Shown: positions 1 through 64,000, numbered from the stretch's first letter. The stretch is DNA of 64,000 bases from Trueperaceae bacterium (GCA_034521815.1 JAXHLW010000013.1:928001-992000), one strand, 5' to 3'. Notes: a model not told the origin generated them from the sequence alone. Made by a program: numbers and translations.

Positions 1-239
1 CCCTGAAGCGCGTGCACGACGTCGTCACCCCGATCCTGATCGTTCACGCCGAGGCCGACCATCGCTGCCCGATGGAGCAGGCCGAGCAGTGGTACGTGGC
101 GCTGGGGCGGATCGGCAAGGCCGAAACGAAGCTGCTGCGCTTCCCTCAGGAGAATCACGAGCTGTCGAGGTCGGGCCGGCCCGACCGGCGGATCCGCCGC
201 CTCGACGAGATCGTCGGCTGGTTCGAGACGCACGCCTGA
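1..239 (+). CDS. S9 family (acylaminoacyl/prolyl oligo-) peptidase, C-terminal part, truncated by window edge
   Basis: TPILIVHAEADHRCP...RFPQENHELSRSGRP...RLDEIVGWF; catalytic Asp/His region of S9C peptidases. Confidence 0.85.
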   Translation, partial: LKRVHDVVTPILIVHAEADHRCPMEQAEQWYVALGRIGKAETKLLRFPQENHELSRSGRPDRRIRRLDEIVGWFETHA

Positions 240-286
240 GGGCGGGCTCCGGCGGGGACGCTTCCGCCGCCCAGAGCCGCGGCTCC

Positions 287-706
287 TCAGTCCCGAGCGA
301 CCGTCGCGAGCAGCGTGCGCGCGCCGCCGTGCTCGCGAAGCTCGGCCAAGGCGACGCCCTGCCACGTCCCCAACGCCAGCCGGCCGTCCGCGACCGGAAT
401 CGTGAGCGACACGCCGAACAGGACCGAGCCGACGTGCGCCGGCATGTCGTCGGGCCCCTCGAGCGTGTGCTCGAACCCCTGCCAGCCGTCCGGCACCGCG
501 TCGCGCAGCCAGCGATCGAGGTCGCGCCGCACCGCGGGCGAGGCGTTCTCGGTCAGGAGCAGGCCGGCCGAGGTGTGCCGCAGGAACAGGTCGAGGCGAC
601 CCACCTCGACGCCGCGCAGATCGACGCCGGCCACGACCTCGTCGGTGATCAGGTGGATCCCGCGCGAGCGCGGGCGCAAGGTGAGCTCGGTGCGCGTCAT
701 GGTCAT
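287..706 (-). CDS. yjbQ: YjbQ/UPF0047 family protein
   Basis: HTSAGLLLTENA, HTLEGPDDMPAH, LALGTWQG motifs. Confidence 0.9.
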   Translation of the reverse strand: MTMTRTELTLRPRSRGIHLITDEVVAGVDLRGVEVGRLDLFLRHTSAGLLLTENASPAVRRDLDRWLRDAVPDGWQGFEHTLEGPDDMPAHVGSVLFGVSLTIPVADGRLALGTWQGVALAELREHGGARTLLATVARD

Positions 707-730
707 GCCGTCAGGCTAGCGCGGGACAGG

Positions 731-1627
731 CTAGCGCGGAGCGTCCAGCACCGTCGCCAGCGCCCTGCGTCCGTCCGCCTCGAGCGTCGCGTCGTCGTGC
801 CGAGCCGCCCAGCCGATCGTCGCGACGGCGTCCAGCGCCCTGAGGCCGGGGAGCCACGGGGCGTCCGGATCGGCAGGACCGCCGGCTGCCCGGTAGCCCG
901 CCATGAACGCTGCCCGCGAGCCCGGACGGACGGCCCACGGGCCCGACGCCAGCCGGGCCAGATCGGCCTCGGCCAGGTCGGCCCTGGCGTGCTCCAGATC
1001 GAGCGCCGCGACCCAACGGCCGCCCCGGACCAGCCAGTTCCGAGGAGTGAAGTCGCGGTGGCACGGCACGCGCGGACGGCCGCCGAGCATCGGAAGCGTC
1101 GCGGCCAGCAGCGCTTCGACCGTGCGCCGCGTCGACGGGTCCAGCGCCGCCGACGCTCGCCCGACGGCCGCGTCGGCGCGCCGGCGGTAGGCGTCGTCCA
1201 GCGGTAGCGGATCGCTGCCCGCCGCTGCCGCCGGAAGCAGGTGCAGGCGCGCCAGCCACGCGCCGGCCGCCGCGTGCACCGTGGCGGGCACCGTGGCGGG
1301 CGCCTCGGTCCAGGTCTCCGCTGCCACCCGCCCCGGAAGCGCCTCGAGCACGATCGCCCGCGGCGGCACGTCGCGAACGGCCAGCAGCCGGGGCAGCTCC
1401 GGCTCCAGCGAGGGTCCCCACGCCCGGTAGGCGCTCACCTCGCGGCGGTGCTTGCCGACCGTGCGGTGGAGCTTCAGCACGGCGCGGCCGCCGTCCGCGA
1501 GCTCGAGCTCCAGCACCCTCGTCGTGTCGGGCGCCCAGGAGAGGTCGCGCGCGGAGGTCGCCGGCACGCCCAGCGCGTCGGCGACGAATCGTAGCAAGCA
1601 GGGGTCCAGGAACGTACGGTGCGTCAT
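731..1627 (-). CDS. aminoglycoside phosphotransferase / choline kinase-like family protein
   Basis: [11 protein letters not shown] (Brenner motif) and LDLEHA. Confidence 0.8.
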
Positions 1628-1722
1628 GGCCTGTGCTAGCCTACCGAGTCGGGCGACGCGACCGAGATCGATCTATCTTCGTATCCGGTCGGGTTCCGCG
1701 CGAATTTGAGGGGAGCACCATC

Positions 1723-1992
1723 ATGGCCATCGACGCCGCACAGAAGAAGGACATCGTCGCGAAGTACGGCAAGGACGACACCGACACCGGATCCACGCGT
1801 GTCCAGATCGCTTTGCTCACCACCCGCATCCTCGAGCTGTCCCAGCACCTGCAGCGCAACAAGAAGGACCACCACGGCCGCCGCGGCCTGCTGGTGATGG
1901 TCGGCAAGCGCAAGCGGCTGCTCGGCTATCTCGAGAAGACCGACTTCGAGGGCTACAAGAGCCTGATCGCCGACCTCGGCCTGCGTCGCTGA
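1723..1992 (+). CDS. rpsO: 30S ribosomal protein S15
   Basis: [13 protein letters not shown]...[20 protein letters not shown]; 89 aa from ATG 1723 with GGGAG RBS. Confidence 0.98.
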
Positions 1993-2150
1993 GCTGGTGA
2001 CGGCGGGCCGCCACGCAGCTCAGGCCCTCGGGCGCCCAACGGCGCGCGTCGCGGCGGGACGGCCTTGCGCCGTCTCGCCGTTGCTGCACCTATCTTGATC
2101 GCCGACCGGCGTATCGGTCGGAGCCCGGAATATCCGGCGAAGGAGTACTC

Positions 2151-4352
2151 GTGAACATACCCGAAGGAAAACGTTACGTCACGCAGCTAGGCGGGCGCGA
2201 GCTCGTGATCGAGACCGGCAAGTACGCCAAGCAGGTGTCCGGCAGCGTCACCGTGCGTTACGGCAACAGCCTGGTCCTCGTCACCGCGCACATGCAGGAC
2301 GATCCCAAGCCGATCCCGTTCCTGCCGCTCACCGTCGACTACGAGGAGAAGCACTACGCGATCGGCAAGATCCCCGGCTCGTTCCTGCGTCGCGAGGGTC
2401 GCCCCGGCACCCAGGCGACGCTGAACGCCCGCATCACCGACCGGCAGATCCGTCCGCTGTTCCCGAAGCAGCTCAGGAACGAGACGCAGGTCATCATCAC
2501 CGTGCTGTCGGCCGATCAGGAGAACGATCCCGCGCCTCTGGGCGCGATCGGCGCGTCGGCCGCGCTCGCGATCAGCGACATCCCCTGGAGCGGCCCGACG
2601 GCGTCCCATCACGTGGGGTACCTGAACGGCGAGTACGTGATGGCGCCGACCTTCCAGCAGCTCTCGGAGAGCGCGATGCACCTGACGGTCGCGGCCAGCA
2701 AGGACGCCGTCCTGATGGTCGAGGCCTCCGCCGACGAGCTACCCGAGACCACCATGGTCGGCGCGATCGAGTTCGCGCAGCGCGAGCTGGCGCCGGTGAT
2801 CGAGACGATCGAGCGGATGCAGGCCGAGCTGGGCCAGCCCAAGAAGTCGTTCGTCCCCGCCATGGAGATCTCGGCCGACGACGTCGAGGCCGTGAGCCGC
2901 GCCGCCGAGCAGGCCGGCCTGGCCGAGGTGCTCCTCACCGAGGGCAAGCACGAGCGCTCGGAGGCCGTCAAGGCGCTCCGCGACCGCATCCTGGACGACC
3001 TGATCCCCGATCCCGACGCCGAAGGCGCCGATCAGCGCCGAGGCCAGCTCAAGGCCGCGTTCGGCAAGGCCGAGGCCGCCGCGATGCGCGCGATGGTCCT
3101 GGACCGCAAGGTGCGCAGCGACGGTCGGCGCCCCGACGAGATCCGCCCGATCTGGATCGAGACCGGCGTGCTGCCCATGGCGCACGGCTCGGCCGTGTTC
3201 ACGCGCGGCGAGACGCAGGTCCTGTCCGTCTCGACGTTGGGCACGGGCCGTGACAACCGGCTGGTGGACGACTTGGGTCTCGAGAGCACCGAAGAGTTCA
3301 TGCTGCACTACAACTTCCCGCCCTACTCCACCGGCGAGGTCAAGCGGCTGTTCGGTACCTCGCGGCGCGAGCAGGGTCACGGCAACCTGGCGCGGCGAGC
3401 CGTCGTGGGACAGCTTCCGGGCCAGGAGACGTTCCCCTACGTGATCCGCTCCGTCGGCGAGACGCTCGAGTCGAACGGCTCGTCGTCGATGGCGACCGTC
3501 TGCGCCACCAGCCTGTCGCTGATGGACGCCGGCGTTCCGATCAAGGCGCCGGTCGCGGGCATCGCGATGGGCCTGGTCATGGACGGCGACCGCTACGAGA
3601 TCCTGAGCGACATCCTGGGCAGCGAGGACGCCCTGGGCGACATGGACTTCAAGGTGACCGGAACGGCGAACGGCGTGACGGCGCTGCAGATGGACATCAA
3701 GGTCCAAGGCATCACCGCCGAGCTGATGACCCGCGCGCTGGACCAGGCGCGCGAGGGACGGCTGCACATCCTCGGCCTGATGCACGAGGCGCTTCCCGCG
3801 CCGCGCACCGAGCTGGCCTCCCGCGCTCCGCGCATCGAGACGGTCCAGATTCCCAGCGACAAGATCGGCACCGTCATCGGGCCCGGCGGGAAGCAGATCC
3901 GCGAGCTCGAGGCGCTGGGCGCCAAGGTCGAGATCGAGGAGGACGGCCGCGTCCGCATCTACACCGACGACGGCGCGGTCGCCGACGAGGTCAAGCGCCG
4001 CATCGAAGCGCTCACCGAAACGCCCGAGGTCGGCAAGGTCTACCAGGGCAAGGTCGCCAAGATCGTCGACTTCGGCGCGTTCGTGAACCTGTTCCCCGGC
4101 ACCGACGGCCTGCTGCACATCAGCCAGATCGCCGAGGGACGCGTCGAGAACGTGTCCGACCACCTCAAGGAAGGCCAGCCGCTCGAGGTCAAGATCAACG
4201 GGATCGACGACCGCGGCAAGATCGACCTGGTCCGCCCCGAGCTCGAAGGCGTCGTCGCACCGCGCGCGCCGCGTCGGGCCGGCGGCCCCGGCGGCGGCGG
4301 ACGCCGGGACGAGCGCGGCGGCCGCGGCGGCGGCGGACCCCGGGGCCGATGA
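2151..4352 (+). CDS. pnp: polyribonucleotide nucleotidyltransferase (PNPase)
   Basis: FLPLTVDYEEK, ESNGSSSMA, EDALGDMDFKV, KH and S1 domains; follows rpsO. Confidence 0.98.
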   Translation: MNIPEGKRYVTQLGGRELVIETGKYAKQVSGSVTVRYGNSLVLVTAHMQDDPKPIPFLPLTVDYEEKHYAIGKIPGSFLRREGRPGTQATLNARITDRQIRPLFPKQLRNETQVIITVLSADQENDPAPLGAIGASAALAISDIPWSGPTASHHVGYLNGEYVMAPTFQQLSESAMHLTVAASKDAVLMVEASADELPETTMVGAIEFAQRELAPVIETIERMQAELGQPKKSFVPAMEISADDVEAVSRAAEQAGLAEVLLTEGKHERSEAVKALRDRILDDLIPDPDAEGADQRRGQLKAAFGKAEAAAMRAMVLDRKVRSDGRRPDEIRPIWIETGVLPMAHGSAVFTRGETQVLSVSTLGTGRDNRLVDDLGLESTEEFMLHYNFPPYSTGEVKRLFGTSRREQGHGNLARRAVVGQLPGQETFPYVIRSVGETLESNGSSSMATVCATSLSLMDAGVPIKAPVAGIAMGLVMDGDRYEILSDILGSEDALGDMDFKVTGTANGVTALQMDIKVQGITAELMTRALDQAREGRLHILGLMHEALPAPRTELASRAPRIETVQIPSDKIGTVIGPGGKQIRELEALGAKVEIEEDGRVRIYTDDGAVADEVKRRIEALTETPEVGKVYQGKVAKIVDFGAFVNLFPGTDGLLHISQIAEGRVENVSDHLKEGQPLEVKINGIDDRGKIDLVRPELEGVVAPRAPRRAGGPGGGGRRDERGGRGGGGPRGR

Positions 4353-4416
4353 GTCGTGCGGGGGTCGGCTGGCCGGCCCCCGCTCCGCACCGTGCACGCT
4401 CCGCCGCCGCAGCGAC

Positions 4417-4458
4417 CCGGTCGTTGCGAACCGGTCGTCGCGAACCGGTCGTCGCGAC
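4417..4458. repeat. short tandem repeat, about 3 x 14 bp (CCGGTCGTYGCGAA)
   Basis: ccggtcgttgcgaa ccggtcgtcgcgaa ccggtcgtcgcgac in the pnp-rnj intergenic region. Confidence 0.7.
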
Positions 4459-4591
4459 CCCGTCGTGACGACATCGCACGAAGCGACGCTGGCACCGGCG
4501 ACGGCTGACCTGCACCCCAGCGAGATGCGGCCTCGACCACGATCGCAAGCGATCGGGCGGGCGCGCCGCGTACCGAGAACACGAGGACTCC

Positions 4592-6253
4592 ATGGCACGA
4601 AAGAGCGATAAGCGCCTCCGCATCATCCCGTTCGGCGGGATGGGCGAGATCGGCAAGAACATGTTCGCGTTCGACTATCAGGACGAGATCCTGATGGTCG
4701 ACGGCGGACTCGCCTTCCCCGACGCCGACATGCTGGGCGTCGACATTCTCGTCCCCAAGATCGACTGGGTCGTCGAGAACGCGAAGCGCATCAAGGGCTG
4801 GGTCTTGACCCACGGTCACGAGGACCATATCGGCGGCCTGCCCTACATGCTGAAGCAGCTCCCCAAGAAGATCCCGATGTACGGCGCGAAGCTCACGCTG
4901 GGCTTTCTCCGCGGGAAGTTCGAGGAGTTCAAGCTGAAGGAGAGCGACGTCGACCTGCGCGAGATCACGCCGGACGACCGGATCAAGATCAGCAACTTCT
5001 TCACCGTCGACTTCTTCCGCATGACCCACTCGATCCCGGACAACAGCGGCCTGATCATCCACACGCCGCTGGGACGGGTCGTGCACAGCGGCGACTTCAA
5101 GCTGGACTACCACCCCGCCGACGGCAAGACCAGCCACCTGGCCAAGATCGCGGCCGCAGGCGCGGAGGGCGTGCTGTTGCTGCTGTCCGACTCGACGAAC
5201 GGCGAGCGGCCGGGCTTCACCGTCAGCGAGCGCGACGTGATGATGGCCGCCGACGATCTGGTCGCCAAGGCGCCCGGACGTGTGATCGTCACGACCTTCT
5301 CGAGCCACGTGCACCGGCTGCAGAACTTCATCCGTGTCGCCGAGAAGCACGACCGCCGGGTCGCCGTCGAAGGCCGGTCGATGATCAAGAACACCAAGAT
5401 CGCGCAGGAGCTGGGCTACCTCGAGACGAAGCGCCCGCTCCTGTCGATGGATCAGCTCGGCGAGCTTCAGGACGACAAGGTCATGGTGCTCGCCACCGGC
5501 AGCCAGGGACAGCCGATGGCGGCGCTGTCGCGACTGGCGTCCGGCACGCACCGCAAGCTGAGCCTGCAGAAGAACGACACGATCATCATGTCCTCGAACC
5601 CGATCCCGGGCAACGAGGAGGCGGTGAACCGCGTCGTGAACCAGCTGTACGAGCGTGGCGTGCGCGTGCTGTACCCGCCGAAGTACAAGGTCCACGCCTC
5701 GGGCCACGGCAGCCAGGAGGAGCTCAAGCTGATCCTCGACCTGGCCCGGCCCAAGTTCTTCATCCCGTGGCACGGCGAGCCGCGCCACCAGGTGAACCAC
5801 GCCTGGCTGGCCGAGAGCATGCCGAACCCCCCGCAGAAGGTCGTGATCCCCCACAACGGCGACGTGATGGAGCTCAGCGCCGACGATCTCAAGGTCGTCG
5901 GTCAGGTGGACGCCGGCATCGTGTACATCGACTCGATGGGACGCAGCGCCGACGAGATCGGCGAGCCGGTGATCCGCGACCGCCAGACGCTGTCGAACGA
6001 GGGCGTGATCGTGATCATGGCGCTGGCCGGGAAGAAGCCCTCCGTCGAGGTGATCGTTCGCGGCGTCGCCGGGGCGGACGGCAACGTCACGAAGGAGATC
6101 GAGCGGATCGCGCTCGAAGGCCTCAAGAAGGGCGTACGCGAGAAGAAGCGCCTGAACGACATTCGCGACGACGTCTTCTACCCCGTTCGCCGCTACCTGC
6201 GGAAGGCCACCGGCCGTACCCCGCTGATCGTCCCGACGGTGATCGAAGGCTGA
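4592..6253 (+). CDS. rnj: ribonuclease J
   Basis: GGMGEIGKNM, THGHEDHIGG, HSIPD, GSQGQP, HASGH, PWHGE. Confidence 0.97.
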   Translation: MARKSDKRLRIIPFGGMGEIGKNMFAFDYQDEILMVDGGLAFPDADMLGVDILVPKIDWVVENAKRIKGWVLTHGHEDHIGGLPYMLKQLPKKIPMYGAKLTLGFLRGKFEEFKLKESDVDLREITPDDRIKISNFFTVDFFRMTHSIPDNSGLIIHTPLGRVVHSGDFKLDYHPADGKTSHLAKIAAAGAEGVLLLLSDSTNGERPGFTVSERDVMMAADDLVAKAPGRVIVTTFSSHVHRLQNFIRVAEKHDRRVAVEGRSMIKNTKIAQELGYLETKRPLLSMDQLGELQDDKVMVLATGSQGQPMAALSRLASGTHRKLSLQKNDTIIMSSNPIPGNEEAVNRVVNQLYERGVRVLYPPKYKVHASGHGSQEELKLILDLARPKFFIPWHGEPRHQVNHAWLAESMPNPPQKVVIPHNGDVMELSADDLKVVGQVDAGIVYIDSMGRSADEIGEPVIRDRQTLSNEGVIVIMALAGKKPSVEVIVRGVAGADGNVTKEIERIALEGLKKGVREKKRLNDIRDDVFYPVRRYLRKATGRTPLIVPTVIEG

Positions 6254-6287
6254 GCGGACGCCAAGCGACCGATCGACGACGGGCGGC

Positions 6288-7004
6288 CTACGGGCCGCCC
6301 TCGTTCGTGACGTCCGGCGGAGGGACGTCGACCTCGGCCCAGTCGGCCAGCCGGAGCAGCTCGTCCAGCGTGCCGCCGCGCGCCTCCTCGATCAGGTCGC
6401 CCACGTGCAGCAGCGCATGGGACGGCCGTGCTTGCGCGTCCCAGCCCTCGGCCGGAACGTGCCGACCGTCGCGCCACAGCTCCACGGCGCGCGCCAACGG
6501 GACCGCGTAGAGCGTGTCCACTTCGCTGGAATCCAGCTGGTAGCCGTCCAGCGGGGCGTCGCGTCGCATCGCGAAGACCTCCTGCAGCTCGCGGTCCACG
6601 GCGTGCGCGTAGACGCGTTCCGACACCACCGTTCCCAGCCGGTGCACGTCCATCACGTCCACGGGAACGCCGATCTCTTCCTCCACCTCGCGCAGCGCGT
6701 TCGGCCACGATTCGCCGGCGCGAAGGTGCCCGCCGACCGTCACGTCGATCTTGCCGCCGGCCAGGTCCTTCGCGCGCGACCTTCGCTGCAGCAGGACACG
6801 ATCCTCGGCGTCGACGATCCAGACGTGCACGGCCCGGTGCCAGTCGCCGTCGCGGTGGACCGCCGACCGCGGCTTCGTCTCGCCCGTCGGCCTCCCGGCT
6901 TCGTCCAGGACGTCGAACCGCTCCTCGGACTCGTCGGCGCGATCCTGCGGTTCGGCGTCGCGGTTCTCGACGTCGGGATCGGGGGAACCCGTCGACTCGC
7001 TCAC
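6288..7004 (-). CDS. Nudix hydrolase (IDI-like subfamily)
   Basis: HRDGDWHRAVHVWI...LQRRS..K; Nudix box GGHLRAGESWPNALREVEEEIG. Confidence 0.88.
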   Translation of the reverse strand: MSESTGSPDPDVENRDAEPQDRADESEERFDVLDEAGRPTGETKPRSAVHRDGDWHRAVHVWIVDAEDRVLLQRRSRAKDLAGGKIDVTVGGHLRAGESWPNALREVEEEIGVPVDVMDVHRLGTVVSERVYAHAVDRELQEVFAMRRDAPLDGYQLDSSEVDTLYAVPLARAVELWRDGRHVPAEGWDAQARPSHALLHVGDLIEEARGGTLDELLRLADWAEVDVPPPDVTNEGGP

Positions 7005-7127
7005 GACCCGAGCCTACCGCTGCGCAGGGCAAGCAGGACAGGGCGCACGCAGCTAGACGCCCTGACCCCGACGCCCTGAGCCGGGCGCTCTTGGCCCGGG
7101 CGCCCTGGTTCGGGTGCGAACCGGAGT

Positions 7128-7154
7128 GACCGACGGACCGACGGACCGACGGAC
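7128..7154. repeat. tandem 8-mer GACCGACG x3 upstream of the tRNA promoter
   Basis: gaccgacg gaccgacg gaccgacg gac. Confidence 0.7.
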
Positions 7155-7165
7155 GATCGATGCAT

Positions 7166-7195
7166 TTGACCGTCATGCACGATCCCGAGTATGCT
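7166..7195 (+). promoter_or_regulatory. sigma70-type promoter of tRNA-Pro
   Basis: TTGACC-N18-TATGCT, 13 nt upstream of the tRNA. Confidence 0.6.
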
Positions 7196-7208
7196 GCACC
7201 TCGCTCTT

Positions 7209-7285
<77 letters not shown>

Positions 7286-7288
7286 AGA

Positions 7289-7326
7289 CGCGAGAAGGGC
7301 ACGCCACGTGGCGTGCCCTTCTCGCG
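7289..7326. repeat. perfect 38-bp palindrome directly after the tRNA (hairpin/terminator)
   Basis: CGCGAGAAGGGCACGCCAC|GTGGCGTGCCCTTCTCGCG. Confidence 0.8.
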
Positions 7327-7329
7327 CGT

Positions 7330-7760
7330 GGGGTCGAGCGTCGCCGGTGACCGGCCGTGATCGACCCTACGGCTCGAGGCGACCCGACGCGCCCCCTCCG
7401 GGGTGTCCGCGCCGCGACGGGACGCGGACCACGTCCAGGCGGCCCCGCCGTACTCGAGAAACACGAACGCGAGCAAGGGAGCCCGGCCGCGCCGAACGCC
7501 ACCACCAAGAGAAGCCCGGTACCGGCGAGCACCCGGACAGGGACCGATGCGCGGATCAGGGTACGATCCTCGCGGCTCGACGCGATCAGGTAGTACGCGC
7601 CTAGCGCCGCGACGACGATGCCGAGGATGCGGACGACCGGCTCGGCGCCCGCCGCGAACCCGAGGACCGCGGTGGGCACGCCGGGAGCGAGCGCGAACGC
7701 GAGGCCGAGCCCCGACAGCAGGGCGCCGACCGCGAATACCGACTTGGCGGCAGGACTCAT
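7330..7760 (-). CDS. small multi-TM membrane protein, 3' end frameshifted (end approximate)
   Basis: MSPAAKSVFAVGALLSGLGLAFALAPG...VVRILGIVVAALGAYY; hydrophobic, RBS GAGGAGG. Confidence 0.55.
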
Positions 7761-8462
7761 GACGTTTCCTCCTCGCCCCGGATGGCTGCGCCGGGGGATC
7801 CCGAATCGTGGTTCTCGTCGACGGGAATCGGCTCTTCGAACCAGTCGCGGGCCAGCGCCACCACGCGCTCGAGCGTGCCCGGCTCCTCGAACAGGTGCGT
7901 GGCGCCCGGAACGATCTCGAGCCGCGTCTCGCAACGCATCGGCCCGCTTCGCCTTCTCGTTCAGCTCGATCACCACGTCGTCGAGCCCACCGACGATCAG
8001 CAGCGTAGGCGCGCGCACGGCGGGCAGGTCCGGTCCGGCCAGATCGGCGGCCACCGCGCGACACCACGGCCCGGGCCGCGTTGGGCCGGCGCGCCGCCGC
8101 GACCAGCGCCGCGGCGGCGCCCGCGTCGCTCCGAACAGGCCGACGGCGAGTCGACGGACGTCCGGCCGCGTCGAGCCAGGTCATCGCCGCCTCGAGTCGC
8201 CGGGCCAACAGGGGACGTCGAAGCGGTACTGGCGGGCGAGGACGTCGACGCGGTCCTCCTCCTCGGCGAGCAAGTCCAGGAGTAGGGCGGCGCGGCCGGC
8301 GTCGTTCAGGCCCCGCGCGACGAAGCGGTTGCGCGGACTGTGCCGGCCGCTCCCGCTTCCGTGCGCGAACAGCACCAGACCGCGCACGCCGTCGGGCACG
8401 GTCAGGTCGCCGTGCACACGCGCGTCGCCGTCGGGGATCGTCACGTGCAGCAGCTCGGACAC
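7757..8462 (-). pseudogene. dienelactone hydrolase-like alpha/beta hydrolase, fragmented
   Basis: GLVLFAHGSGSGRHSPRN, VRAPTLLIVGGLD and IVPGATHLFEEPGTLE lie in different frames; nucleophile motif damaged. Confidence 0.75.
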
Positions 8463-8567
8463 GGGGTTCGTCGCCTCCTCACCTCGCGACCATGACGCGG
8501 CGAGCGGGCCGTCCCCGGCCGCGGGCTCGACCCGACTCCGCGGGCAGGGACCCGGGACCCGGTCAGC

Positions 8568-8830
8568 TCACTCTTTGCCATGGATCGCGACTCGTGCCGC
8601 GCGTCCCCTTCGAGGATCGGCAACGTCAGCATCAGGACGCCGTTCTCGAACGCGGCCTCGGCGGCGCGCACCACGATGGTGCCCTCCTCTTCGTACATGT
8701 CGACGGGGTCCCTGGAGCGTCTCCTCGGCCCAGATCGACCGTGGCAGGAGCGACTCATCGAACATGCGGTCGAACACGGTCGGAAGGGCCGGAGATCGCT
8801 CATGCGGCGGGGTCGAATCGCGCGCTTCAT
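8568..8830 (-). pseudogene. Hsp20/alpha-crystallin small heat-shock protein remnant with internal deletion
   Basis: FDRMFDES...VDMYEEEGTIVVRA joined directly to AEAAFENGVLMLTLP. Confidence 0.7.
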
Positions 8831-9321
8831 GCGATCACCTCGTTTCCGCTCGTCCGTGCACCGTCGCGTCGGCGGATCGTGGGTCGAGGGGCCGGTGGCT
8901 CCGGCGGTCGTGACGCTCCAGCGGTCGCGTGCCGGCGACGCGGACCTAGCACCCCCACCCCAGCACGAGCGGCCTGGATCACGGGTCCTTCGTTTTCCCA
9001 CGGCGAGGTCGGAGCGGCTGTACGGACGCGGCGACGACGGGCCAAACCTCCCTGGACCGCACGCACGTCGGGATAGCGTCGCCTGCGATGCTGGGCCACC
9101 CTCGGGTCCGACGTACGCGTCGCTCCGCCGCGCGCTGGTGCTCGCCACGCCGGCCGGCGTCGGTCGTCACGCTGGCGATCGGGTCGGAGGCGTTCCGTTT
9201 CGAGCCGGCGCCGGACGTCGACACGGCGACCCTGCACGTCGGGGTCACGACGGTTCCGAAGACGCACGCCGCGGATCCCGCGCCCACCAGCGCCTCCCAA
9301 GGACCTGATCGGTCCAGATAG

Positions 9322-9420
9322 ACCGCGGAGCCGGTGGAGCGCGGTCGGTCGCTGTACCTGGCGAGCTGCGCGGCCTGCCACGGCGCCACCGGCCAGGGCC
9401 ATGGAGCGACCGCTCCACGC
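9322..9420 (+). pseudogene. cytochrome c domain fragment
   Basis: VERGRSLYLASCAACHGATGQG (CxxCH) with no intact flanking ORF. Confidence 0.6.
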
Positions 9421-9567
9421 CGACGGCCGGGCCGGCTGAGCGAGGCTTCTCCGATGCACTACGATGTTTGTAGCGGTCACGTGGTCGAAATCGCCTACGC
9501 AGGCATCGACCAGGACCACGAAACGTTGTCCCTGAAGGCATTGGGGGCGCACAGGATGCGCACCGGC

Positions 9568-10848
<1,281 letters not shown>

Positions 10849-10849
10849 C

Positions 10850-11732
10850 TCAGCGCCCCTTCACGGTGGGGTCCCAGCGGCGGCTGTAACCGGCGGTGAT
10901 GCGGTCCATGACGATGGCCAGGAACACGATGGCGAGGCCGGCCTCCAGCCCGAGGCCGACGTCGCCCCGCTGCAGGCCGCGCAACACCTCCTGGCCCAGT
11001 CCGCGTGCACCGATCATCGACGCCAGGACGACCATCGCGAGCGCCATCATGATCGTCTGGTTGACGCCGGCCATGATCGTCGGCAGCGCCAGCGGCAGCC
11101 GCACCCAGATGAGCGTCTGGCGTTCCGAGGCACCGAAGGCGTGGGCGGCCTCCAGCACCTCGGTGTCCACCAGCCGCAGGCCCAGGTCGGTCAGGCGGAT
11201 GATGGGCGGCACCGCGTAGATGAAGGTGGCGATGATGGCCGCGACGTTGCCCAGGCCGAAGAACATGACCACCGGCACCAGGTAGACGAAGCTCGGCATC
11301 GTCTGCATGCCGTCGAGCAGCGGTCTGAGCAGCGTCTTGACGAGGTCGCTGCGGGCCATGGCGACGCCGATCGGGATGCCGATCACGATCGTGAACAGCG
11401 TCGCGATGAGCATGATCGCCAGCGTGGTCATCATCTCGGACCAGAGGCCGAAGGTCCCGACCAGCACGAGCAGGCCCGATAGCGTGACGGCAGGCCAGAT
11501 GCGGCGTCCGCTCGCGTGCCACACGAGCGCGGCGACGAGGAGCACCACGAGCCACCAAGGCGTGGCGGCGAGCCCGCGCTCGACGCGCACCAGAAGGAGC
11601 AGCATCGTGTCGGTGATGCCGCGGAACACGTCGCCGTAGGTGGCGATCAGCCAATCGACCCCGTCGTTCGTCCAGCTGCGCAGCGGGATGCGCCAGGCTC
11701 TCCGGGAACGGTTGGTTCAGGAACGTGAGCAT
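10850..11732 (-). CDS. proW: glycine betaine ABC permease (ProW-like), frameshift near 5' end
   Basis: LLDGMQTMPSFVYLVP, EAAHAFGA, AGVNQTIMMALAMVV. Confidence 0.88.
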
Positions 11733-12116
11733 CGAGGTGACTTACGACGGCCCGGCCGACATGCGCGAGGCGGGCGCAGCGACGGCCGAGCGGACCGACC
11801 TCGGCCGTCCGCAAGGACGGTTCGGTTGGCGCCATCGGCCCGCCGCGGTCGGGTGCCCGGGCATGGGCTGCGCCGCTCACGAGCGGCTCCACGAGCAGGT
11901 CGGGTGCGATGACACGGCTTCGCGACGGTCTAGACGCGATGGCGGACATCGCATCAAGCGAACGTGACGAGCTCGGGCTCGAGCGGTGATCGCCCGGCAC
12001 GAGGCCGCCGACGGCCCGGCGGAGCCGACACCCGTTTGCGTCGGGTGACGGGCCCGCCGGGCCCTGGCGAGGCGGTCAGACGGCTTCTTCAGCGCTGCAG
12101 CGGAACGCGCCGACCC

Positions 12117-13190
12117 TCAACGAAGGGCGCCGAGCACCCGTTCGGTCACGGCCGGGTCGACGTCCTCCAGCCATGCGCCCCACACGTCGGGGCTGTCGCG
12201 CATGAAGGCGAGCGCCGCCTCCTGCGTGCCGGCGTCGTTGGCCTCCATGAAGGCGAGCATCTCGTTGATGGTGGCGGTTTGGAGGTAGAAGGCGTCGAGG
12301 AACGACTCGATCGGCGCCGGGATCGTGTCCGCGAACTCCGAGCCGAGGCCGACGGCGGCGACGACCACCGGGTAGTCACAGGCGTCGGTGGCCAGCTCCG
12401 GCGTATCCGCCTCCGCCATGGCGTTCATGTGCGCGAAGCACTCTTCATCGTAGGGCGGCTCCTCGAGGCGCAGCATGTCCAGGCGCCCCATGATGCCGGT
12501 CGGCTCCCAGTAGTAGCCGAGCCACGGCTCGCCGCGCGTGTAGGCGGTCTGCATCGTGGTCTCGATCGCGATGCCGGTGCCGGGCCGGAAGTTGGTGTAG
12601 TGGTCCTCGAGCTCGTACACGACCATCTTCACGTTGTTGATGCCCTCGCAGTACCAGCCGATCACGCAGTTGTAGAAGCGCCCCTTGTCGGGCTGCTCGG
12701 GGTCGCGGAACAGCTCGGCGTACTGCGGCAGGTCGCTCACGGCACGCAGGTCGGGTGCCAGCGGCTCGATCCCGCGCTCGGCGTCGCCCTCGACCAGGTA
12801 GCGCGGCACGTAGAAGCCTTGCGCGGCGTCGTCGAACACGTGGCTCAGCTCGCGGACCTGGCCGTCGGCGAGCGCTTCGTGCCAGAACTCGGGGGCGTTG
12901 TCGACCCAGAGCTCCATGTCGACGTCGACGTCGCCGCGGATCATGCCCTGGAGGATCGGCAGGGTGGCGCCGGGAATGGCGTCGGTGGCGCAGCCGAAGC
13001 CCTCCTCGAGGACGAACCGTGCCAGGTCGGTGAGGATGTCCGCGCTGTCGTAGCCCAGCTCGCCGAACACGATGGTGCGGTCGAAGCCCGCGCACTCTGC
13101 GTCGCCTTGGGCGAACGCCGGGGCCCCGGCGAGCAGGGCGAGCGTCAGGGCCGCAGCGATCGTGCGGCGAAGGAGTCGGTGCGTGGTCAT
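12117..13190 (-). CDS. proX: glycine betaine ABC substrate-binding protein (ProX-like)
   Basis: signal peptide; GFYVPRY, NCVIGWYCE, YYWEPT. Confidence 0.88.
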   Translation of the reverse strand: MTTHRLLRRTIAAALTLALLAGAPAFAQGDAECAGFDRTIVFGELGYDSADILTDLARFVLEEGFGCATDAIPGATLPILQGMIRGDVDVDMELWVDNAPEFWHEALADGQVRELSHVFDDAAQGFYVPRYLVEGDAERGIEPLAPDLRAVSDLPQYAELFRDPEQPDKGRFYNCVIGWYCEGINNVKMVVYELEDHYTNFRPGTGIAIETTMQTAYTRGEPWLGYYWEPTGIMGRLDMLRLEEPPYDEECFAHMNAMAEADTPELATDACDYPVVVAAVGLGSEFADTIPAPIESFLDAFYLQTATINEMLAFMEANDAGTQEAALAFMRDSPDVWGAWLEDVDPAVTERVLGALR

Positions 13191-13450
13191 GGGAGTCTTC
13201 CTTCCGGAGGTGCGCGCGAGCGATGAACGTCACGGTTCGCGGCGCGATTCGGTGTGGGCGGCGGCGTTCGGGCGCCGCGGCGGGCACTTCGGACGATAAA
13301 CGAGTACACCAGGTTGCGAGGCCCGACGGTGGCTCCGGTCGCGGTCGGCTCGGGCGGCGAGTCGCCCGTGGTCGGAGTCCGCGCACGCCCGTGCGGCGAC
13401 GCACGCCCGTGCGGCACGGCGCGTCCGCCCCCGCGCGTACAATCGGCGGT

Positions 13451-13607
13451 ATGGCGAAGAAGAGCCTCCAAGAACGGCGCGAGCAGCGCCTGCGCGCGCG
13501 TCGCGGAGCGTTGCCCCAGCGCAGACGCGGGCGCCACCTCGCCGCTGGCCGACGTGCCCTCCAGCCGCGACGTCATGCTCTTCCCGCTGCTGCGGCCGCC
13601 AGGGTGA
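13451..13607 (+). pseudogene. possible lysyl-tRNA synthetase relic (N- and C-terminal ends fused)
   Basis: leaderless TACAAT-N7-ATG MAKKSLQERREQRL; another frame ends LADVPSSRDVMLFPLLRP, like the class II LysRS C-terminus SIRDVILFP. Confidence 0.4.
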
Positions 13608-14083
13608 GCGTGGAGCGCTCGGCGCTGAAGGAGCTGTTCGCGGCGATGGCGGCCGAGGGGGTCGACTACGTCCTGGTCGGTGGCGTCGCCGTCAACCTTC
13701 ACGGCATCGTGCGGGCGACCGAGGACGCCGATCTCTTCGTGCGCCCGGACGCCGAGAACGTCGCGCGCCTGCGCCACGCGCTGCAGCGCGTCACGGGGGA
13801 CCGGGACGTCGAGGGCATCCGCGAGGAGGACCTCGCCGGCGCCTATCCGGTCGTCCGCTACGTGTCCCCCGACGGCCGGCTGACGGTCGACATCCTGTCG
13901 CGCCTCGGCGAGCGGTTCGCGTACGGCGACCTCGAGGCCGAGGTGATGGAGCTCGATGGCGTCGAGGTCCGGGTGGCGACGCCGGCGACGCTGTGGCGCA
14001 TGAAGCGCGACACCGTCCGCGCGGTCGACGCCGAGGACGCGGCGCGCCTGCAGGCGGCCTTCGACCTGGCGGAGGAGCCCTGA
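13604..14083 (+). CDS. nucleotidyltransferase (Pol-beta fold, DUF6036/AbiEii-like)
   Basis: YVLVGGVAVNLHGIVRATEDADL; LWRMK...R..D..D tail. Confidence 0.8.
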   Translation: MSVERSALKELFAAMAAEGVDYVLVGGVAVNLHGIVRATEDADLFVRPDAENVARLRHALQRVTGDRDVEGIREEDLAGAYPVVRYVSPDGRLTVDILSRLGERFAYGDLEAEVMELDGVEVRVATPATLWRMKRDTVRAVDAEDAARLQAAFDLAEEP

Positions 14084-14331
14084 TGCCCGTTTACCGTTAC
14101 CGCGCGATCGAGGACGTCCCTCCCGCGCCGGCGCTCGACGCCCGCGACCCGGCCACCGCGCGCCGGGCGCTGGCTCACGCGGAGGCGATGACCGCAGGTC
14201 TGCCGCCGCTCTTCGCCGCCGGCGTCTACCGCTACGCCTCGATCGAGGCGGCCGCGGCCGACCGCGAGCGCGCGTCGCGCGCGCGGATGCGCCGCCTTCG
14301 GGCGGCTCGATCATCGGGCACGGCTCCGTAG
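14083..14331 (+). CDS. small protein translationally coupled to the nucleotidyltransferase
   Basis: TGATG overlap; internal repeat VYRYRAIED / VYRYASIEA. Confidence 0.65.
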   Translation: MPVYRYRAIEDVPPAPALDARDPATARRALAHAEAMTAGLPPLFAAGVYRYASIEAAAADRERASRARMRRLRAARSSGTAP

Positions 14332-14726
14332 CGACAGCACCACCATCGTCGCTGCGAGGGGGAGCATCAGCCAGTTCCCGATCGCGCCGGGCGCGGTTCC
14401 GCCACCTGGGAGACGGCTTCGCGAACTTTCAGGACGGCCCGCGGCGCTGACCATCAAGCACGAACTCAAGGTGCACCACCGGCTACGGGCTCGGTGACGA
14501 TGGTGACCGCCGCGATCACGGCGACGGGAGGGCGTTGGACGTCGGTCGAGGCGCGCGGCGATCAGCGACGGCTCGACATTCGACGAGCGTAGCGTGGCGG
14601 TGACGCGTGGGCGCTCGGGGCGGCGGCGTTCGGTTTCGGTTTGGCGCCGCGACGGTGGCGAGAAGAAGCGAGCGTCCGAGGTGACCTCTGACCCACGGTC
14701 GCGACCTCTGTTGGTATCCTGTTCGC

Positions 14727-15029
14727 ATGGAGTCCTACCGGTTCGAGCTGTACGTCGCGGGGGACGTCCCTAGCTCGCGTACGGCGGTTCGCGCATTGAC
14801 GGACCTGTGCGAGGAGCGCCTCCGTGGCCGCTACGAGCTGGACGTGATCGACGTTCTCGCCCACCCGGAACGGGCCGAGAGCGAGAGGATCCTGGCCACG
14901 CCGACGCTTCTGAAGCTCAGTCCGGCGCCGCGCGTCCGTATCGTCGGCGACCTCAGCCTGACGGCGAACGTCCTCGCGGGCCTCGGGCTCAACAGTGAAC
15001 AGGCGGGAGACGAGGAGCTCAGTCCATGA
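14727..15029 (+). CDS. kaiB: circadian clock protein KaiB family
   Basis: LYVAG..SS..A, YELDVIDVLAHPERAE..RILATPTLLK.SPAP..RIVGDLS. Confidence 0.93.
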   Translation: MESYRFELYVAGDVPSSRTAVRALTDLCEERLRGRYELDVIDVLAHPERAESERILATPTLLKLSPAPRVRIVGDLSLTANVLAGLGLNSEQAGDEELSP

Positions 15030-16543
15030 GAGACACGGAGCTGAATTACGCGGCGAAGGTGCCCAGCGGCATTCCTGGGCTGGACCTCGTCTCCAAGGGG
15101 GGGTTGCCCGCCGGACGCGCCGTGGTCGTCGCCGGCACGTCCGGAAGCGGCAAGACCGTCTTCGGTTCTCAGTTCCTGTCGGCCGGGATCGCCGACTACG
15201 GCGAGCCGGCCGTGTTCGTCACCTGCGAGGAGTCACCGGACGACATCCGGGCCAACATCTCCAGCTTCGGGTGGGACATCGCTCGCTGGGAGAAGGAGGG
15301 GACCTGGCGCTTCGTGGACGCCTCCCGAAACTTGGCGGACGTGCCGGTCCGCGCCGGCGGGTACGACCTGACGGCGCTGCTCGCACGGATCGAGGACGCG
15401 GTCACGAGCATCGGGGCGAAACGTGTCGTCGTCGATTCCCTCGACGCGCTGTTCAGTCGGTTCGAGGGTGACGCCGCGTTCCGGCACGAGCTTCACCGCG
15501 TCATCGGACTGCTCAACTCGTTGGGCGTGACGACCGTGCTCACCGCCGAGCGGGACGCCGACTATGGGCCCAACTCCCGGCGCGGCGTCGAGGAGTTCGT
15601 CGCCGACAGCCTGATCCTGCTCCGCAACGTCCTGAGCTCCGAGCGCCGCCGCCGCACGATCGAGGTCGTGAAGTTCCGTGGCGCGACGCACGGCAAGGGC
15701 GAGTTCGGTTTTTCCGTCACGCTGAAGGGGATCTCCGTCATCCCGAGTCTGGACATCGAGCACGATCGCAAGATGTCGGACGAGCGTCTGTCGATCGGGA
15801 ACGCGGACATCGACGCCATGTGCGATGGCGGGATCTTCCGCGATTCGGTCGTGCTGGTATCGGGGGCTGCCGGCACCGGCAAGACGCTCCTGACCGCAGC
15901 GTTCGTGGCCGCGGCCGCGAGGCAGGGAGAACGCTGCCTGGTGTTCGCCTTCGAAGAGCGGCGCGAGCAGTGGTTCCGCAACGCGCGAGGCTGGGGCTAC
16001 GACTTCGCCAAGCTGGAACAAGAGGGCGTGTTGAGGATCGTGAGCGACTATCCCGAAGTCGCGACCCTCGAGGATCACCTGCTGGCGATCACGACGAGCA
16101 TCGAGACGTTCAAGCCGCACCGCATCGCCGTGGACAGCCTGTCGGCCCTCGAACGCGTGGCCACGCCGGACGCGTTCCGCAAGTTCGCGGTGAGCCTGAG
16201 CAACTACCTGAAGCACCACGGGATCACCAGCCTGCTGACCACGACGACGCCCAGCTTCCTCGGCGGTTCCTCGAGCAACGAGTCGCACCTGTCGACCGTG
16301 ACCGACCTCATCATCCTTCTGCGGCACACCGAGATCGGCGGCGAGCTCCGGCGTGGCCTGACGGTGCTCAAGATGCGCGGTTCACGCCACGACCACGACG
16401 TTCGCGAGTTCACGGTGGACCGGACCGGGCTGAACATGGGAGCGCCGTACCAGACGTCCTTCGGGATCCTGAAGGAGATCGAGGTCCTGCAACCGAGCAT
16501 GCTCGACGACCCGAGCGCGCAAGCGGATTCGGACGAACCTTGA
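15026..16543 (+). CDS. kaiC: circadian clock protein KaiC (double RecA-like domain)
   Basis: Walker A GTSGSGKT and GAAGTGKT; EE pairs; GVEEFVAD; HLSTVTD phospho-site region; KMRGS.HD. Confidence 0.93.
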   Translation: MRDTELNYAAKVPSGIPGLDLVSKGGLPAGRAVVVAGTSGSGKTVFGSQFLSAGIADYGEPAVFVTCEESPDDIRANISSFGWDIARWEKEGTWRFVDASRNLADVPVRAGGYDLTALLARIEDAVTSIGAKRVVVDSLDALFSRFEGDAAFRHELHRVIGLLNSLGVTTVLTAERDADYGPNSRRGVEEFVADSLILLRNVLSSERRRRTIEVVKFRGATHGKGEFGFSVTLKGISVIPSLDIEHDRKMSDERLSIGNADIDAMCDGGIFRDSVVLVSGAAGTGKTLLTAAFVAAAARQGERCLVFAFEERREQWFRNARGWGYDFAKLEQEGVLRIVSDYPEVATLEDHLLAITTSIETFKPHRIAVDSLSALERVATPDAFRKFAVSLSNYLKHHGITSLLTTTTPSFLGGSSSNESHLSTVTDLIILLRHTEIGGELRRGLTVLKMRGSRHDHDVREFTVDRTGLNMGAPYQTSFGILKEIEVLQPSMLDDPSAQADSDEP

Positions 16544-17391
16544 CGACGAGCCGGCGGACGGACGCCCCCGACCCCGCTCAGCTGCGTGTCATCTACGAGC
16601 GGATGACGGACGGCATCCTCGTCGTCGACGACGACGGCGTCATCCTGGAAGCCAACCCGGCGGCGCTCAGGATGCTCCCGGGAGGGCACGCAGGGCTGAA
16701 GGGCGCGAGTTTCGGCTTTCCGATCGCCGACCGGAACGCGGTGGTGATCGAGCTCCTTTCCGCTGGAGGCGCGGTACGCACCGCCGAGATGCGCGTCTCG
16801 GACCTCGAGTGGTGCGGGCAGCCCGCCCGGCTTCTGATCTTGCGTGACATCACCGAACAGACGGACCTGCTGCAGCGTCTGCATCGCGCGGCCAACTACG
16901 ACCCGGTCACCGGCTTGCCCAACCGGATGCTCTTCCTCGAGCACATCAACCAGGCGATTCGCGAGGCGCACCGCCACGGTCACCGCGTGGGGTTGCTCTT
17001 CGTCGACTTCGACGGCTTCAAGCGTGTCAACGACACATACGGCCACGCCGTCGGCGACCGACTCCTCCGCCAGATCGGTGACAGGCTGACGCAGGTGCTT
17101 CGCGCGGGGGACAGCGTCGCGCGCTTCGCCGGCGACGAGTTCCTGGTCACGCTGACGCAGGTGAAGGATGTGGAGGAGGCGAGCATCGTCGCCCGCAAGG
17201 TGTTGACCGCGTTCGACGATCCGTTCGAGCTGGACGATCGCGTCGTCGTCACCACGTCGGCCAGCATCGGTGTCGCGTTCTTCCCCGACGACGCGGCGGA
17301 CGCCTCCGAGCTGCTCAGGCGTTCCGACGCCGCCATGTACCGCGCCAAGGCGGAGGGCGGGCATCGCTTCTTCGTCCACGGCGCCGGCTAG
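16540..17391 (+). CDS. PAS + GGDEF diguanylate cyclase
   Basis: TTG start overlaps kaiC stop; DGILVVD..G.I..AN; DPVTGLPNR, FKRVNDTYGH, RAGD I-site, AGDEF. Confidence 0.9.
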   Translation: MTTSRRTDAPDPAQLRVIYERMTDGILVVDDDGVILEANPAALRMLPGGHAGLKGASFGFPIADRNAVVIELLSAGGAVRTAEMRVSDLEWCGQPARLLILRDITEQTDLLQRLHRAANYDPVTGLPNRMLFLEHINQAIREAHRHGHRVGLLFVDFDGFKRVNDTYGHAVGDRLLRQIGDRLTQVLRAGDSVARFAGDEFLVTLTQVKDVEEASIVARKVLTAFDDPFELDDRVVVTTSASIGVAFFPDDAADASELLRRSDAAMYRAKAEGGHRFFVHGAG

Positions 17392-17561
17392 CGGCCGAGC
17401 GTAACGCGGCGCACGGAATCGCGACACCAGGCTGCCGAACCGGGCGCACGGCGCACGACCGGATTTCCGGATATCGTGATGCCGTCCGATCGGTGCTCGA
17501 TCCGGCCCTTCGCCTTCGCCCCCGGCGAGACTCGTCACGACACCTCGCCTCGAGGAGATCC

Positions 17562-18287
17562 ATGCCCGCTTCCGCCGCCCGCGGCTATCTCGTTCACCTG
17601 TACACGATGTCGACCCTGTTCTTCGTCGTGCTGGCCATGCAATGGATCCTCGAGGGACGCTACGTCCTCGCGCTCCTGGGCATGGCGATCACCCTGATCA
17701 TCGACGCCACCGACGGAGCGCTGGCGCGCAAGTACCGCACCGTCACGACCGCGCCTCGCATCGATGGGGCGTTGCTGGACAACGTCGTCGACTTCGTATC
17801 GTACGTGTTCCTGCCGGTGTTGTTCATGATGCACGCCGAGCTGCTCGCCGAGCCGGTGACCCTGTTCGTCACCATCGTCGTGTTCAGCTCGGCGTACGGC
17901 TTCTCGCGCACCAGCGCCAAGCTCAGCGACGAAGGCTTCTTCGTCGGTTTCCCGTCGTACTGGAACGTGTTCGCGTTCTACGCGTTCCTGCTGGGCTTGC
18001 CGGTCTGGCTGAACACGGTCCTGATCGTCGGCCTGTCGCTGCTGGTGTTCGCCGACATCAAGTTCCTGTACGTGAGTCACATGAAGCGCGCTAGAACGTT
18101 GCACGTCGTTCTGGGGAGCATCTGGGGAGCAGCGGTCCTGGTGGCGCTGTTCCTGGAGCCTGGGACTGCGCGCAGCGCGCTGGTGTACGCGTCCCTGTCG
18201 TACGTGGCGTTCTACACGATCCACTCGTTCATGCTGGACCGTAGGAAGCACCGCAGGCCGTCCCCACCGCTGGACCTCTCGGCGTGA
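17562..18287 (+). CDS. CDP-alcohol phosphatidyltransferase, phosphatidylcholine synthase (Pcs)-like
   Basis: VHLYT, DATDGALAR, DGALLDNVVDF.SY, FVGFPSYWN. Confidence 0.8.
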   Translation: MPASAARGYLVHLYTMSTLFFVVLAMQWILEGRYVLALLGMAITLIIDATDGALARKYRTVTTAPRIDGALLDNVVDFVSYVFLPVLFMMHAELLAEPVTLFVTIVVFSSAYGFSRTSAKLSDEGFFVGFPSYWNVFAFYAFLLGLPVWLNTVLIVGLSLLVFADIKFLYVSHMKRARTLHVVLGSIWGAAVLVALFLEPGTARSALVYASLSYVAFYTIHSFMLDRRKHRRPSPPLDLSA

Positions 18288-18970
18288 CACGGTCCGCGTG
18301 GACGTTCCGACGGACGTTCCGCGCGGTGGTGCTCACGGCGTGGGCCTTCGTCCTGGTGGCGTTCTGGTGGGGGGCGCAGCGGTCGGACGCCGGTCCGGTC
18401 CCGTTCCTCCTCGGATCGATCGAACAGGCGGCCACCAGCCCGTGGGCACCTCTGGCCCTGCTGGGGCTCTACCTGGCCAGGCCGCTGCTGTTGATCCCGA
18501 TCACGGTGGCCAACCTCGCGACGGGCTTCGTGCTGGGCGCCTGGCCCGGCATCGCGCTCGCGCTGGTGGGCACGCTCCTGTCGGCCGGCACGGGGTACGC
18601 GATCGGCCGGTTCATGGGCTCCGCGGCGTTGACGGTGCGCCTCTCGGAGCGCTGGTCGATCGTGCGGATGCTACGCCGGCGCGCCTTCGAGAGCGTCGTC
18701 GCCGGCGGTCTGATGTACCTGCACGCCGACATGGTGAACCTGCCCGCGGGGCTGCTTCGGGTCCGCGTACCCGTGTTTCTCTCCGGGATCGTGCTGGGCA
18801 ACGCCTTGACGATGACGACGGCCGTCCTGGCCGGCGCGTCGGTGGAGGGTGGGCTGGAGGCCGCCACGATCTCGGTCGACACGACGTACCTGACCCTCGC
18901 CGCAGGCCTGTTCGCCCTGAGCCTGGTGTTGGCGTACACGCTGCGGCGGCGGGTCCGACCCCTGGCGTGA
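18284..18970 (+). CDS. TVP38/TMEM64 (DedA/VTT) membrane protein
   Basis: LYLARPLLLIP...GFVLG...GYAIGRF; hydrophobic. Confidence 0.75.
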   Translation: MTRSAWTFRRTFRAVVLTAWAFVLVAFWWGAQRSDAGPVPFLLGSIEQAATSPWAPLALLGLYLARPLLLIPITVANLATGFVLGAWPGIALALVGTLLSAGTGYAIGRFMGSAALTVRLSERWSIVRMLRRRAFESVVAGGLMYLHADMVNLPAGLLRVRVPVFLSGIVLGNALTMTTAVLAGASVEGGLEAATISVDTTYLTLAAGLFALSLVLAYTLRRRVRPLA

Positions 18971-19055
18971 CGCGGTCGACGCCGGCCGCGTGCGCGGCCC
19001 TGGCGAAGCGAGGCCGGGAACCCAGGCGGCGTCTTCCGTGTGCGATGATGGCGTG

Positions 19056-19095
19056 TATACCCTAAGGGGATATGCGACCCTGACCCGGGGGTATC
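19056..19095. promoter_or_regulatory. CsoR/RcnR-family operator-like C/G-tract sites
   Basis: TATACCCTAAGGGGATAT and ACCCGGGGGTAT upstream of DUF302. Confidence 0.55.
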
Positions 19096-19131
19096 CTTCC
19101 GACGTGACACCCGAACCTGAAGGAGGTTCCC

Positions 19132-19530
19132 ATGCGCAGCCTCAAGCGAACCGTACCGACCGACCTACCCACGACCCGCGAGCGGTTCTCCGCCGCGCTG
19201 GCCGAACAAGGCTTCGGCGTGCTGTCCGACATCGACGTGCAGGCGATCTTCGAGACGAAGCTGGGTGCGAAGCACGAGCCGCACCGCATTCTGGGCGTGT
19301 GCAACCCGCAGTTCGCCAAGCAGGCGCTGGACATGGATCGCGACATCGCCCTGCTTCTTCCCTGCACGGCGACGCTCCGCGAGATCGACGGCGAGACCGA
19401 GGTGGCGATCCTCGATCCCGAACACGCCTTCACCCTGGCGGACGAGGCGACGAGGGAGCGCCTCGCGCCGCTCGCCAGCGAGGTGCGCGAGCGTTTGTCC
19501 GCGGCCCTGCAGGCCTTGGCCAGCTCGTAA
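19132..19530 (+). CDS. DUF302 domain protein
   Basis: GFGVLSDIDVQ, ILGVCNP.FA, IALLLPC. Confidence 0.9.
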   Translation: MRSLKRTVPTDLPTTRERFSAALAEQGFGVLSDIDVQAIFETKLGAKHEPHRILGVCNPQFAKQALDMDRDIALLLPCTATLREIDGETEVAILDPEHAFTLADEATRERLAPLASEVRERLSAALQALASS

Positions 19531-19644
19531 CGCGGACAGGTAGGACGCGCTACGGTCACCGGCACCGCGCCCGGTCGCTCGTCGGGAGGAGCGGCGTCGC
19601 CCATGGCGCCCTCCAGAGGGCGCTTTCGCGATAGGTTGCAGGAC

Positions 19645-21231
19645 GTGACGCACCTCTCCCCCGACGTCGCGCGCAGGCGAACCTTCGCGATCATCTCGCA
19701 CCCTGACGCCGGCAAGACCACGCTGACCGAGAAGCTGCTGCTGTACGCAGGCGCGGTGCGCGAGGCCGGCGCGGTGACCGGCAAGGAGGGCACGCGCCAC
19801 GCGACCAGCGACTGGATGACCTTGGAGCAGGAACGCGGCATCTCGGTGACGTCCGCCGCGATGCGCATCGACTACCAGGGGCACGTGCTGAACCTGCTGG
19901 ACACGCCGGGCCACCAGGACTTCAGCGAGGACACCTACCGGACGTTGACGGCCGCGGATTCGGCCGTCATGCTCCTCGACGCGGCGCGCGGCGTGCAGGA
20001 ACAGACCGAGAAGCTGTTCGCGGTCGCGAGGCGGCGCGGACTGCCGGTGTTCACGTTCGTGAACAAGCTCGATCGCCCCGCCCGCGATCCGATCGAGCTG
20101 CTCGACGAGATCGAGACGACGCTCGGGCTTCCCTCCTCGCCGGTGACCTGGCCGATCGGTGACGGTCCCGACTTCAAGGGCGTGTACGAGCGCCCGACGC
20201 GTCAGGTGCACCTGTTCGAGCGCACGGCGCGAAACGCTCGGCCCGCGCCGGTCGCCACCTCGGGCGTGGACGATCCCGCCCTGGCCGACCTCGTCGGCGA
20301 GCGCCTGCACGCCACGCTTCAGGAGCAGGTCGCCTTCGTCGAGGAGCTGCTGCCGCCGCTGGATCCGGCCCGTGTCCTTGCCGGCGAGATCACGCCGGTG
20401 TTCTTCGGCAGCGTGCTGACGAACTTCGGCGTCGAGCCGTTCCTGCGCCGCTTCCTGGAGCTGGCCCCAGCGCCCTCCGGCCTGAACGTCCGGGGCGGCC
20501 GCCTGGAACCGGACGACGAGGACTTCGCCGCGTTCGTGTTCAAGCTGCAAGCCAACATGGACGCCCGCCACCGCGACCGGACCGCCTACGTCCGGGTGGT
20601 GTCAGGCAGGTTCGAGCGCGGCATGCACGTCCATCACGCTCGTAGCGGCAAGCAGATCAAGCTGGCTCGGGCGCACGCCTTCTTCGGGCGCGAGCGCGTC
20701 ACCGTCGAGGAGGCGCTGCCGGGCGACGTTCTGGGACTCATCGTTCCCGGCGCGTTCCGGATCGGCGACGTTCTCTCGACCCGGCCCGGCGTGGAGCTCG
20801 AGGCCTTCCCCCGCTTCGCACCGGAGTCGTTCGCGACGGTCCGACCCCGTCATGCCGACAAGCGCAAGGGGTTCCGCAAGGGCCTCGAACAGCTGGCCGA
20901 CGAAGGCGTGGTGCAGGTGTTCCTGCCGGCCCAGGGCGCCCGGGATCCGATCCTGGGGGCGATCGGTCCGCTTCAGTTCGACGTGTTCCAGTACCGCATG
21001 CGCGAGGAGTACGGCGTCGAGACCGAGCTGACGCAAGAGTCGCACGGGCTGGTGCGGTGGCTGTCGGAAGAGCCGGTGCCCGCGCCGCGTTCCGCGAAGC
21101 TGGCGCGCGACGCCGATGGGGCGCCGGTGGCCCTGTTCCGCGGAGCGTACGACGAGCGCTGGTTCCGCGAGGAGCACCCCGCGATCGAGGTGTTCGAGCT
21201 GCCCGGCAGTCACGAGGTCGTTCGACTCTAA
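19645..21231 (+). CDS. prfC: peptide chain release factor 3
   Basis: [44 protein letters not shown]. Confidence 0.96.
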
Positions 21232-21270
21232 GCCAGCCGCTCATCCCGGCGTCCGGAGGTCGCCACGACC

Positions 21271-21735
21271 ATGCCTCAGCCGCGCCGCGCCACCGGGCCG
21301 CGCCTCGTGATCAGCGATCTCGACGGCACCTTGGCCGACATCGAGCACCGCTTGCACTGGATCCATCGCGACGATCCCGACTGGACGCGCTTCTTCCTCG
21401 CCTGCGTCGACGACACCCCGATCGAGAACACGATCACGGTGCTTCGCACGCTGCACGCGGCCGGGTACGAGGTGGTGATCGCCAGCGGCCGGGGGGACGT
21501 CGCGCGCCAGGAGACGGCCGATTGGCTGGCGCGGCACGACGTGCCGTACGATCGCCTGATCCTGCGCCGCATCGACGACGGTCGGCACGACGACGAGGTC
21601 AAGACCGAGATGGTGCGCGAGCACGGCCTCGATCCCCAGGACACCCTGGTGGTGCTCGAAGACCGCGCCAGCGTGGTGGCGGTATGGCGCCGCCTCGGCT
21701 TCCACGTGTTCCAGGTGGCGGACGGGAACTTCTAA
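21271..21735 (+). CDS. HAD phosphatase (T4 PseT 3'-phosphatase-like)
   Basis: DLDGTLA, SGR, K, EDR..VV..WRR.G..VFQVA.G.F. Confidence 0.8.
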   Translation: MPQPRRATGPRLVISDLDGTLADIEHRLHWIHRDDPDWTRFFLACVDDTPIENTITVLRTLHAAGYEVVIASGRGDVARQETADWLARHDVPYDRLILRRIDDGRHDDEVKTEMVREHGLDPQDTLVVLEDRASVVAVWRRLGFHVFQVADGNF

Positions 21736-21798
21736 GCCGGCGCTCGACCGTCGCGCATCGGCCCGGGCAACCGCCCGCGCATCCATCCGTGCATCCGC

Positions 21799-22318
21799 CT
21801 ACGCCGGCGCCGTCGCGCGGTCGGGTCCGACCGCGTCGTCCCAGCGCATGCGCGCCACGACCTCGTCGCCTTCGGTCTCCCCCGTCTCGACGAACCCCAG
21901 GGCGGCGTACGTTCGACGAGCGGCGACGTTCGCCGGCTGGTACGACAGGGCGAACGCACGATGTCCGTGCTCGCCGTGAAGCCGCTCGATCGCGCGCAGC
22001 GTCGCGAGGCGTCCGATGCCGCGCCGCTGGTGACGTCGATCGACCAGGATCCCGCCCAGCCAGCACGCGCCGTCCTCCGGATCCACGGCCCACATCAGGA
22101 AGCCGACGATGCGTCCGTCCGCGCGCACGGCCAGCGGCGACCAGTCGTCGCCGTAGCAGCACAGCGCCAGGTAGCGAGACGGCTCGGCCACGAACGCGCG
22201 TTGCGGCGCGTCCACCTCGAGATCGGCGACGTCGCGCCAGGTCGACCGGTCGACCGGCTCCACCGTCACGTCGGGCACGTAGGAAGATCGGTCGGGCGAC
22301 GAGCTCGAAGCGGGCATG
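21799..22318 (-). CDS. GNAT acetyltransferase (spermidine acetyltransferase-like)
   Basis: VDRRHQRRGIGR, NVAARRTYAALGF. Confidence 0.85.
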
Positions 22319-22469
22319 CCGACCATGCTACCGCCGAGCGCTCGCCGTGGCTTGCGTGGCGTCGGCGGTTGCCCTACGCTTGCGGTAGGAACGGTCGCCG
22401 TCGGATAGCGCCCAGCGGCGTGGCTGACGACGTCGGTTCGCCCTGCGGACTGCCGACGAGGAGGGCATC

Positions 22470-22688
22470 ATGTGTTGGCTGCTGCTTGCGATCGGCGTCG
22501 CGATGCTGATCATCGGCTCCGTGTTGGTCGTGCGCTTCTTCTCCGCACGTGGCGCGAACGCTCCGGAGACGGCAGGCTCCGGCCGGACCGAGACGATGAT
22601 CCTCGGCGCCATGCTGGCGAGCGTCGGGCTCCTGCTGGGGATCTTGGGGACGACCGGCGCGTTGTGCGCACGTTTCGGGATCGGTTAG
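22470..22688 (+). CDS. small 2-TM membrane protein
   Basis: two hydrophobic helices, RBS GAGGG. Confidence 0.5.
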   Translation: MCWLLLAIGVAMLIIGSVLVVRFFSARGANAPETAGSGRTETMILGAMLASVGLLLGILGTTGALCARFGIG

Positions 22689-22827
22689 GGGCCCGTTGCA
22701 CGTACCGGCCTCGGCCGAGCGCGCGGCGACACGACCGTCGCCCAGATCGCCTGAAAGCCGCCGCGAGGTCGCTAGGATGGAGTAGACGACAGCGGGTCCG
22801 CGCCCGCCGCGGACGACCCGCTTCTCC

Positions 22828-22853
22828 AAGCCCTCGCATCCTCGAGGGCTTTT
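22828..22853 (+). terminator. intrinsic terminator
   Basis: AAGCCCTCG-N6-CGAGGGCTT-TT. Confidence 0.65.
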
Positions 22854-22856
22854 CGC

Positions 22857-22912
22857 GTGTTCGGCGGTCGTTGTTCGGCGGTCGTGTTGGGCGGTCGTGC
22901 TGGGAGGTCGTG
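22857..22912. repeat. imperfect tandem repeat, about 4 x 13-14 bp (GTGTTCGGCGGTC)
   Basis: gtgttcggcggtc gttgttcggcggtc gtgttgggcggtc gtgctgggaggtc. Confidence 0.65.
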
Positions 22913-23001
22913 ATCGACTCGCACGGACATGGCCGCGCGCGACGCCGCGCCGTGGCCCCGCTGCCGACCGCTGGTACGGTCGGCCCCGAGGGAGGCTGAA
23001 C

Positions 23002-23586
23002 ATGCTCATGACGATTAGAACGGTGGTTTCGCTCGCCTTGGCGCTGGTACTGACCGGCGCCCTCGCTCAGGACGCGGTCGTGCTCGAGGGTCGGCTGCCC
23101 GCCGACGTCCCGGACGACGTCGCCGTCGAGGCGCGGATCGGCACCGACCTTCAGGGGATCGTGCCCGAACCGGTCGCGATCGCTGTGGTCGAGGACGGGA
23201 GCTTCCGGCTGGAGCTGCCCGACGCCGTGGACCCGGCTCTGCTCGAGGCGGAAACCGTCGACTGCGCCCGCGAGCGAACGATCGACGCCGTGTTCCTGCC
23301 CTACCTCACGCTCGTGAAGGACGGCGAGGCCATCGGGCAGCTGGTGCACACCGACGTTCCGCGCGAGCTGTGGGGCTACGCCGGCCCGCCACGAAACGCC
23401 TCCTGGATGTACACGCCCGATGCGGCGACGGTCGTCGAGGAGTGCGCGAGCGAGCGTCTGGAGCTCACCTTCGAGCCCGGCTGGAACGCGTTCGTGGTGC
23501 TCGCGGGACAGGACGGCACCACCGTCACGACGGCCGCACCCCCCGCGTCGTTCCGCTGGATCTTCGTGCCGGACGGAGGACCGTGA
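23002..23586 (+). CDS. secreted hypothetical protein
   Basis: GGAGG RBS, signal peptide ending ALA-Q, PGWN motif. Confidence 0.65.
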   Translation: MLMTIRTVVSLALALVLTGALAQDAVVLEGRLPADVPDDVAVEARIGTDLQGIVPEPVAIAVVEDGSFRLELPDAVDPALLEAETVDCARERTIDAVFLPYLTLVKDGEAIGQLVHTDVPRELWGYAGPPRNASWMYTPDAATVVEECASERLELTFEPGWNAFVVLAGQDGTTVTTAAPPASFRWIFVPDGGP

Positions 23587-23680
23587 GCGTGCGGCTCGAA
23601 CGACGCCGCATCGGCCTCCACGCCGCCGAGTACATGCGTCCCTAGCCCGCCTGGACACCGTCGGTCACGGTGGACCTACG

Positions 23681-24256
23681 ATGACGATCTCTTTGATCCT
23701 CGCCCACCCGAACCCGGACAGCCTGAACCATGCGCTGGCCCGGTCGGTCTTCGCCGCGCTACGTGAAAGCGGTCACGACGTCGTGGTCCACGACCTGTAC
23801 CACGAGCGGTTCGATCCGTGCCTGACGGCCGGCGAGATCGCCACGCACCGATCCGACGACCCCCTGGTGGAACGGCACGCCGCCGAGATCCAGGGAGCGG
23901 ACGGCCTGGTTCTGATCCATCCCAACTGGTTCGATCAGCCGCCGGCCATCCTCAAGGGATGGGTGGACCGCGTGATCCGCGACGGCACCGCCTTTCGCCG
24001 GACGGCCGACGGCGGCTTCGAAGGCCTGTTGGACATCGGCGCCGCGCTTCTCGTCACGACCGCGAACGCGCCGTACGACGCGGCGGCCGGCGACGCGATC
24101 GACGCGTTCTGGAAGGGCTTCGTGCTGCCGATCTGCGGCGTGTCCACGGTCGAGCGGCTGCACCTCACGCCGGTGGTCGCGAGCTCGCTGGAGCAGCGCC
24201 GGGCGTGGCTCGACGAGGCCGCAGAACGCGCGCAGGCGCTGTTCCCGGCCGGCTGA
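23681..24256 (+). CDS. NAD(P)H-dependent quinone oxidoreductase (flavodoxin-2 fold)
   Basis: AHPNPDSLN, HDLY.E.FDP, PAILKGWVDRV. Confidence 0.88.
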   Translation: MTISLILAHPNPDSLNHALARSVFAALRESGHDVVVHDLYHERFDPCLTAGEIATHRSDDPLVERHAAEIQGADGLVLIHPNWFDQPPAILKGWVDRVIRDGTAFRRTADGGFEGLLDIGAALLVTTANAPYDAAAGDAIDAFWKGFVLPICGVSTVERLHLTPVVASSLEQRRAWLDEAAERAQALFPAG

Positions 24257-24654
24257 CGAGAGGCTCGTGGCCAGGGCAGTACGAAAGCCCGTCCCGCCAA
24301 GGTTCAGCCGTCAGTCGCAACGCCTTTTTCGGTCGAGTGAAGCTTCTCGGTTAGATCTTTGGCGACGACCGGCGTCCAGATCGTCCCAGCCATAGCGACT
24401 GAGGTCTCCAATTCTAGGACCGGGACCCCACCGCACGTGGCAGCCCGGAGGCCCGGGCGCCCGCATGAACGACCAGCAGAAACAGTTCCGAACCCTATCC
24501 CTCCGCTCCGGTTGCGCTACGGTTCAAAACCCCCGCAAATTGACAACTGGTCGTGCATGGACTACCATCCATGCATCATTAACGGTCCATATGTAGACAC
24601 TAATAAGCCATATTTGGACATGCAGCCGCTGGACCCCGCGATGGGCCGACGCAG

Positions 24655-25985
24655 ATGACGTCGACACGCGTTCTGGTGATCGGGCCCGGCGACCACGCTC
24701 ACGCCATCGCCGAGTTGGCACGCGAGCGATTTCCCGATCTCCAGCTGACCCCGTGCGTCTACGAGGACGAGGAGGCCGCGCCCGAGGTTTTCGCAGGCAA
24801 CTGGCGACACCACACCGTCGCCCTGTTCACAGGACCGGCCCCGTACTACGCGGCGACCGAGGTGCACGGCCAGCCGATTCCCGCGGTCTTCGTGCCCTTC
24901 ACCGGTGCAACCCTCGTGCGAACCTTGTTCGAGATCGTGCGATCGACGGGCCATGTTCCCGGAATGACGATCGACTCCGTCGATCGAAAGGGAGTCGACG
25001 ACACGCTCCTGGAGCTAGACATCGACCCAAGCGTCGCGGAGCTGCTCGAATACCGCCACACTCCATCGCGGGCCGAGATCGTCGCGTTCCATGGCAAGGC
25101 TCAGCAGGAGGGCCGAGCGACCTGGGCGCTTACCGGCCTCAGAAGCGCATACGAGCAGTTGCGCAGCGAGGGGTACGGCGTCCGGCGAATCGAGCCGCCC
25201 GTCGCGACCTGGATGAGCACGTTGAATCGTGCCCGGGACCGGGGGCGTCTATGGATCGCTCGACGACACCAATTGGTGACCGTGCTGGTGGAGATCGACC
25301 CTCCATCACTGAACGGAGACGGAACGACCGTGCGTGACGACGTCGCCCGCCTCGCGATGGCGCTCGATTCCCATCCCGTCGAGCTAAGCGGCGGGCGTTA
25401 TCTTCTCCTGACCACGAGAGGCATGGTCGAAGACCAGTGGAACGGTGGGCTCTACGCCGCTGCCCTGACCACGTTCCCGACCGTGTGGCCTCGGGGCGCA
25501 CGCGCCCATATCGGCGTAGGCATCGGATTCTCCGCGCGACAGTCCCACGAGCACGCCCGGCAGGCTCTGGCCCGAGGTCGCGCGCAGGCACCGTGTGGCA
25601 GTCGTTCGTGATCGACAGCGACAAGACCTTCACTGGCCCCGTCGGCAGCGAAGACACGAACCGCTTCACCTTACGAAGCACATCGCCGATCGTCCGCAAG
25701 TACGCAGAAGCGTGCGATCTCGGGACAGCGCAGATGGAGCGCGTGCTCACCGCGATGACCCGAATAGGAAGCGATGCCTTCAGCACCAATGAAATCGCAC
25801 CCCTTCTCCAGATGACCCCACGCAACACCCGGCGCATCCTCACCAAGCTCGAGACGGCAGGGCTCATCCAGCTCGTCGGCTCCGAACAGGTGCACCTGCG
25901 CGGCCGTCCGCGCCGCGTCTATCGAAGCCAGCTTCCCGACGCCCTATCGGAGGGCGCATCGACCCCAGACGAGGTGATCGTGTGA
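24655..25985 (+). CDS. transcriptional regulator with degenerate GGDEF-like and C-terminal HTH domains, frameshifted near 25590
   Basis: LFTGPAPY, GIG.S, EIAPLLQMTPRNTRRILTKLE..G, RGRPRRVY. Confidence 0.65.
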
Positions 25986-27482
25986 ACGACGTCCGTGGCC
26001 TTCATCACGTCCGCGCGCTGCTCGACCGCTTCGGCGGGACGTTGCCGCACTTCATCGCTGGACGCCCCCAAGCGGCAGGGGACGACGGCGGTCCGATCGT
26101 CAGTCCGGTGGACGGCCGCGAACTCGGCCGGCTGTCGGAGGCAGGCGACGCGGAGGTAGACGCAGGCGGTGACCGCGGCGACCGAAGCCCAGTCGCGCTG
26201 GTGGGCCAAGGCTCCCGGTGCGCGTAGGGAGGCGATGCGGGACTTCGCGGACGCCCTACTCGCGCACCGCGACGAACTCGGATGGTTGGACACGTGGGAT
26301 GCGGGACGACCCGTCCGCGACACCGTGACGCGCGATGTCGACCGTATCGTGGACACCGTTCGCTACTTCGCCGGCCTTCCCGAGGCGATGCGCGGGGCCG
26401 TGGTCCCGACGGACCGGTCACGCGTCAACTTCACCCTGCGTGAGCCTTTGGGCGTCGTAGCGGCGATCGTTCCCTGGAACTACCCCATGGTCAACGCGAT
26501 CACCAAACTGGCTCCAGCGCTGGCGACGGGCAATGCCGTCGTGCTCAAACCCGCCGAGCAGGCCCCTCTGAGCGCGTTCCGGATCGCCGAGCTCGCGGTG
26601 CTGGCGGGGCTTCCCGAGGGCCTCGTCAACGTCGTCAACGGAAGCGGACCCGGTGCCGGCTGGCGCCTCGTCAACCACCCAGGCGTGTCGAAGATCGCCT
26701 TCACCGGCTCGACTCCGGTCGGGCGCAAGATCGCCGCTGCAGCGGGAGGAGGCTCGTTCCGGTGACGCTCGAACTCGGTGGCAAGACGCCGAACATCGTG
26801 TTCGACGATGCGGACCTCGATCGAGCGCTCGACGCCGCGCTGTTCACCGTCTTCATGAATCAGGGGCAAACCTGCACCGCCGGGACACGGCTCCTGGTCC
26901 AACGTCGCGTCGCCGAGGAGTTCGAGGACCGCCTCGTGGAACGTGCGGCTGGCCCTGAGTGGTCGGGGATCCCACGGACCCCGAGACGGCGATCGGACCG
27001 CTGGTCTCCGAAGGTCAACTGGACAGGGCCCGTCGGTATGTCGAACGGGGCACCGACGAGGGGGCGCGTCTCGCGACGGGAGGAACCCGACTCGACCATC
27101 CCGGCTTCTACCTGAACCCGACGGTGTTCGTGAATGTCGAACCGACGATGGCGATCGCGCGCGAGGAGATTTTCGGACCCGTTCTGAGCGTCCTGCGATT
27201 CGATGACGAAGACGAGGCAGTGGCGATGGCCAATGCGAGTTCTTTCGGGCTCGCCGCGGCGGCGTGGACGCGAGACGTGCAACGCAGCTTCCGGCTCGTG
27301 CGGAGTCTGCAGTCGGGTCTCGTGCGATCAACACGATCCACGCACTGGCACCGAACTCACCGTATGGAGGGCACAAGGACAGCGGTGTCGGCAAGGAGAT
27401 GGGGATCGAGGCCATCGAAGAGTTCACGCGCGTGAAGTCGGCGTGGTTCGGTGTCGCGCCGTGGGAGACGCCATGGACGTGA
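25982..27482 (+). CDS. aldehyde dehydrogenase, several frameshifts
   Basis: PWNYP, LKPAEQ, FTGST, LELGGK, NQGQTCTAG, EEIFGP, YGGHKDSG.G.E. Confidence 0.9.
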
Positions 27483-28794
27483 CGACGACGGACCGTTGGG
27501 TCGCCGACCTCGCTGAGCGGCGCGGCGCCGCATGGGAGTCCGTGCGCCGTCGGATCCATGCCAAGCCCGAGCTGGGCTGGCTCGAGTACCACACCGCCTC
27601 GATCGCAGCGGCGCTGTTGCGAGAGCACGGCTGGCGCGTGCGGTCAGGCTCCGATCTGCTCGAGCCTACGGTCGCGTACGGACGACCGAGCAAGGACGCG
27701 ATCGCTCGCGCGAGGGAGCAGGCCGCGACATGGGTGCCCTCGATGACGTGACGAGCGCGGAATCGACCGCCATCGTGGCTGACCTCGACACGGGTCGACC
27801 CGGGCCGCACGTGGCGTTCCGATTCGATCTCGATGCCCTTCCCATCGAAGAAAGCCGAGAACATACGCATCGCCCGACGAAAGAAGGCTTCGCGAGCTCG
27901 GTTCGGGGCGTGATGCATGCGTGTGGCCACGACGCGCACACCGCCATCGGCCTCGGCGTCGCCGAGGTTCTAGCGGCCCTGGCCACGGAAGAACGGCTCG
28001 TCGGTCGCTTCACGCTCCTGTTCCAACCTGCGGAGGAGGGAGGGCGCGGTGGTCGATCGTTGGCCGCGGGCTCCGGACTCGGCGGGGTCGATGCTCTCGT
28101 CTGCATTCATCTCGGTCTGATGGCGACCGGCATCGACCAGCTCGTAGCGGGTGCAGTAGACCTTCTCGCGTCGATCAAGCTTCGTGCGTCGATCGTTGGC
28201 GTCGGCGCCCACGCGGGACTCGCGCCGCAGGATGGCCGCAACGCGCTCCTCGCCGCGGCAAGCGCTGCGCTTGCGGTTCACACGCTCGCTCAGAGCGCGC
28301 AGCCTGGGGTGCGCGTGAACGTCGGCCGGCTGCACGCTGGCGAGGCGCCGAACATCGTCCCTTCGAGCGCCACGCTCGATCTGGAAGCACGCGCTTCGGA
28401 CGACGTCACGCTCGAGGAGCTAGAACGCCGTGTACGGGCGGCGGTAGAGGGCTCGGCGGCCGCCTTCGAGTGCTCATCCTCATGGACCGTGCTGGGGCGC
28501 ACGGCGTCGGCGAGCAGCGATCCGGAGCTCGCCGACGTGGTGGAGGTCGCTGCTTCCGATCTCGGTCTGTGGGACGACGTGCGTCGACGTGCGCCGTTCG
28601 GAGCGAGCGAGGATGCGAGCTGGCTCATGCGTTCGGTGCAGGCCCGCGGCGGTCGCGCCTGCTACGCCGTGGTGGGAGCCGACGTCGTGGGCGGCCATCA
28701 CACGTCCACCTTCGACGTGAGCGATCAGGCCGTGACCCGCTCGGTCCGACTCTTGGCCGCCGTCGCCGCTCGGATCGGAGGCCCGACGACATGA
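27473..28794 (+). CDS. M20D amidohydrolase (AbgA/hippurate hydrolase-like), frameshifted
   Basis: IHAKPELGWLE, RFDLDALP, MHACGHDAH, FQPAEEG, SED, HH..FD. Confidence 0.88.
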
Positions 28795-30291
28795 ACGTGC
28801 CTCTCCTGGACGTCGCGGCCCTCAGCAAAGGATTCCCTGGGGTGCAAGCGCTCGACGTGGTCGACTTCGACGTTCGCTCGGGAGAGGTCCACGCGCTTCT
28901 CGGCGCGAACGGAGCCGGAAAAAGCACCCTGATCAAGATCCTTGCTGGCGTGCAGACACCGGACGACGGCACGATCGCCATCGACGGACGGACGGTCGAG
29001 ATACCGAACCCGAAGGCGGCTCGCGACCTCGGCATCAGTGTGATCTTCCAAGACTTTTCCTTGGTGACCAATCTCAGCGTGGCCGAGAACATCTATCTTG
29101 GTGACGAGAGGCGCACCCGCGTAGGCACGATCGACTGGGAAGAAACGTACCGGAACGCGTCCGACCTCCTCCGGCGCTTGAGCGTCGGCTTCGATCCCAG
29201 GGAGCTCGTGCGCGACCTCGGCACCGGCGAACGACAGTTGGTGGAAATCGCCAAAGCCCTTCGCACGAAGGCGCGGATTCTGATTCTGGACGAGCCCACG
29301 GCTGCGCTGAGCAAGAGCGAGTCCACGCAGCTGCTCGAACAGGTGCATGCCCTCAAGGCGCAGGGCGTGGGCATCGTCTACGTGACGCACCGTCTCGAAG
29401 AAGTCGAGGGACTCATCGACCGGGTGACGATCCTACGGGATGGCCGCAGCGCCGGGACGTACGACGCAACGGACGTCGACAGCGACCGAATCGTCGGCAT
29501 GATGGTCGGCGAGATTCTCAGTGTCGACGAAGACCTGCAGGCCGTACCGACCGACCCTGGTCCCGTGCTGCTCGCCGCACAAGGCCTGACGCGCACGGGC
29601 GAGTTCGCGTCGGTCGACCTGCAGCTTGATCGGCGAGATCACGGTGCTCACAGGTCTCGTCGGTTCGGGCCGCACCGAACTCCTCGAAACGTTGTTCGGT
29701 GCCCGCAGGCCGTCGGCAGGCGAGGTGCGAATCTCGGATGCAGCGCACGGCGTCCGGAGCACACGCGACGCCATTCGCTCAGGCATCGCCTTGATCCCTG
29801 AAGACCGACGCGGCCAAGGCGTCGTCGAGCTCATGCCGATCTTCAAGAACGTGACGTTGGCATCGCTCGACCGGGACATGGTGGCCGGCACCCTCCGCCC
29901 CCAGCGAGAACGCGTTCGGACACGTCGGCTCATGGACGGGCTGGCCGTGAAGGCGACCGGTCCCGATGCGCTCACGCGCACGCTTTCGGGCGGAAACCAG
30001 CAGAAGGTCGCGCTGGCGAAGTGGCTCGCGACAGATGCCCGCGTACTCCTGTTCGACGAGCCGACGCAGGGCCTCGACGTGCGTGCGAAAGCGGACATTC
30101 ATCGCATCATTCACGGCCTCGCCGAAGCGGGTGCGGCCGTCCTCATCGTCTCCTCCGACCTCGAGGAAGCACTCGGGCTCGCCGAACGCGTACTCGTCAT
30201 GCACTCTGGCCGTCTCGTGGCCGAGTTCCGCGACCCGCCCTTCGAACCCGAAGCCGTGATGGAGGCGATCACCATGGGAGATCAGGCATGA
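28791..30291 (+). CDS. sugar ABC transporter ATP-binding protein (RbsA-like), frameshift near 29625
   Basis: GANGAGKST, LDEPTAAL, LSGGNQQKV, DEPTQGLDV. Confidence 0.9.
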
Positions 30292-31304
30292 CCGAACGTT
30301 CAGACGACGCATCCTCTTCCGAGCGGACGACGAGCCGGCCACGGTTCTGGAGCCGCATCGACGTGGGAAATCTCGGCCCTTTGATCGCACTGATCGTGAT
30401 GTTCGTCATCTACTCCACCCTCACGCCGAACTTCCTGACCGTCTCGAATATCACGAACGTCCTCGTCCAGAGCGCGGCGCTGACCGTCCTCGCTGCCGGA
30501 CAGACGTTCCCCGTCCTGAGCGCCGGGCTCGATCTCTCACAGGGCTCGATCGTCAGCCTCGTCAGCGTCGTGACGGCAGGCACGATCCTCAACTTCGGCC
30601 TCGTCCCTGGACTGATCGCGGGCGTCGCGACGGGGGTCGCGGTGGGACTCCTTTCGGGGGTTCTCGTCGGACTCGCACGCATCCAGCCGTTCATCGTGAC
30701 GCTGGGGATGCTCTACGTCGGGTCGGGAGCCGCCATGGTGTTCACCGACGGCTCGGTCATCTTCGGACTGCCCGAGCCCGCCGTCAGTCGCTTCTTCTGG
30801 CTGGGTGGCGGCTTCATCGGCCCCATTCCGGTCCCCGTCCTGATCGCGGCCATCGTCGTCGCCCTGATCTACTTCGTACTCAACTACACGCGATTCGGCC
30901 GGCACGTGTATGCCGTGGGCGGCAACGCCCAGGTGGCTCACATGTCAGGCGTTCCCGTGGCGTGGGTGAAAGTCGGAATCTACATGATCAGCGGAGGCCT
31001 CGCCGGCCTCGGTGGCATCCTCTTGAGCGCCCGCGTCATATCCGGACAGCCCTTGCTGGGTTCGGGCGACCTTCTGCTGCTCTCGATCGGCGCCGTCATC
31101 ATCGGAGGAACCAGTATCTTCGGTGGCGAAGGCGGCGTCCTGCGAACGGTGGTGGGTGTCCTCGTGATCGCCTTCATGGTCAACGGACTCAATCTTCTCG
31201 CGATATCGACCTTCATGCAGTCGATCATCGTCGGAGCCATCATCATTGCGTCGGTTTGGGCGAACACCATTCGCTCGAGGCGCAAGGTCGGGGGGGCGCC
31301 GTGA
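30288..31304 (+). CDS. sugar ABC transporter permease (RbsC-like)
   Basis: GLDLSQG, PFIVTLG, TRFGRHVYAVGGN, AVIIGGTS..GG.G. Confidence 0.9.
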   Translation: MTERSDDASSSERTTSRPRFWSRIDVGNLGPLIALIVMFVIYSTLTPNFLTVSNITNVLVQSAALTVLAAGQTFPVLSAGLDLSQGSIVSLVSVVTAGTILNFGLVPGLIAGVATGVAVGLLSGVLVGLARIQPFIVTLGMLYVGSGAAMVFTDGSVIFGLPEPAVSRFFWLGGGFIGPIPVPVLIAAIVVALIYFVLNYTRFGRHVYAVGGNAQVAHMSGVPVAWVKVGIYMISGGLAGLGGILLSARVISGQPLLGSGDLLLLSIGAVIIGGTSIFGGEGGVLRTVVGVLVIAFMVNGLNLLAISTFMQSIIVGAIIIASVWANTIRSRRKVGGAP

Positions 31305-31373
31305 CCTAGCAACCTTTGCGATCCGCGCATTCGGCTCGACGACCCTCGTCTTCCCCACTCCAGGAGGTTGAAC

Positions 31374-32359
31374 ATGGCCAGTTTCACTCCAAAAGCACGC
31401 ATCTTCGCAACGCTTCTCTCAGCTCTCGTCGTCGCCATCGCGGCACTCGCCTCGACGGCATTCGCACAGGACTCGAAGGGCGAGATCGCGGTGCTGCTCC
31501 CGGCCGCCGGCGATCCCTACTTCGCGCTCAAGAGCTTCGGCTACATCGACGAAGGTCGAACAGTTGGGCTACGACGTCACCATCTTCGACGCCGGTGGCT
31601 ATGGCAACCTCAGTCGACAGGTGTCCCAGATCGAAGACGTGATCGAGCGTGGGGTCGCCGCCATCGTTCTGGTCCCGGCGAGTTCCGAGGGAACGGTGCC
31701 TGCCGTGGAGCGGGCGGTTGCGGCTGGGATTCCAGTCATCAACGACGGCATCGCGACTCAGAGCGACATGGTCACGGGATTCGTCGGCGAAGACTCGTAT
31801 GTCATGGCCGAGCTGCTCGCCGCATACCTCGTGAACGAGACCGGCGGCGAAGCCGATATCGCCATGCTTCTCGGTCCGGCCGGGCTCGACCTGACCCTGT
31901 TCCGCCAGAACGGCTTCATGGACTACATCGCGAAGTACCCCGGGATGAACATCGTCGCCGAGAAGTTCACCGGGACCGCCTCGTTCGAGGCGCTCAATGC
32001 CATGCAGGACTTCCTGCAAGCGAATCCAGGCATCGATGCCGTCTACACGTTCAACGGACCCATCGCGATCGGCGCGGTCCAAGCGCTTCGTGCTGCGGGA
32101 AGCAGCCTGGCGACGTACTCGTCGTCACGACCGACCTCGAAGTCGAAACGGACCGCCTCATGCGTGACGGCTGGATCCAGGCGACGACCGTCAGCCAGCC
32201 CGTGACCATGGCTCGCCTCGCCGTACGGCGTGCGATCGAAGCAGCCGAAGGCGAAGACATCCCGAGCACGACCCTTACGCAAGAGAGCCTCATCACCCGG
32301 TCCACGCTCGACACCGTGGACCTGAGTGGTCAGGAGGTTCCTGAAGACTGGAGCGCTAG
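31374..32359 (+). CDS. sugar ABC substrate-binding protein (RbsB-like), frameshifted; end approximate
   Basis: signal peptide; DPYF, AIVLVP, AGIPVI, NPGIDAVY. Confidence 0.82.
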
Positions 32360-32435
32360 TCTCGACCCCCTCGGCAACAAGCAGAAGATGGTGGGTCGTC
32401 GTTGCGACGGCCCACCGAATTCGGAAAGGACTGAC

Positions 32436-33633
32436 GTGTCCACGCGTATCACCGACTTCGACGGTTCCGCCATCCCTCGTCGCATCCTGAGCGGCCGCGG
32501 GTCCACGTCGCGCTTGGAGGGTGCCGTCGACGACGAGGGATTCACCCGCGTCCTCATCGTCACGAGCCCATCCGTCGCCTCGACCAGCGGCCACATCGAC
32601 AAGCTCGCCTCGACGTTGGGCTTCCCGACTCGTCGGCGTCTTTTCCGGCACACGACCGCACGCGCCCGTTCCGGCCCTGAACGAAGCGACCGCGTACGCG
32701 ACCGAAGTAGGTGCCGACGCCGTGCTCTCCGTCGGCGGCGGAGCGGTGCACGATACAGCCAAGGCCGTCGCCCTGATGGCAGCGACGGGCAGAGACATCC
32801 GGGATCTGGCGAACCGCTTCGAGCCCCCCGATACGTTCATCGCACCGACGATCGAGGTCGAGCCCCTCCCCGTCCTCACGATGCCCAGCACGTTCAGTGC
32901 GGCGGACGTCGTCGGCGGCGGCGCGTTCACCGACGCCGACAGCGGACTCAAGCACATCTTCGTGCACCCGATGCTGACACCACGAATCGTGGTCCTCGAC
33001 GGCGATTTCGCCGCGACGACGCCCGACGCCATTTTGCGGCCCTCCGCGATGAACGCCGTGCACCACTGCGTCGAAGCGATCGCCTCGAAGGGCCATCAGC
33101 CCGTTACGGACGCCTTCGCGCTGAGAGCGCTTCGTCTCTTGGCTACTGCCGCACCGAGACTCGCGACGGTGGATGGCGACGCACGCTCCGACGTGATCCA
33201 GGTCGCGCTGGAGGCCGCTGCTCTCTCCGGCATGACCTACGGGAACTCGTGGCTCGGCCTTGGGCATGCGATCTGCCACAGCCTAGGCGGACGCTACGGC
33301 CTGTCGCACGCCGAAGCCAACTCGGTCATCATGCCCATGACGATGCGGTTCAACGCGACCGAAGCAGCGGACCGCCTTGCGCTCGTAGCACAGGGCCTGG
33401 GGGCATCGTTCCCCGAAGGCTCGGACGCGGCAGCCGCAGCCTTCGCTATCGCCTTCGTCGAGCACCTGGCGCGAACGCTCGGGCTTCCCGGCACACTCTC
33501 CGAGATCGGCCTGCCCGAGGGCCAAGAGGAAGCGATCGCTACCGACGCCATGGCCGACCCCCAGACGTTCTGGAATCCCCGTGAGGTGACCCGAGAGGAC
33601 GTCATCGGAATCGTGAGACGCGCCTACCGTTGA
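32436..33633 (+). CDS. iron-containing alcohol dehydrogenase (maleylacetate reductase-like), frameshifted
   Basis: VGGGAVHDTAKA, NAVHHCVEA, GLGHAICHSLGG..GLSHAEAN, NPR. Confidence 0.88.
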
Positions 33634-33827
33634 TCGATGGGCCCGTCCACTAGGTGACGGTTGCTGCATCAATTCGCCGTCCCGGCTCGAACGACACGGG
33701 ATCGTCCTGCCCTCGCGGCGTCTCGGCGACCGAGGTTCGGAGCGCGCAGGCATTGGTGCCGCTGCCTACCGAAAACTAGGTAGAGCCCGGCCTACACTGC
33801 TGTGGTGTCCAGAGTCGAGGCGCCCGC

Positions 33828-35000
33828 ATGACCGTATCGCTTGCCGCGTCGCTGGCCATCAAGGAGATGGTCCGCAACGTGGCGCGCTTCGCCTCGATCA
33901 GCGCCGTCATCGCGTTGATCACCGTCCTGATCCTGTTCCTCTCCGGCTTGGGCGAGGGCCTGGGGCTGGGCAACCGGCAGTACGTCGGCGGCATCGACGG
34001 CGATCTGCTCGTCTACCAGACCACGGCCGACCTCCAGATCGCCGCGAGCCAGCTGGACCGCTCGGTCGTCGCGTCGGTGCGGCGCGTCGACGGCGTCGCC
34101 GAGGTGGGGGCCATCGCCTTCGCATCGACCGTGATCGAGGGCGCAGGCGGTGAGGACGAGCCGGGGTTGCGCGTGTCGCTGATCGGCGTGGAGCCGGGTC
34201 GCCCGGGCGCGCCCCCTGTGCTGGAGGGACCCGGCTTCGCCTCGTCCAGCGGCAACGAGGTGGTGCTCGGTCGGCAGGCGGCGCTGCGCAGCGGCGCGAC
34301 CGTCGGCGACGTGATCACCGTGCGATCGACGCAGGGTGCGGTGGACGAGCGGTACGACCTCCGCGTCGTCGGCGTCACGTCCGGCCAGCAGTACCAGATC
34401 GCGCCGTCGATCCTGGTCCCGTTGATCGCGTTCGACCGGGTGAAGCCGAAGTCGGACGCCTCGGTGGACCCGTCGCGCCTTCCGTTCAACCTCGTCGCGG
34501 TGCGCACGGTCGCAGGCGCGACGCCCGAGACGGTCGCCGCCCGGATCGAGCAGGAGGTCCGCTCGGTACGGGCGGTGGACCTGGTCACCGCGTACGAGAA
34601 CATTCCCGGGTACGCGGCCCAACAGAGCACGGTCGACACCCAGACGGGCTTCACGCTGGTCATCGGGATCCTCGTGGTCGGCGGGTTCTTTCAGATTCAG
34701 ACGCTTCAGAAGCTGGGCCAGATCGGGATGCTGAAGGCGATCGGGGCGTCCAACCTGATGATCGCCACGGCCACGGTGCTGCAGATCGTGTTCACGAACC
34801 TCGTGGGCGTGAGTCTGGGAGCGCTCGGCACGTTCGCGCTGGCGGCCACGTTTCCCTCGACCGTTCCGATCGTGTTCCAACCCGGCAACGTCGCCGTCGC
34901 GGTCGGCGGACTCCTGGTGATCGGGCCGTTCGGAGGGCTCGTCGCGTTGCGGTCCGCCCTGCGCGTCGAGCCGCTGACCGCCTTGGGGCTCGGCACGTGA
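33828..35000 (+). CDS. ABC transporter permease (FtsX/MacB-like)
   Basis: TM-periplasmic-3TM layout; QKLGQIGMLKAIGAS; VEPLTAL. Confidence 0.88.
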   Translation: MTVSLAASLAIKEMVRNVARFASISAVIALITVLILFLSGLGEGLGLGNRQYVGGIDGDLLVYQTTADLQIAASQLDRSVVASVRRVDGVAEVGAIAFASTVIEGAGGEDEPGLRVSLIGVEPGRPGAPPVLEGPGFASSSGNEVVLGRQAALRSGATVGDVITVRSTQGAVDERYDLRVVGVTSGQQYQIAPSILVPLIAFDRVKPKSDASVDPSRLPFNLVAVRTVAGATPETVAARIEQEVRSVRAVDLVTAYENIPGYAAQQSTVDTQTGFTLVIGILVVGGFFQIQTLQKLGQIGMLKAIGASNLMIATATVLQIVFTNLVGVSLGALGTFALAATFPSTVPIVFQPGNVAVAVGGLLVIGPFGGLVALRSALRVEPLTALGLGT

Positions 35001-35794
35001 CCGTGGCGCGCAAGGCCTACGTCCGGTCGTCTGCGGCTGCTGAGTCCACGGCCGGACCTCCCGCGGTCGCAAGCGGGCCCGCGCTGATCGCGGAGGGACT
35101 GAGCAAGACCTACCCGCTGGGCGAGCAGCTGATCCGCGCCGTCGACGACGTCTCGTTCGAGGTGCAGCCCGGCGAGTTCGTGGCGCTGGTCGGACCGTCC
35201 GGCTCCGGGAAGACGAGCCTCCTGGCCATGCTGGCCGGCCTTCTTCGGCCCACGGAGGGTCGGGTCCGCATCGCCGACCAGGAGATCGCGGAGCTGTCCG
35301 ACCGTCAGCTCACGCGCTTCCGCAGGCGCAACATCGGCTTCACCTTTCAGGCGAACAATCTCCTGCCCTACCTCACGGTGCTCGAGAACGTCACGCTGAT
35401 GCTGTCCCTGAACGGCCGCACGAATCCGGGAAGCGTGGCATGGGCGAAGGACCTCTTGGAGCAGCTGGGGCTGGCGGACCGGCTCCGCAGCCTGCCGTCC
35501 CAGCTTTCGGGGGGCCAGAAGCAGCGCGTGTCGATCGCGCGGGCCCTGATCCACCGTCCCGCCGTGGTGCTGGCCGACGAGCCGACGGCCAGCCTGGACA
35601 CCGAGCGCGCGCACCAGGTGGTCGAAACGTTCGCGTCGCTGATTCATGACGACCGGCGGGCGGGGATCATGGTGACGCACGACCTCAGGATGTGCCGTCA
35701 CGTCGACCGGGTCGTTCAGATGCGCGACGGCCTGCTCGAGCGAATCGTCGACGACCCTGAAGACATCCGTGCGCTTTCCGAGGGCGGCCCGTGA
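34997..35794 (+). CDS. ABC transporter ATP-binding protein (LolD/MacB-like)
   Basis: [26 protein letters not shown]. Confidence 0.92.
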
Positions 35795-35870
35795 CGCCCT
35801 ACCTTCGGGACCTCGCCGTGCGGCGGACGATCCCCACTCGACCACGGTCGCTGTGCGACCAGGAGGCATC

Positions 35871-37064
35871 GTGCGTCTGATCCGACCGCTTCTGCTGATC
35901 TCCTCGGAGCGGGCGCCGTGGTGGGCGCCGCCTTCGTCCTTCGCGCCCAAGGGGTCCTGACGTTCGGAACGCCGGAGGCCACGGTCGTCCGGGACTCACG
36001 AACGCCAGGCATCGACGACCGACCTGCGAACCCGCCTAGCGGCGCATCGGACGATTCTCCCGCGACGTCGGAATCCGGCTCCCCGAGCGACGATACGGCA
36101 GCGACGCGACCCGTCGCGGGCGTGCCGTCCTCCGCCGAAGCGGAGGTGCGTCCGCTCCGCAGCTCCGACCTGGCGTTCTCGGGAACGGGCGTCCTGGTCG
36201 AGCGGTTCGTAGCTGAAGGCGACGACGTCGTGGCCGGCGATCCGCTGCTGCGGCTCGACGACGAGCGGGAGCGTGCGCGCCTCCGCGAAGCCGACGCCGC
36301 CTTGGCTGCGGCCGCCGCTCGCCTGCAGGCGGCTCAAGCCGGCGAGCGAGCGGCCGAGCGTCAGATCGCCGTCGTCCGACGCCGCTGTCCGCGTGGCCGA
36401 GGCGCAACGCGACGCGGCCCAGGCCGCGCTGCGCCTGACGGCGACGCAGGCCGAAGCGACCGTCGCCGAAGCGGAGGCGCGCATGCGCCAGGCGGAGGCG
36501 GGTGTCGTGCAGGCCGAGGCGAACCGCGAGGCCGCACGCGCGGCCCTGGTGCAGGCCGCGGCGAACACGTCGCTGGCCGCGGCGCAGCGCGATCAGGCCG
36601 AGGCGGTCCAGGCAACGGCGTCCCTGGCCGTCCGCGAGAGGACGCTCACCGCTCCGTTCGACGGCCGGGTGGTCTCGATCGGCGCCGAGGTCGGCGAGAC
36701 GCTGGGCGGTCCCGGAGGAAGCCCACCGGGCGGACCGGAGCAGGAGAGCTCGGGTGCCGGCACCGCGGTACGGCTGGCCGACCTGAGCGGCTGGCGTGTC
36801 GAGACGACGAACCTCACCGAGCTCCAGGTGGTCGGCGTGCGTCCCGGCGACGAGGTCACGGTCGAGGTCGACGCCCTACCGGACCTGAGCCTCGGGGGCG
36901 TCGTCGAGCGGATCGGCTACCGGGCGGAGCCCGTGCGTGGAGAGGTGACCTACGTGACGACGGTCCGGTTGCTCGACGCGTCGCTAACGGATGCAGCGCG
37001 CGCGGCGCTTCGCCCCGGTATGACCGCCGTGGTACGCGGGCTGGTGCGCGGGCTGGTGCGCTGA
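35871..37064 (+). CDS. HlyD-type membrane fusion protein, frameshifted
   Basis: V.EGDDVVAGDPLLRLD, coiled coil, LTAPFDGRV, LRPGMTA. Confidence 0.8.
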
Positions 37065-37155
37065 CCAACCCCTGATCTGGTCGATGCGGCGTTCCTCCCT
37101 ATCAGGAGCGCCGGCCGCGGCACCGGGCGGGTCCAACGTCCCGAGCCTGACCGGT

Positions 37156-37180
37156 TATCGTAGATCGTAGATGAACGATG
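37156..37180 (+). promoter_or_regulatory. putative ArsR operator overlapping -10 and start codon
   Basis: ATCGT-N6-ACGAT inverted repeat (37164-37179) with TATCGT -10; same in copy B near 50021-50045. Confidence 0.55.
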
Positions 37181-37566
37181 AACGCTCTCTCACAACATCC
37201 GCTACGACCCATCGTGCCCCTGCGCGTGGGCTCGCAACCTCGGGACGGACGGCCACGGCGGAGGAGGCGCGCCTCGCCAGCCTAGCCAAGGCACTCGGTC
37301 ACCCCGCCCGGGTGCGCATCCTTCGCCTCCTCCTCGCAACCGACACGTGCATGTGCGGCGCCATCTGCGACGTCGTCTCACTCGCGCAGTCGACCGTGTC
37401 GCAGCACCTGAAGGTGCTGAAGCAGGCGGGTCTCATCGCGGGTGAGATCGACGGCCCCCGGGTGTGCTACTCACCCAACCGAGCCGCTCTGGCCGAGTTG
37501 ACGGCGCTGCTCTACCACCTCGAACCCGACGCCAACCCTGCCCGCAAGGAGCCCACCGATGCCTGA
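37171..37566 (+). CDS. arsR: ArsR/SmtB arsenite-responsive regulator
   Basis: [40 protein letters not shown]. Confidence 0.9.
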
Positions 37567-38662
37567 CACCGCCCCCAAGCGCCTCTCGTTCCTGGACCGC
37601 TACCTCACGCTGTGGATCTTCGTCGCGATGGGGCTGGGCGTCCTGATCGGGACCGTCATCCCCGGATTCGGCCGCGTCCTCGACTCGATGAGCGTCGGCG
37701 CGACGAACATCCCCATCGCCATCGGCCTCATCCTGATGATGTACCCGCCGCTCGCCAAGGTGCGCTACGGGAAGCTGCCGCAGGTGTTTCGCAACGTCCG
37801 CATCCTGGTCCTCTCGCTGGTGCAGAACTGGTTGATCGGGCCGTTCCTGATGTTCTTCCTGGCGATCACGTTCCTGCGCGACTACCCGGAGTACATGATC
37901 GGCCTCATCCTGATCGGCCTCGCCCGTTGCATCGCCATGGTGCTGGTGTGGAACCAGCTCGCCGAAGGCGACAACGACTACGCCGCCGGCCTCGTCGCCT
38001 TCAACAGCGTCTTCCAGGTGATCTTCTTCAGCGTCTACGCCTACGTGTTCATCACCGTGCTGCCGCCGCTGTTCGGGCTGCAGGGGAGCATCGTCGAGAT
38101 CACGATCGGCGAGATCGCGCTCGCGGTCTTCATCTACCTGGGCGTGCCGTTCATCGCCGGGATCCTCAGCCGCGTGCTGCTGATCCCCGCCAAGGGCCAG
38201 GACTGGTACGACCGGGTCTTCGTGCCACGCATCAGCCCGATCACGCTCTCGGCGCTGCTCTTCACCATCGTGATGATGTTCGGCCTCAAGGGCGGCACGA
38301 TCGTGCAGATCCCGCTCGACGTCGTGCGCATCGCGGTGCCGCTGGTGCTCTACTTCGTCATCATGTTCACCGTCAGCTTCTTCATGGGGCGCGCGTTCGG
38401 CGCCGATTACCCACAGACCACGACGCTCGCGTTCACCGCGTCCGGGAACAACTTCGAGCTGGCGCTCGCGGTCGCGATCTCGGTCTTCGGTCTCAGCTCA
38501 GGCGTCGCGTTCGCAGCCGTCATCGGGCCGCTGGTCGAGGTGCCCGTGCTGATCTCGCTCGTGTGGGTGGCGCTCTACTTCCGCAAGCGCTTCTTCCCGG
38601 CAGCCCACGCCGAGGCCACCGCGGCGGCCGCAGGCCAGCCGGCCGGCGGTAGCGCGCGATGA
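37559..38662 (+). CDS. acr3: ACR3 arsenite efflux transporter
   Basis: [42 protein letters not shown]. Confidence 0.96.
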
Positions 38663-38883
38663 ACGAGCCCGCCTCGGAATCCGCGGGAGCGCCGAGCCAG
38701 CGCACGTTCTTCAGCCTGCGCTTCTTCGAGTTGCGCGAGGTCGCGGCCATGGTCGAACGTGGCGCGGAGCTGCCGATCGTGCTGGTCGGCGACGCCGTCG
38801 CCAACCGAGGCGGCAAGTTATCGGAGGCGCGCATCGCGGAGTCACTCGAAGCCGCGGGCGCCCTTGGAACGGGAGAACGATGA
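38659..38883 (+). CDS. small hypothetical protein, thioredoxin/ArsD C-terminal-like
   Basis: ATGA overlaps at both ends; ELPIVLVGD. Confidence 0.5.
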
Positions 38884-39281
38884 CGATGGCGATGACGCAA
38901 ACCGTCGAGTCCGGTGCCGCCGTGCGCGAACGAGCGCGCGCCTTGGCCCAGACGATCGAGCAGAGCGAGGCGTTCCGTGCCTACAAGGTGGCCGAGGCGG
39001 CGCTCGACGCGGACGCGGCGCTGGGCTCGACGCTCGCCGCGCTCCAGGCGCGAGACCAAGAGCTCGGGCAGTCCCAAGCCTGGGGCGGCGCCGACCCCAC
39101 GGAGGTGCGCGCCGTGCAGCAGGAGTGGCAGGACCTCGCGACGAACCCCATCCTCGTCGCGCACGCAGCGGCCCGCGAGAACCTGATCGCGCTGTTCGGC
39201 GAAGTCGCAGTGGGGATCACCGAGGGCACGGGCATCGACTTCGGCTCGGCCTGCGCGCCGGCCGGCGGGTGTTGCGGATGA
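38880..39281 (+). CDS. YlbF/YmcA (Ric) family protein with C-terminal CxxxxxCCG
   Basis: [18 protein letters not shown]...[23 protein letters not shown]. Confidence 0.78.
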   Translation: MTMAMTQTVESGAAVRERARALAQTIEQSEAFRAYKVAEAALDADAALGSTLAALQARDQELGQSQAWGGADPTEVRAVQQEWQDLATNPILVAHAAARENLIALFGEVAVGITEGTGIDFGSACAPAGGCCG

Positions 39282-39682
39282 GCACGTCGGGAACCACGAT
39301 CGACCCCAGCCGCAACGGGCTCGCGGCCGTCCCGGAACGCCTTCGGGAACTGGTCCAGGCCCTGCGGGTCGCCCCCGCCATCGCGCGGTTCCGGGCGGCG
39401 GAAGAACGCTTCCGTGGCGACGAGGACGTGCGTGCCCTGCAGGCGCGCGTGCGTGCGTGCCACGAGCAACTGCAACGTGCGGAACGCGCGAACCGCCATG
39501 ACCCCAGGCTCTTCCAGGACGCGCGCGAAGCCCAGGCGCTGCTGCAAGGGCATCCAGCGGTCGCCGAGTTCGTCGCGTCACGCCAAGACGCGATGGATCT
39601 CCTGCGCGACGTGAACGAAGCGATGACCGAGGTGCTCGGCGTGGACCTCGGCGGAAGCGTGCGTCGTGCCTGTGCCTGCTGA
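39278..39682 (+). CDS. second YlbF/YmcA family protein ending in CxC
   Basis: [36 protein letters not shown]...ACAC. Confidence 0.75.
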   Translation: MSTSGTTIDPSRNGLAAVPERLRELVQALRVAPAIARFRAAEERFRGDEDVRALQARVRACHEQLQRAERANRHDPRLFQDAREAQALLQGHPAVAEFVASRQDAMDLLRDVNEAMTEVLGVDLGGSVRRACAC

Positions 39683-40445
39683 CGCGCGCAGGCGCCTCCT
39701 CGCGGTGTTCGCGCACCCGGACGATGAGACCTTCGTCGCCGGCGGCACGCTCGCCCGCTACGCCGCGACCGGCAACGAGGTGACCGTCGTGTGCGCGACG
39801 TCCGGCGAACTCGGCAGGCGCGGCGAGTACGTCGACCTTCCCCGCCCGGCGTTCGCCGACGTGCGTCGCGGCGAGCTCGAGGCCGCGTGCGCCGCGCTCG
39901 GCACGCGCCCACCACGGTTCCTCGGTTGCACCGACAAGGGGTTGGACCACGATTGCCAGGAAGCGGCCACCGCCGAGGTAGCGGACATCATCGAAGAGCT
40001 GCGACCCGACGTCGTCGTCACGTTCGGCCCCGACGGCGTCTCGGGGCACGCCGACCACCTGGCCATCGGCCAGATCGTGACCGCGGCCTTCGCCAGGGCG
40101 GGCAGGTCGTTGCCCGCGCCTGCTCCCGGCACGGAGCACGCCCACCCGGTCGCGCTCTACTACGTCCTGCGATCCGAGGCCGCGCCAGCTTGCTGCGCGG
40201 CCCGCGATGGCGCGCCGCCGCCGCCCCCCACCACCACGTCGATCGACGTCCGGGGCTACGGCGATCGCAAGCTCGCCGCCGTGCGCTGCCATCGCAGCCA
40301 GCACCACCTGCAACCCGCGACGCCGGAGCGTGAGGCGGCCATCCTGAGCGCTCCGGAGGCCTTCCACCGTGCGGTACCGGCGTGGACGGGAGGCTCGCTC
40401 GAGACGCACCTCTTCGGGCTCACGGAGGCCGCGACGACGGATTGA
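39666..40445 (+). CDS. PIG-L/LmbE family deacetylase (MshB/BshB/Mca-like)
   Basis: [32 protein letters not shown]. Confidence 0.9.
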   Translation: MPVPADARRRLLAVFAHPDDETFVAGGTLARYAATGNEVTVVCATSGELGRRGEYVDLPRPAFADVRRGELEAACAALGTRPPRFLGCTDKGLDHDCQEAATAEVADIIEELRPDVVVTFGPDGVSGHADHLAIGQIVTAAFARAGRSLPAPAPGTEHAHPVALYYVLRSEAAPACCAARDGAPPPPPTTTSIDVRGYGDRKLAAVRCHRSQHHLQPATPEREAAILSAPEAFHRAVPAWTGGSLETHLFGLTEAATTD

Positions 40446-40498
40446 GCCCGGCCCGCGGCCCACGAGCGCAGCGCCCGGGACCTCCGTCGGCCCGGCGC

Positions 40499-40747
40499 TT
40501 ACGCCGCCGCGCTCGCCTCCTTGATCCACCCGGCGATCTCCGCCGCAGGCGCGATCCGGCCGCTCGCCTTGACCCGGTCGTCGATCACGATCGCGGGCGT
40601 CGACATGATGCCGTACTGAAGGACGGCTCGAAAGTCCTCGACCTTCACGAGGTCGACCTGGACACCGGTCTGCTCCACGGCGGACATCGCCTCGAGGTAG
40701 AGCTGCTGGCAGCGTCTACAGCCTGGGCCCAGGATCTTGATCGTCAT
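40499..40747 (-). CDS. small redox-active disulfide (thioredoxin-family, MTH895-like) protein
   Basis: IKILGPGCRRC, YGIMSTPAIVID, SGRI. Confidence 0.88.
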   Translation of the reverse strand: MTIKILGPGCRRCQQLYLEAMSAVEQTGVQVDLVKVEDFRAVLQYGIMSTPAIVIDDRVKASGRIAPAAEIAGWIKEASAAA

Positions 40748-41073
40748 CACGACGCTGGGGCCGCCAGCCAGGCGAGCGCCTCGGCCGCCGTGTCCTGCAC
40801 GGTCGCACTCTTCATGAGCCGGGCCACCAGGATCGCCTCGACGATCTCCTCGTCGCTGACGCCGGCCTTCCGAGCCTGCTTCGTCCACATGAGCGTGCAG
40901 GTCGACGACTGCAGGGCGGCGGCGACGCCGATGCCGATGAGCAGCTTCTGCGTCAGCGGCAACGCCTGCAACGCCGGGTTCTCGAGGGTGGCGGCGCGGT
41001 GCTCCATGTAGGTGCGTGCGCCTTCGGGGGATGCGGTGCGAAGGATGTCCATGGGGGCGGCGGATGGGTTCAC
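40747..41073 (-). CDS. carboxymuconolactone decarboxylase/AhpD-like protein
   Basis: KLLIGIGVAAA..S.TC, ARKAGVSDEEIVEAI. Confidence 0.8.
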   Translation of the reverse strand: MNPSAAPMDILRTASPEGARTYMEHRAATLENPALQALPLTQKLLIGIGVAAALQSSTCTLMWTKQARKAGVSDEEIVEAILVARLMKSATVQDTAAEALAWLAAPAS

Positions 41074-41309
41074 GGTGTCTCCTCTTCGAAATGGGGTGTG
41101 AGAGGTGCGCGGAGAACGCCGTCACGAAGGGCGTGAGCAAGGACCCGCAACACCGCGGCACGCCTTGCGACGTGGTCGTCGGCACGGCTCAGGCGCGGCG
41201 CACCTCCGGACGCCACCGCCCACGATGTCGTGAAGCTGGCACATCACCAAGGGCCATTCGTCCGTGGCCCGGCGCGGCTCCGGCGAAGACCGTGCGACTT
41301 ATATGTTGG

Positions 41310-42447
<1,138 letters not shown>

Positions 42448-42470
42448 CCCTTGACAATCAACACGGTTGC

Positions 42471-43814
42471 TCAGTCGAACGCCGCCGCCGCCGGGACGCG
42501 CGCCGGCGTGTTGCACGGCATCCCCTCCTCGAACAGGGCACGCTCGTCCTCCGGCAGGCGTGCGCGCGCGAGGTCGCGAATGCCGTTCACGCCGATGAAG
42601 AACTCGCGCATCATCACGACCAGCAGGTAGCGCCCCGTCTCGGTCAGCTCCAGCGCCTCCGCGTCGTCGCGCGAGAACGCGCCGGCGGCCTTCAGGAACA
42701 GGTACTCCGCCCACAGCGCACGCTCGACCGGGGCGCCGTTGCGCTTGGCGAACGCGCTCTTGTCCAGTCGGAGCCCGAACAGGTCCATCATCAGCCGGTA
42801 GCGCCGCCGATCGGCGCGACTCAGCGGCATGTGGGCGTCCACGCTGAGACGGCCCTCGTCGATCGCGCCGGCGTAGGCCCGCAGGCTGAACGGGTTCGCG
42901 TACAGCTCGTCGTTCAGGTAGCTGAACGAGCCGCTGCCCACGCCGACGTACTCGTCGTGGTCCACGATGTACTCGTCGATCATCGTCGACGCCTCGCGCG
43001 AGAACGCCCAGGCCGACGTCGGCTTGAACGTGTCCGACAAGGCCTCCGACAACAGCCGGTACTGGCGCTCCTCCTGTTGGTAGTCGACCGTGCCCAGCGC
43101 TCGCTCGAGCGGCTTCTCGACCGACGGCGACACCATCAGCGGGTAGTACGTCACCTGATCCGCGCCGGTCGCCTTGAGCGACTCGATGTCGCGCTTCAGG
43201 ACGTCGTCGGTCAGCGAGGGAAGGTTGAAGATCATGTCGACGTTGAGCGTGGTGAGCCGGCCCGCGGCCAGCTCGACCCCGGCCAGGATCTCCTCCGCCG
43301 TTCCGTACGCGTCCCGGCGCTTCATCTGACGCAGCAGCTCGTCGTCCAGGCTCTGCACCCCGACCGAGAGCCGGTCCACGCGTCCGTCGAGCACGTCGAG
43401 AACCTCGTGGGTCAGGTGGTTCGGGTTCGTCTCGGTCGACACCTCGCCCACGCCGAACAGCTCGCGGGCCAGGTCGATCGTCGCGACGAGCTCCTCCGGG
43501 ATCACGGTCGGCGTGCCGCCCCCGATGTACATCGAGGAGAAGTCGTAGCCCAGGTCGGCCACCATCCGCATCTCCTCACGAAGCGCGTGGAAGTAGCGGG
43601 TCGCCGCGTCCTGCTGGAACGGAAAGCGGTTGAACGAGCAGTACGGGCAGAGCCGATGGCAGAACGGGACGTGCGCGTACAGCAGATAGCCACCGCGATG
43701 GGTCGGCTTCGGGAGATCGCCCGGCTTGTGGGGCTCCAAGCGAAGCTGCTGCGACCGTAGGCCACGAAGGCGGCGGGTGAGGAGTCGCTCCGCGATCATC
43801 GAGCCGAGGTCCAC
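42471..43814 (-). CDS. HemN-like radical SAM protein
   Basis: YAHVPFCHRLCPYCSF, YIGGGTP, RLSVGVQS, YVGVGSGSFS. Confidence 0.9.
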   Translation of the reverse strand: MDLGSMIAERLLTRRLRGLRSQQLRLEPHKPGDLPKPTHRGGYLLYAHVPFCHRLCPYCSFNRFPFQQDAATRYFHALREEMRMVADLGYDFSSMYIGGGTPTVIPEELVATIDLARELFGVGEVSTETNPNHLTHEVLDVLDGRVDRLSVGVQSLDDELLRQMKRRDAYGTAEEILAGVELAAGRLTTLNVDMIFNLPSLTDDVLKRDIESLKATGADQVTYYPLMVSPSVEKPLERALGTVDYQQEERQYRLLSEALSDTFKPTSAWAFSREASTMIDEYIVDHDEYVGVGSGSFSYLNDELYANPFSLRAYAGAIDEGRLSVDAHMPLSRADRRRYRLMMDLFGLRLDKSAFAKRNGAPVERALWAEYLFLKAAGAFSRDDAEALELTETGRYLLVVMMREFFIGVNGIRDLARARLPEDERALFEEGMPCNTPARVPAAAAFD

Positions 43815-43972
43815 GCCCGACGGCGAGCTGGCGTCCTACGTCGTTGAATGCGCATGCGACAAGGTATCGCATCGAGGCGAACCGACGGGCAGGACGAACG
43901 ACCCGGCTCCCGTCGGGAATCCGACCGACGTGCGCCGGACCCGGTGATGCACTGCGCCGTGGAGGTGCACGG

Positions 43973-44329
43973 ATGCACAAGATCGCGATCGTCGTCCTGG
44001 CCGACACCGAAACGCACGGAGACCTGGGCCGCGCCGTCAACGCCCTGGAGGTGGCCAAGGAGTTCGCCGAGGCGGGCGACGAGGTCGCCCTCGTGTTCGA
44101 CGGAGCGGGCACGAAGTGGGTGCCGGTCCTCGACGACCCGTCCCACAAGCGGCACGCGCTGTGGACGTCGGTGAAGGACCACGTGGCGGGCGCGTGCGCG
44201 TTCTGCTCCACGGCGTTCGGCGCGAAGGACGGCGTCGAGGCGGCCGGCGTCGCGCTGCTGAGCGAGTTCGAGGAGCACCCCAGCCTGCGCGGCTACGTCG
44301 AGAAGGGCTACCGGATCCTCACCTTCTGA
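43973..44329 (+). CDS. DsrE-family protein
   Basis: GRAVNAL, VALVFDGAG, GACAFCSTAFG, GYRILTF. Confidence 0.8.
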   Translation: MHKIAIVVLADTETHGDLGRAVNALEVAKEFAEAGDEVALVFDGAGTKWVPVLDDPSHKRHALWTSVKDHVAGACAFCSTAFGAKDGVEAAGVALLSEFEEHPSLRGYVEKGYRILTF

Positions 44330-44413
44330 CCGTCAGAACGTGCAGGCCCCGTGCGTCTGCGACGCGCTCTTGGGCGCGAGGAGACGCCAGAAGGCACGAG
44401 GAGGCACGACCCG

Positions 44414-45190
44414 ATGCATCTATTCCAAACCGCGATGGGGGTGCACGTCCCCGACGTCGGGGCAGATCGCATGCGCGATCTCGACCGGGTGGCCGTGGAC
44501 GAGTTCGGCATCGATCTGCTGCAGATGATGGAGAACGCCGGCCGCGCCCTCGCCGCGACGGTGCGCGGCATGCTGCACACGGGCGGCGGCGTCACCGTGC
44601 TGGCCGGCAGCGGCGGCAACGGCGGGGGCGGGCTAGCAGCGGCACGCCACCTGCACGGTCGGGAGGCCCAGGTGCGCGTGGTCCTCGCGCGGCCCGAGGA
44701 CCGCCTCTCCGCGGCGACGGCGCACCAGCTCCGCACCCTGCGTGCGATCGGCGTTCCCATCGAGGGACCGACGCACGCGGACCGCTGGATCGGCGAGGCC
44801 GAGGTCGCGATCGACGCCCTCCTGGGCTACGGCGCGACGGGGCCCGCCGAAGGGACCATCGCCGACCTGATCCGCACGCTGAACCGGCGTGCACGCCGGA
44901 TCGTGTCGCTCGATCTCCCCTCGGGGCTCCACGCCACGCACGGCACCGTCGGCGGCCCGATCGTCCGGCCCGTCCGAACCCTCACGCTGGCGCTCCCCAA
45001 GACCGGCCTGGCCGACCCGGCGGCCGACCTCGCCGAGCTGTGGCTGGCCGACATCGGCATTCCGCCCGAGGCGTTCCACCGCGTCGGGCTGACGTCGTAC
45101 CGGACGCCGTTCCGAACGGAGGACCGGGTTCCGCTTCGCTGCACCGGCACCTGGTCGACGCGCTGCCGGGACGTCGTGTTCCCTGGCTGA
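44414..45190 (+). CDS. nnrE: stand-alone NAD(P)H-hydrate epimerase (YjeF_N)
   Basis: MMENAGR, GSGGNGGGG, IDALLGYG, SLDLPSG, T.ALPKTGL, LADIGIP. Confidence 0.85.
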   Translation: MHLFQTAMGVHVPDVGADRMRDLDRVAVDEFGIDLLQMMENAGRALAATVRGMLHTGGGVTVLAGSGGNGGGGLAAARHLHGREAQVRVVLARPEDRLSAATAHQLRTLRAIGVPIEGPTHADRWIGEAEVAIDALLGYGATGPAEGTIADLIRTLNRRARRIVSLDLPSGLHATHGTVGGPIVRPVRTLTLALPKTGLADPAADLAELWLADIGIPPEAFHRVGLTSYRTPFRTEDRVPLRCTGTWSTRCRDVVFPG

Positions 45191-45253
45191 GACGTCCGAT
45201 GGCGCGCCGCGAGGACGCCCGGATCGACGACGCCCGGATCGGAGCGTCGCCGA

Positions 45254-46030
45254 TCAGGGAAGCTCGTCGCGCCAGGCGGCCGCGTCCGAGGTCGTGGCGA
45301 TCCCCAGCAAGCCCTGATCGTGCCGACCGTGCTCGGTGATCAGGACCGCCTCGAGCCGGGGGGCGTCGACGAACGCCTCGACGACCTCCAGCGCAGGGAC
45401 GTCCCGCGCGACGAAGATCCAGTCACGCCGGTCCTTCTGGACGGCCAGAACGTCGGCGACGGTCCGTCCTGCGATCGCGCCCAGCGGCCCGTCGGACGGA
45501 TCGCGAGGCGGCTCCGAGGGCGCATCGAACGTCGCCGCGAGCCAGCGGACGATCCCGGCCGCCGTGAGCAGCCCCTCGAACGCGCCGGCGTCGTACACGG
45601 GAAACTGGGTGATCGAGCGGTCGCGGATCGTCGCCAGCACGTCGGCCAGACGGTCGCTCACGTCCACGGCGACCACGTCGCGCCGAAACGCCTCGTCGGC
45701 ACGGACCGGCGTGACGAGGCGATCGTGGATCGCGCGGATCTCGTTCAGAACGTCCTGACTTGGAATCGACAGGTACGCGAAGCGCTCGTAGCGGTCGTGC
45801 ACGATCACGTTGCGCAGGTCGGAGAACGCCAGCATCGCTTCGAGGTCGCCGCGCCACCAGCGGTGCCGGTCCGCGAAGCGGTGCGCCGCGGTCTTGAACC
45901 CTTCGTGGTCGGCTACGCCGGTGCGCCGCTTCAGCTCGCGCTCGATCCGGTTGAACGCGGTCAGGAACTCCTCGGCCTCGTGCGTGCCGGGGGGCGGACC
46001 TTCAGGGCGATCGTCAGCTGGAGCGGTCAT
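45254..46030 (-). CDS. HEPN-like + tandem CBS domain protein
   Basis: FLTAFNRIE...LRNVIVH (Rx4H); ITQFPVYD and LLGIAT CBS motifs. Confidence 0.75.
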   Translation of the reverse strand: MTAPADDRPEGPPPGTHEAEEFLTAFNRIERELKRRTGVADHEGFKTAAHRFADRHRWWRGDLEAMLAFSDLRNVIVHDRYERFAYLSIPSQDVLNEIRAIHDRLVTPVRADEAFRRDVVAVDVSDRLADVLATIRDRSITQFPVYDAGAFEGLLTAAGIVRWLAATFDAPSEPPRDPSDGPLGAIAGRTVADVLAVQKDRRDWIFVARDVPALEVVEAFVDAPRLEAVLITEHGRHDQGLLGIATTSDAAAWRDELP

Positions 46031-46552
46031 GGCCGACTGTACCCAGCGCCCCTGCCGCCACGCCCTGCCCCCCGTGCGGCACGACCGCACCGACGTCCGC
46101 GAGGGGGACGGTCTCCTCCGCCAGGAAGCGCCTGAGGAACACGCGCGTGGCGCCCACCGCGGTCGCCTCGGCCGCGACGACGTGGGCCCGGCGCACGATC
46201 AGCGCGTTGTCCAGCAGGGTGGGAAGGCGACGCCGGACGTTCGTCTCGAGCCGGTCCAGCAGCGCGGCGGGGGCGCCGGCGAGGCCCCCGCCGATCACCA
46301 GCAGCTCCGGCTGCAGCAGGTGGACGAACGCGGCGACCTGGTCGCCGAGCACCCCAGCATCCGTGTGATCACGCGTTCTGCCGGCTGCTCGCCCTGGGCG
46401 GCGCGGAGGAGGATCTCGTCGAGCCGCCGCCGCACCTGCGCCGGGGTTCGCGGGGAAGGCGGGCGCTGGGAGGAGGGTCCCCGCACGGACTCCGGCCCCG
46501 GCGTGCCCGCGGCTTCGCGTTCGTAGCTGGCGACGAGTCCGTGCATGCGGAG
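46014..46552 (-). pseudogene. 5'-truncated ROK regulator (end of copy A)
   Basis: matches the 3' part of 57505-58777; homology stops at 46552. Confidence 0.85.
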
Positions 46553-46686
46553 GAAGTGAACGGCTCCGCGAAAGCGCGTCGTACGCGCGTGGATCGTCTC
46601 AGTCGGGGACGTTGGCGCCGCTGCCTACCGAAATCTAGGTAGCGTCCGGCCTACACCGCCGCGGTGTCCGAGTCGCAGGCGCCGTC

Positions 46687-47861
46687 ATCGACCGTATCGG
46701 CTTGCCGCGTCGCTGGCCATCAAGGAGATGGTCCGCAACGTAGCGCGCTTCGCCTCGATCAGCGCCGTGATCGCGTTGATCACCGTCCTGATCCTGTTCC
46801 TCTCCGGCTTGGGCGAGGGTCTGGGGCTGGGCAACCGGCAGTACGTCGGCGGCATCGACGGCGACCTGCTCGTCTACCAGACCACGGCCGACCTCCAGAT
46901 CGCCGCGAGCCAGCTGGACCGCTCGGTCGTCGCGTCGGTGCGGCGCGTGGACGGCGTCGCCGAGGTGGGCGCCATCGCCTTCGCATCGACCGTGATCGAG
47001 GGCGCAGGCGGCGAGGACGAGCCAGGGCTTGCGCGTGTCGCTGATCGGCGTGGAGCCGGGTCGCCGGGCGCGCCCCCTGTGCTGGAGGGACCCGGCTTCG
47101 CCTCGTCCAGCGGCAACGAGGTGGTGCTCGGTCGGCAGGCGGCGCTGCGCAGCGGCGCGACCGTCGGCGACGTGATCACCGTGCGATCGACGCAGGGTGC
47201 GGTGGACGAGCGGTACGACCTCCGCGTCGTCGGCGTCACGTCCGGCCAGCAGTACCAGATCGCGCCGTCGATCCTGGTCCCGTTGATCGCGTTCGACCGC
47301 GTCAAGCCGAAGTCGGACGCCTCGGTGGACCCGTCGCGCCTCCCGTTCAACCTCGTCGCGGTACGCACGGTCGCAGGCGCGACGCCCGAGACGGTCGCCG
47401 CCCGGATCGAGCAGGAGGTCCGATCGGTACGGGCGGTGGACCTGGTCACCGCGTACGAGAACATTCCCGGCTACGCGGCCCAACAGAGCACGGTCGACAC
47501 CCAGACGGGCTTCACGCTGGTCATCGGGATCCTCGTGGTCGGCGGGTTCTTTCAGATTCAGACGCTGCAGAAGCTGGGCCAGATCGGGATGCTGAAGGCG
47601 ATCGGAGCGTCCAACCTGATGGTCGCCACGGCGACGGTGCTCCAGATCGTGTTCACGAACCTCGTGGGCGTGAGCCTGGGAGCGCTGGGCACGTTCGCGC
47701 TGGCGGCCACGTTCCCCTCGACCGTCCCGATCGTGTTCCAACCCGGCAACGTCGCCGTCGCGGTCGGCGGACTCCTGGTGATCGGGCCGTTCGGAGGCCT
47801 CGTCGCCTTGCGGTCCGCCCTGCGCGTCGAGCCGCTGACCGCCTTGGGGCTCGGCACGTGA
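46687..47861 (+). CDS. ABC permease FtsX-like (copy B; start region has indels)
   Basis: near-identical to 33828-35000. Confidence 0.8.
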
Positions 47862-48655
47862 CCGTGGCGCGCAAGGCCTACGGTCGGTCGTCTGCGGGCG
47901 CCAAGTCCACGGCCGGACCGCCCGCGGTCGCAAGCGGGCCCGCGCTGATCGCGGAGGGACTGAGCAAGACCTACCCGCTGGGCGATCAGCTGATCCGCGC
48001 CGTCGACGACGTCTCGTTCGAGGTGCAGCCCGGCGAGTTCGTGGCGCTGGTCGGACCGTCCGGCTCCGGGAAGACGAGCCTCCTGGCCATGCTGGCCGGC
48101 CTTCTTCGGCCCACGGAGGGTCGGGTCCGCATCGCCGACCAGGAGATCGCCGAGCTGTCCGACCGTCAGCTCACGCGCTTCCGCAGGCGCAACATCGGCT
48201 TCACCTTTCAGGCGAACAATCTCCTGCCCTACCTCACGGTGCTCGAGAACGTCACGCTGATGCTGTCCCTGAACGGTCGTGCGAATCCGGGAAGCGTGGC
48301 ATGGGCGAAGGACCTCTTGGAGCAGCTGGGGCTGGCGGACCGCCTCCGCAGCCTGCCGTCCCAGCTTTCGGGGGGCCAGAAGCAGCGCGTGTCGATCGCG
48401 CGGGCCCTGATCCACCGTCCCGCCGTGGCGCTGGCCGACGAGCCGACGGCCAGCCTGGACACCGAGCGCGCGCACCAGGTGGTCGAAACGTTCGCGTCGC
48501 TGATTCATGACGACCGGCGGGCGGGGATCATGGTGACGCACGACCTCAGGATGTGCCGTCACGTCGACCGGGTCGTTCAGATGCGCGACGGCGTGCTCGA
48601 GCGCATCGTCGACGACCCTGAAGACATCCGTGCGCTTTCCGAGGGCGGCCCGTGA
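47858..48655 (+). CDS. ABC ATP-binding protein (copy B)
   Basis: near-identical to 34997-35794. Confidence 0.9.
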
Positions 48656-48731
48656 CGCCCTACCTTCGGGACCTCGCCGCGCGGCGGACGATCCCCACTC
48701 GACCACGGTCGCTGTGCGACCAGGAGGCATC

Positions 48732-49928
48732 GTGCGTCTGATCCGACCGCTTCTGCTGATTCTCCTCGGAGCGGGCGCCGTGGTGGGCGCCGCCTTCGTC
48801 CTTCGCGCCCAAGGGGTCCTGACGTTCGGAACGCCGGACGACACGATCGTCCAGGACTCACGAACGCCAGGCATCGACGACCGACCTGCGAACCCGCCTA
48901 GCGGCGCAGCGGACGCGTCTCCCACGACGTCGGAATCCGCCTCCCCGAGCGACGAGTCGGCTGAGCCGCAACCCGTCGCGGGCGTGCCGTCCTCCGCCGA
49001 AGCGGAGGTGCGTCCGCTTCGCAGCTCCGACCTGGCGTTCTCGGGGAACGGGCGTCCTGGTCGAGCGGTTCGTAGCTGAAGGCGACGACGTCGTGGCCGG
49101 CGATCCCCTGCTGCGGCTCGACGACGAGCGGGAGCGTGCGCGCCTCCGCGAAGCCGACGCCGCCTTGGCTGCGGCCGCCGCTCGCCTGCAGGCGGCCCAA
49201 GCCGGCGAGCGAGCGGCCGAGCGTCAGATCGCTGTCGCCGACGCCGCCGTTCGCGTGGCCGAGGCTCAACGTGACGCGGCCCAGGCCGCGCTGCGGCTGA
49301 CGGCGACGCAGGCCGAAGCGACCGTCGCCGAAGCGGAAGCGCGCATGCGCCAGGCGGAGGCGGGTGTCGTGCAGGCCGAGGCGAACCGCGAGGCCGCACG
49401 CGCGGCCCTGGCGCAGGCCGCGGCGAACACGTCGCTGGCCGCGGCGCAGCGCGATCAGGCCGAGGCGGTCCAGGCAACGGCGTCCCTGGCCGTCCGCGAG
49501 AGGACGCTCACCGCTCCGTTCGACGGCCGGGTGGTCTCGATCGGCGCCGAGGTCGGCGAGACGCTGGGCGGTCCCGGAGGAAGCCCACCGGGCGGACCGG
49601 AGCAGGAGAGCTCGGGTGCCGGCACCGCGGTACGGCTGGCCGACCTGAGCGGCTGGCGCGTCGAGACGACGAACCTCGACCGAGCTCCAGGTGGTCGGCG
49701 TGCAGTCCCGGCGACGAGGTCACGGTCGAGATCGACGCCCTACCGGGGTTGAGTATCGACGGCGTCGTCGAGCGCATCGGCTACCGGGCGGAGCCCGTGC
49801 GTGGAGAGGTGACCTACCTGACGACGGTCCGGTTGCTCGACGCGTCGCTCACGGATGCAGCGCGCGCGGCGCTTCGCCCCGGCATGACCGCCGTGGTGCG
49901 CGGGCTGGTGCGCGGGCTGGTGCGCTGA
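48732..49928 (+). CDS. HlyD-type membrane fusion protein (copy B), frameshifted
   Basis: paralog of 35871-37064. Confidence 0.78.
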
Positions 49929-50035
49929 CCATCCCCTGAAATGGTCGATGCGGCGTTCCTCCCTATCAGGAGCGCCGGCCGCGGCACCGGGCGGGTCCGA
50001 TCGTCCCGAGCCTGACCGGTTATCGTAGATCGTAG

Positions 50036-50431
50036 ATGAACGATGAACGCTCTCTCACGACATCCGCTACGACCCATCGTGCCCCTGCGCGTGGGCTCGC
50101 AACCTCGGGACGGACGGCCACGGCGGAGGAGGCGCGCCTCGCCAGCCTAGCCAAGGCACTCGGTCACCCCGCCCGGGTGCGCATCCTTCGCCTCCTCCTC
50201 GCAACCGACACGTGCATGTGCGGTGCCATCTGCGACGTCGTCTCACTCGCGCAGTCGACCGTGTCGCAGCACCTGAAGGTGCTGAAGCAGGCGGGTCTCA
50301 TCGCGGGTGAGATCGACGGCCCCCGGGTGTGCTACTCACCCAACCGAGCCGCTCTGGCCGAACTGACGGCGCTGCTCTACCACCTCGAACCCGACGCCAC
50401 CCCTGCCCGCAAGGAGCCCACCGATGCCTGA
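50036..50431 (+). CDS. arsR: ArsR regulator (copy B)
   Basis: 1 aa different from copy A. Confidence 0.9.
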
Positions 50432-51527
50432 CACCGCCCCCAAGCGCCTCTCGTTCCTGGACCGCTACCTCACGCTGTGGATCTTCGTCGCGATGGGGCT
50501 GGGCGTCCTGATCGGGACCGTCGTCCCCGGATTCGGCCGCGCCCTCGACTCGATGAGCGTCGGCGCGACGAACATCCCCATCGCCATCGGCCTCATCCTG
50601 ATGATGTACCCGCCGCTCGCCAAGGTGCGCTACGGGAAGCTGCCGCAGGTGTTTCGCAACGTCCGCATCCTGGTCCTCTCGCTGGTGCAGAACTGGTTGA
50701 TCGGGCCGTTCCTGATGTTCTTCCTGGCGATCACGTTCCTGCGCGACTACCCGGAGTACATGATCGGCCTCATCCTGATCGGCCTCGCCCGTTGCATCGC
50801 CATGGTGCTGGTGTGGAACCAGCTCGCCGAAGGCGACAACGACTACGCCGCCGGCCTCGTCGCCTTCAACAGCGTCTTCCAGGTGATCTTCTTCAGCGTC
50901 TACGCCTACGTGTTCATCACCGTGCTGCCGCCGCTGTTCGGGCTGCAGGGGAGCATCGTCGAGATCACGATCGGCGAGATCGCGCTCGCGGTCTTCATCT
51001 ACCTGGGCGTGCCGTTCATCGCCGGGATCCTCAGCCGCGTGCTGCTGATCCCCGCCAAGGGCCAGGACTGGTACGACCGGGTCTTCGTGCCACGCATCAG
51101 CCCGATCACGCTCTCGGCGCTGCTCTTCACCATCGTGATGATGTTCGGCCTCAAGGGCGGCACGATCGTGCAGATCCCGCTCGACGTCGTGCGCATCGCG
51201 GTGCCGCTTGGTGCTCTACTTCGTCATCATGTTCACCGTCAGCTTCTTCATGGGGCGCGCGTTCGGCGCCGATTACCCACAGACCACGACGCTCGCGTTC
51301 ACCGCGTCCGGGAACAACTTCGAGCTGGCGCTCGCCGTCGCGATCTCGGTCTTCGGTCTCAGCTCAGGCGTCGCGTTCGCAGCCGTCATCGGGCCGCTGG
51401 TCGAGGTGCCCGTGCTGATCTCGCTCGTGTGGGTGGCGCTCTACTTCCGCAAGCGCTTCTTCCCGGCAGCCCACGCCGAGGCCACCGCGGCGGCCGCAGG
51501 CCAGCCGGCCGGCGGTAGCGCGCGATC
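50424..51527 (+). CDS. acr3: ACR3 transporter (copy B), frameshift near 51208, stop region corrupted
   Basis: near-identical to copy A. Confidence 0.85.
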
Positions 51528-52293
51528 GAGCCCGGACCGCGGAGCGCCGACCTCGAGTCCGGTGCCGCCGTGCGCGACGAGCGCGCGCCTTGGCCCAGGC
51601 GATCGAGCAGAGCGAGGCGTTCCGTGCTACAAGGTGGCCGAGGCGGCGCTCGACGCAGACGCGGCGCTGGGCTCGACGCTCGCCGCGCTCCAGGCGCGAC
51701 CAAGGCTAGGCATCCAGCCTGGGCGGCGCCACCCCACGGAGGTGCGCGCCCTGCAGGGTGGCAGGACCTCGCGACGAACCCCATCCTCGTCGCGCACGCA
51801 GCGGCCCGCGAGACCTGATCGCACTGTTCGGCGAAGCGCATGGGGGTCAGCGAGGGCACGGGCATCGACTTCGGATCGGCCTGCGCGCCGGCTGGCGGGT
51901 GTTGCGGATGAGCACGTCGGGACCACGATCGACCCCAGCCGCAACGGCTCGCGGCCCCGAACGCCTTCGGAACTGGTCCAGGCCTGCGGTCGCCGCCATC
52001 GCGCGGTTCCGGGCGGCGGAGACGCTTCCGTGGCGACGAGGACGTGCGTGCCCTGCAGGCGCGCGTGCGTGCGTGCCACGAGCAACTGCAACGTGCGGAA
52101 CGCGCGAACCGCCATGACCCGACTCTTCCAGGACGCGCATGAAGCCCGGCGGCTGCAAGGGCATCCAGCGGTCGCCGAGTTCGTCGCGTCACGCCAAGAC
52201 GCGATGGATCTCGTGCGCGACGTGAACGAAGCGATGACCGAGGTGCTCGGCGTGGACCTCGGAGGAAGCGTGCGTCGTGCCTGTGCCTGCTGA
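51528..52293 (+). pseudogene. degraded or error-rich copies of the small ORF and two YlbF-like genes
   Basis: about 190-bp deletion plus many small deletions versus 38659-39682; Cys tails retained. Confidence 0.7.
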
Positions 52294-53055
52294 CGCGCGC
52301 AGGCGCCTCCTCGCGGTGTTCGCGCACCCGGACGATGAGACCTTCGTCGCCGGCGGCACGCTCGCCCGCTACGCCGCGACCGGCACCGAGGTAACCGTCG
52401 TGTGCGCGACGTCCGGCGAACTCGGCCGGCGCGGCGAGTACGGCGACCTTCCCCGCCCGGCGTTCGCCGACGTGCGTCGCCGCGAGCTCGAGGCCGCGTG
52501 CGCCGCGCTCGGCACGCGCCCACCAAGGTTCCTCGGTTGCACCGACAAGGGGTTGGACCACGATTGCCAGGAAGCGGCCACCGCCGAGGTGGCGGACATC
52601 ATCGAAGAGCTGCGACCCGACGTCGTCGTCACGTTCGGCCCCGACGGCGTCTCGGGGCACGCCGACCACCTGGCCATCGGCCAGATCGTGACCGCGGCCT
52701 TCTCCAAGGCGGGCAGGTCGTTGCCCGCGCCTGCTCCCGGCACGGAGCACGCCCACCCGGTCGCGCTCTACTACGTTCTGCGATCCGAGGCCGCGCCAGC
52801 ATGCTGCGCGGCTCGCGATGGCGCGCCGCCGCCGCCCCCCACCACCACGTCGATCGACGTTCGTGGCTACGGCGATCGCAAGCTCGCCGCCGTGCGCTGC
52901 CATCGCAGCCAGCACCACCTGCAACCCGCGACGCCGGAGCGTGAGGCAGCCATCCTGAGCGCTCCGGAGGCCTTCCACCGTGCGCTACCGGCGTGGACGG
53001 GAGGCTCGCTCAGACGCACCTCTTCGGGCTCACGGAGGCCGCGACGACGGATTGA
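52277..53055 (+). CDS. PIG-L deacetylase (copy B), frameshift near 3' end
   Basis: near-identical to 39666-40445. Confidence 0.85.
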
Positions 53056-53108
53056 GCCCGGCCCGCGGCCCACGAGCGCAGCGCCCGGGACCTCCGTCGG
53101 CCCGGCGC

Positions 53109-53357
53109 TTACGCCGCCGCGCTCGCCTCCTCGATCCAGCCGGCGATCTCCGCCGCAGGCGCGATCCGGCCGCTCGCCTTGAGCTGGTCGTCGATCACGA
53201 TCGCGGGCGTCGACATGATGCCGTACTGAAGGACGGCTCGAAAGTCCTCGACCTTCACGAGGTCGACCTGGACACCGGTCTGCTCCACGGCGAACACCGC
53301 CTCGAGGTAGAGCTGCTGGCAGCGTCTGCAGCCTGGGCCCAGGACCTTGATCGTCAT
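53109..53357 (-). CDS. small thioredoxin-family protein (copy B)
   Basis: IKVLGPGCRRC. Confidence 0.85.
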   Translation of the reverse strand: MTIKVLGPGCRRCQQLYLEAVFAVEQTGVQVDLVKVEDFRAVLQYGIMSTPAIVIDDQLKASGRIAPAAEIAGWIEEASAAA

Positions 53358-53683
53358 CACGACGCCGGGGCCGCCAGCCAGGCGAGCGCCTCGGCGGCCG
53401 TGTCCTGCACGGTCGCACTCTTCATGAGCCGGGCCACCAAAATCGCCTCCACGATCTCCTCGTCGCTGACGCCGGCCTTCCGAGCCTGCTTCGTCCACAT
53501 GAGCGTGCAGGTCGACGACTGCAGGGCGGCGGCGACGCCGATGCCGATGAGCAGCTTCTGCGTCAGCGGCAACGCCTGCAATGCCGGGTTCTCGAGGGTG
53601 GCGGCGCGGTGCTCCATGTAGGTGCGTGCGCCTTCGGGGGATGCGGTGCGAAGGATGTCCATGGGGGCGGCGGATGGGTTCAC
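53357..53683 (-). CDS. CMD/AhpD-like protein (copy B)
   Basis: identical protein to copy A. Confidence 0.8.
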   Translation of the reverse strand: MNPSAAPMDILRTASPEGARTYMEHRAATLENPALQALPLTQKLLIGIGVAAALQSSTCTLMWTKQARKAGVSDEEIVEAILVARLMKSATVQDTAAEALAWLAAPAS

Positions 53684-53909
53684 GGTGTCTCCTCTTCGAA
53701 ATGGGGTGGAGAGGTGCGCGGAGAACGCCGTCACGAAGGGCGTGAGCTAAGGACCCGCAACACCGCGGCACGCCTCGCGACGTGGTCGTCGGCACGGCTC
53801 AGGCGCAGCGCACCTCCGGACGCCACCGCCCACGATGTCGTGAAGCTGGCCCATCACCAAGGGCCATTCGTCCGTGGCCCGGCACGGCTCCGGCGAAGAC
53901 CGTGCGACT

Positions 53910-53960
53910 TATATGTTTGATGCGGGGACCCACGTGATAGGCCGAGAGCGACTGGGTGCT
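53910..53960 (+). mobile_element. 51-bp IS110 left-end scar
   Basis: matches 41300-41350 and is joined directly to the right target flank CAGTCG. Confidence 0.75.
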
Positions 53961-55305
53961 CAGTCGAACGCTGCCGCCGCCGGGACGCGCGCCGGCGTGT
54001 TGCACGGCATCCCCTCCTCGAACAGGGCACGCTCGTCCTCCGGCAGGCGTGCGCGCGCGAGGTCGCGAATGCCGTTCACGCCGATGAAGAACTCGCGCAT
54101 CATCACGACCAGCAGGTAGCGCCCCGTCTCGGTCAGCTCCAGCGCCTCCGCGTCGTCGCGCGAGAACGCGCCGGACGCCTTCAGGAACAGGTACTCCGCC
54201 CACAGCGCACGCTCGACCGGGGCGCCGTTGCGCTTGGCGAACGCGCTCTTGTCCAGTCGGAGCCCGAACAGGTCCATCATCAGCCGGTAGCGCCGCCGAT
54301 CGGCGCGGCTCAGCGGCATGTGGGCGTCCACGCTGAGACGGCCCTCGTCGATCGCGCCGGCGTAGGCCCGCAGGCTGAACGGGTTCGCGTACAGCTCGTC
54401 GTTCAGGTAGCTGAACGAGCCGCTGCCCACGCCGACGTACTCGTCGTGGTCCACGATGTACTCGTCGATCATCGTCGACGCCTCGCGCGAGAACGCCCAG
54501 GCCGACGTCGGCTTGAAGGTGTCCGACAAGGCTTCCGACAACAGCCGGTACTGGCGCTCCTCCTGTTGGTAGTCGACCGTGCCCAGCGCTCGCTCGAGCG
54601 GCTTCTCGACCGACGGCGACACCATCAGCGGGTAGTACGTCACCTGGTCCGCGCCGGTCGCCTTGAGCGACTCGATGTCCCGCTTCAGGACGTCGTCGGT
54701 CAGCGAGGGAAGGTTGAAGATCATGTCGACGTTGAGCGTGGTCGAGCCGGCCCGCGGCCAGCTCGACCCCGGCCAGGATCTCCTCCGCCGTGCCGTAGGC
54801 GTCGCGGCGCTTCATCTGACGAAGCAGCTCGTCGTCCAGGCTCTGGACCCCGACCGACAGCCGGTCCACGCGTCCGTCGAGCACGTCGAGAACGTCGTGG
54901 GTCAGGTGGTTCGGGTTCGTCTCGGTCGACACCTCGCCCACGCCGAACAGCTCACGGGCCAGGTCGATCGTCGCGACCAGCTCCTCCGGGATCACGGTCG
55001 GCGTGCCGCCTCCTATGTACATCGAGGAGAAGTCGTAGCCCAGGTCGGCCACCATCCGCATCTCTTCGCGAAGCGCGTGGAAGTAGCGGGTCGCCGCGTC
55101 CTGCTGGAACGGAAAGCGGTTGAACGAGCAGTACGGGCAGAGTCGATGGCAGAACGGGACGTGCGCGTACAGCAGATAGCCACCGTGATGGGTCGGCTTC
55201 GGGAGATCGCCCGGCTTGTGGGGCTCCAAGCGAAGCTGCTGCGACCGTAGACCACGAAGGCGGCGGGTGAGGAGTCGCTCCGCGATCATCGAAGCCGAGG
55301 TCCAC
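53960..55305 (-). CDS. HemN-like radical SAM protein (copy B), frameshifted
   Basis: paralog of 42471-43814. Confidence 0.85.
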
Positions 55306-55464
55306 GCCCGACGGCGTGCTGGCGTCCTACGTCGTTGAATGCGCATGCGACAAGGTATCGCATCGAGGCGAACCGACGGGCAGGACGAACGACCCGGCTC
55401 CCGTCGGGAATCCGACCGACGTGCGCCGGACCCCGGTGATGCACTGCGCCTTGGAGGTGCACGG

Positions 55465-55821
55465 ATGCACAAGATCGCGATCATCGTCCTGGCCGACACC
55501 GAAACGCACGGAGACCTGGGACGCGCCGTCAACGCCCTGGAGGTGGCCAAGGAGTTCGCCGAGGCGGGCGACGAGGTCGCCCTCGTGTTCGACGGAGCGG
55601 GCACGAAGTGGGTGCCGGTCCTCGACGACCCGTCCCACAAGCGGCACGCGCTCTGGACGTCGGTGAAGGACCACGTCGCCGGCGCGTGCGCGTTCTGCTC
55701 CACGGCGTTCGGCGCGAAGGACGGCGTCGAGGCGGCCGGCGTCGCGCTGTTGAGCGAGTTCGAGGAGCACCCCAGCCTGCGCGGCTACGTCGAGAAGGGC
55801 TACCGGATCCTCACCTTCTGA
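55465..55821 (+). CDS. DsrE-family protein (copy B)
   Basis: paralog of 43973-44329. Confidence 0.8.
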   Translation: MHKIAIIVLADTETHGDLGRAVNALEVAKEFAEAGDEVALVFDGAGTKWVPVLDDPSHKRHALWTSVKDHVAGACAFCSTAFGAKDGVEAAGVALLSEFEEHPSLRGYVEKGYRILTF

Positions 55822-55904
55822 CCGCCGAACGCGCAGGCCCCATGCGTCTGCCAAGCGCTGTTGGGCGCAAGGAGACGCAAAAAGGCACGAGGAGGCACGA
55901 CCCG

Positions 55905-56681
55905 ATGCATCTATTCCAAACCGCGATGGGGGTGCACGTGCCCGACGTCGGCGCGGATCGCATGCGCGAGCTCGACCGGGTGGCCGTGGACGAGTTCGGC
56001 ATCGATCTGCTGCAGATGATGGAGAACGCCGGCCGCGCCCTCGCCGCGACGGTCCGCGGCATGCTGCACGGGAGCGGTGGCGTGACCGTGCTGGCCGGCG
56101 GCGGCGGCAACGGCGGGGGCGGGCTGAGCGCGGCACGCCACCTGCACGGACGCGACGTCGAGGTCCGCGTGGTCCTCGCGCGGCCCGAGGACCGCCTCTC
56201 CGCGGCGACGGCGCACCAGCTCCGCACCCTGCGTGCCATCGGCGTCCCCATCGAGGGACCGGCGCACGCGGACCGCTGGATCGGCGAGGCCGAGGTCGCG
56301 ATCGACGCGCTGCTGGGCTACGGCGCGACGGGGCCGGCCGAGGGGACCATCGCCGACTTGATCCGAACGCTGAACCGTCGTGCGCGCCGGATCGTCTCGC
56401 TCGATCTCCCCTCGGGGCTCCACGCCACGCACGGCACCGTCGGCGGTCCGATCGTCCGTCCCGTTCGGACCCTCACGCTGGCGCTGCCCAAGACCGGCCT
56501 CGCCGACCCTGCCGCCGACCTCGCCGAGCTGTGGCTGGCCGACATCGGCATTCCGCCCGAGGCGTTCCACCGCGTCGGGCTGACGTCGTACCGGACGCCG
56601 TTCCGAACGGAGGACCGGGTCCCGCTTCGCTGCACCGGCACCTGGTCGACGCGCTGCCGCGACGTCGTGTCCCCTGGCTGA
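55905..56681 (+). CDS. nnrE: NAD(P)H-hydrate epimerase (copy B)
   Basis: paralog of 44414-45190. Confidence 0.85.
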   Translation: MHLFQTAMGVHVPDVGADRMRELDRVAVDEFGIDLLQMMENAGRALAATVRGMLHGSGGVTVLAGGGGNGGGGLSAARHLHGRDVEVRVVLARPEDRLSAATAHQLRTLRAIGVPIEGPAHADRWIGEAEVAIDALLGYGATGPAEGTIADLIRTLNRRARRIVSLDLPSGLHATHGTVGGPIVRPVRTLTLALPKTGLADPAADLAELWLADIGIPPEAFHRVGLTSYRTPFRTEDRVPLRCTGTWSTRCRDVVSPG

Positions 56682-56744
56682 GACGTCCGGTGGCGCGCCG
56701 CGACGACGCCCTGATCGACGACGCCCGGATCGGAGCGTCGCCGG

Positions 56745-57521
56745 TCAGGGCAGCTCGTCGCGCCAGGCGGCCGCGTCCGAGGTGGTCGCGATCCCCAGCA
56801 AGCCCTGATCGTGCCGACCGTGCTCGGTGATCAGGACCGCCTCGAGCCGGGGGGCGTCGACGAACGCCTCGACGACCTCCAGCGCAGGGACGTCCCGCGC
56901 GACGAAGATCCAGTCACGCCGGTCCTTCTGGACGGCCAGAACGTCGGCGACGGTCCGTCCTGCGATCGCGCCCAGCGGCCCGTCGGACGGATCGCGAGGC
57001 GGCTCCGAGGGCGCATCGAACGTCGCCGCGAGCCAGCGGACGATCCCGGCCGCCGTGAGCAGCCCCTCGAACGCGCCGGCGTCGTACACGGGAAACTGGG
57101 TGATCGAGCGGTCGCGGATCGTCGCCAGGACGTCGGCCAGACGGTCGCTCACGTCCACGGCGACCACGTCGCGCCGAAACGCCTCGTCGGCACGGACCGG
57201 CGTGACCAGGCGATCGTGAATCGCGCGGATCTCGTTCAGAACGTCCCGACTTGGAATCGACAGGTACGCGAAGCGCTCGTAGCGGTCGTGCACGATCACG
57301 TTGCGCAGGTCGGAGAACGCCAGCATCGCTTCGAGGTCGCCGCGCCACCAGCGGTGCCGGTCCGCGAAGCGGTGCGCCGCGGTCTTGAACCCTTCGTGGT
57401 CGGCGACGCCGGTGCGCCGCTTCAGCTCGCGCTCGATCCGGTTGAACGCGGTCAGGAACTCCTCGGCCTCGTGCGTGCCGGGGGGCGGACCTTCAGGGCG
57501 ATCGTCAGCTGGTGCGGTCAT
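56745..57521 (-). CDS. HEPN-like + CBS domain protein (copy B)
   Basis: paralog of 45254-46030. Confidence 0.75.
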   Translation of the reverse strand: MTAPADDRPEGPPPGTHEAEEFLTAFNRIERELKRRTGVADHEGFKTAAHRFADRHRWWRGDLEAMLAFSDLRNVIVHDRYERFAYLSIPSRDVLNEIRAIHDRLVTPVRADEAFRRDVVAVDVSDRLADVLATIRDRSITQFPVYDAGAFEGLLTAAGIVRWLAATFDAPSEPPRDPSDGPLGAIAGRTVADVLAVQKDRRDWIFVARDVPALEVVEAFVDAPRLEAVLITEHGRHDQGLLGIATTSDAAAWRDELP

Positions 57522-58777
57522 GGCCGACTGTACCCAGCGCCCCTGCCGCCACGCCCTGCCCGCCGTGCGGCACGACCGCACCGACGTCCGCGAGGGGGAC
57601 GGTCTCCTCCGCCAGGAAGCGCCTGAGGAACACGCGCGTGGCGCCCACCGCGGTCGCCTCGGCCGCGACGACGTGGGCCCGGCGCACGATCAGCGCGTTG
57701 TCCAGCAGGGTGGGAAGGCGACGCCGGACGTTCGTCTCGAGCCGGTCCAGAAGGGCGGCGGGGGCGCCGGCGAGGCCCCCGCCGATCACCAGCAGCTCCG
57801 GCTGCAGCAGGTGGACGAACGCGGCGACCTGGTCGCCGAGCACCCCCAGCATCCGTGTGATCACGCGTTCTGCCGGCTGCTCGCCCTGGGCGGCGCGGAG
57901 GAGGATCTCGTCGAGCCGCCGCCGCACCTGCGCCGGGGTTCGCGGGGAAGGCGGGCGCTGGGAGGAGGGTCCCTGCACCGACTCCGGCCCCGGCGTGCCC
58001 GCGGCTTCGCGTTCGTAGCTGGCGACGAGTCCGTGCATGCGGAGCAGCTCGGCGTCGCTGGCGTCGCCCCCTCCGGCCAGGAGCTCCGGCCCGACCAGGC
58101 CCGCGTTGCCGAACGGTCCCGCGTACGGCGCCCCGTCCAGGAACATGGTGAACTTGACGCCTTCGGCGTACCCGACGTAGGCGTACGTTCGCGCCTCTTC
58201 GCCCAGGCCGAACTCGGCGCTGGCGAGGGCGTCCATGTCGTTTCCGATCGTGACGTGGAGCCCGGTCGCCTCGCGAAGTCGGCCGGCGAGCGGCAGGTTG
58301 TTCCAGTTCGGGACCCGGCCGATCGTCACGACCGTGCCGGTGACGGGATCGATGAAGCCCGGCGTCGCGATCCCCAGGCCCACCACCCGCCGCTCGGGCC
58401 GGCGCCTGCGGAGATCGGCGAGGAACGCCAGCACCGCTTGGTGCACCGCGTCCGGCTCCGAGGTCGACCAGCTCGTCGGGAACGACGTCGTCCAGAACCC
58501 GGCCGGTCAGGTCGGTGGCGACGAGGCGCATGCCGGGATGGGCGAGGTGGACGCCGACCAGCGTCAGGACGTCGTCGTCGAGGCCGAACAGGTTGGCGGG
58601 CCGCCCGCCGGTCGCCTCCTCGCGCCCGACCACACGGGTCCAGCGTGCCGACGTGAGCTCCTGCACGGCGCGCCGCAAGGTCGGCGGACTGGTCCCGGTC
58701 GCGCCGGCGAGGTCGGCCAGCGACATCGGCCGGACGGCGAGCTGCGTGAGGATCGATCGTTGCATGTCCATGGTCAT
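57505..58777 (-). CDS. ROK family transcriptional repressor, frameshift near 58460
   Basis: HTH (SLADLAGATGTSPPTL), TGGRPA, GLGIATPG, IGNDMDA.A.AE, LLVIGGG. Confidence 0.88.
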
Positions 58778-58840
58778 CGGTTTCAAAGGGCCGCCGGGCT
58801 GCACCATACCCGGCCGGCCGCGGGGCAGGGAGGTGGGTTG

Positions 58841-58871
58841 ACACCTTTTGGAAAGTGTAATACAAAAGAGT
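58841..58871. promoter_or_regulatory. AT-rich ROK operator-like site between divergent genes
   Basis: CTTTTG-N12-CAAAAG inverted repeat; TTGACA at 58838. Confidence 0.55.
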
Positions 58872-58961
58872 ATCCTTTTTCGCTCGCGGACCGCCGCAGG
58901 CGCCACAGCCCGACACCCCACTTCATGATCGAGCCCCAGCTTCAGGAGGCCCTCCGTCACG

Positions 58962-60503
58962 ATGCTCCCCGGCTACGAAGGACTCTCGCCCCGCTACGGC
59001 GACCTCCACAACCACTGCGCGCTCAGCTACGGCGCCGGGTCGGCGGAGGACGCGCTCCGCAACGCGCGCCTGCAGCTCGACTTCGTCAGCGTCACCGTTC
59101 ACGGCGCCTGGCCCGACGTCCCGCGCGACGATCCCGACCTCGACTACCTCGTCGCCTACCACGACCGCGGCTTCGAGCGCGCCCGCGAGGTGTGGGACGA
59201 CTACCTCGCCCTGACCGACGCGGCGTACCAGCCGGGCCGGTTCGTCACGCTTCCGAGCTTCGAATGGCATTCGATGGCGTACGGCGACTACTGCGCCTAC
59301 TTCAAGAACGGCGCGGGCACCCGCATCGTCGACGCGCCCGACCTTCCCTCCCTGCGAACCGCGGTCCAGGCGATGAGCGAGGACGCCATGCTCGTCCCCC
59401 ACCACATCGGCTACCAGCGGGGCTACCGAGGCATCGACTGGCGCGCGTTCGACGAGTCGCTGTCGCCGGTCGCCGAGATCGTCTCGTTCCACGGCGCAGC
59501 CGAGAGCTGCGACGGCCCCGTCCCGTACCTGCACGCCATGGGGCCCCTTCACGTCGAGGGCACGGCCCGCCACGGCTGGCGGATGGGGCACCGCTTCGGG
59601 GTGATCGGCTCCACCGACCACCACGCCGCCGTTCCCGGAGCGTACGGCTACGGACGCCTGGGCGCCTGGCTGCCCTCGCTGGACCGGGACGCCCTCTGGG
59701 AGGCGCTCCGCCAGCGTCGCACCTGGGCCCTGACCGGCGACCGGATCGACCTCGCGTTCACGGTGAACGGCACGCCGATGGGCGGCGTGGCCGCGCCCGC
59801 AGAGACGCGCGAGGTCGAGGTCGACGTACGCGGAGGCGACGGGATCGAGTACGTCGAGATCCTGCACGACGAGCGCGTCGTGCACCGTGAGAGCGTGTTC
59901 CCGCAGCGCGCAGGCCCCGGCCGCGTCAAGGTGCACGTCGAAGTCGGCTGGGGCGAAGCCAAGCACGCGACCCTCTGGGACGTCACGCTCCGCGTTCGCG
60001 ACGGCGCCGTGACGTCGGTCGAGCCACGCTTCCGCGGTCCCCTTCCCAGCGTGCCGCCGCGCGAGGGCGAGCCGTTCTCGCCGCACACGCTGGAGCGGCC
60101 CTCGCCGGACGCCGTCCGTTTCACCACGAGAACCTGGCCCAACCCGGCCTCGGCGGTTCCGGCCAGCGAAGGGGTCTGCCTCGAGCTCGACGTGGACGAC
60201 GCGACGGTGCTCGACGCCGAGGTCAACGGCCAGTCGATCGAGATTCCCCTGCGCGACCTGTTCGAAGGGTCGCGCTCGCACCACCTGGCAGGCTTCGTCT
60301 CCCCCGCGGTCCGCATTCGCCGCGCCATCGCAGAATCCGAGTTCGCCACCCGATTCCGCTTCCGCCACCAGGTCCCGGCCGCAGACGATGATCTGTACCG
60401 GGTCCGGGTCCGCCAACGCAACGACCAGTGGGCGTGGAGCTCCCCCGTCTGGGTCGGAGATCCCCCGTCCGGAAAGGAGCGCGCAGAAGGCCGAGCCCGG
60501 TAG
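58962..60503 (+). CDS. PHP-fold metallohydrolase (DUF3604/CehA-McbA-like)
   Basis: YGDLHNH, LDF.SVT.H, FEW, PHH, EI.S.HG, GSTDHH, AWSSPVW. Confidence 0.75.
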   Translation: MLPGYEGLSPRYGDLHNHCALSYGAGSAEDALRNARLQLDFVSVTVHGAWPDVPRDDPDLDYLVAYHDRGFERAREVWDDYLALTDAAYQPGRFVTLPSFEWHSMAYGDYCAYFKNGAGTRIVDAPDLPSLRTAVQAMSEDAMLVPHHIGYQRGYRGIDWRAFDESLSPVAEIVSFHGAAESCDGPVPYLHAMGPLHVEGTARHGWRMGHRFGVIGSTDHHAAVPGAYGYGRLGAWLPSLDRDALWEALRQRRTWALTGDRIDLAFTVNGTPMGGVAAPAETREVEVDVRGGDGIEYVEILHDERVVHRESVFPQRAGPGRVKVHVEVGWGEAKHATLWDVTLRVRDGAVTSVEPRFRGPLPSVPPREGEPFSPHTLERPSPDAVRFTTRTWPNPASAVPASEGVCLELDVDDATVLDAEVNGQSIEIPLRDLFEGSRSHHLAGFVSPAVRIRRAIAESEFATRFRFRHQVPAADDDLYRVRVRQRNDQWAWSSPVWVGDPPSGKERAEGRAR

Positions 60504-60552
60504 CACGCCCCCTTCGCCATCGGCGCACGACGCGCCCCCAAGGAGACCCTCC

Positions 60553-61847
60553 ATGACGACCGCCTTCCGACTGTTTCTCACACTCGCCCTCGCCTTCGCG
60601 GCGACCGCCTTCGCCCAATCGTCCGAGATCGACTGCATCACCGACGACCCCGCCACCATCACCTACGTCGGCGACCCCGTCGGCAACCTCGGCGAGATCG
60701 AGCTCGAGTCGATCGCCGCGTTCGAAGAGGCCTGCCCGCACATCACGGTCGAACGCGTCCCCGGGCCGGCCAACGCCAGCGACCTGCTGGCCAACTACCT
60801 CACCATGCTCGAAGCCGGCAGCGGCGACATCGACGTCATGCGCGTCGACGTGATCTGGCCCGGCGTGCTGGCCGAGAACCTCGTCGACCTCGCGCCCTAC
60901 TTCAGCGACGAGGAGCTCGACGCGCACTTCCCCGGCTACATCGAGAACAACCGCATCGGCGACGAGATGGTCGCGATCGCCTTCCGGCTGGGCGCGGGCA
61001 TGCTCTACTACCGCACCGACCTGCTCGAAAAGTACGGCTACGACGGACCGCCCGCCACCTGGGACGAGCTCGAGGCGATGGCCGCGACGATCCAGGAAGG
61101 CGAGCGGGCCGACGGCCACGACGAGTTCTGGGGCTTCGTCTGGCAGGGCAACAACTACGAAGGCCTCACCACCAACGCGCTCGAATGGCAGATCTCCAAC
61201 GGCGGCGGCAGCATCGTCAGCCCTGACGGCGAGATCGAAGTGAACAACGACGCCACCATCGAAGCGTTCGAGCAGGCCGCCGGCTGGGTCGGCACCATCA
61301 GCCCGCCCGGGGTCGTCGGCTACGCCGAAGAGGACGCACGCGGCGTGTGGCACGCCGGCAACGCGGCGTTCATGCGCAACTGGCCGTACGCCTACAGCAC
61401 CACGCTCGACAGCGAAGCGATCTCCGACGACTTCGAGGTCGCAGCCCTTCCGGCCGGCGACTCCGGCGAGTACGCCGCCACCATGGGCGGCTGGAGCATC
61501 GGCGTGAACCGCTACAGCGAGAACGTCGAAGCCGCCGTGGCGTTCGCCGAAGCACTTCGCGTCGTACGAGGAGCAGAAGCGCCGCGCGATCGAGAACGCC
61601 ATCAACCCGACGATCGCCGCGCTCTACCAGGACGCCGACGTGATCGAGGCCACGCCGATCTTCGAGGGCCTCGACGAGGTGTTCATGGGCGCCGCTCCGC
61701 GACCCTCGACCGTGACCGGGTCGGACTACAACCAGGTCTCGACGCTCTACTCGACCGCCGTGCACAACGTCCTGACCGGCGAGCGAAGACGCCGCGACGG
61801 CGATGGCGCTGCTCGAGCTCGACCTCGAAGCGCTTCTCGGCGACTGA
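60553..61847 (+). CDS. carbohydrate ABC substrate-binding protein (trehalose/maltose-like), frameshifted
   Basis: signal peptide, DVIWPG, LYYRTDLL, WQG..YEGLT, FMRNWPY, GGW. Confidence 0.85.
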
Positions 61848-61908
61848 TCGCTCTCCTCTCCGGAGAGCGCCGCTGGCCGCTCGCCGGGCCTATCTTGCGG
61901 AGAACCCT

Positions 61909-63474
61909 ATGAACCGCGCCTCCCGACCCGCTCGTCCGGATCCGACCCCGTCGACGCGTGCCTTGGGCGCGCTGCTGGTCGTGGCGGGGCTCGGCGCCAT
62001 CGTCGCGCTGGTCGTCGCGGTCGCCACGAACCCCGACGTCCGTGCCGGCTTCGACACCTCCCTCGGCGACGACCGCCCGTCGTGGATCCTCGCGATCCTC
62101 GACCGGTTCGGCCTGCTCGTGCCCGGGCTGATCCTCGCCGTCGGGGCCACGATCGTCCGAGCCGGGATCGACGTGGCGCGACGCGAGGCGGCGACCCTGC
62201 GCATGACCCGTGACGCCGCTCTCTGGGCCGTGATCGCGCTGGGCATCGCGACCGTCGCGAGAGCGCTGCAAGGAGCACCCCTGGTCCCGGCCGGAGCGTC
62301 GCCGTGGGCGTCGCTGACGACCGGCACGCTGGGTCCGCTGCTCGGGGCGGGCGCAGCGCTGGCCCTTCGGCTCGGTCTGAGCCGCGCCGCCGATGCGCCC
62401 GACCTGCCCAACGAGCCGCTCCCCGCGCGCGAGCGGCGCGCCGCCTGGAACCTGCTGGTGCCGGCCCTGCTGATCCTGGTGATGGTGGCCGCCCGTCCAC
62501 TCGAGGCGACGATCATCACCAGCCTCACCGACAAGCGTTTCGCCTCCGACCAGGTCCCGAACTTCGTGGGGCTGAAGCACTACCGCGAGCTGCTCACCGT
62601 GCGGTTCGACGAGCTCCAGTGCCGCCGCGACGACGCAGGGCGCATGCGCGACGGAACGCGCGACGGACAGCGTGCGCTGGGATGCCGCTTCCACGCGATC
62701 GCCTGGTCGAGGGCTACCGGACCGCGTTCGACCTGGAACGTTCCGTTCCTCACGCCCGACGACCGAGCGATCTCGGTCAGCGCGCTCGACCGACTGTGGA
62801 TTCGCAGCATCTGGGTCACGCTCGTCTTCACCGTCTCGTCGGTGTCGCTGGAGCTCGTGCTGGGGCTGTTCATCGCGATGACCGTCCACTCCAGCTTCCG
62901 CGGCCGCGGCGCGATGCGGGCGGTGATGCTGATCCCCTGGGCCATCCCCACGGTCGTGTCGGCACGGCTGTGGGAGCTGATGCTCAAGGACACCAGCGCG
63001 GGCGTCGTGAACCGCTTCCTGATGAGCATCGGAGCGATCGACATGCCGCAGGCCTGGCTCACCACATCGGCGCTGCAGCTTCCCTCGGTGATCATGATCG
63101 ACGTCTGGAAGACCGCGCCGTTCATGGCGCTGCTGCTGCTCGCGGGGCTGCAGGTGATCCCGAAGGAGCTGTACGAGTCGGCCAAAGTCGACGGCGCCAG
63201 CCCGTTCCGCGAGTTCGTCGCGATCACCCTGCCGCTGCTCAAGCCCGCGATCGGCGTGGCGCTGATCTTCCGCACGCTCGACGCGCTGCGGGTGTTCGAC
63301 CTGTTCCAGGTGCTGTTCGGGCGGGCCTCGCACAGCATCTCGACCTACAACTTCGACGTGCTGATCAACAATCAGCAAGCCGGCTACGCCTCGGCGATCG
63401 GGGTGTTGATCTTCGTGCTGATCTTCGGCTTCGCCGTGGCGTACGTTCGCGTGCTGGGGGTGAACCGCTCGTGA
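61909..63474 (+). CDS. carbohydrate ABC permease (MalF-like) with extended N-terminus
   Basis: LIPWAIPTVV, DVWKTAPF, ELYESAKVDGAS, DALRVFD. Confidence 0.85.
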   Translation: MNRASRPARPDPTPSTRALGALLVVAGLGAIVALVVAVATNPDVRAGFDTSLGDDRPSWILAILDRFGLLVPGLILAVGATIVRAGIDVARREAATLRMTRDAALWAVIALGIATVARALQGAPLVPAGASPWASLTTGTLGPLLGAGAALALRLGLSRAADAPDLPNEPLPARERRAAWNLLVPALLILVMVAARPLEATIITSLTDKRFASDQVPNFVGLKHYRELLTVRFDELQCRRDDAGRMRDGTRDGQRALGCRFHAIAWSRATGPRSTWNVPFLTPDDRAISVSALDRLWIRSIWVTLVFTVSSVSLELVLGLFIAMTVHSSFRGRGAMRAVMLIPWAIPTVVSARLWELMLKDTSAGVVNRFLMSIGAIDMPQAWLTTSALQLPSVIMIDVWKTAPFMALLLLAGLQVIPKELYESAKVDGASPFREFVAITLPLLKPAIGVALIFRTLDALRVFDLFQVLFGRASHSISTYNFDVLINNQQAGYASAIGVLIFVLIFGFAVAYVRVLGVNRS

Positions 63475-64000
63475 CGCGCTCCCGACTTCGCCACCTCGCG
63501 CAGCGCACCGCGTTCTACTTCCTGGTGCTGCTGGTCGCGCTGTACGCCCTGGTGCCGTTCATCTGGGCGATCTCGACCTCGCTGAAGGGCGAGAGCGAGC
63601 TGTTCGGACCGGCCACGCTGATCCCGCGCGATCCCACCTTCGCGAACTACGCCAACGTGCTGAGCAGCGGGCCGTTCATGATGTCGCTCGCGAACTCGGT
63701 CCTCGTCGCCGGCGGCAGCGCGGTGCTGGCGCTCGGCGCTGGATCGTTCGCCGCCTACGCGCTGGGACGGCTCCGGTTCCGAGGCAAGCAGGCGATGCTG
63801 TACGCGGTGCTGGCGATGACGATGTTCCCGCAGATCTCGGTGCTCAGCGGCATGTACGAGAACGTCCGCGAGCTGGGCATCTTCGGTACGCAGGCGGCGA
63901 TGCTGTACGCCTACCCGCTGTTCACGCTGCCGTTCGCCGCCTGGGTACTGACCAGCTTCTTCCGTGGTCTCCCGCGCGAGATCGAGGAGGCCGCCGTCGT
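63471..64000 (+). CDS. carbohydrate ABC permease (MalG-like), truncated by window edge
   Basis: PFIWAISTSLK, NY, AAYALGRL.F.G, MFPQI, LPFA.W, LPREIEEAA. Confidence 0.85.
   Translation, partial: MTRSRLRHLAQRTAFYFLVLLVALYALVPFIWAISTSLKGESELFGPATLIPRDPTFANYANVLSSGPFMMSLANSVLVAGGSAVLALGAGSFAAYALGRLRFRGKQAMLYAVLAMTMFPQISVLSGMYENVRELGIFGTQAAMLYAYPLFTLPFAAWVLTSFFRGLPREIEEAAV

Follow-up and report, generated by a model that had tools for sequence, protein, structure and literature searches.

The 64,000-nucleotide stretch of DNA that we analysed (hereafter the window) encodes on its plus strand a single operon of overlapping genes: arsR, acr3, a 74-aa open reading frame (orf74), two genes for YlbF-like proteins (YlbF1 and YlbF2) and a gene of the PIG-L family. 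Consecutive genes overlap by 8, 4, 4, 4 and 17 nt, as computed from their coordinates, and GC3 is between 0.80 and 0.96 throughout (0.81 in orf74). The first gene (37171..37566) encodes an ArsR/SmtB metalloregulator (PF01022, 45.3 bits; NF033788, 71.8 bits for a cut-off of 55) with a CxCxxxC motif (CMCGAIC) ahead of the HTH, a position that we take to be its predicted As(III) site. It is followed by the arsenite efflux permease gene acr3 (37559..38662), whose product matches TIGR00832 over the full model and above the equivalog cut-off (443.4 bits, cut-off 282.8; PF01758, 189 bits). Downstream lie orf74 (38659..38883), encoding a small conserved protein, YlbF1 (38880..39281), YlbF2 (39278..39682), and the gene of a predicted Zn hydrolase of the PIG-L/LmbE family (39666..40445). 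Two genes on the minus strand converge on the operon. One encodes a thioredoxin-like protein of the MTH895/ArsE family (Thioredoxin_3; 40499..40747; TIGR00412, 90.7 bits for a cut-off of 62) with a CxxC motif (GPGCRRC), and resembles genes present in two other ars loci (L043 and L078). The other, co-directional with it, encodes a CMD/AhpD-like protein (40747..41073; PF02627, 45 bits), which scored 27.8 bits with TIGR04169, far under the cut-off of 120. This is, gene by gene and position by position, the arrangement described in the original prediction, which also held that arsC was missing. Indeed, the operon lacks arsC, and a search of the whole genome (83.5% complete) gave no match to PF03960 and a single match to PF01451, far from the operon.

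The proposed HMM search for the Com_YlbF domain was positive for both YlbF-like proteins, which matched PF06133 well above its cut-off of 23.9 bits (51.0 bits for YlbF1, 52.5 for YlbF2) over positions 2–102 of the 105 of the profile. The two paralogs are 25% identical. YlbF1 ends with the pattern C125-x5-C131-C132-G and YlbF2 ends with RRACAC. A phmmer search of 1.84 billion representatives gave 85 matches, of which 69 have a vicinal CC among their 12 C-terminal residues (at the very end in 39, before a final G in 24 or a final S in four, and slightly deeper in two). Such Cys tails exceed what is expected by chance. The CC of the YlbF1 tail is invariant in the alignments, a constancy that is circular among the loci described below because the tail motif was the retrieval pattern. 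In the alignment of 26 YlbF2 sequences the final Cys is present in 24; the window protein has CAC, its orthologs in other loci end in C or CC, and two database sequences of this alignment end in CC and CCG. Natural fusions of YlbF1 and YlbF2 account for eight of the 85 phmmer matches. They fit a pairing of the two proteins and make the heterodimer of the original prediction plausible; judging from these sequences, YlbF1 and YlbF2 most likely form one.

The AF2 model of one natural fusion (P0018, pLDDT 85.7) gave local Foldseek matches with a probability of 1.00 to 6prk_A (RicA of RicAF), 2pih_A (YmcA) and 2oeq_A, with target TM of 0.65–0.69 (0.65–0.66 for the first two), rmsd of 2.6–2.9 and E-values of 0.5–1. 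There was no whole-chain match with E ≤ 0.001 for this model. The helical fold of the YmcA/RicA type was thus found on the model of the fusion rather than on the window proteins. The two proteins also recall the halo-CC-star families HcsL (NF041416) and HcsS (NF041415), a name that itself denotes a terminal CC: YlbF1 and YlbF2 of the window and of locus L011 match full-length HcsL, and YlbF1 tails match the C-terminal part of HcsS. We ruled out their membership in HcsL because the scores (45.6 bits for YlbF1 and 38.9 for YlbF2 of the window, 39–48 bits overall) are far below the cut-off of 140. A literature search on the family name found no paper.

We retrieved further loci with the tail pattern of YlbF1, independently of their ars content, and fetched 40 of them from genomes and metagenomes. 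Many of them are nearly identical copies on sediment metagenome contigs that have similar names and form one group, and at 90% identity the 40 loci correspond to 25 lineages. The order orf74-YlbF1-YlbF2 is kept in 35 loci, and YlbF2 directly follows YlbF1 in 38. In 24 of the 25 lineages at least one of arsA, arsD, arsR and acr3 lies beside this cassette; the remaining lineage is a 1.5-kb contig without flank. Taken one by one, arsA and the gene of a Zn-ribbon protein were found in at least 23 lineages each, arsD in at least 15, arsR in at least 12 and acr3 in at least nine, counts that are minimum values, since short contigs are common. The Zn-ribbon protein of 23 lineages has the same tail as the YlbF proteins (CGPGxGxGCC), and each of the 34 Zn-ribbon ORFs has CC or CCG as its last residues. 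A gene for a CoaC-like flavoprotein lies directly 3' of YlbF2 in 14 of the 25 lineages. Within the operons the cassette is distal, flanked by arsA/acr3 on one side and by arsC or methyltransferase genes on the other, and this position is fixed across lineages whose proteins share only 30–60% identity. With a broad profile we found divergent members in four of 400 other genomes, sampled from one phylum, and all four sit among arsR, acr3, arsD, arsA or LMWP-arsC. Named carriers include an Anaeromyxobacter isolate, metagenome-assembled genomes labelled Acidobacteria, Thermoanaerobaculia and Ca. Methylomirabilis, and the phylum of the window. Hence, orf74, YlbF1 and YlbF2 form a true module, conserved and tied to ars genes, which recurs in the arsenic-resistance clusters of several unrelated bacterial groups; our literature search found no paper on the orf74-YlbF1-YlbF2 cassette. 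The neighbourhoods (24 of 25 lineages and the four divergent members) bear out the ars linkage that had been predicted, but not the choice of Acr3 as the partner: the cassette is usually accompanied by ArsD/ArsA and by the Zn-ribbon protein that shares its tail, rather than by Acr3 in particular.

The smallest member of the cassette, orf74, is a real gene. By tblastn, its orthologs lie immediately 5' of YlbF1 in 35 of the 40 loci; eight residues (F18, F23, G35, L38, P39, V41, G51 and K53) are invariant in their alignment, and the orf74 of one metagenome contig has indels of 6, 3 and 3 nt, all in frame. It had no match in Pfam (E ≤ 0.1) or NCBIfam, and the confidence of its AF2 model is low (pLDDT 57.6). 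Comparison of the orf74 and ArsD families with hhalign gave a probability of 58% (E 1e-4) over 65 columns, a weak alignment to ArsD columns 39–107. The protein may therefore be the C-terminal part, or a remnant, of an ArsD/thioredoxin-like fold, to judge by this alignment. There is no Cys in the orf74 of the window and no conserved Cys column in the family alignment, and neither contains the Cys12-Cys13-Cys18 As(III) site of ArsD.

The link of the tails with metalloids, also part of the original prediction, gains support from ArsD: the motif of the YlbF tails is found at the C-terminus of classical ArsD proteins. Two ArsD proteins outside cassettes end in SSGCC and CSPRSGCCG, and that of locus L047 matches the tail of YlbF1 in the window over nine identical residues. 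The cassette and ArsD thus follow one pattern, C-x-P-x-G-(G)-C-C(-G), at the C-terminus or close to it, and both are found in ars operons beside arsA, with orf74 aligning weakly with ArsD. They differ in scaffold, ArsD having a thioredoxin fold and the cassette proteins either a Zn ribbon or the helical bundle of YlbF. They also differ in that no cassette protein has the N-terminal Cys12/13/18 site, orf74 being entirely Cys-free. Around 20 cassette-adjacent ArsD ORFs with read ends are short and have no Cys tail. According to the part of the ArsD study available to us, the ArsD of R773 has C-terminal vicinal pairs at C112-113 and C119-120, for which a metalloid-sensing role was proposed, and the chaperone function is carried by Cys12, 13 and 18, called essential (PMC4562236). 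Because that source ties the C-terminal pairs to regulation, the tail of the cassette may sense the metalloid and not hand it off.

The PIG-L protein of the window has the metal motifs AHPDDE and HADH (HxDH), and a CC at residues 172–173. It resembles MshB, BshB and Mca by these motifs, by its score with PF02585 (120.5 bits, cut-off 28.2) and by having MshB structures as the closest solved ones (E 4e-17). Yet, it is under every NCBIfam equivalog cut-off: BshB2 (115.4 vs 195.25 bits), MshB (103.8 vs 224.35), Mca (84.6 vs 277.15) and BshB1 (79.7 vs 182.5). By these profiles its assignment holds at the level of the PIG-L superfamily only. Orthologs occur in four of the 25 cassette lineages, and those of cassettes L011, L024, L027 and L046 are 49–62% identical to the window protein, which makes it nearer to cassette proteins of other phyla than to the PIG-L proteins of its own relatives (at most 45%). 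Apart from the known enzymes, the cassette proteins make up a separate ars-linked subgroup in which Cys43, Cys75 and Cys88 are conserved. In one metagenome contig acr3 is joined straight to PIG-L and the trio is absent. The enzyme had been seen as a part of the module, which stands for four lineages; it is an optional accessory, a putative Zn hydrolase, whose role most likely concerns a low-molecular-weight thiol or its conjugates.

The window carries a reduced, horizontally acquired version of the cassette. We did not find arsA, arsD, the Zn-ribbon gene or the flavoprotein gene in the window. The YlbF1 type was found in none of 363 other genomes of the same phylum, the cassette in none of 300 other genomes of a second phylum sample, and a YlbF gene in none of the related genomes searched. 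Since ArsA, ArsD and the Zn-ribbon protein are absent, the version in the window may work differently or only in part.

Our preferred reading, tentative at a probability of about 0.45, is that the operon was acquired horizontally and is a compact form of an accessory cassette conserved in arsenic-resistance islands, whose YlbF1:YlbF2 pair would bind As(III)/Sb(III) and hand it off. Gene content, conservation, ars linkage, the shared tail motif and natural fusions are observed; from these sequence features we infer metalloid binding and hand-off by the pair. The core of the cassette is the Cys-free orf74 plus two paralogous helical proteins of the YlbF/Ric fold, whose flexible C-termini carry an ArsD-type Cys motif (C-x5-CC in YlbF1, a terminal C or CC in YlbF2). 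As(III) would release ArsR, so that the pair is made along with Acr3. The pair would then use three tail thiolates to capture As(III)/Sb(III), lower the free metalloid, and pass or present it to the efflux machinery, i.e., Acr3 in the window and ArsD/ArsA in the full cassette, where the Zn-ribbon protein with the same tail would be added. Relative to the original prediction, the conserved ars-linked trio and the fit of a heterodimer are retained, whereas the partnership with Acr3 specifically and PIG-L as a fixed part are not.

The main and serious rival, which we hold to be rather unlikely, is that the heterodimer is RicAF-like and that its tail Cys hold a [4Fe-4S] or [2Fe-2S] cluster, so that within ars islands it would act as an arsenite-sensitive cluster carrier, repair factor or sensor. 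Fe-S proteins that suffer As(III) damage would thereby be protected or replaced. Like RicA and RicF, the cassette proteins are side-by-side paralogs above the Com_YlbF threshold, with functional Cys at the C-termini, natural fusions of the pair, and a fusion model that locally matches 6prk_A and 2pih_A. In the part of the Bacillus subtilis RicAFT study available to us, C-terminal Cys bind [4Fe-4S], the ligands of cluster 2 being C134 and C146 of RicF (near the C-terminus), C141 of RicA (at the C-terminus) and C167 of RicT; its abstract notes wide conservation of Ric proteins in firmicutes (PMC6751060). In many cassettes the tails offer exactly four ligands, three Cys in YlbF1 and one in YlbF2. 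The cassette tail differs in having a vicinal CC and a Gly/Pro-rich linker. A single cluster ligated by two adjacent Cys is unusual, which counts against such a role. So does the presence of the same tail on Zn-ribbon and ArsD proteins, which are not Fe-S proteins. The cassette, unlike the Ric genes, sits in ars islands without a linked RicT, and its named carriers include no firmicute. The genome of the window does encode one PSP1 (RicT-like) protein (C13:757412), but around 170 kb from the operon, and the related genomes searched lack a YlbF gene. Fe-S assembly genes lie 3' of the cassette, FeS_assembly_P (DUF59) in L024, L027 and L035, and a SufC-like ATPase with a SufBD core protein in L028 and L037, but these are five of the 12 loci scanned.

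The sensing role suggested by ArsD leads to an improbable alternative in which the Cys tails sense As(III)/Sb(III) and the pair modulates the expression or activity of ars genes, either as once proposed for ArsD, where the vicinal pairs were tied to a repressor or sensing role (PMC4562236, in part), or post-transcriptionally, like Ric with RNase Y. The available parts of two studies place Ric proteins in mRNA maturation (PMC6751060, PMC10245838). Yet, none of YlbF1, YlbF2 and orf74 has a DNA- or RNA-binding domain by Pfam, the operon already has ArsR, and the cassette is at the distal end, among structural genes. The flavoprotein gene suggests that the tails might instead be substrates of modification, with the adjacent CoaC-like enzyme decarboxylating the C-terminal Cys in full cassettes and the window version, without this enzyme, being a relic of little function. 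We give this little credence. The flavoprotein gene is directly after YlbF2 in the 14 lineages mentioned, its product scores 205–216 bits on the CoaC half of TIGR00521, and it is an extra paralog, since three of four genomes also encode a full CoaBC (430–445 bits). YlbF1 and YlbF2 end in Cys in all flavoprotein loci with readable ends, and the four loci where YlbF1 ends in CCG lack the flavoprotein. But one terminal-CC clade has no flavoprotein in the 1–6.6 kb downstream, the Zn-ribbon protein ends in CCG in three flavoprotein loci, the flavoprotein matches the peptide-Cys decarboxylase CypD with just 28 bits, and the genes in the window overlap, are intact and show a normal codon bias. A bolder and equally doubtful idea is that the CC-star tails are an enzymatically matured, protein-borne thiol cofactor, and the trio a new class of metalloid carrier for ArsA/Acr3 pumps. 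In full cassettes the flavoprotein would decarboxylate the C-terminal Cys of the Zn-ribbon protein, YlbF1 and YlbF2 to a cysteamine or enethiol end, leaving a claw of two or three thiols, free of carboxylate, for As(III)/Sb(III). Where tails end in CCG, as in the window, the linked PIG-L amidase might expose or process them. If true, this would be peptidyl-Cys decarboxylation outside RiPP biosynthesis. Least probable is that the genes have no arsenic role and hitch-hike on mobile ars islands. The cassette is rare and patchy (0/363, 0/300 and 4/400 other genomes in the three phylum samples), and an IS110 element and a tandem duplication adjoin it, but its fixed place in operons of divergent lineages and the tail motif common to ArsD speak against mere travel.

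The duplication, which like the IS110 insertion was missing from the original prediction, comprises the block 33753–46552, tandemly repeated on the plus strand at 46612–58044 with 96–98% identity. The cassette is degraded in this second copy: arsR is intact, acr3 and a radical SAM gene have frameshifts, a deletion has removed orf74, and there are around 17 small indels in YlbF1/YlbF2. The IS110-family insertion (about 41350..42465, plus strand) encodes a transposase at 41497–42447 (PF01548, 82 bits; PF02371, 80.8 bits). It is missing from the second copy, where it appears as a gap in the duplication, and from the contigs of three runs. Three contigs (X1, X2 and X7) have joints from 41297/8 to 42470 without the element.

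The operon consists of six overlapping plus-strand genes: arsR (37171-37566; NF033788, 71.8 bits for a cut-off of 55), acr3 (37559-38662; TIGR00832, 443.4 bits, cut-off 282.8), orf74, a 74-aa ORF that matched no family (38659-38883; GC3 0.81), YlbF1 (38880-39281; PF06133, 51.0 bits, cut-off 23.9; end ...[11 protein letters not shown]), YlbF2 (39278-39682; PF06133, 52.5 bits, same cut-off; end ...RRACAC) and a PIG-L gene (39666-40445; PF02585, 120.5 bits, cut-off 28.2). The profile scores make the assignments of arsR, acr3, both YlbF genes and PIG-L firm, and GC3 ranges from 0.80 to 0.96 across the operon. Convergent to it lie a thioredoxin-like gene (TIGR00412, 90.7 bits, cut-off 62) and a CMD gene. 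We found no arsC inside the operon and, genome-wide, no match to PF03960 or to ArsA (PF02374) in this 83.5%-complete genome, whose one LMWP phosphatase gene is far from the operon. Gene calls, family scores and the absence of arsC from the operon agree with the original prediction, which had thus correctly described the six-gene run, the Cys tails and the convergent thioredoxin and CMD genes; the YlbF likeness it gave to both proteins was borne out by their PF06133 scores. The promoter/terminator scan gave no promoter-like site and a single terminator-like site, inside acr3, which did not exceed the count in shuffled sequences. Upstream of arsR, the repeat search gave short repeats only.

The orf74-YlbF1-YlbF2 trio belongs to a conserved, ars-linked cassette with Cys tails in common. 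We scanned for loci with the peptide AC[AS]P[AS]GGCC, a pattern that selects on the YlbF1 tail and not on the neighbouring genes, and confirmed 5 loci in genomes and 35 in metagenomes; the locus search of the genome collection rested on 10 closer sequences. Gene content was determined by tblastn, using the proteins of the window and those annotated within the loci. The order orf74, YlbF1, YlbF2 was kept in 35 of the 40 loci. YlbF2 was found 3' of YlbF1 in 38, the exceptions being a contig that ends just past YlbF1 and locus L047. Five loci gave no orf74 match (L023, L033, L032, L034 and L047): the first two start inside or just before YlbF1, and the next two have a gap of only 187 nt at the orf74 position. 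The canonical arrangement runs arsR, acr3, usp, arsD, arsA, Zn-ribbon, orf74, YlbF1, YlbF2 and CoaC-like flavoprotein, followed by variable genes (DUF59/FeS_assembly_P, PIG-L, a CMAS-type methyltransferase, LMWP arsC). The version in the window has acr3 immediately 5' of orf74 and is devoid of arsA, arsD, the Zn-ribbon gene, CMAS and a linked flavoprotein.

Clustering at 90% identity left 25 lineages, in which we counted arsA (23), Zn-ribbon (23), orf74 (22), arsD (15), flavoprotein (14), arsR (12), acr3 (9), CMAS (8), LMWPc (8) and PIG-L (4); each count is a minimum, many contigs being just 1-3 kb long. The predicted link of the YlbF pair to ars genes therefore held, as the arsR, acr3 and arsA counts show, but PIG-L, placed by the original prediction in the same module, was seen with the pair in four lineages. 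A separate search with a broad YlbF profile over 401 genomes from the phylum of one carrier returned four further genomes besides the known carrier. In all four the YlbF gene was located amid arsR, acr3, arsD, arsA or arsC. Three of them had the Zn-ribbon gene, with a vicinal CC near the end in the two whose tail was read, and one had PIG-L together with a Trx_3 gene. The trio, joined in the full form by the Zn-ribbon and flavoprotein genes, occupies a set position in the ars clusters of no fewer than 29 lineages (25 + 4).

Several cassette-bearing ars islands (L024, L027, L035, L028, L037, L039 and L043) encode additional genes: DUF59/FeS_assembly_P, a SufC-like ATPase with a SufBD core protein, CMAS-type methyltransferases, a B12-binding radical SAM protein, a radical SAM/SPASM protein and a MogA-like MoCF_biosynth protein. 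A long open frame at L009:268-2505 has an ArsM-like methyltransferase domain followed by Acr3-like matches; this could reflect a gene fusion or a MAG frame error. At L012:11602-12546, in an ars island, selD (TIGR00476, 335.8 bits) and an aldehyde:ferredoxin oxidoreductase gene were found 3' of an Acr3-like gene.

The cassette YlbF proteins are Com_YlbF members by score and by fold, the latter read on the model of P0018, a natural YlbF1-YlbF2 fusion. Searching YlbF1 with phmmer against 1.84 billion representative proteins gave 85 matches with E ≤ 1e-3 (17 with E ≤ 1e-10), mostly of 125-137 aa and aligned up to the final residue; a word-based homolog search returned only three proteins. Among the 85, the ends were CC (39), CCG (24), CCS (4), CC inside the last 12 residues (2) or a single terminal Cys (7). 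The other nine had no such Cys end, and several of these are visibly truncated. In 26 matches a third Cys precedes the CC pair by 4-8 residues. Likewise, 35 of 37 YlbF2 ORFs end in Cys, the others being one CCS end and one broken frame. Closest to the window's YlbF1 are metagenome proteins that share 73% and 61% of its residues, along with loci L013-L020 at 53-64%.

YlbF1 and YlbF2 are only 25% identical to each other. Eight of the phmmer matches (260-267 aa) fuse a YlbF1-like half to a YlbF2-like half, in this order. The AF2 model of P0018 was confident (pLDDT 85.7, pTM 0.77). Foldseek gave no whole-chain match at E ≤ 0.001 for this model, and each half matched 6prk_A (RicA of the RicAF crystal), 2pih_A (YmcA), 2oeq_A and 2iaz_B locally with probability 1.00 (target TM 0.60-0.69, rmsd 2.6-4.9). 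Comparing the YlbF1 sequence with PDB entries gave nothing meaningful, and the complex prediction of YlbF1 and YlbF2 with orf74 as partner scored 0.00, which gives no verdict. The nearest named families are HcsL and HcsS (NCBIfam halo-CC-star), but the scores were far below their cut-offs (39-48 bits versus 140 for HcsL, 20-32 versus 55 for HcsS); by score, YlbF1 and YlbF2 are not HcsL members.

Similar tails were found on other proteins of these ars clusters. In each of its 34 recovered ORFs, the Zn-ribbon protein (~70 aa, two CxxC pairs; TIGR02605, 38.8 bits, cut-off 31.3) ends in ...CGPGxGxGCC or CCG. Where arsD lies directly 5' of a cassette, its product is short (101-119 aa, counted from where the match begins) and lacks a Cys tail. 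Away from cassettes, two ArsD proteins, encoded at L047:590-960 and L010:786-1049 (minus strand), have a C-terminal extension with the YlbF1 tail motif: the former ends in ...[24 protein letters not shown] and the latter, the second ArsD of its locus, in ...CSPRSGCCG. According to PMC4562236, ArsD of plasmid R773 has C-terminal vicinal pairs at Cys112-113 and Cys119-120, for which Li, Chen and Rosen predicted regulatory involvement in a paper with metalloid sensing in its title, and Cys12, 13 and 18 are required for chaperone activity. As the motif is common to ArsD and the cassette proteins, it is an ArsD-type tail placed on other scaffolds. We classed the cassette proteins as putative ArsD-like Cys-tail metalloid proteins on new scaffolds.

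orf74 itself has no Cys. Its family profile aligned with ArsD columns 39-107 (58% probability, E 1e-4), and its AF2 model runs helix-strand-strand-helix at low confidence (pLDDT 57.6); we take an ArsD-like half domain as a lead only. We rejected the possibility of a spurious ORF, given the orthologs 5' of YlbF1 in 35 of 40 loci.

We favour the reading in which the tails bind As(III)/Sb(III) as thiolates, with a probability of roughly 0.45 and the ligand inferred, because the identical motif ends ArsD proteins and the Zn-ribbon protein, and because the cassette is located between the pump genes and arsC. Less likely, but a serious alternative, is an Fe-S cluster on the tails; this rests on the homology to Ric proteins, a tail Cys count of 3 + 1 and genes for Fe-S assembly found 3' of the cassette in some loci. 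In the published RicAFT complex, the RicA-RicF dimer resembles the RicA homodimer, and cluster 2 is held by C134 and C146 of RicF, C141 of RicA and C167 of RicT. Roles for the tails in regulation or as substrates of a modification, and a cassette that simply hitch-hikes with ars genes, share the remaining probability. Metalloid binding, if true, would give the As(III) efflux pathway additional carriers, and Fe-S binding, if true, would tie arsenic stress to Fe-S protection.

Modification of the tails is suggested by the CoaC-like stand-alone flavoprotein (PF02441; found among loci L008-L046), encoded directly 3' of YlbF2 in 14 of the 25 lineages. Over the CoaC half of the CoaBC profile it scored 205-216 bits; the profile for stand-alone CoaC gave 180 bits (cut-off 261) and that for CypD, the peptide-Cys decarboxylase of RiPPs, only 28 bits. 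A full CoaBC is encoded elsewhere in three of four carrier genomes checked (430-445 bits), so that the flavoprotein is an extra paralog. The position of its gene, immediately after three genes for Cys-ended proteins, suggests that it decarboxylates the C-terminal Cys of the full-cassette proteins; yet one clade has CC ends and no flavoprotein, and three flavoprotein-bearing loci encode a CCG-ended Zn-ribbon protein. Since there is no flavoprotein near the window's operon, the idea concerns mainly the full cassette.

Few metal resistance systems have been studied as thoroughly as the arsenic-resistance operons. We found neither a name for the cassette nor a paper on it in the literature searched, nor one on halo-CC-star by name. 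In the main texts searched, ars operons were not linked to genes of the YlbF family or of FmdB or CoaC type, and a chaperone for Acr3 did not come up. Two genome-annotation papers with YlbF and arsenic terms did not link the two; in one of them the mentions of YlbF concern biofilm formation. The terms zinc, flavoprotein and decarboxylase had no match in the ArsA operon survey (PMC2963123), and the genome note of Anaeromyxobacter sp. PSR-1 termed the genes between arsD and arsA merely 'ORFs'. The window reveals that Acr3-only operons can also bear part of the cassette set.

The YlbF1 type was not found in 60 relatives of the window's genome (10 from its genus, 26 from its family and 24 from its order), in 363 other genomes of its phylum or in a second phylum sample of 300 others. 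The window's PIG-L is 49-62% identical to the cassette PIG-L of L011, L024, L027 and L046, against at most 45% for any PIG-L in 40 relatives, whose PIG-L genes have no adjoining ars genes within 1.5 kb. The absence of the cassette type in relatives and this closeness of PIG-L indicate that the operon was horizontally acquired, whole or in parts. We rejected a housekeeping BshB because the same genome encodes a separate PIG-L, 33-40% identical, at C13:1633365; the window's protein is assigned to the PIG-L superfamily only.

Metagenome contigs covering the region came from four runs of four studies, one of a salt pan, two of sediment and one of a stromatolite. In a stromatolite contig, 38655 runs directly into 39620 (84 nt on the shorter flank); the trio is missing and PIG-L, at ~98% identity, is immediately 3' of acr3. 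This points to a natural operon variant without orf74, YlbF1 and YlbF2. In a sediment contig, orf74 has indels of 6, 3 and 3 nt, all in frame.

The ars operon is part of a tandem direct duplication (33753-46552, ~12.8 kb, and 46612-58044, ~11.4 kb; 96-98% identity) that extends from an ABC transporter gene through the operon up to a CBS gene. In the second copy, a 207-nt deletion removes orf74, the IS110 element is missing, and acr3 and the radical SAM gene are frameshifted near 51208 and 54742, respectively. Around 17 small indels are concentrated in its YlbF1 and YlbF2, versus about one per flanking gene. This damage may be real decay or an assembly/consensus error. The IS110-family element of the first copy (41350-42465) lies between the CMD and radical SAM genes; in contigs from three of the runs, each of a different study, 41297/8 is joined to 42470, so that these have no IS110 element there. 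Beyond it, at 42471-45190, are genes for a HemN-like radical SAM protein (NF006385, 492 bits, cut-off 355) and for DsrE-like, YjeF_N and CBS-domain proteins. If the IS110 element were removed, a single minus-strand unit of the radical SAM, CMD and thioredoxin genes would face the ars operon.
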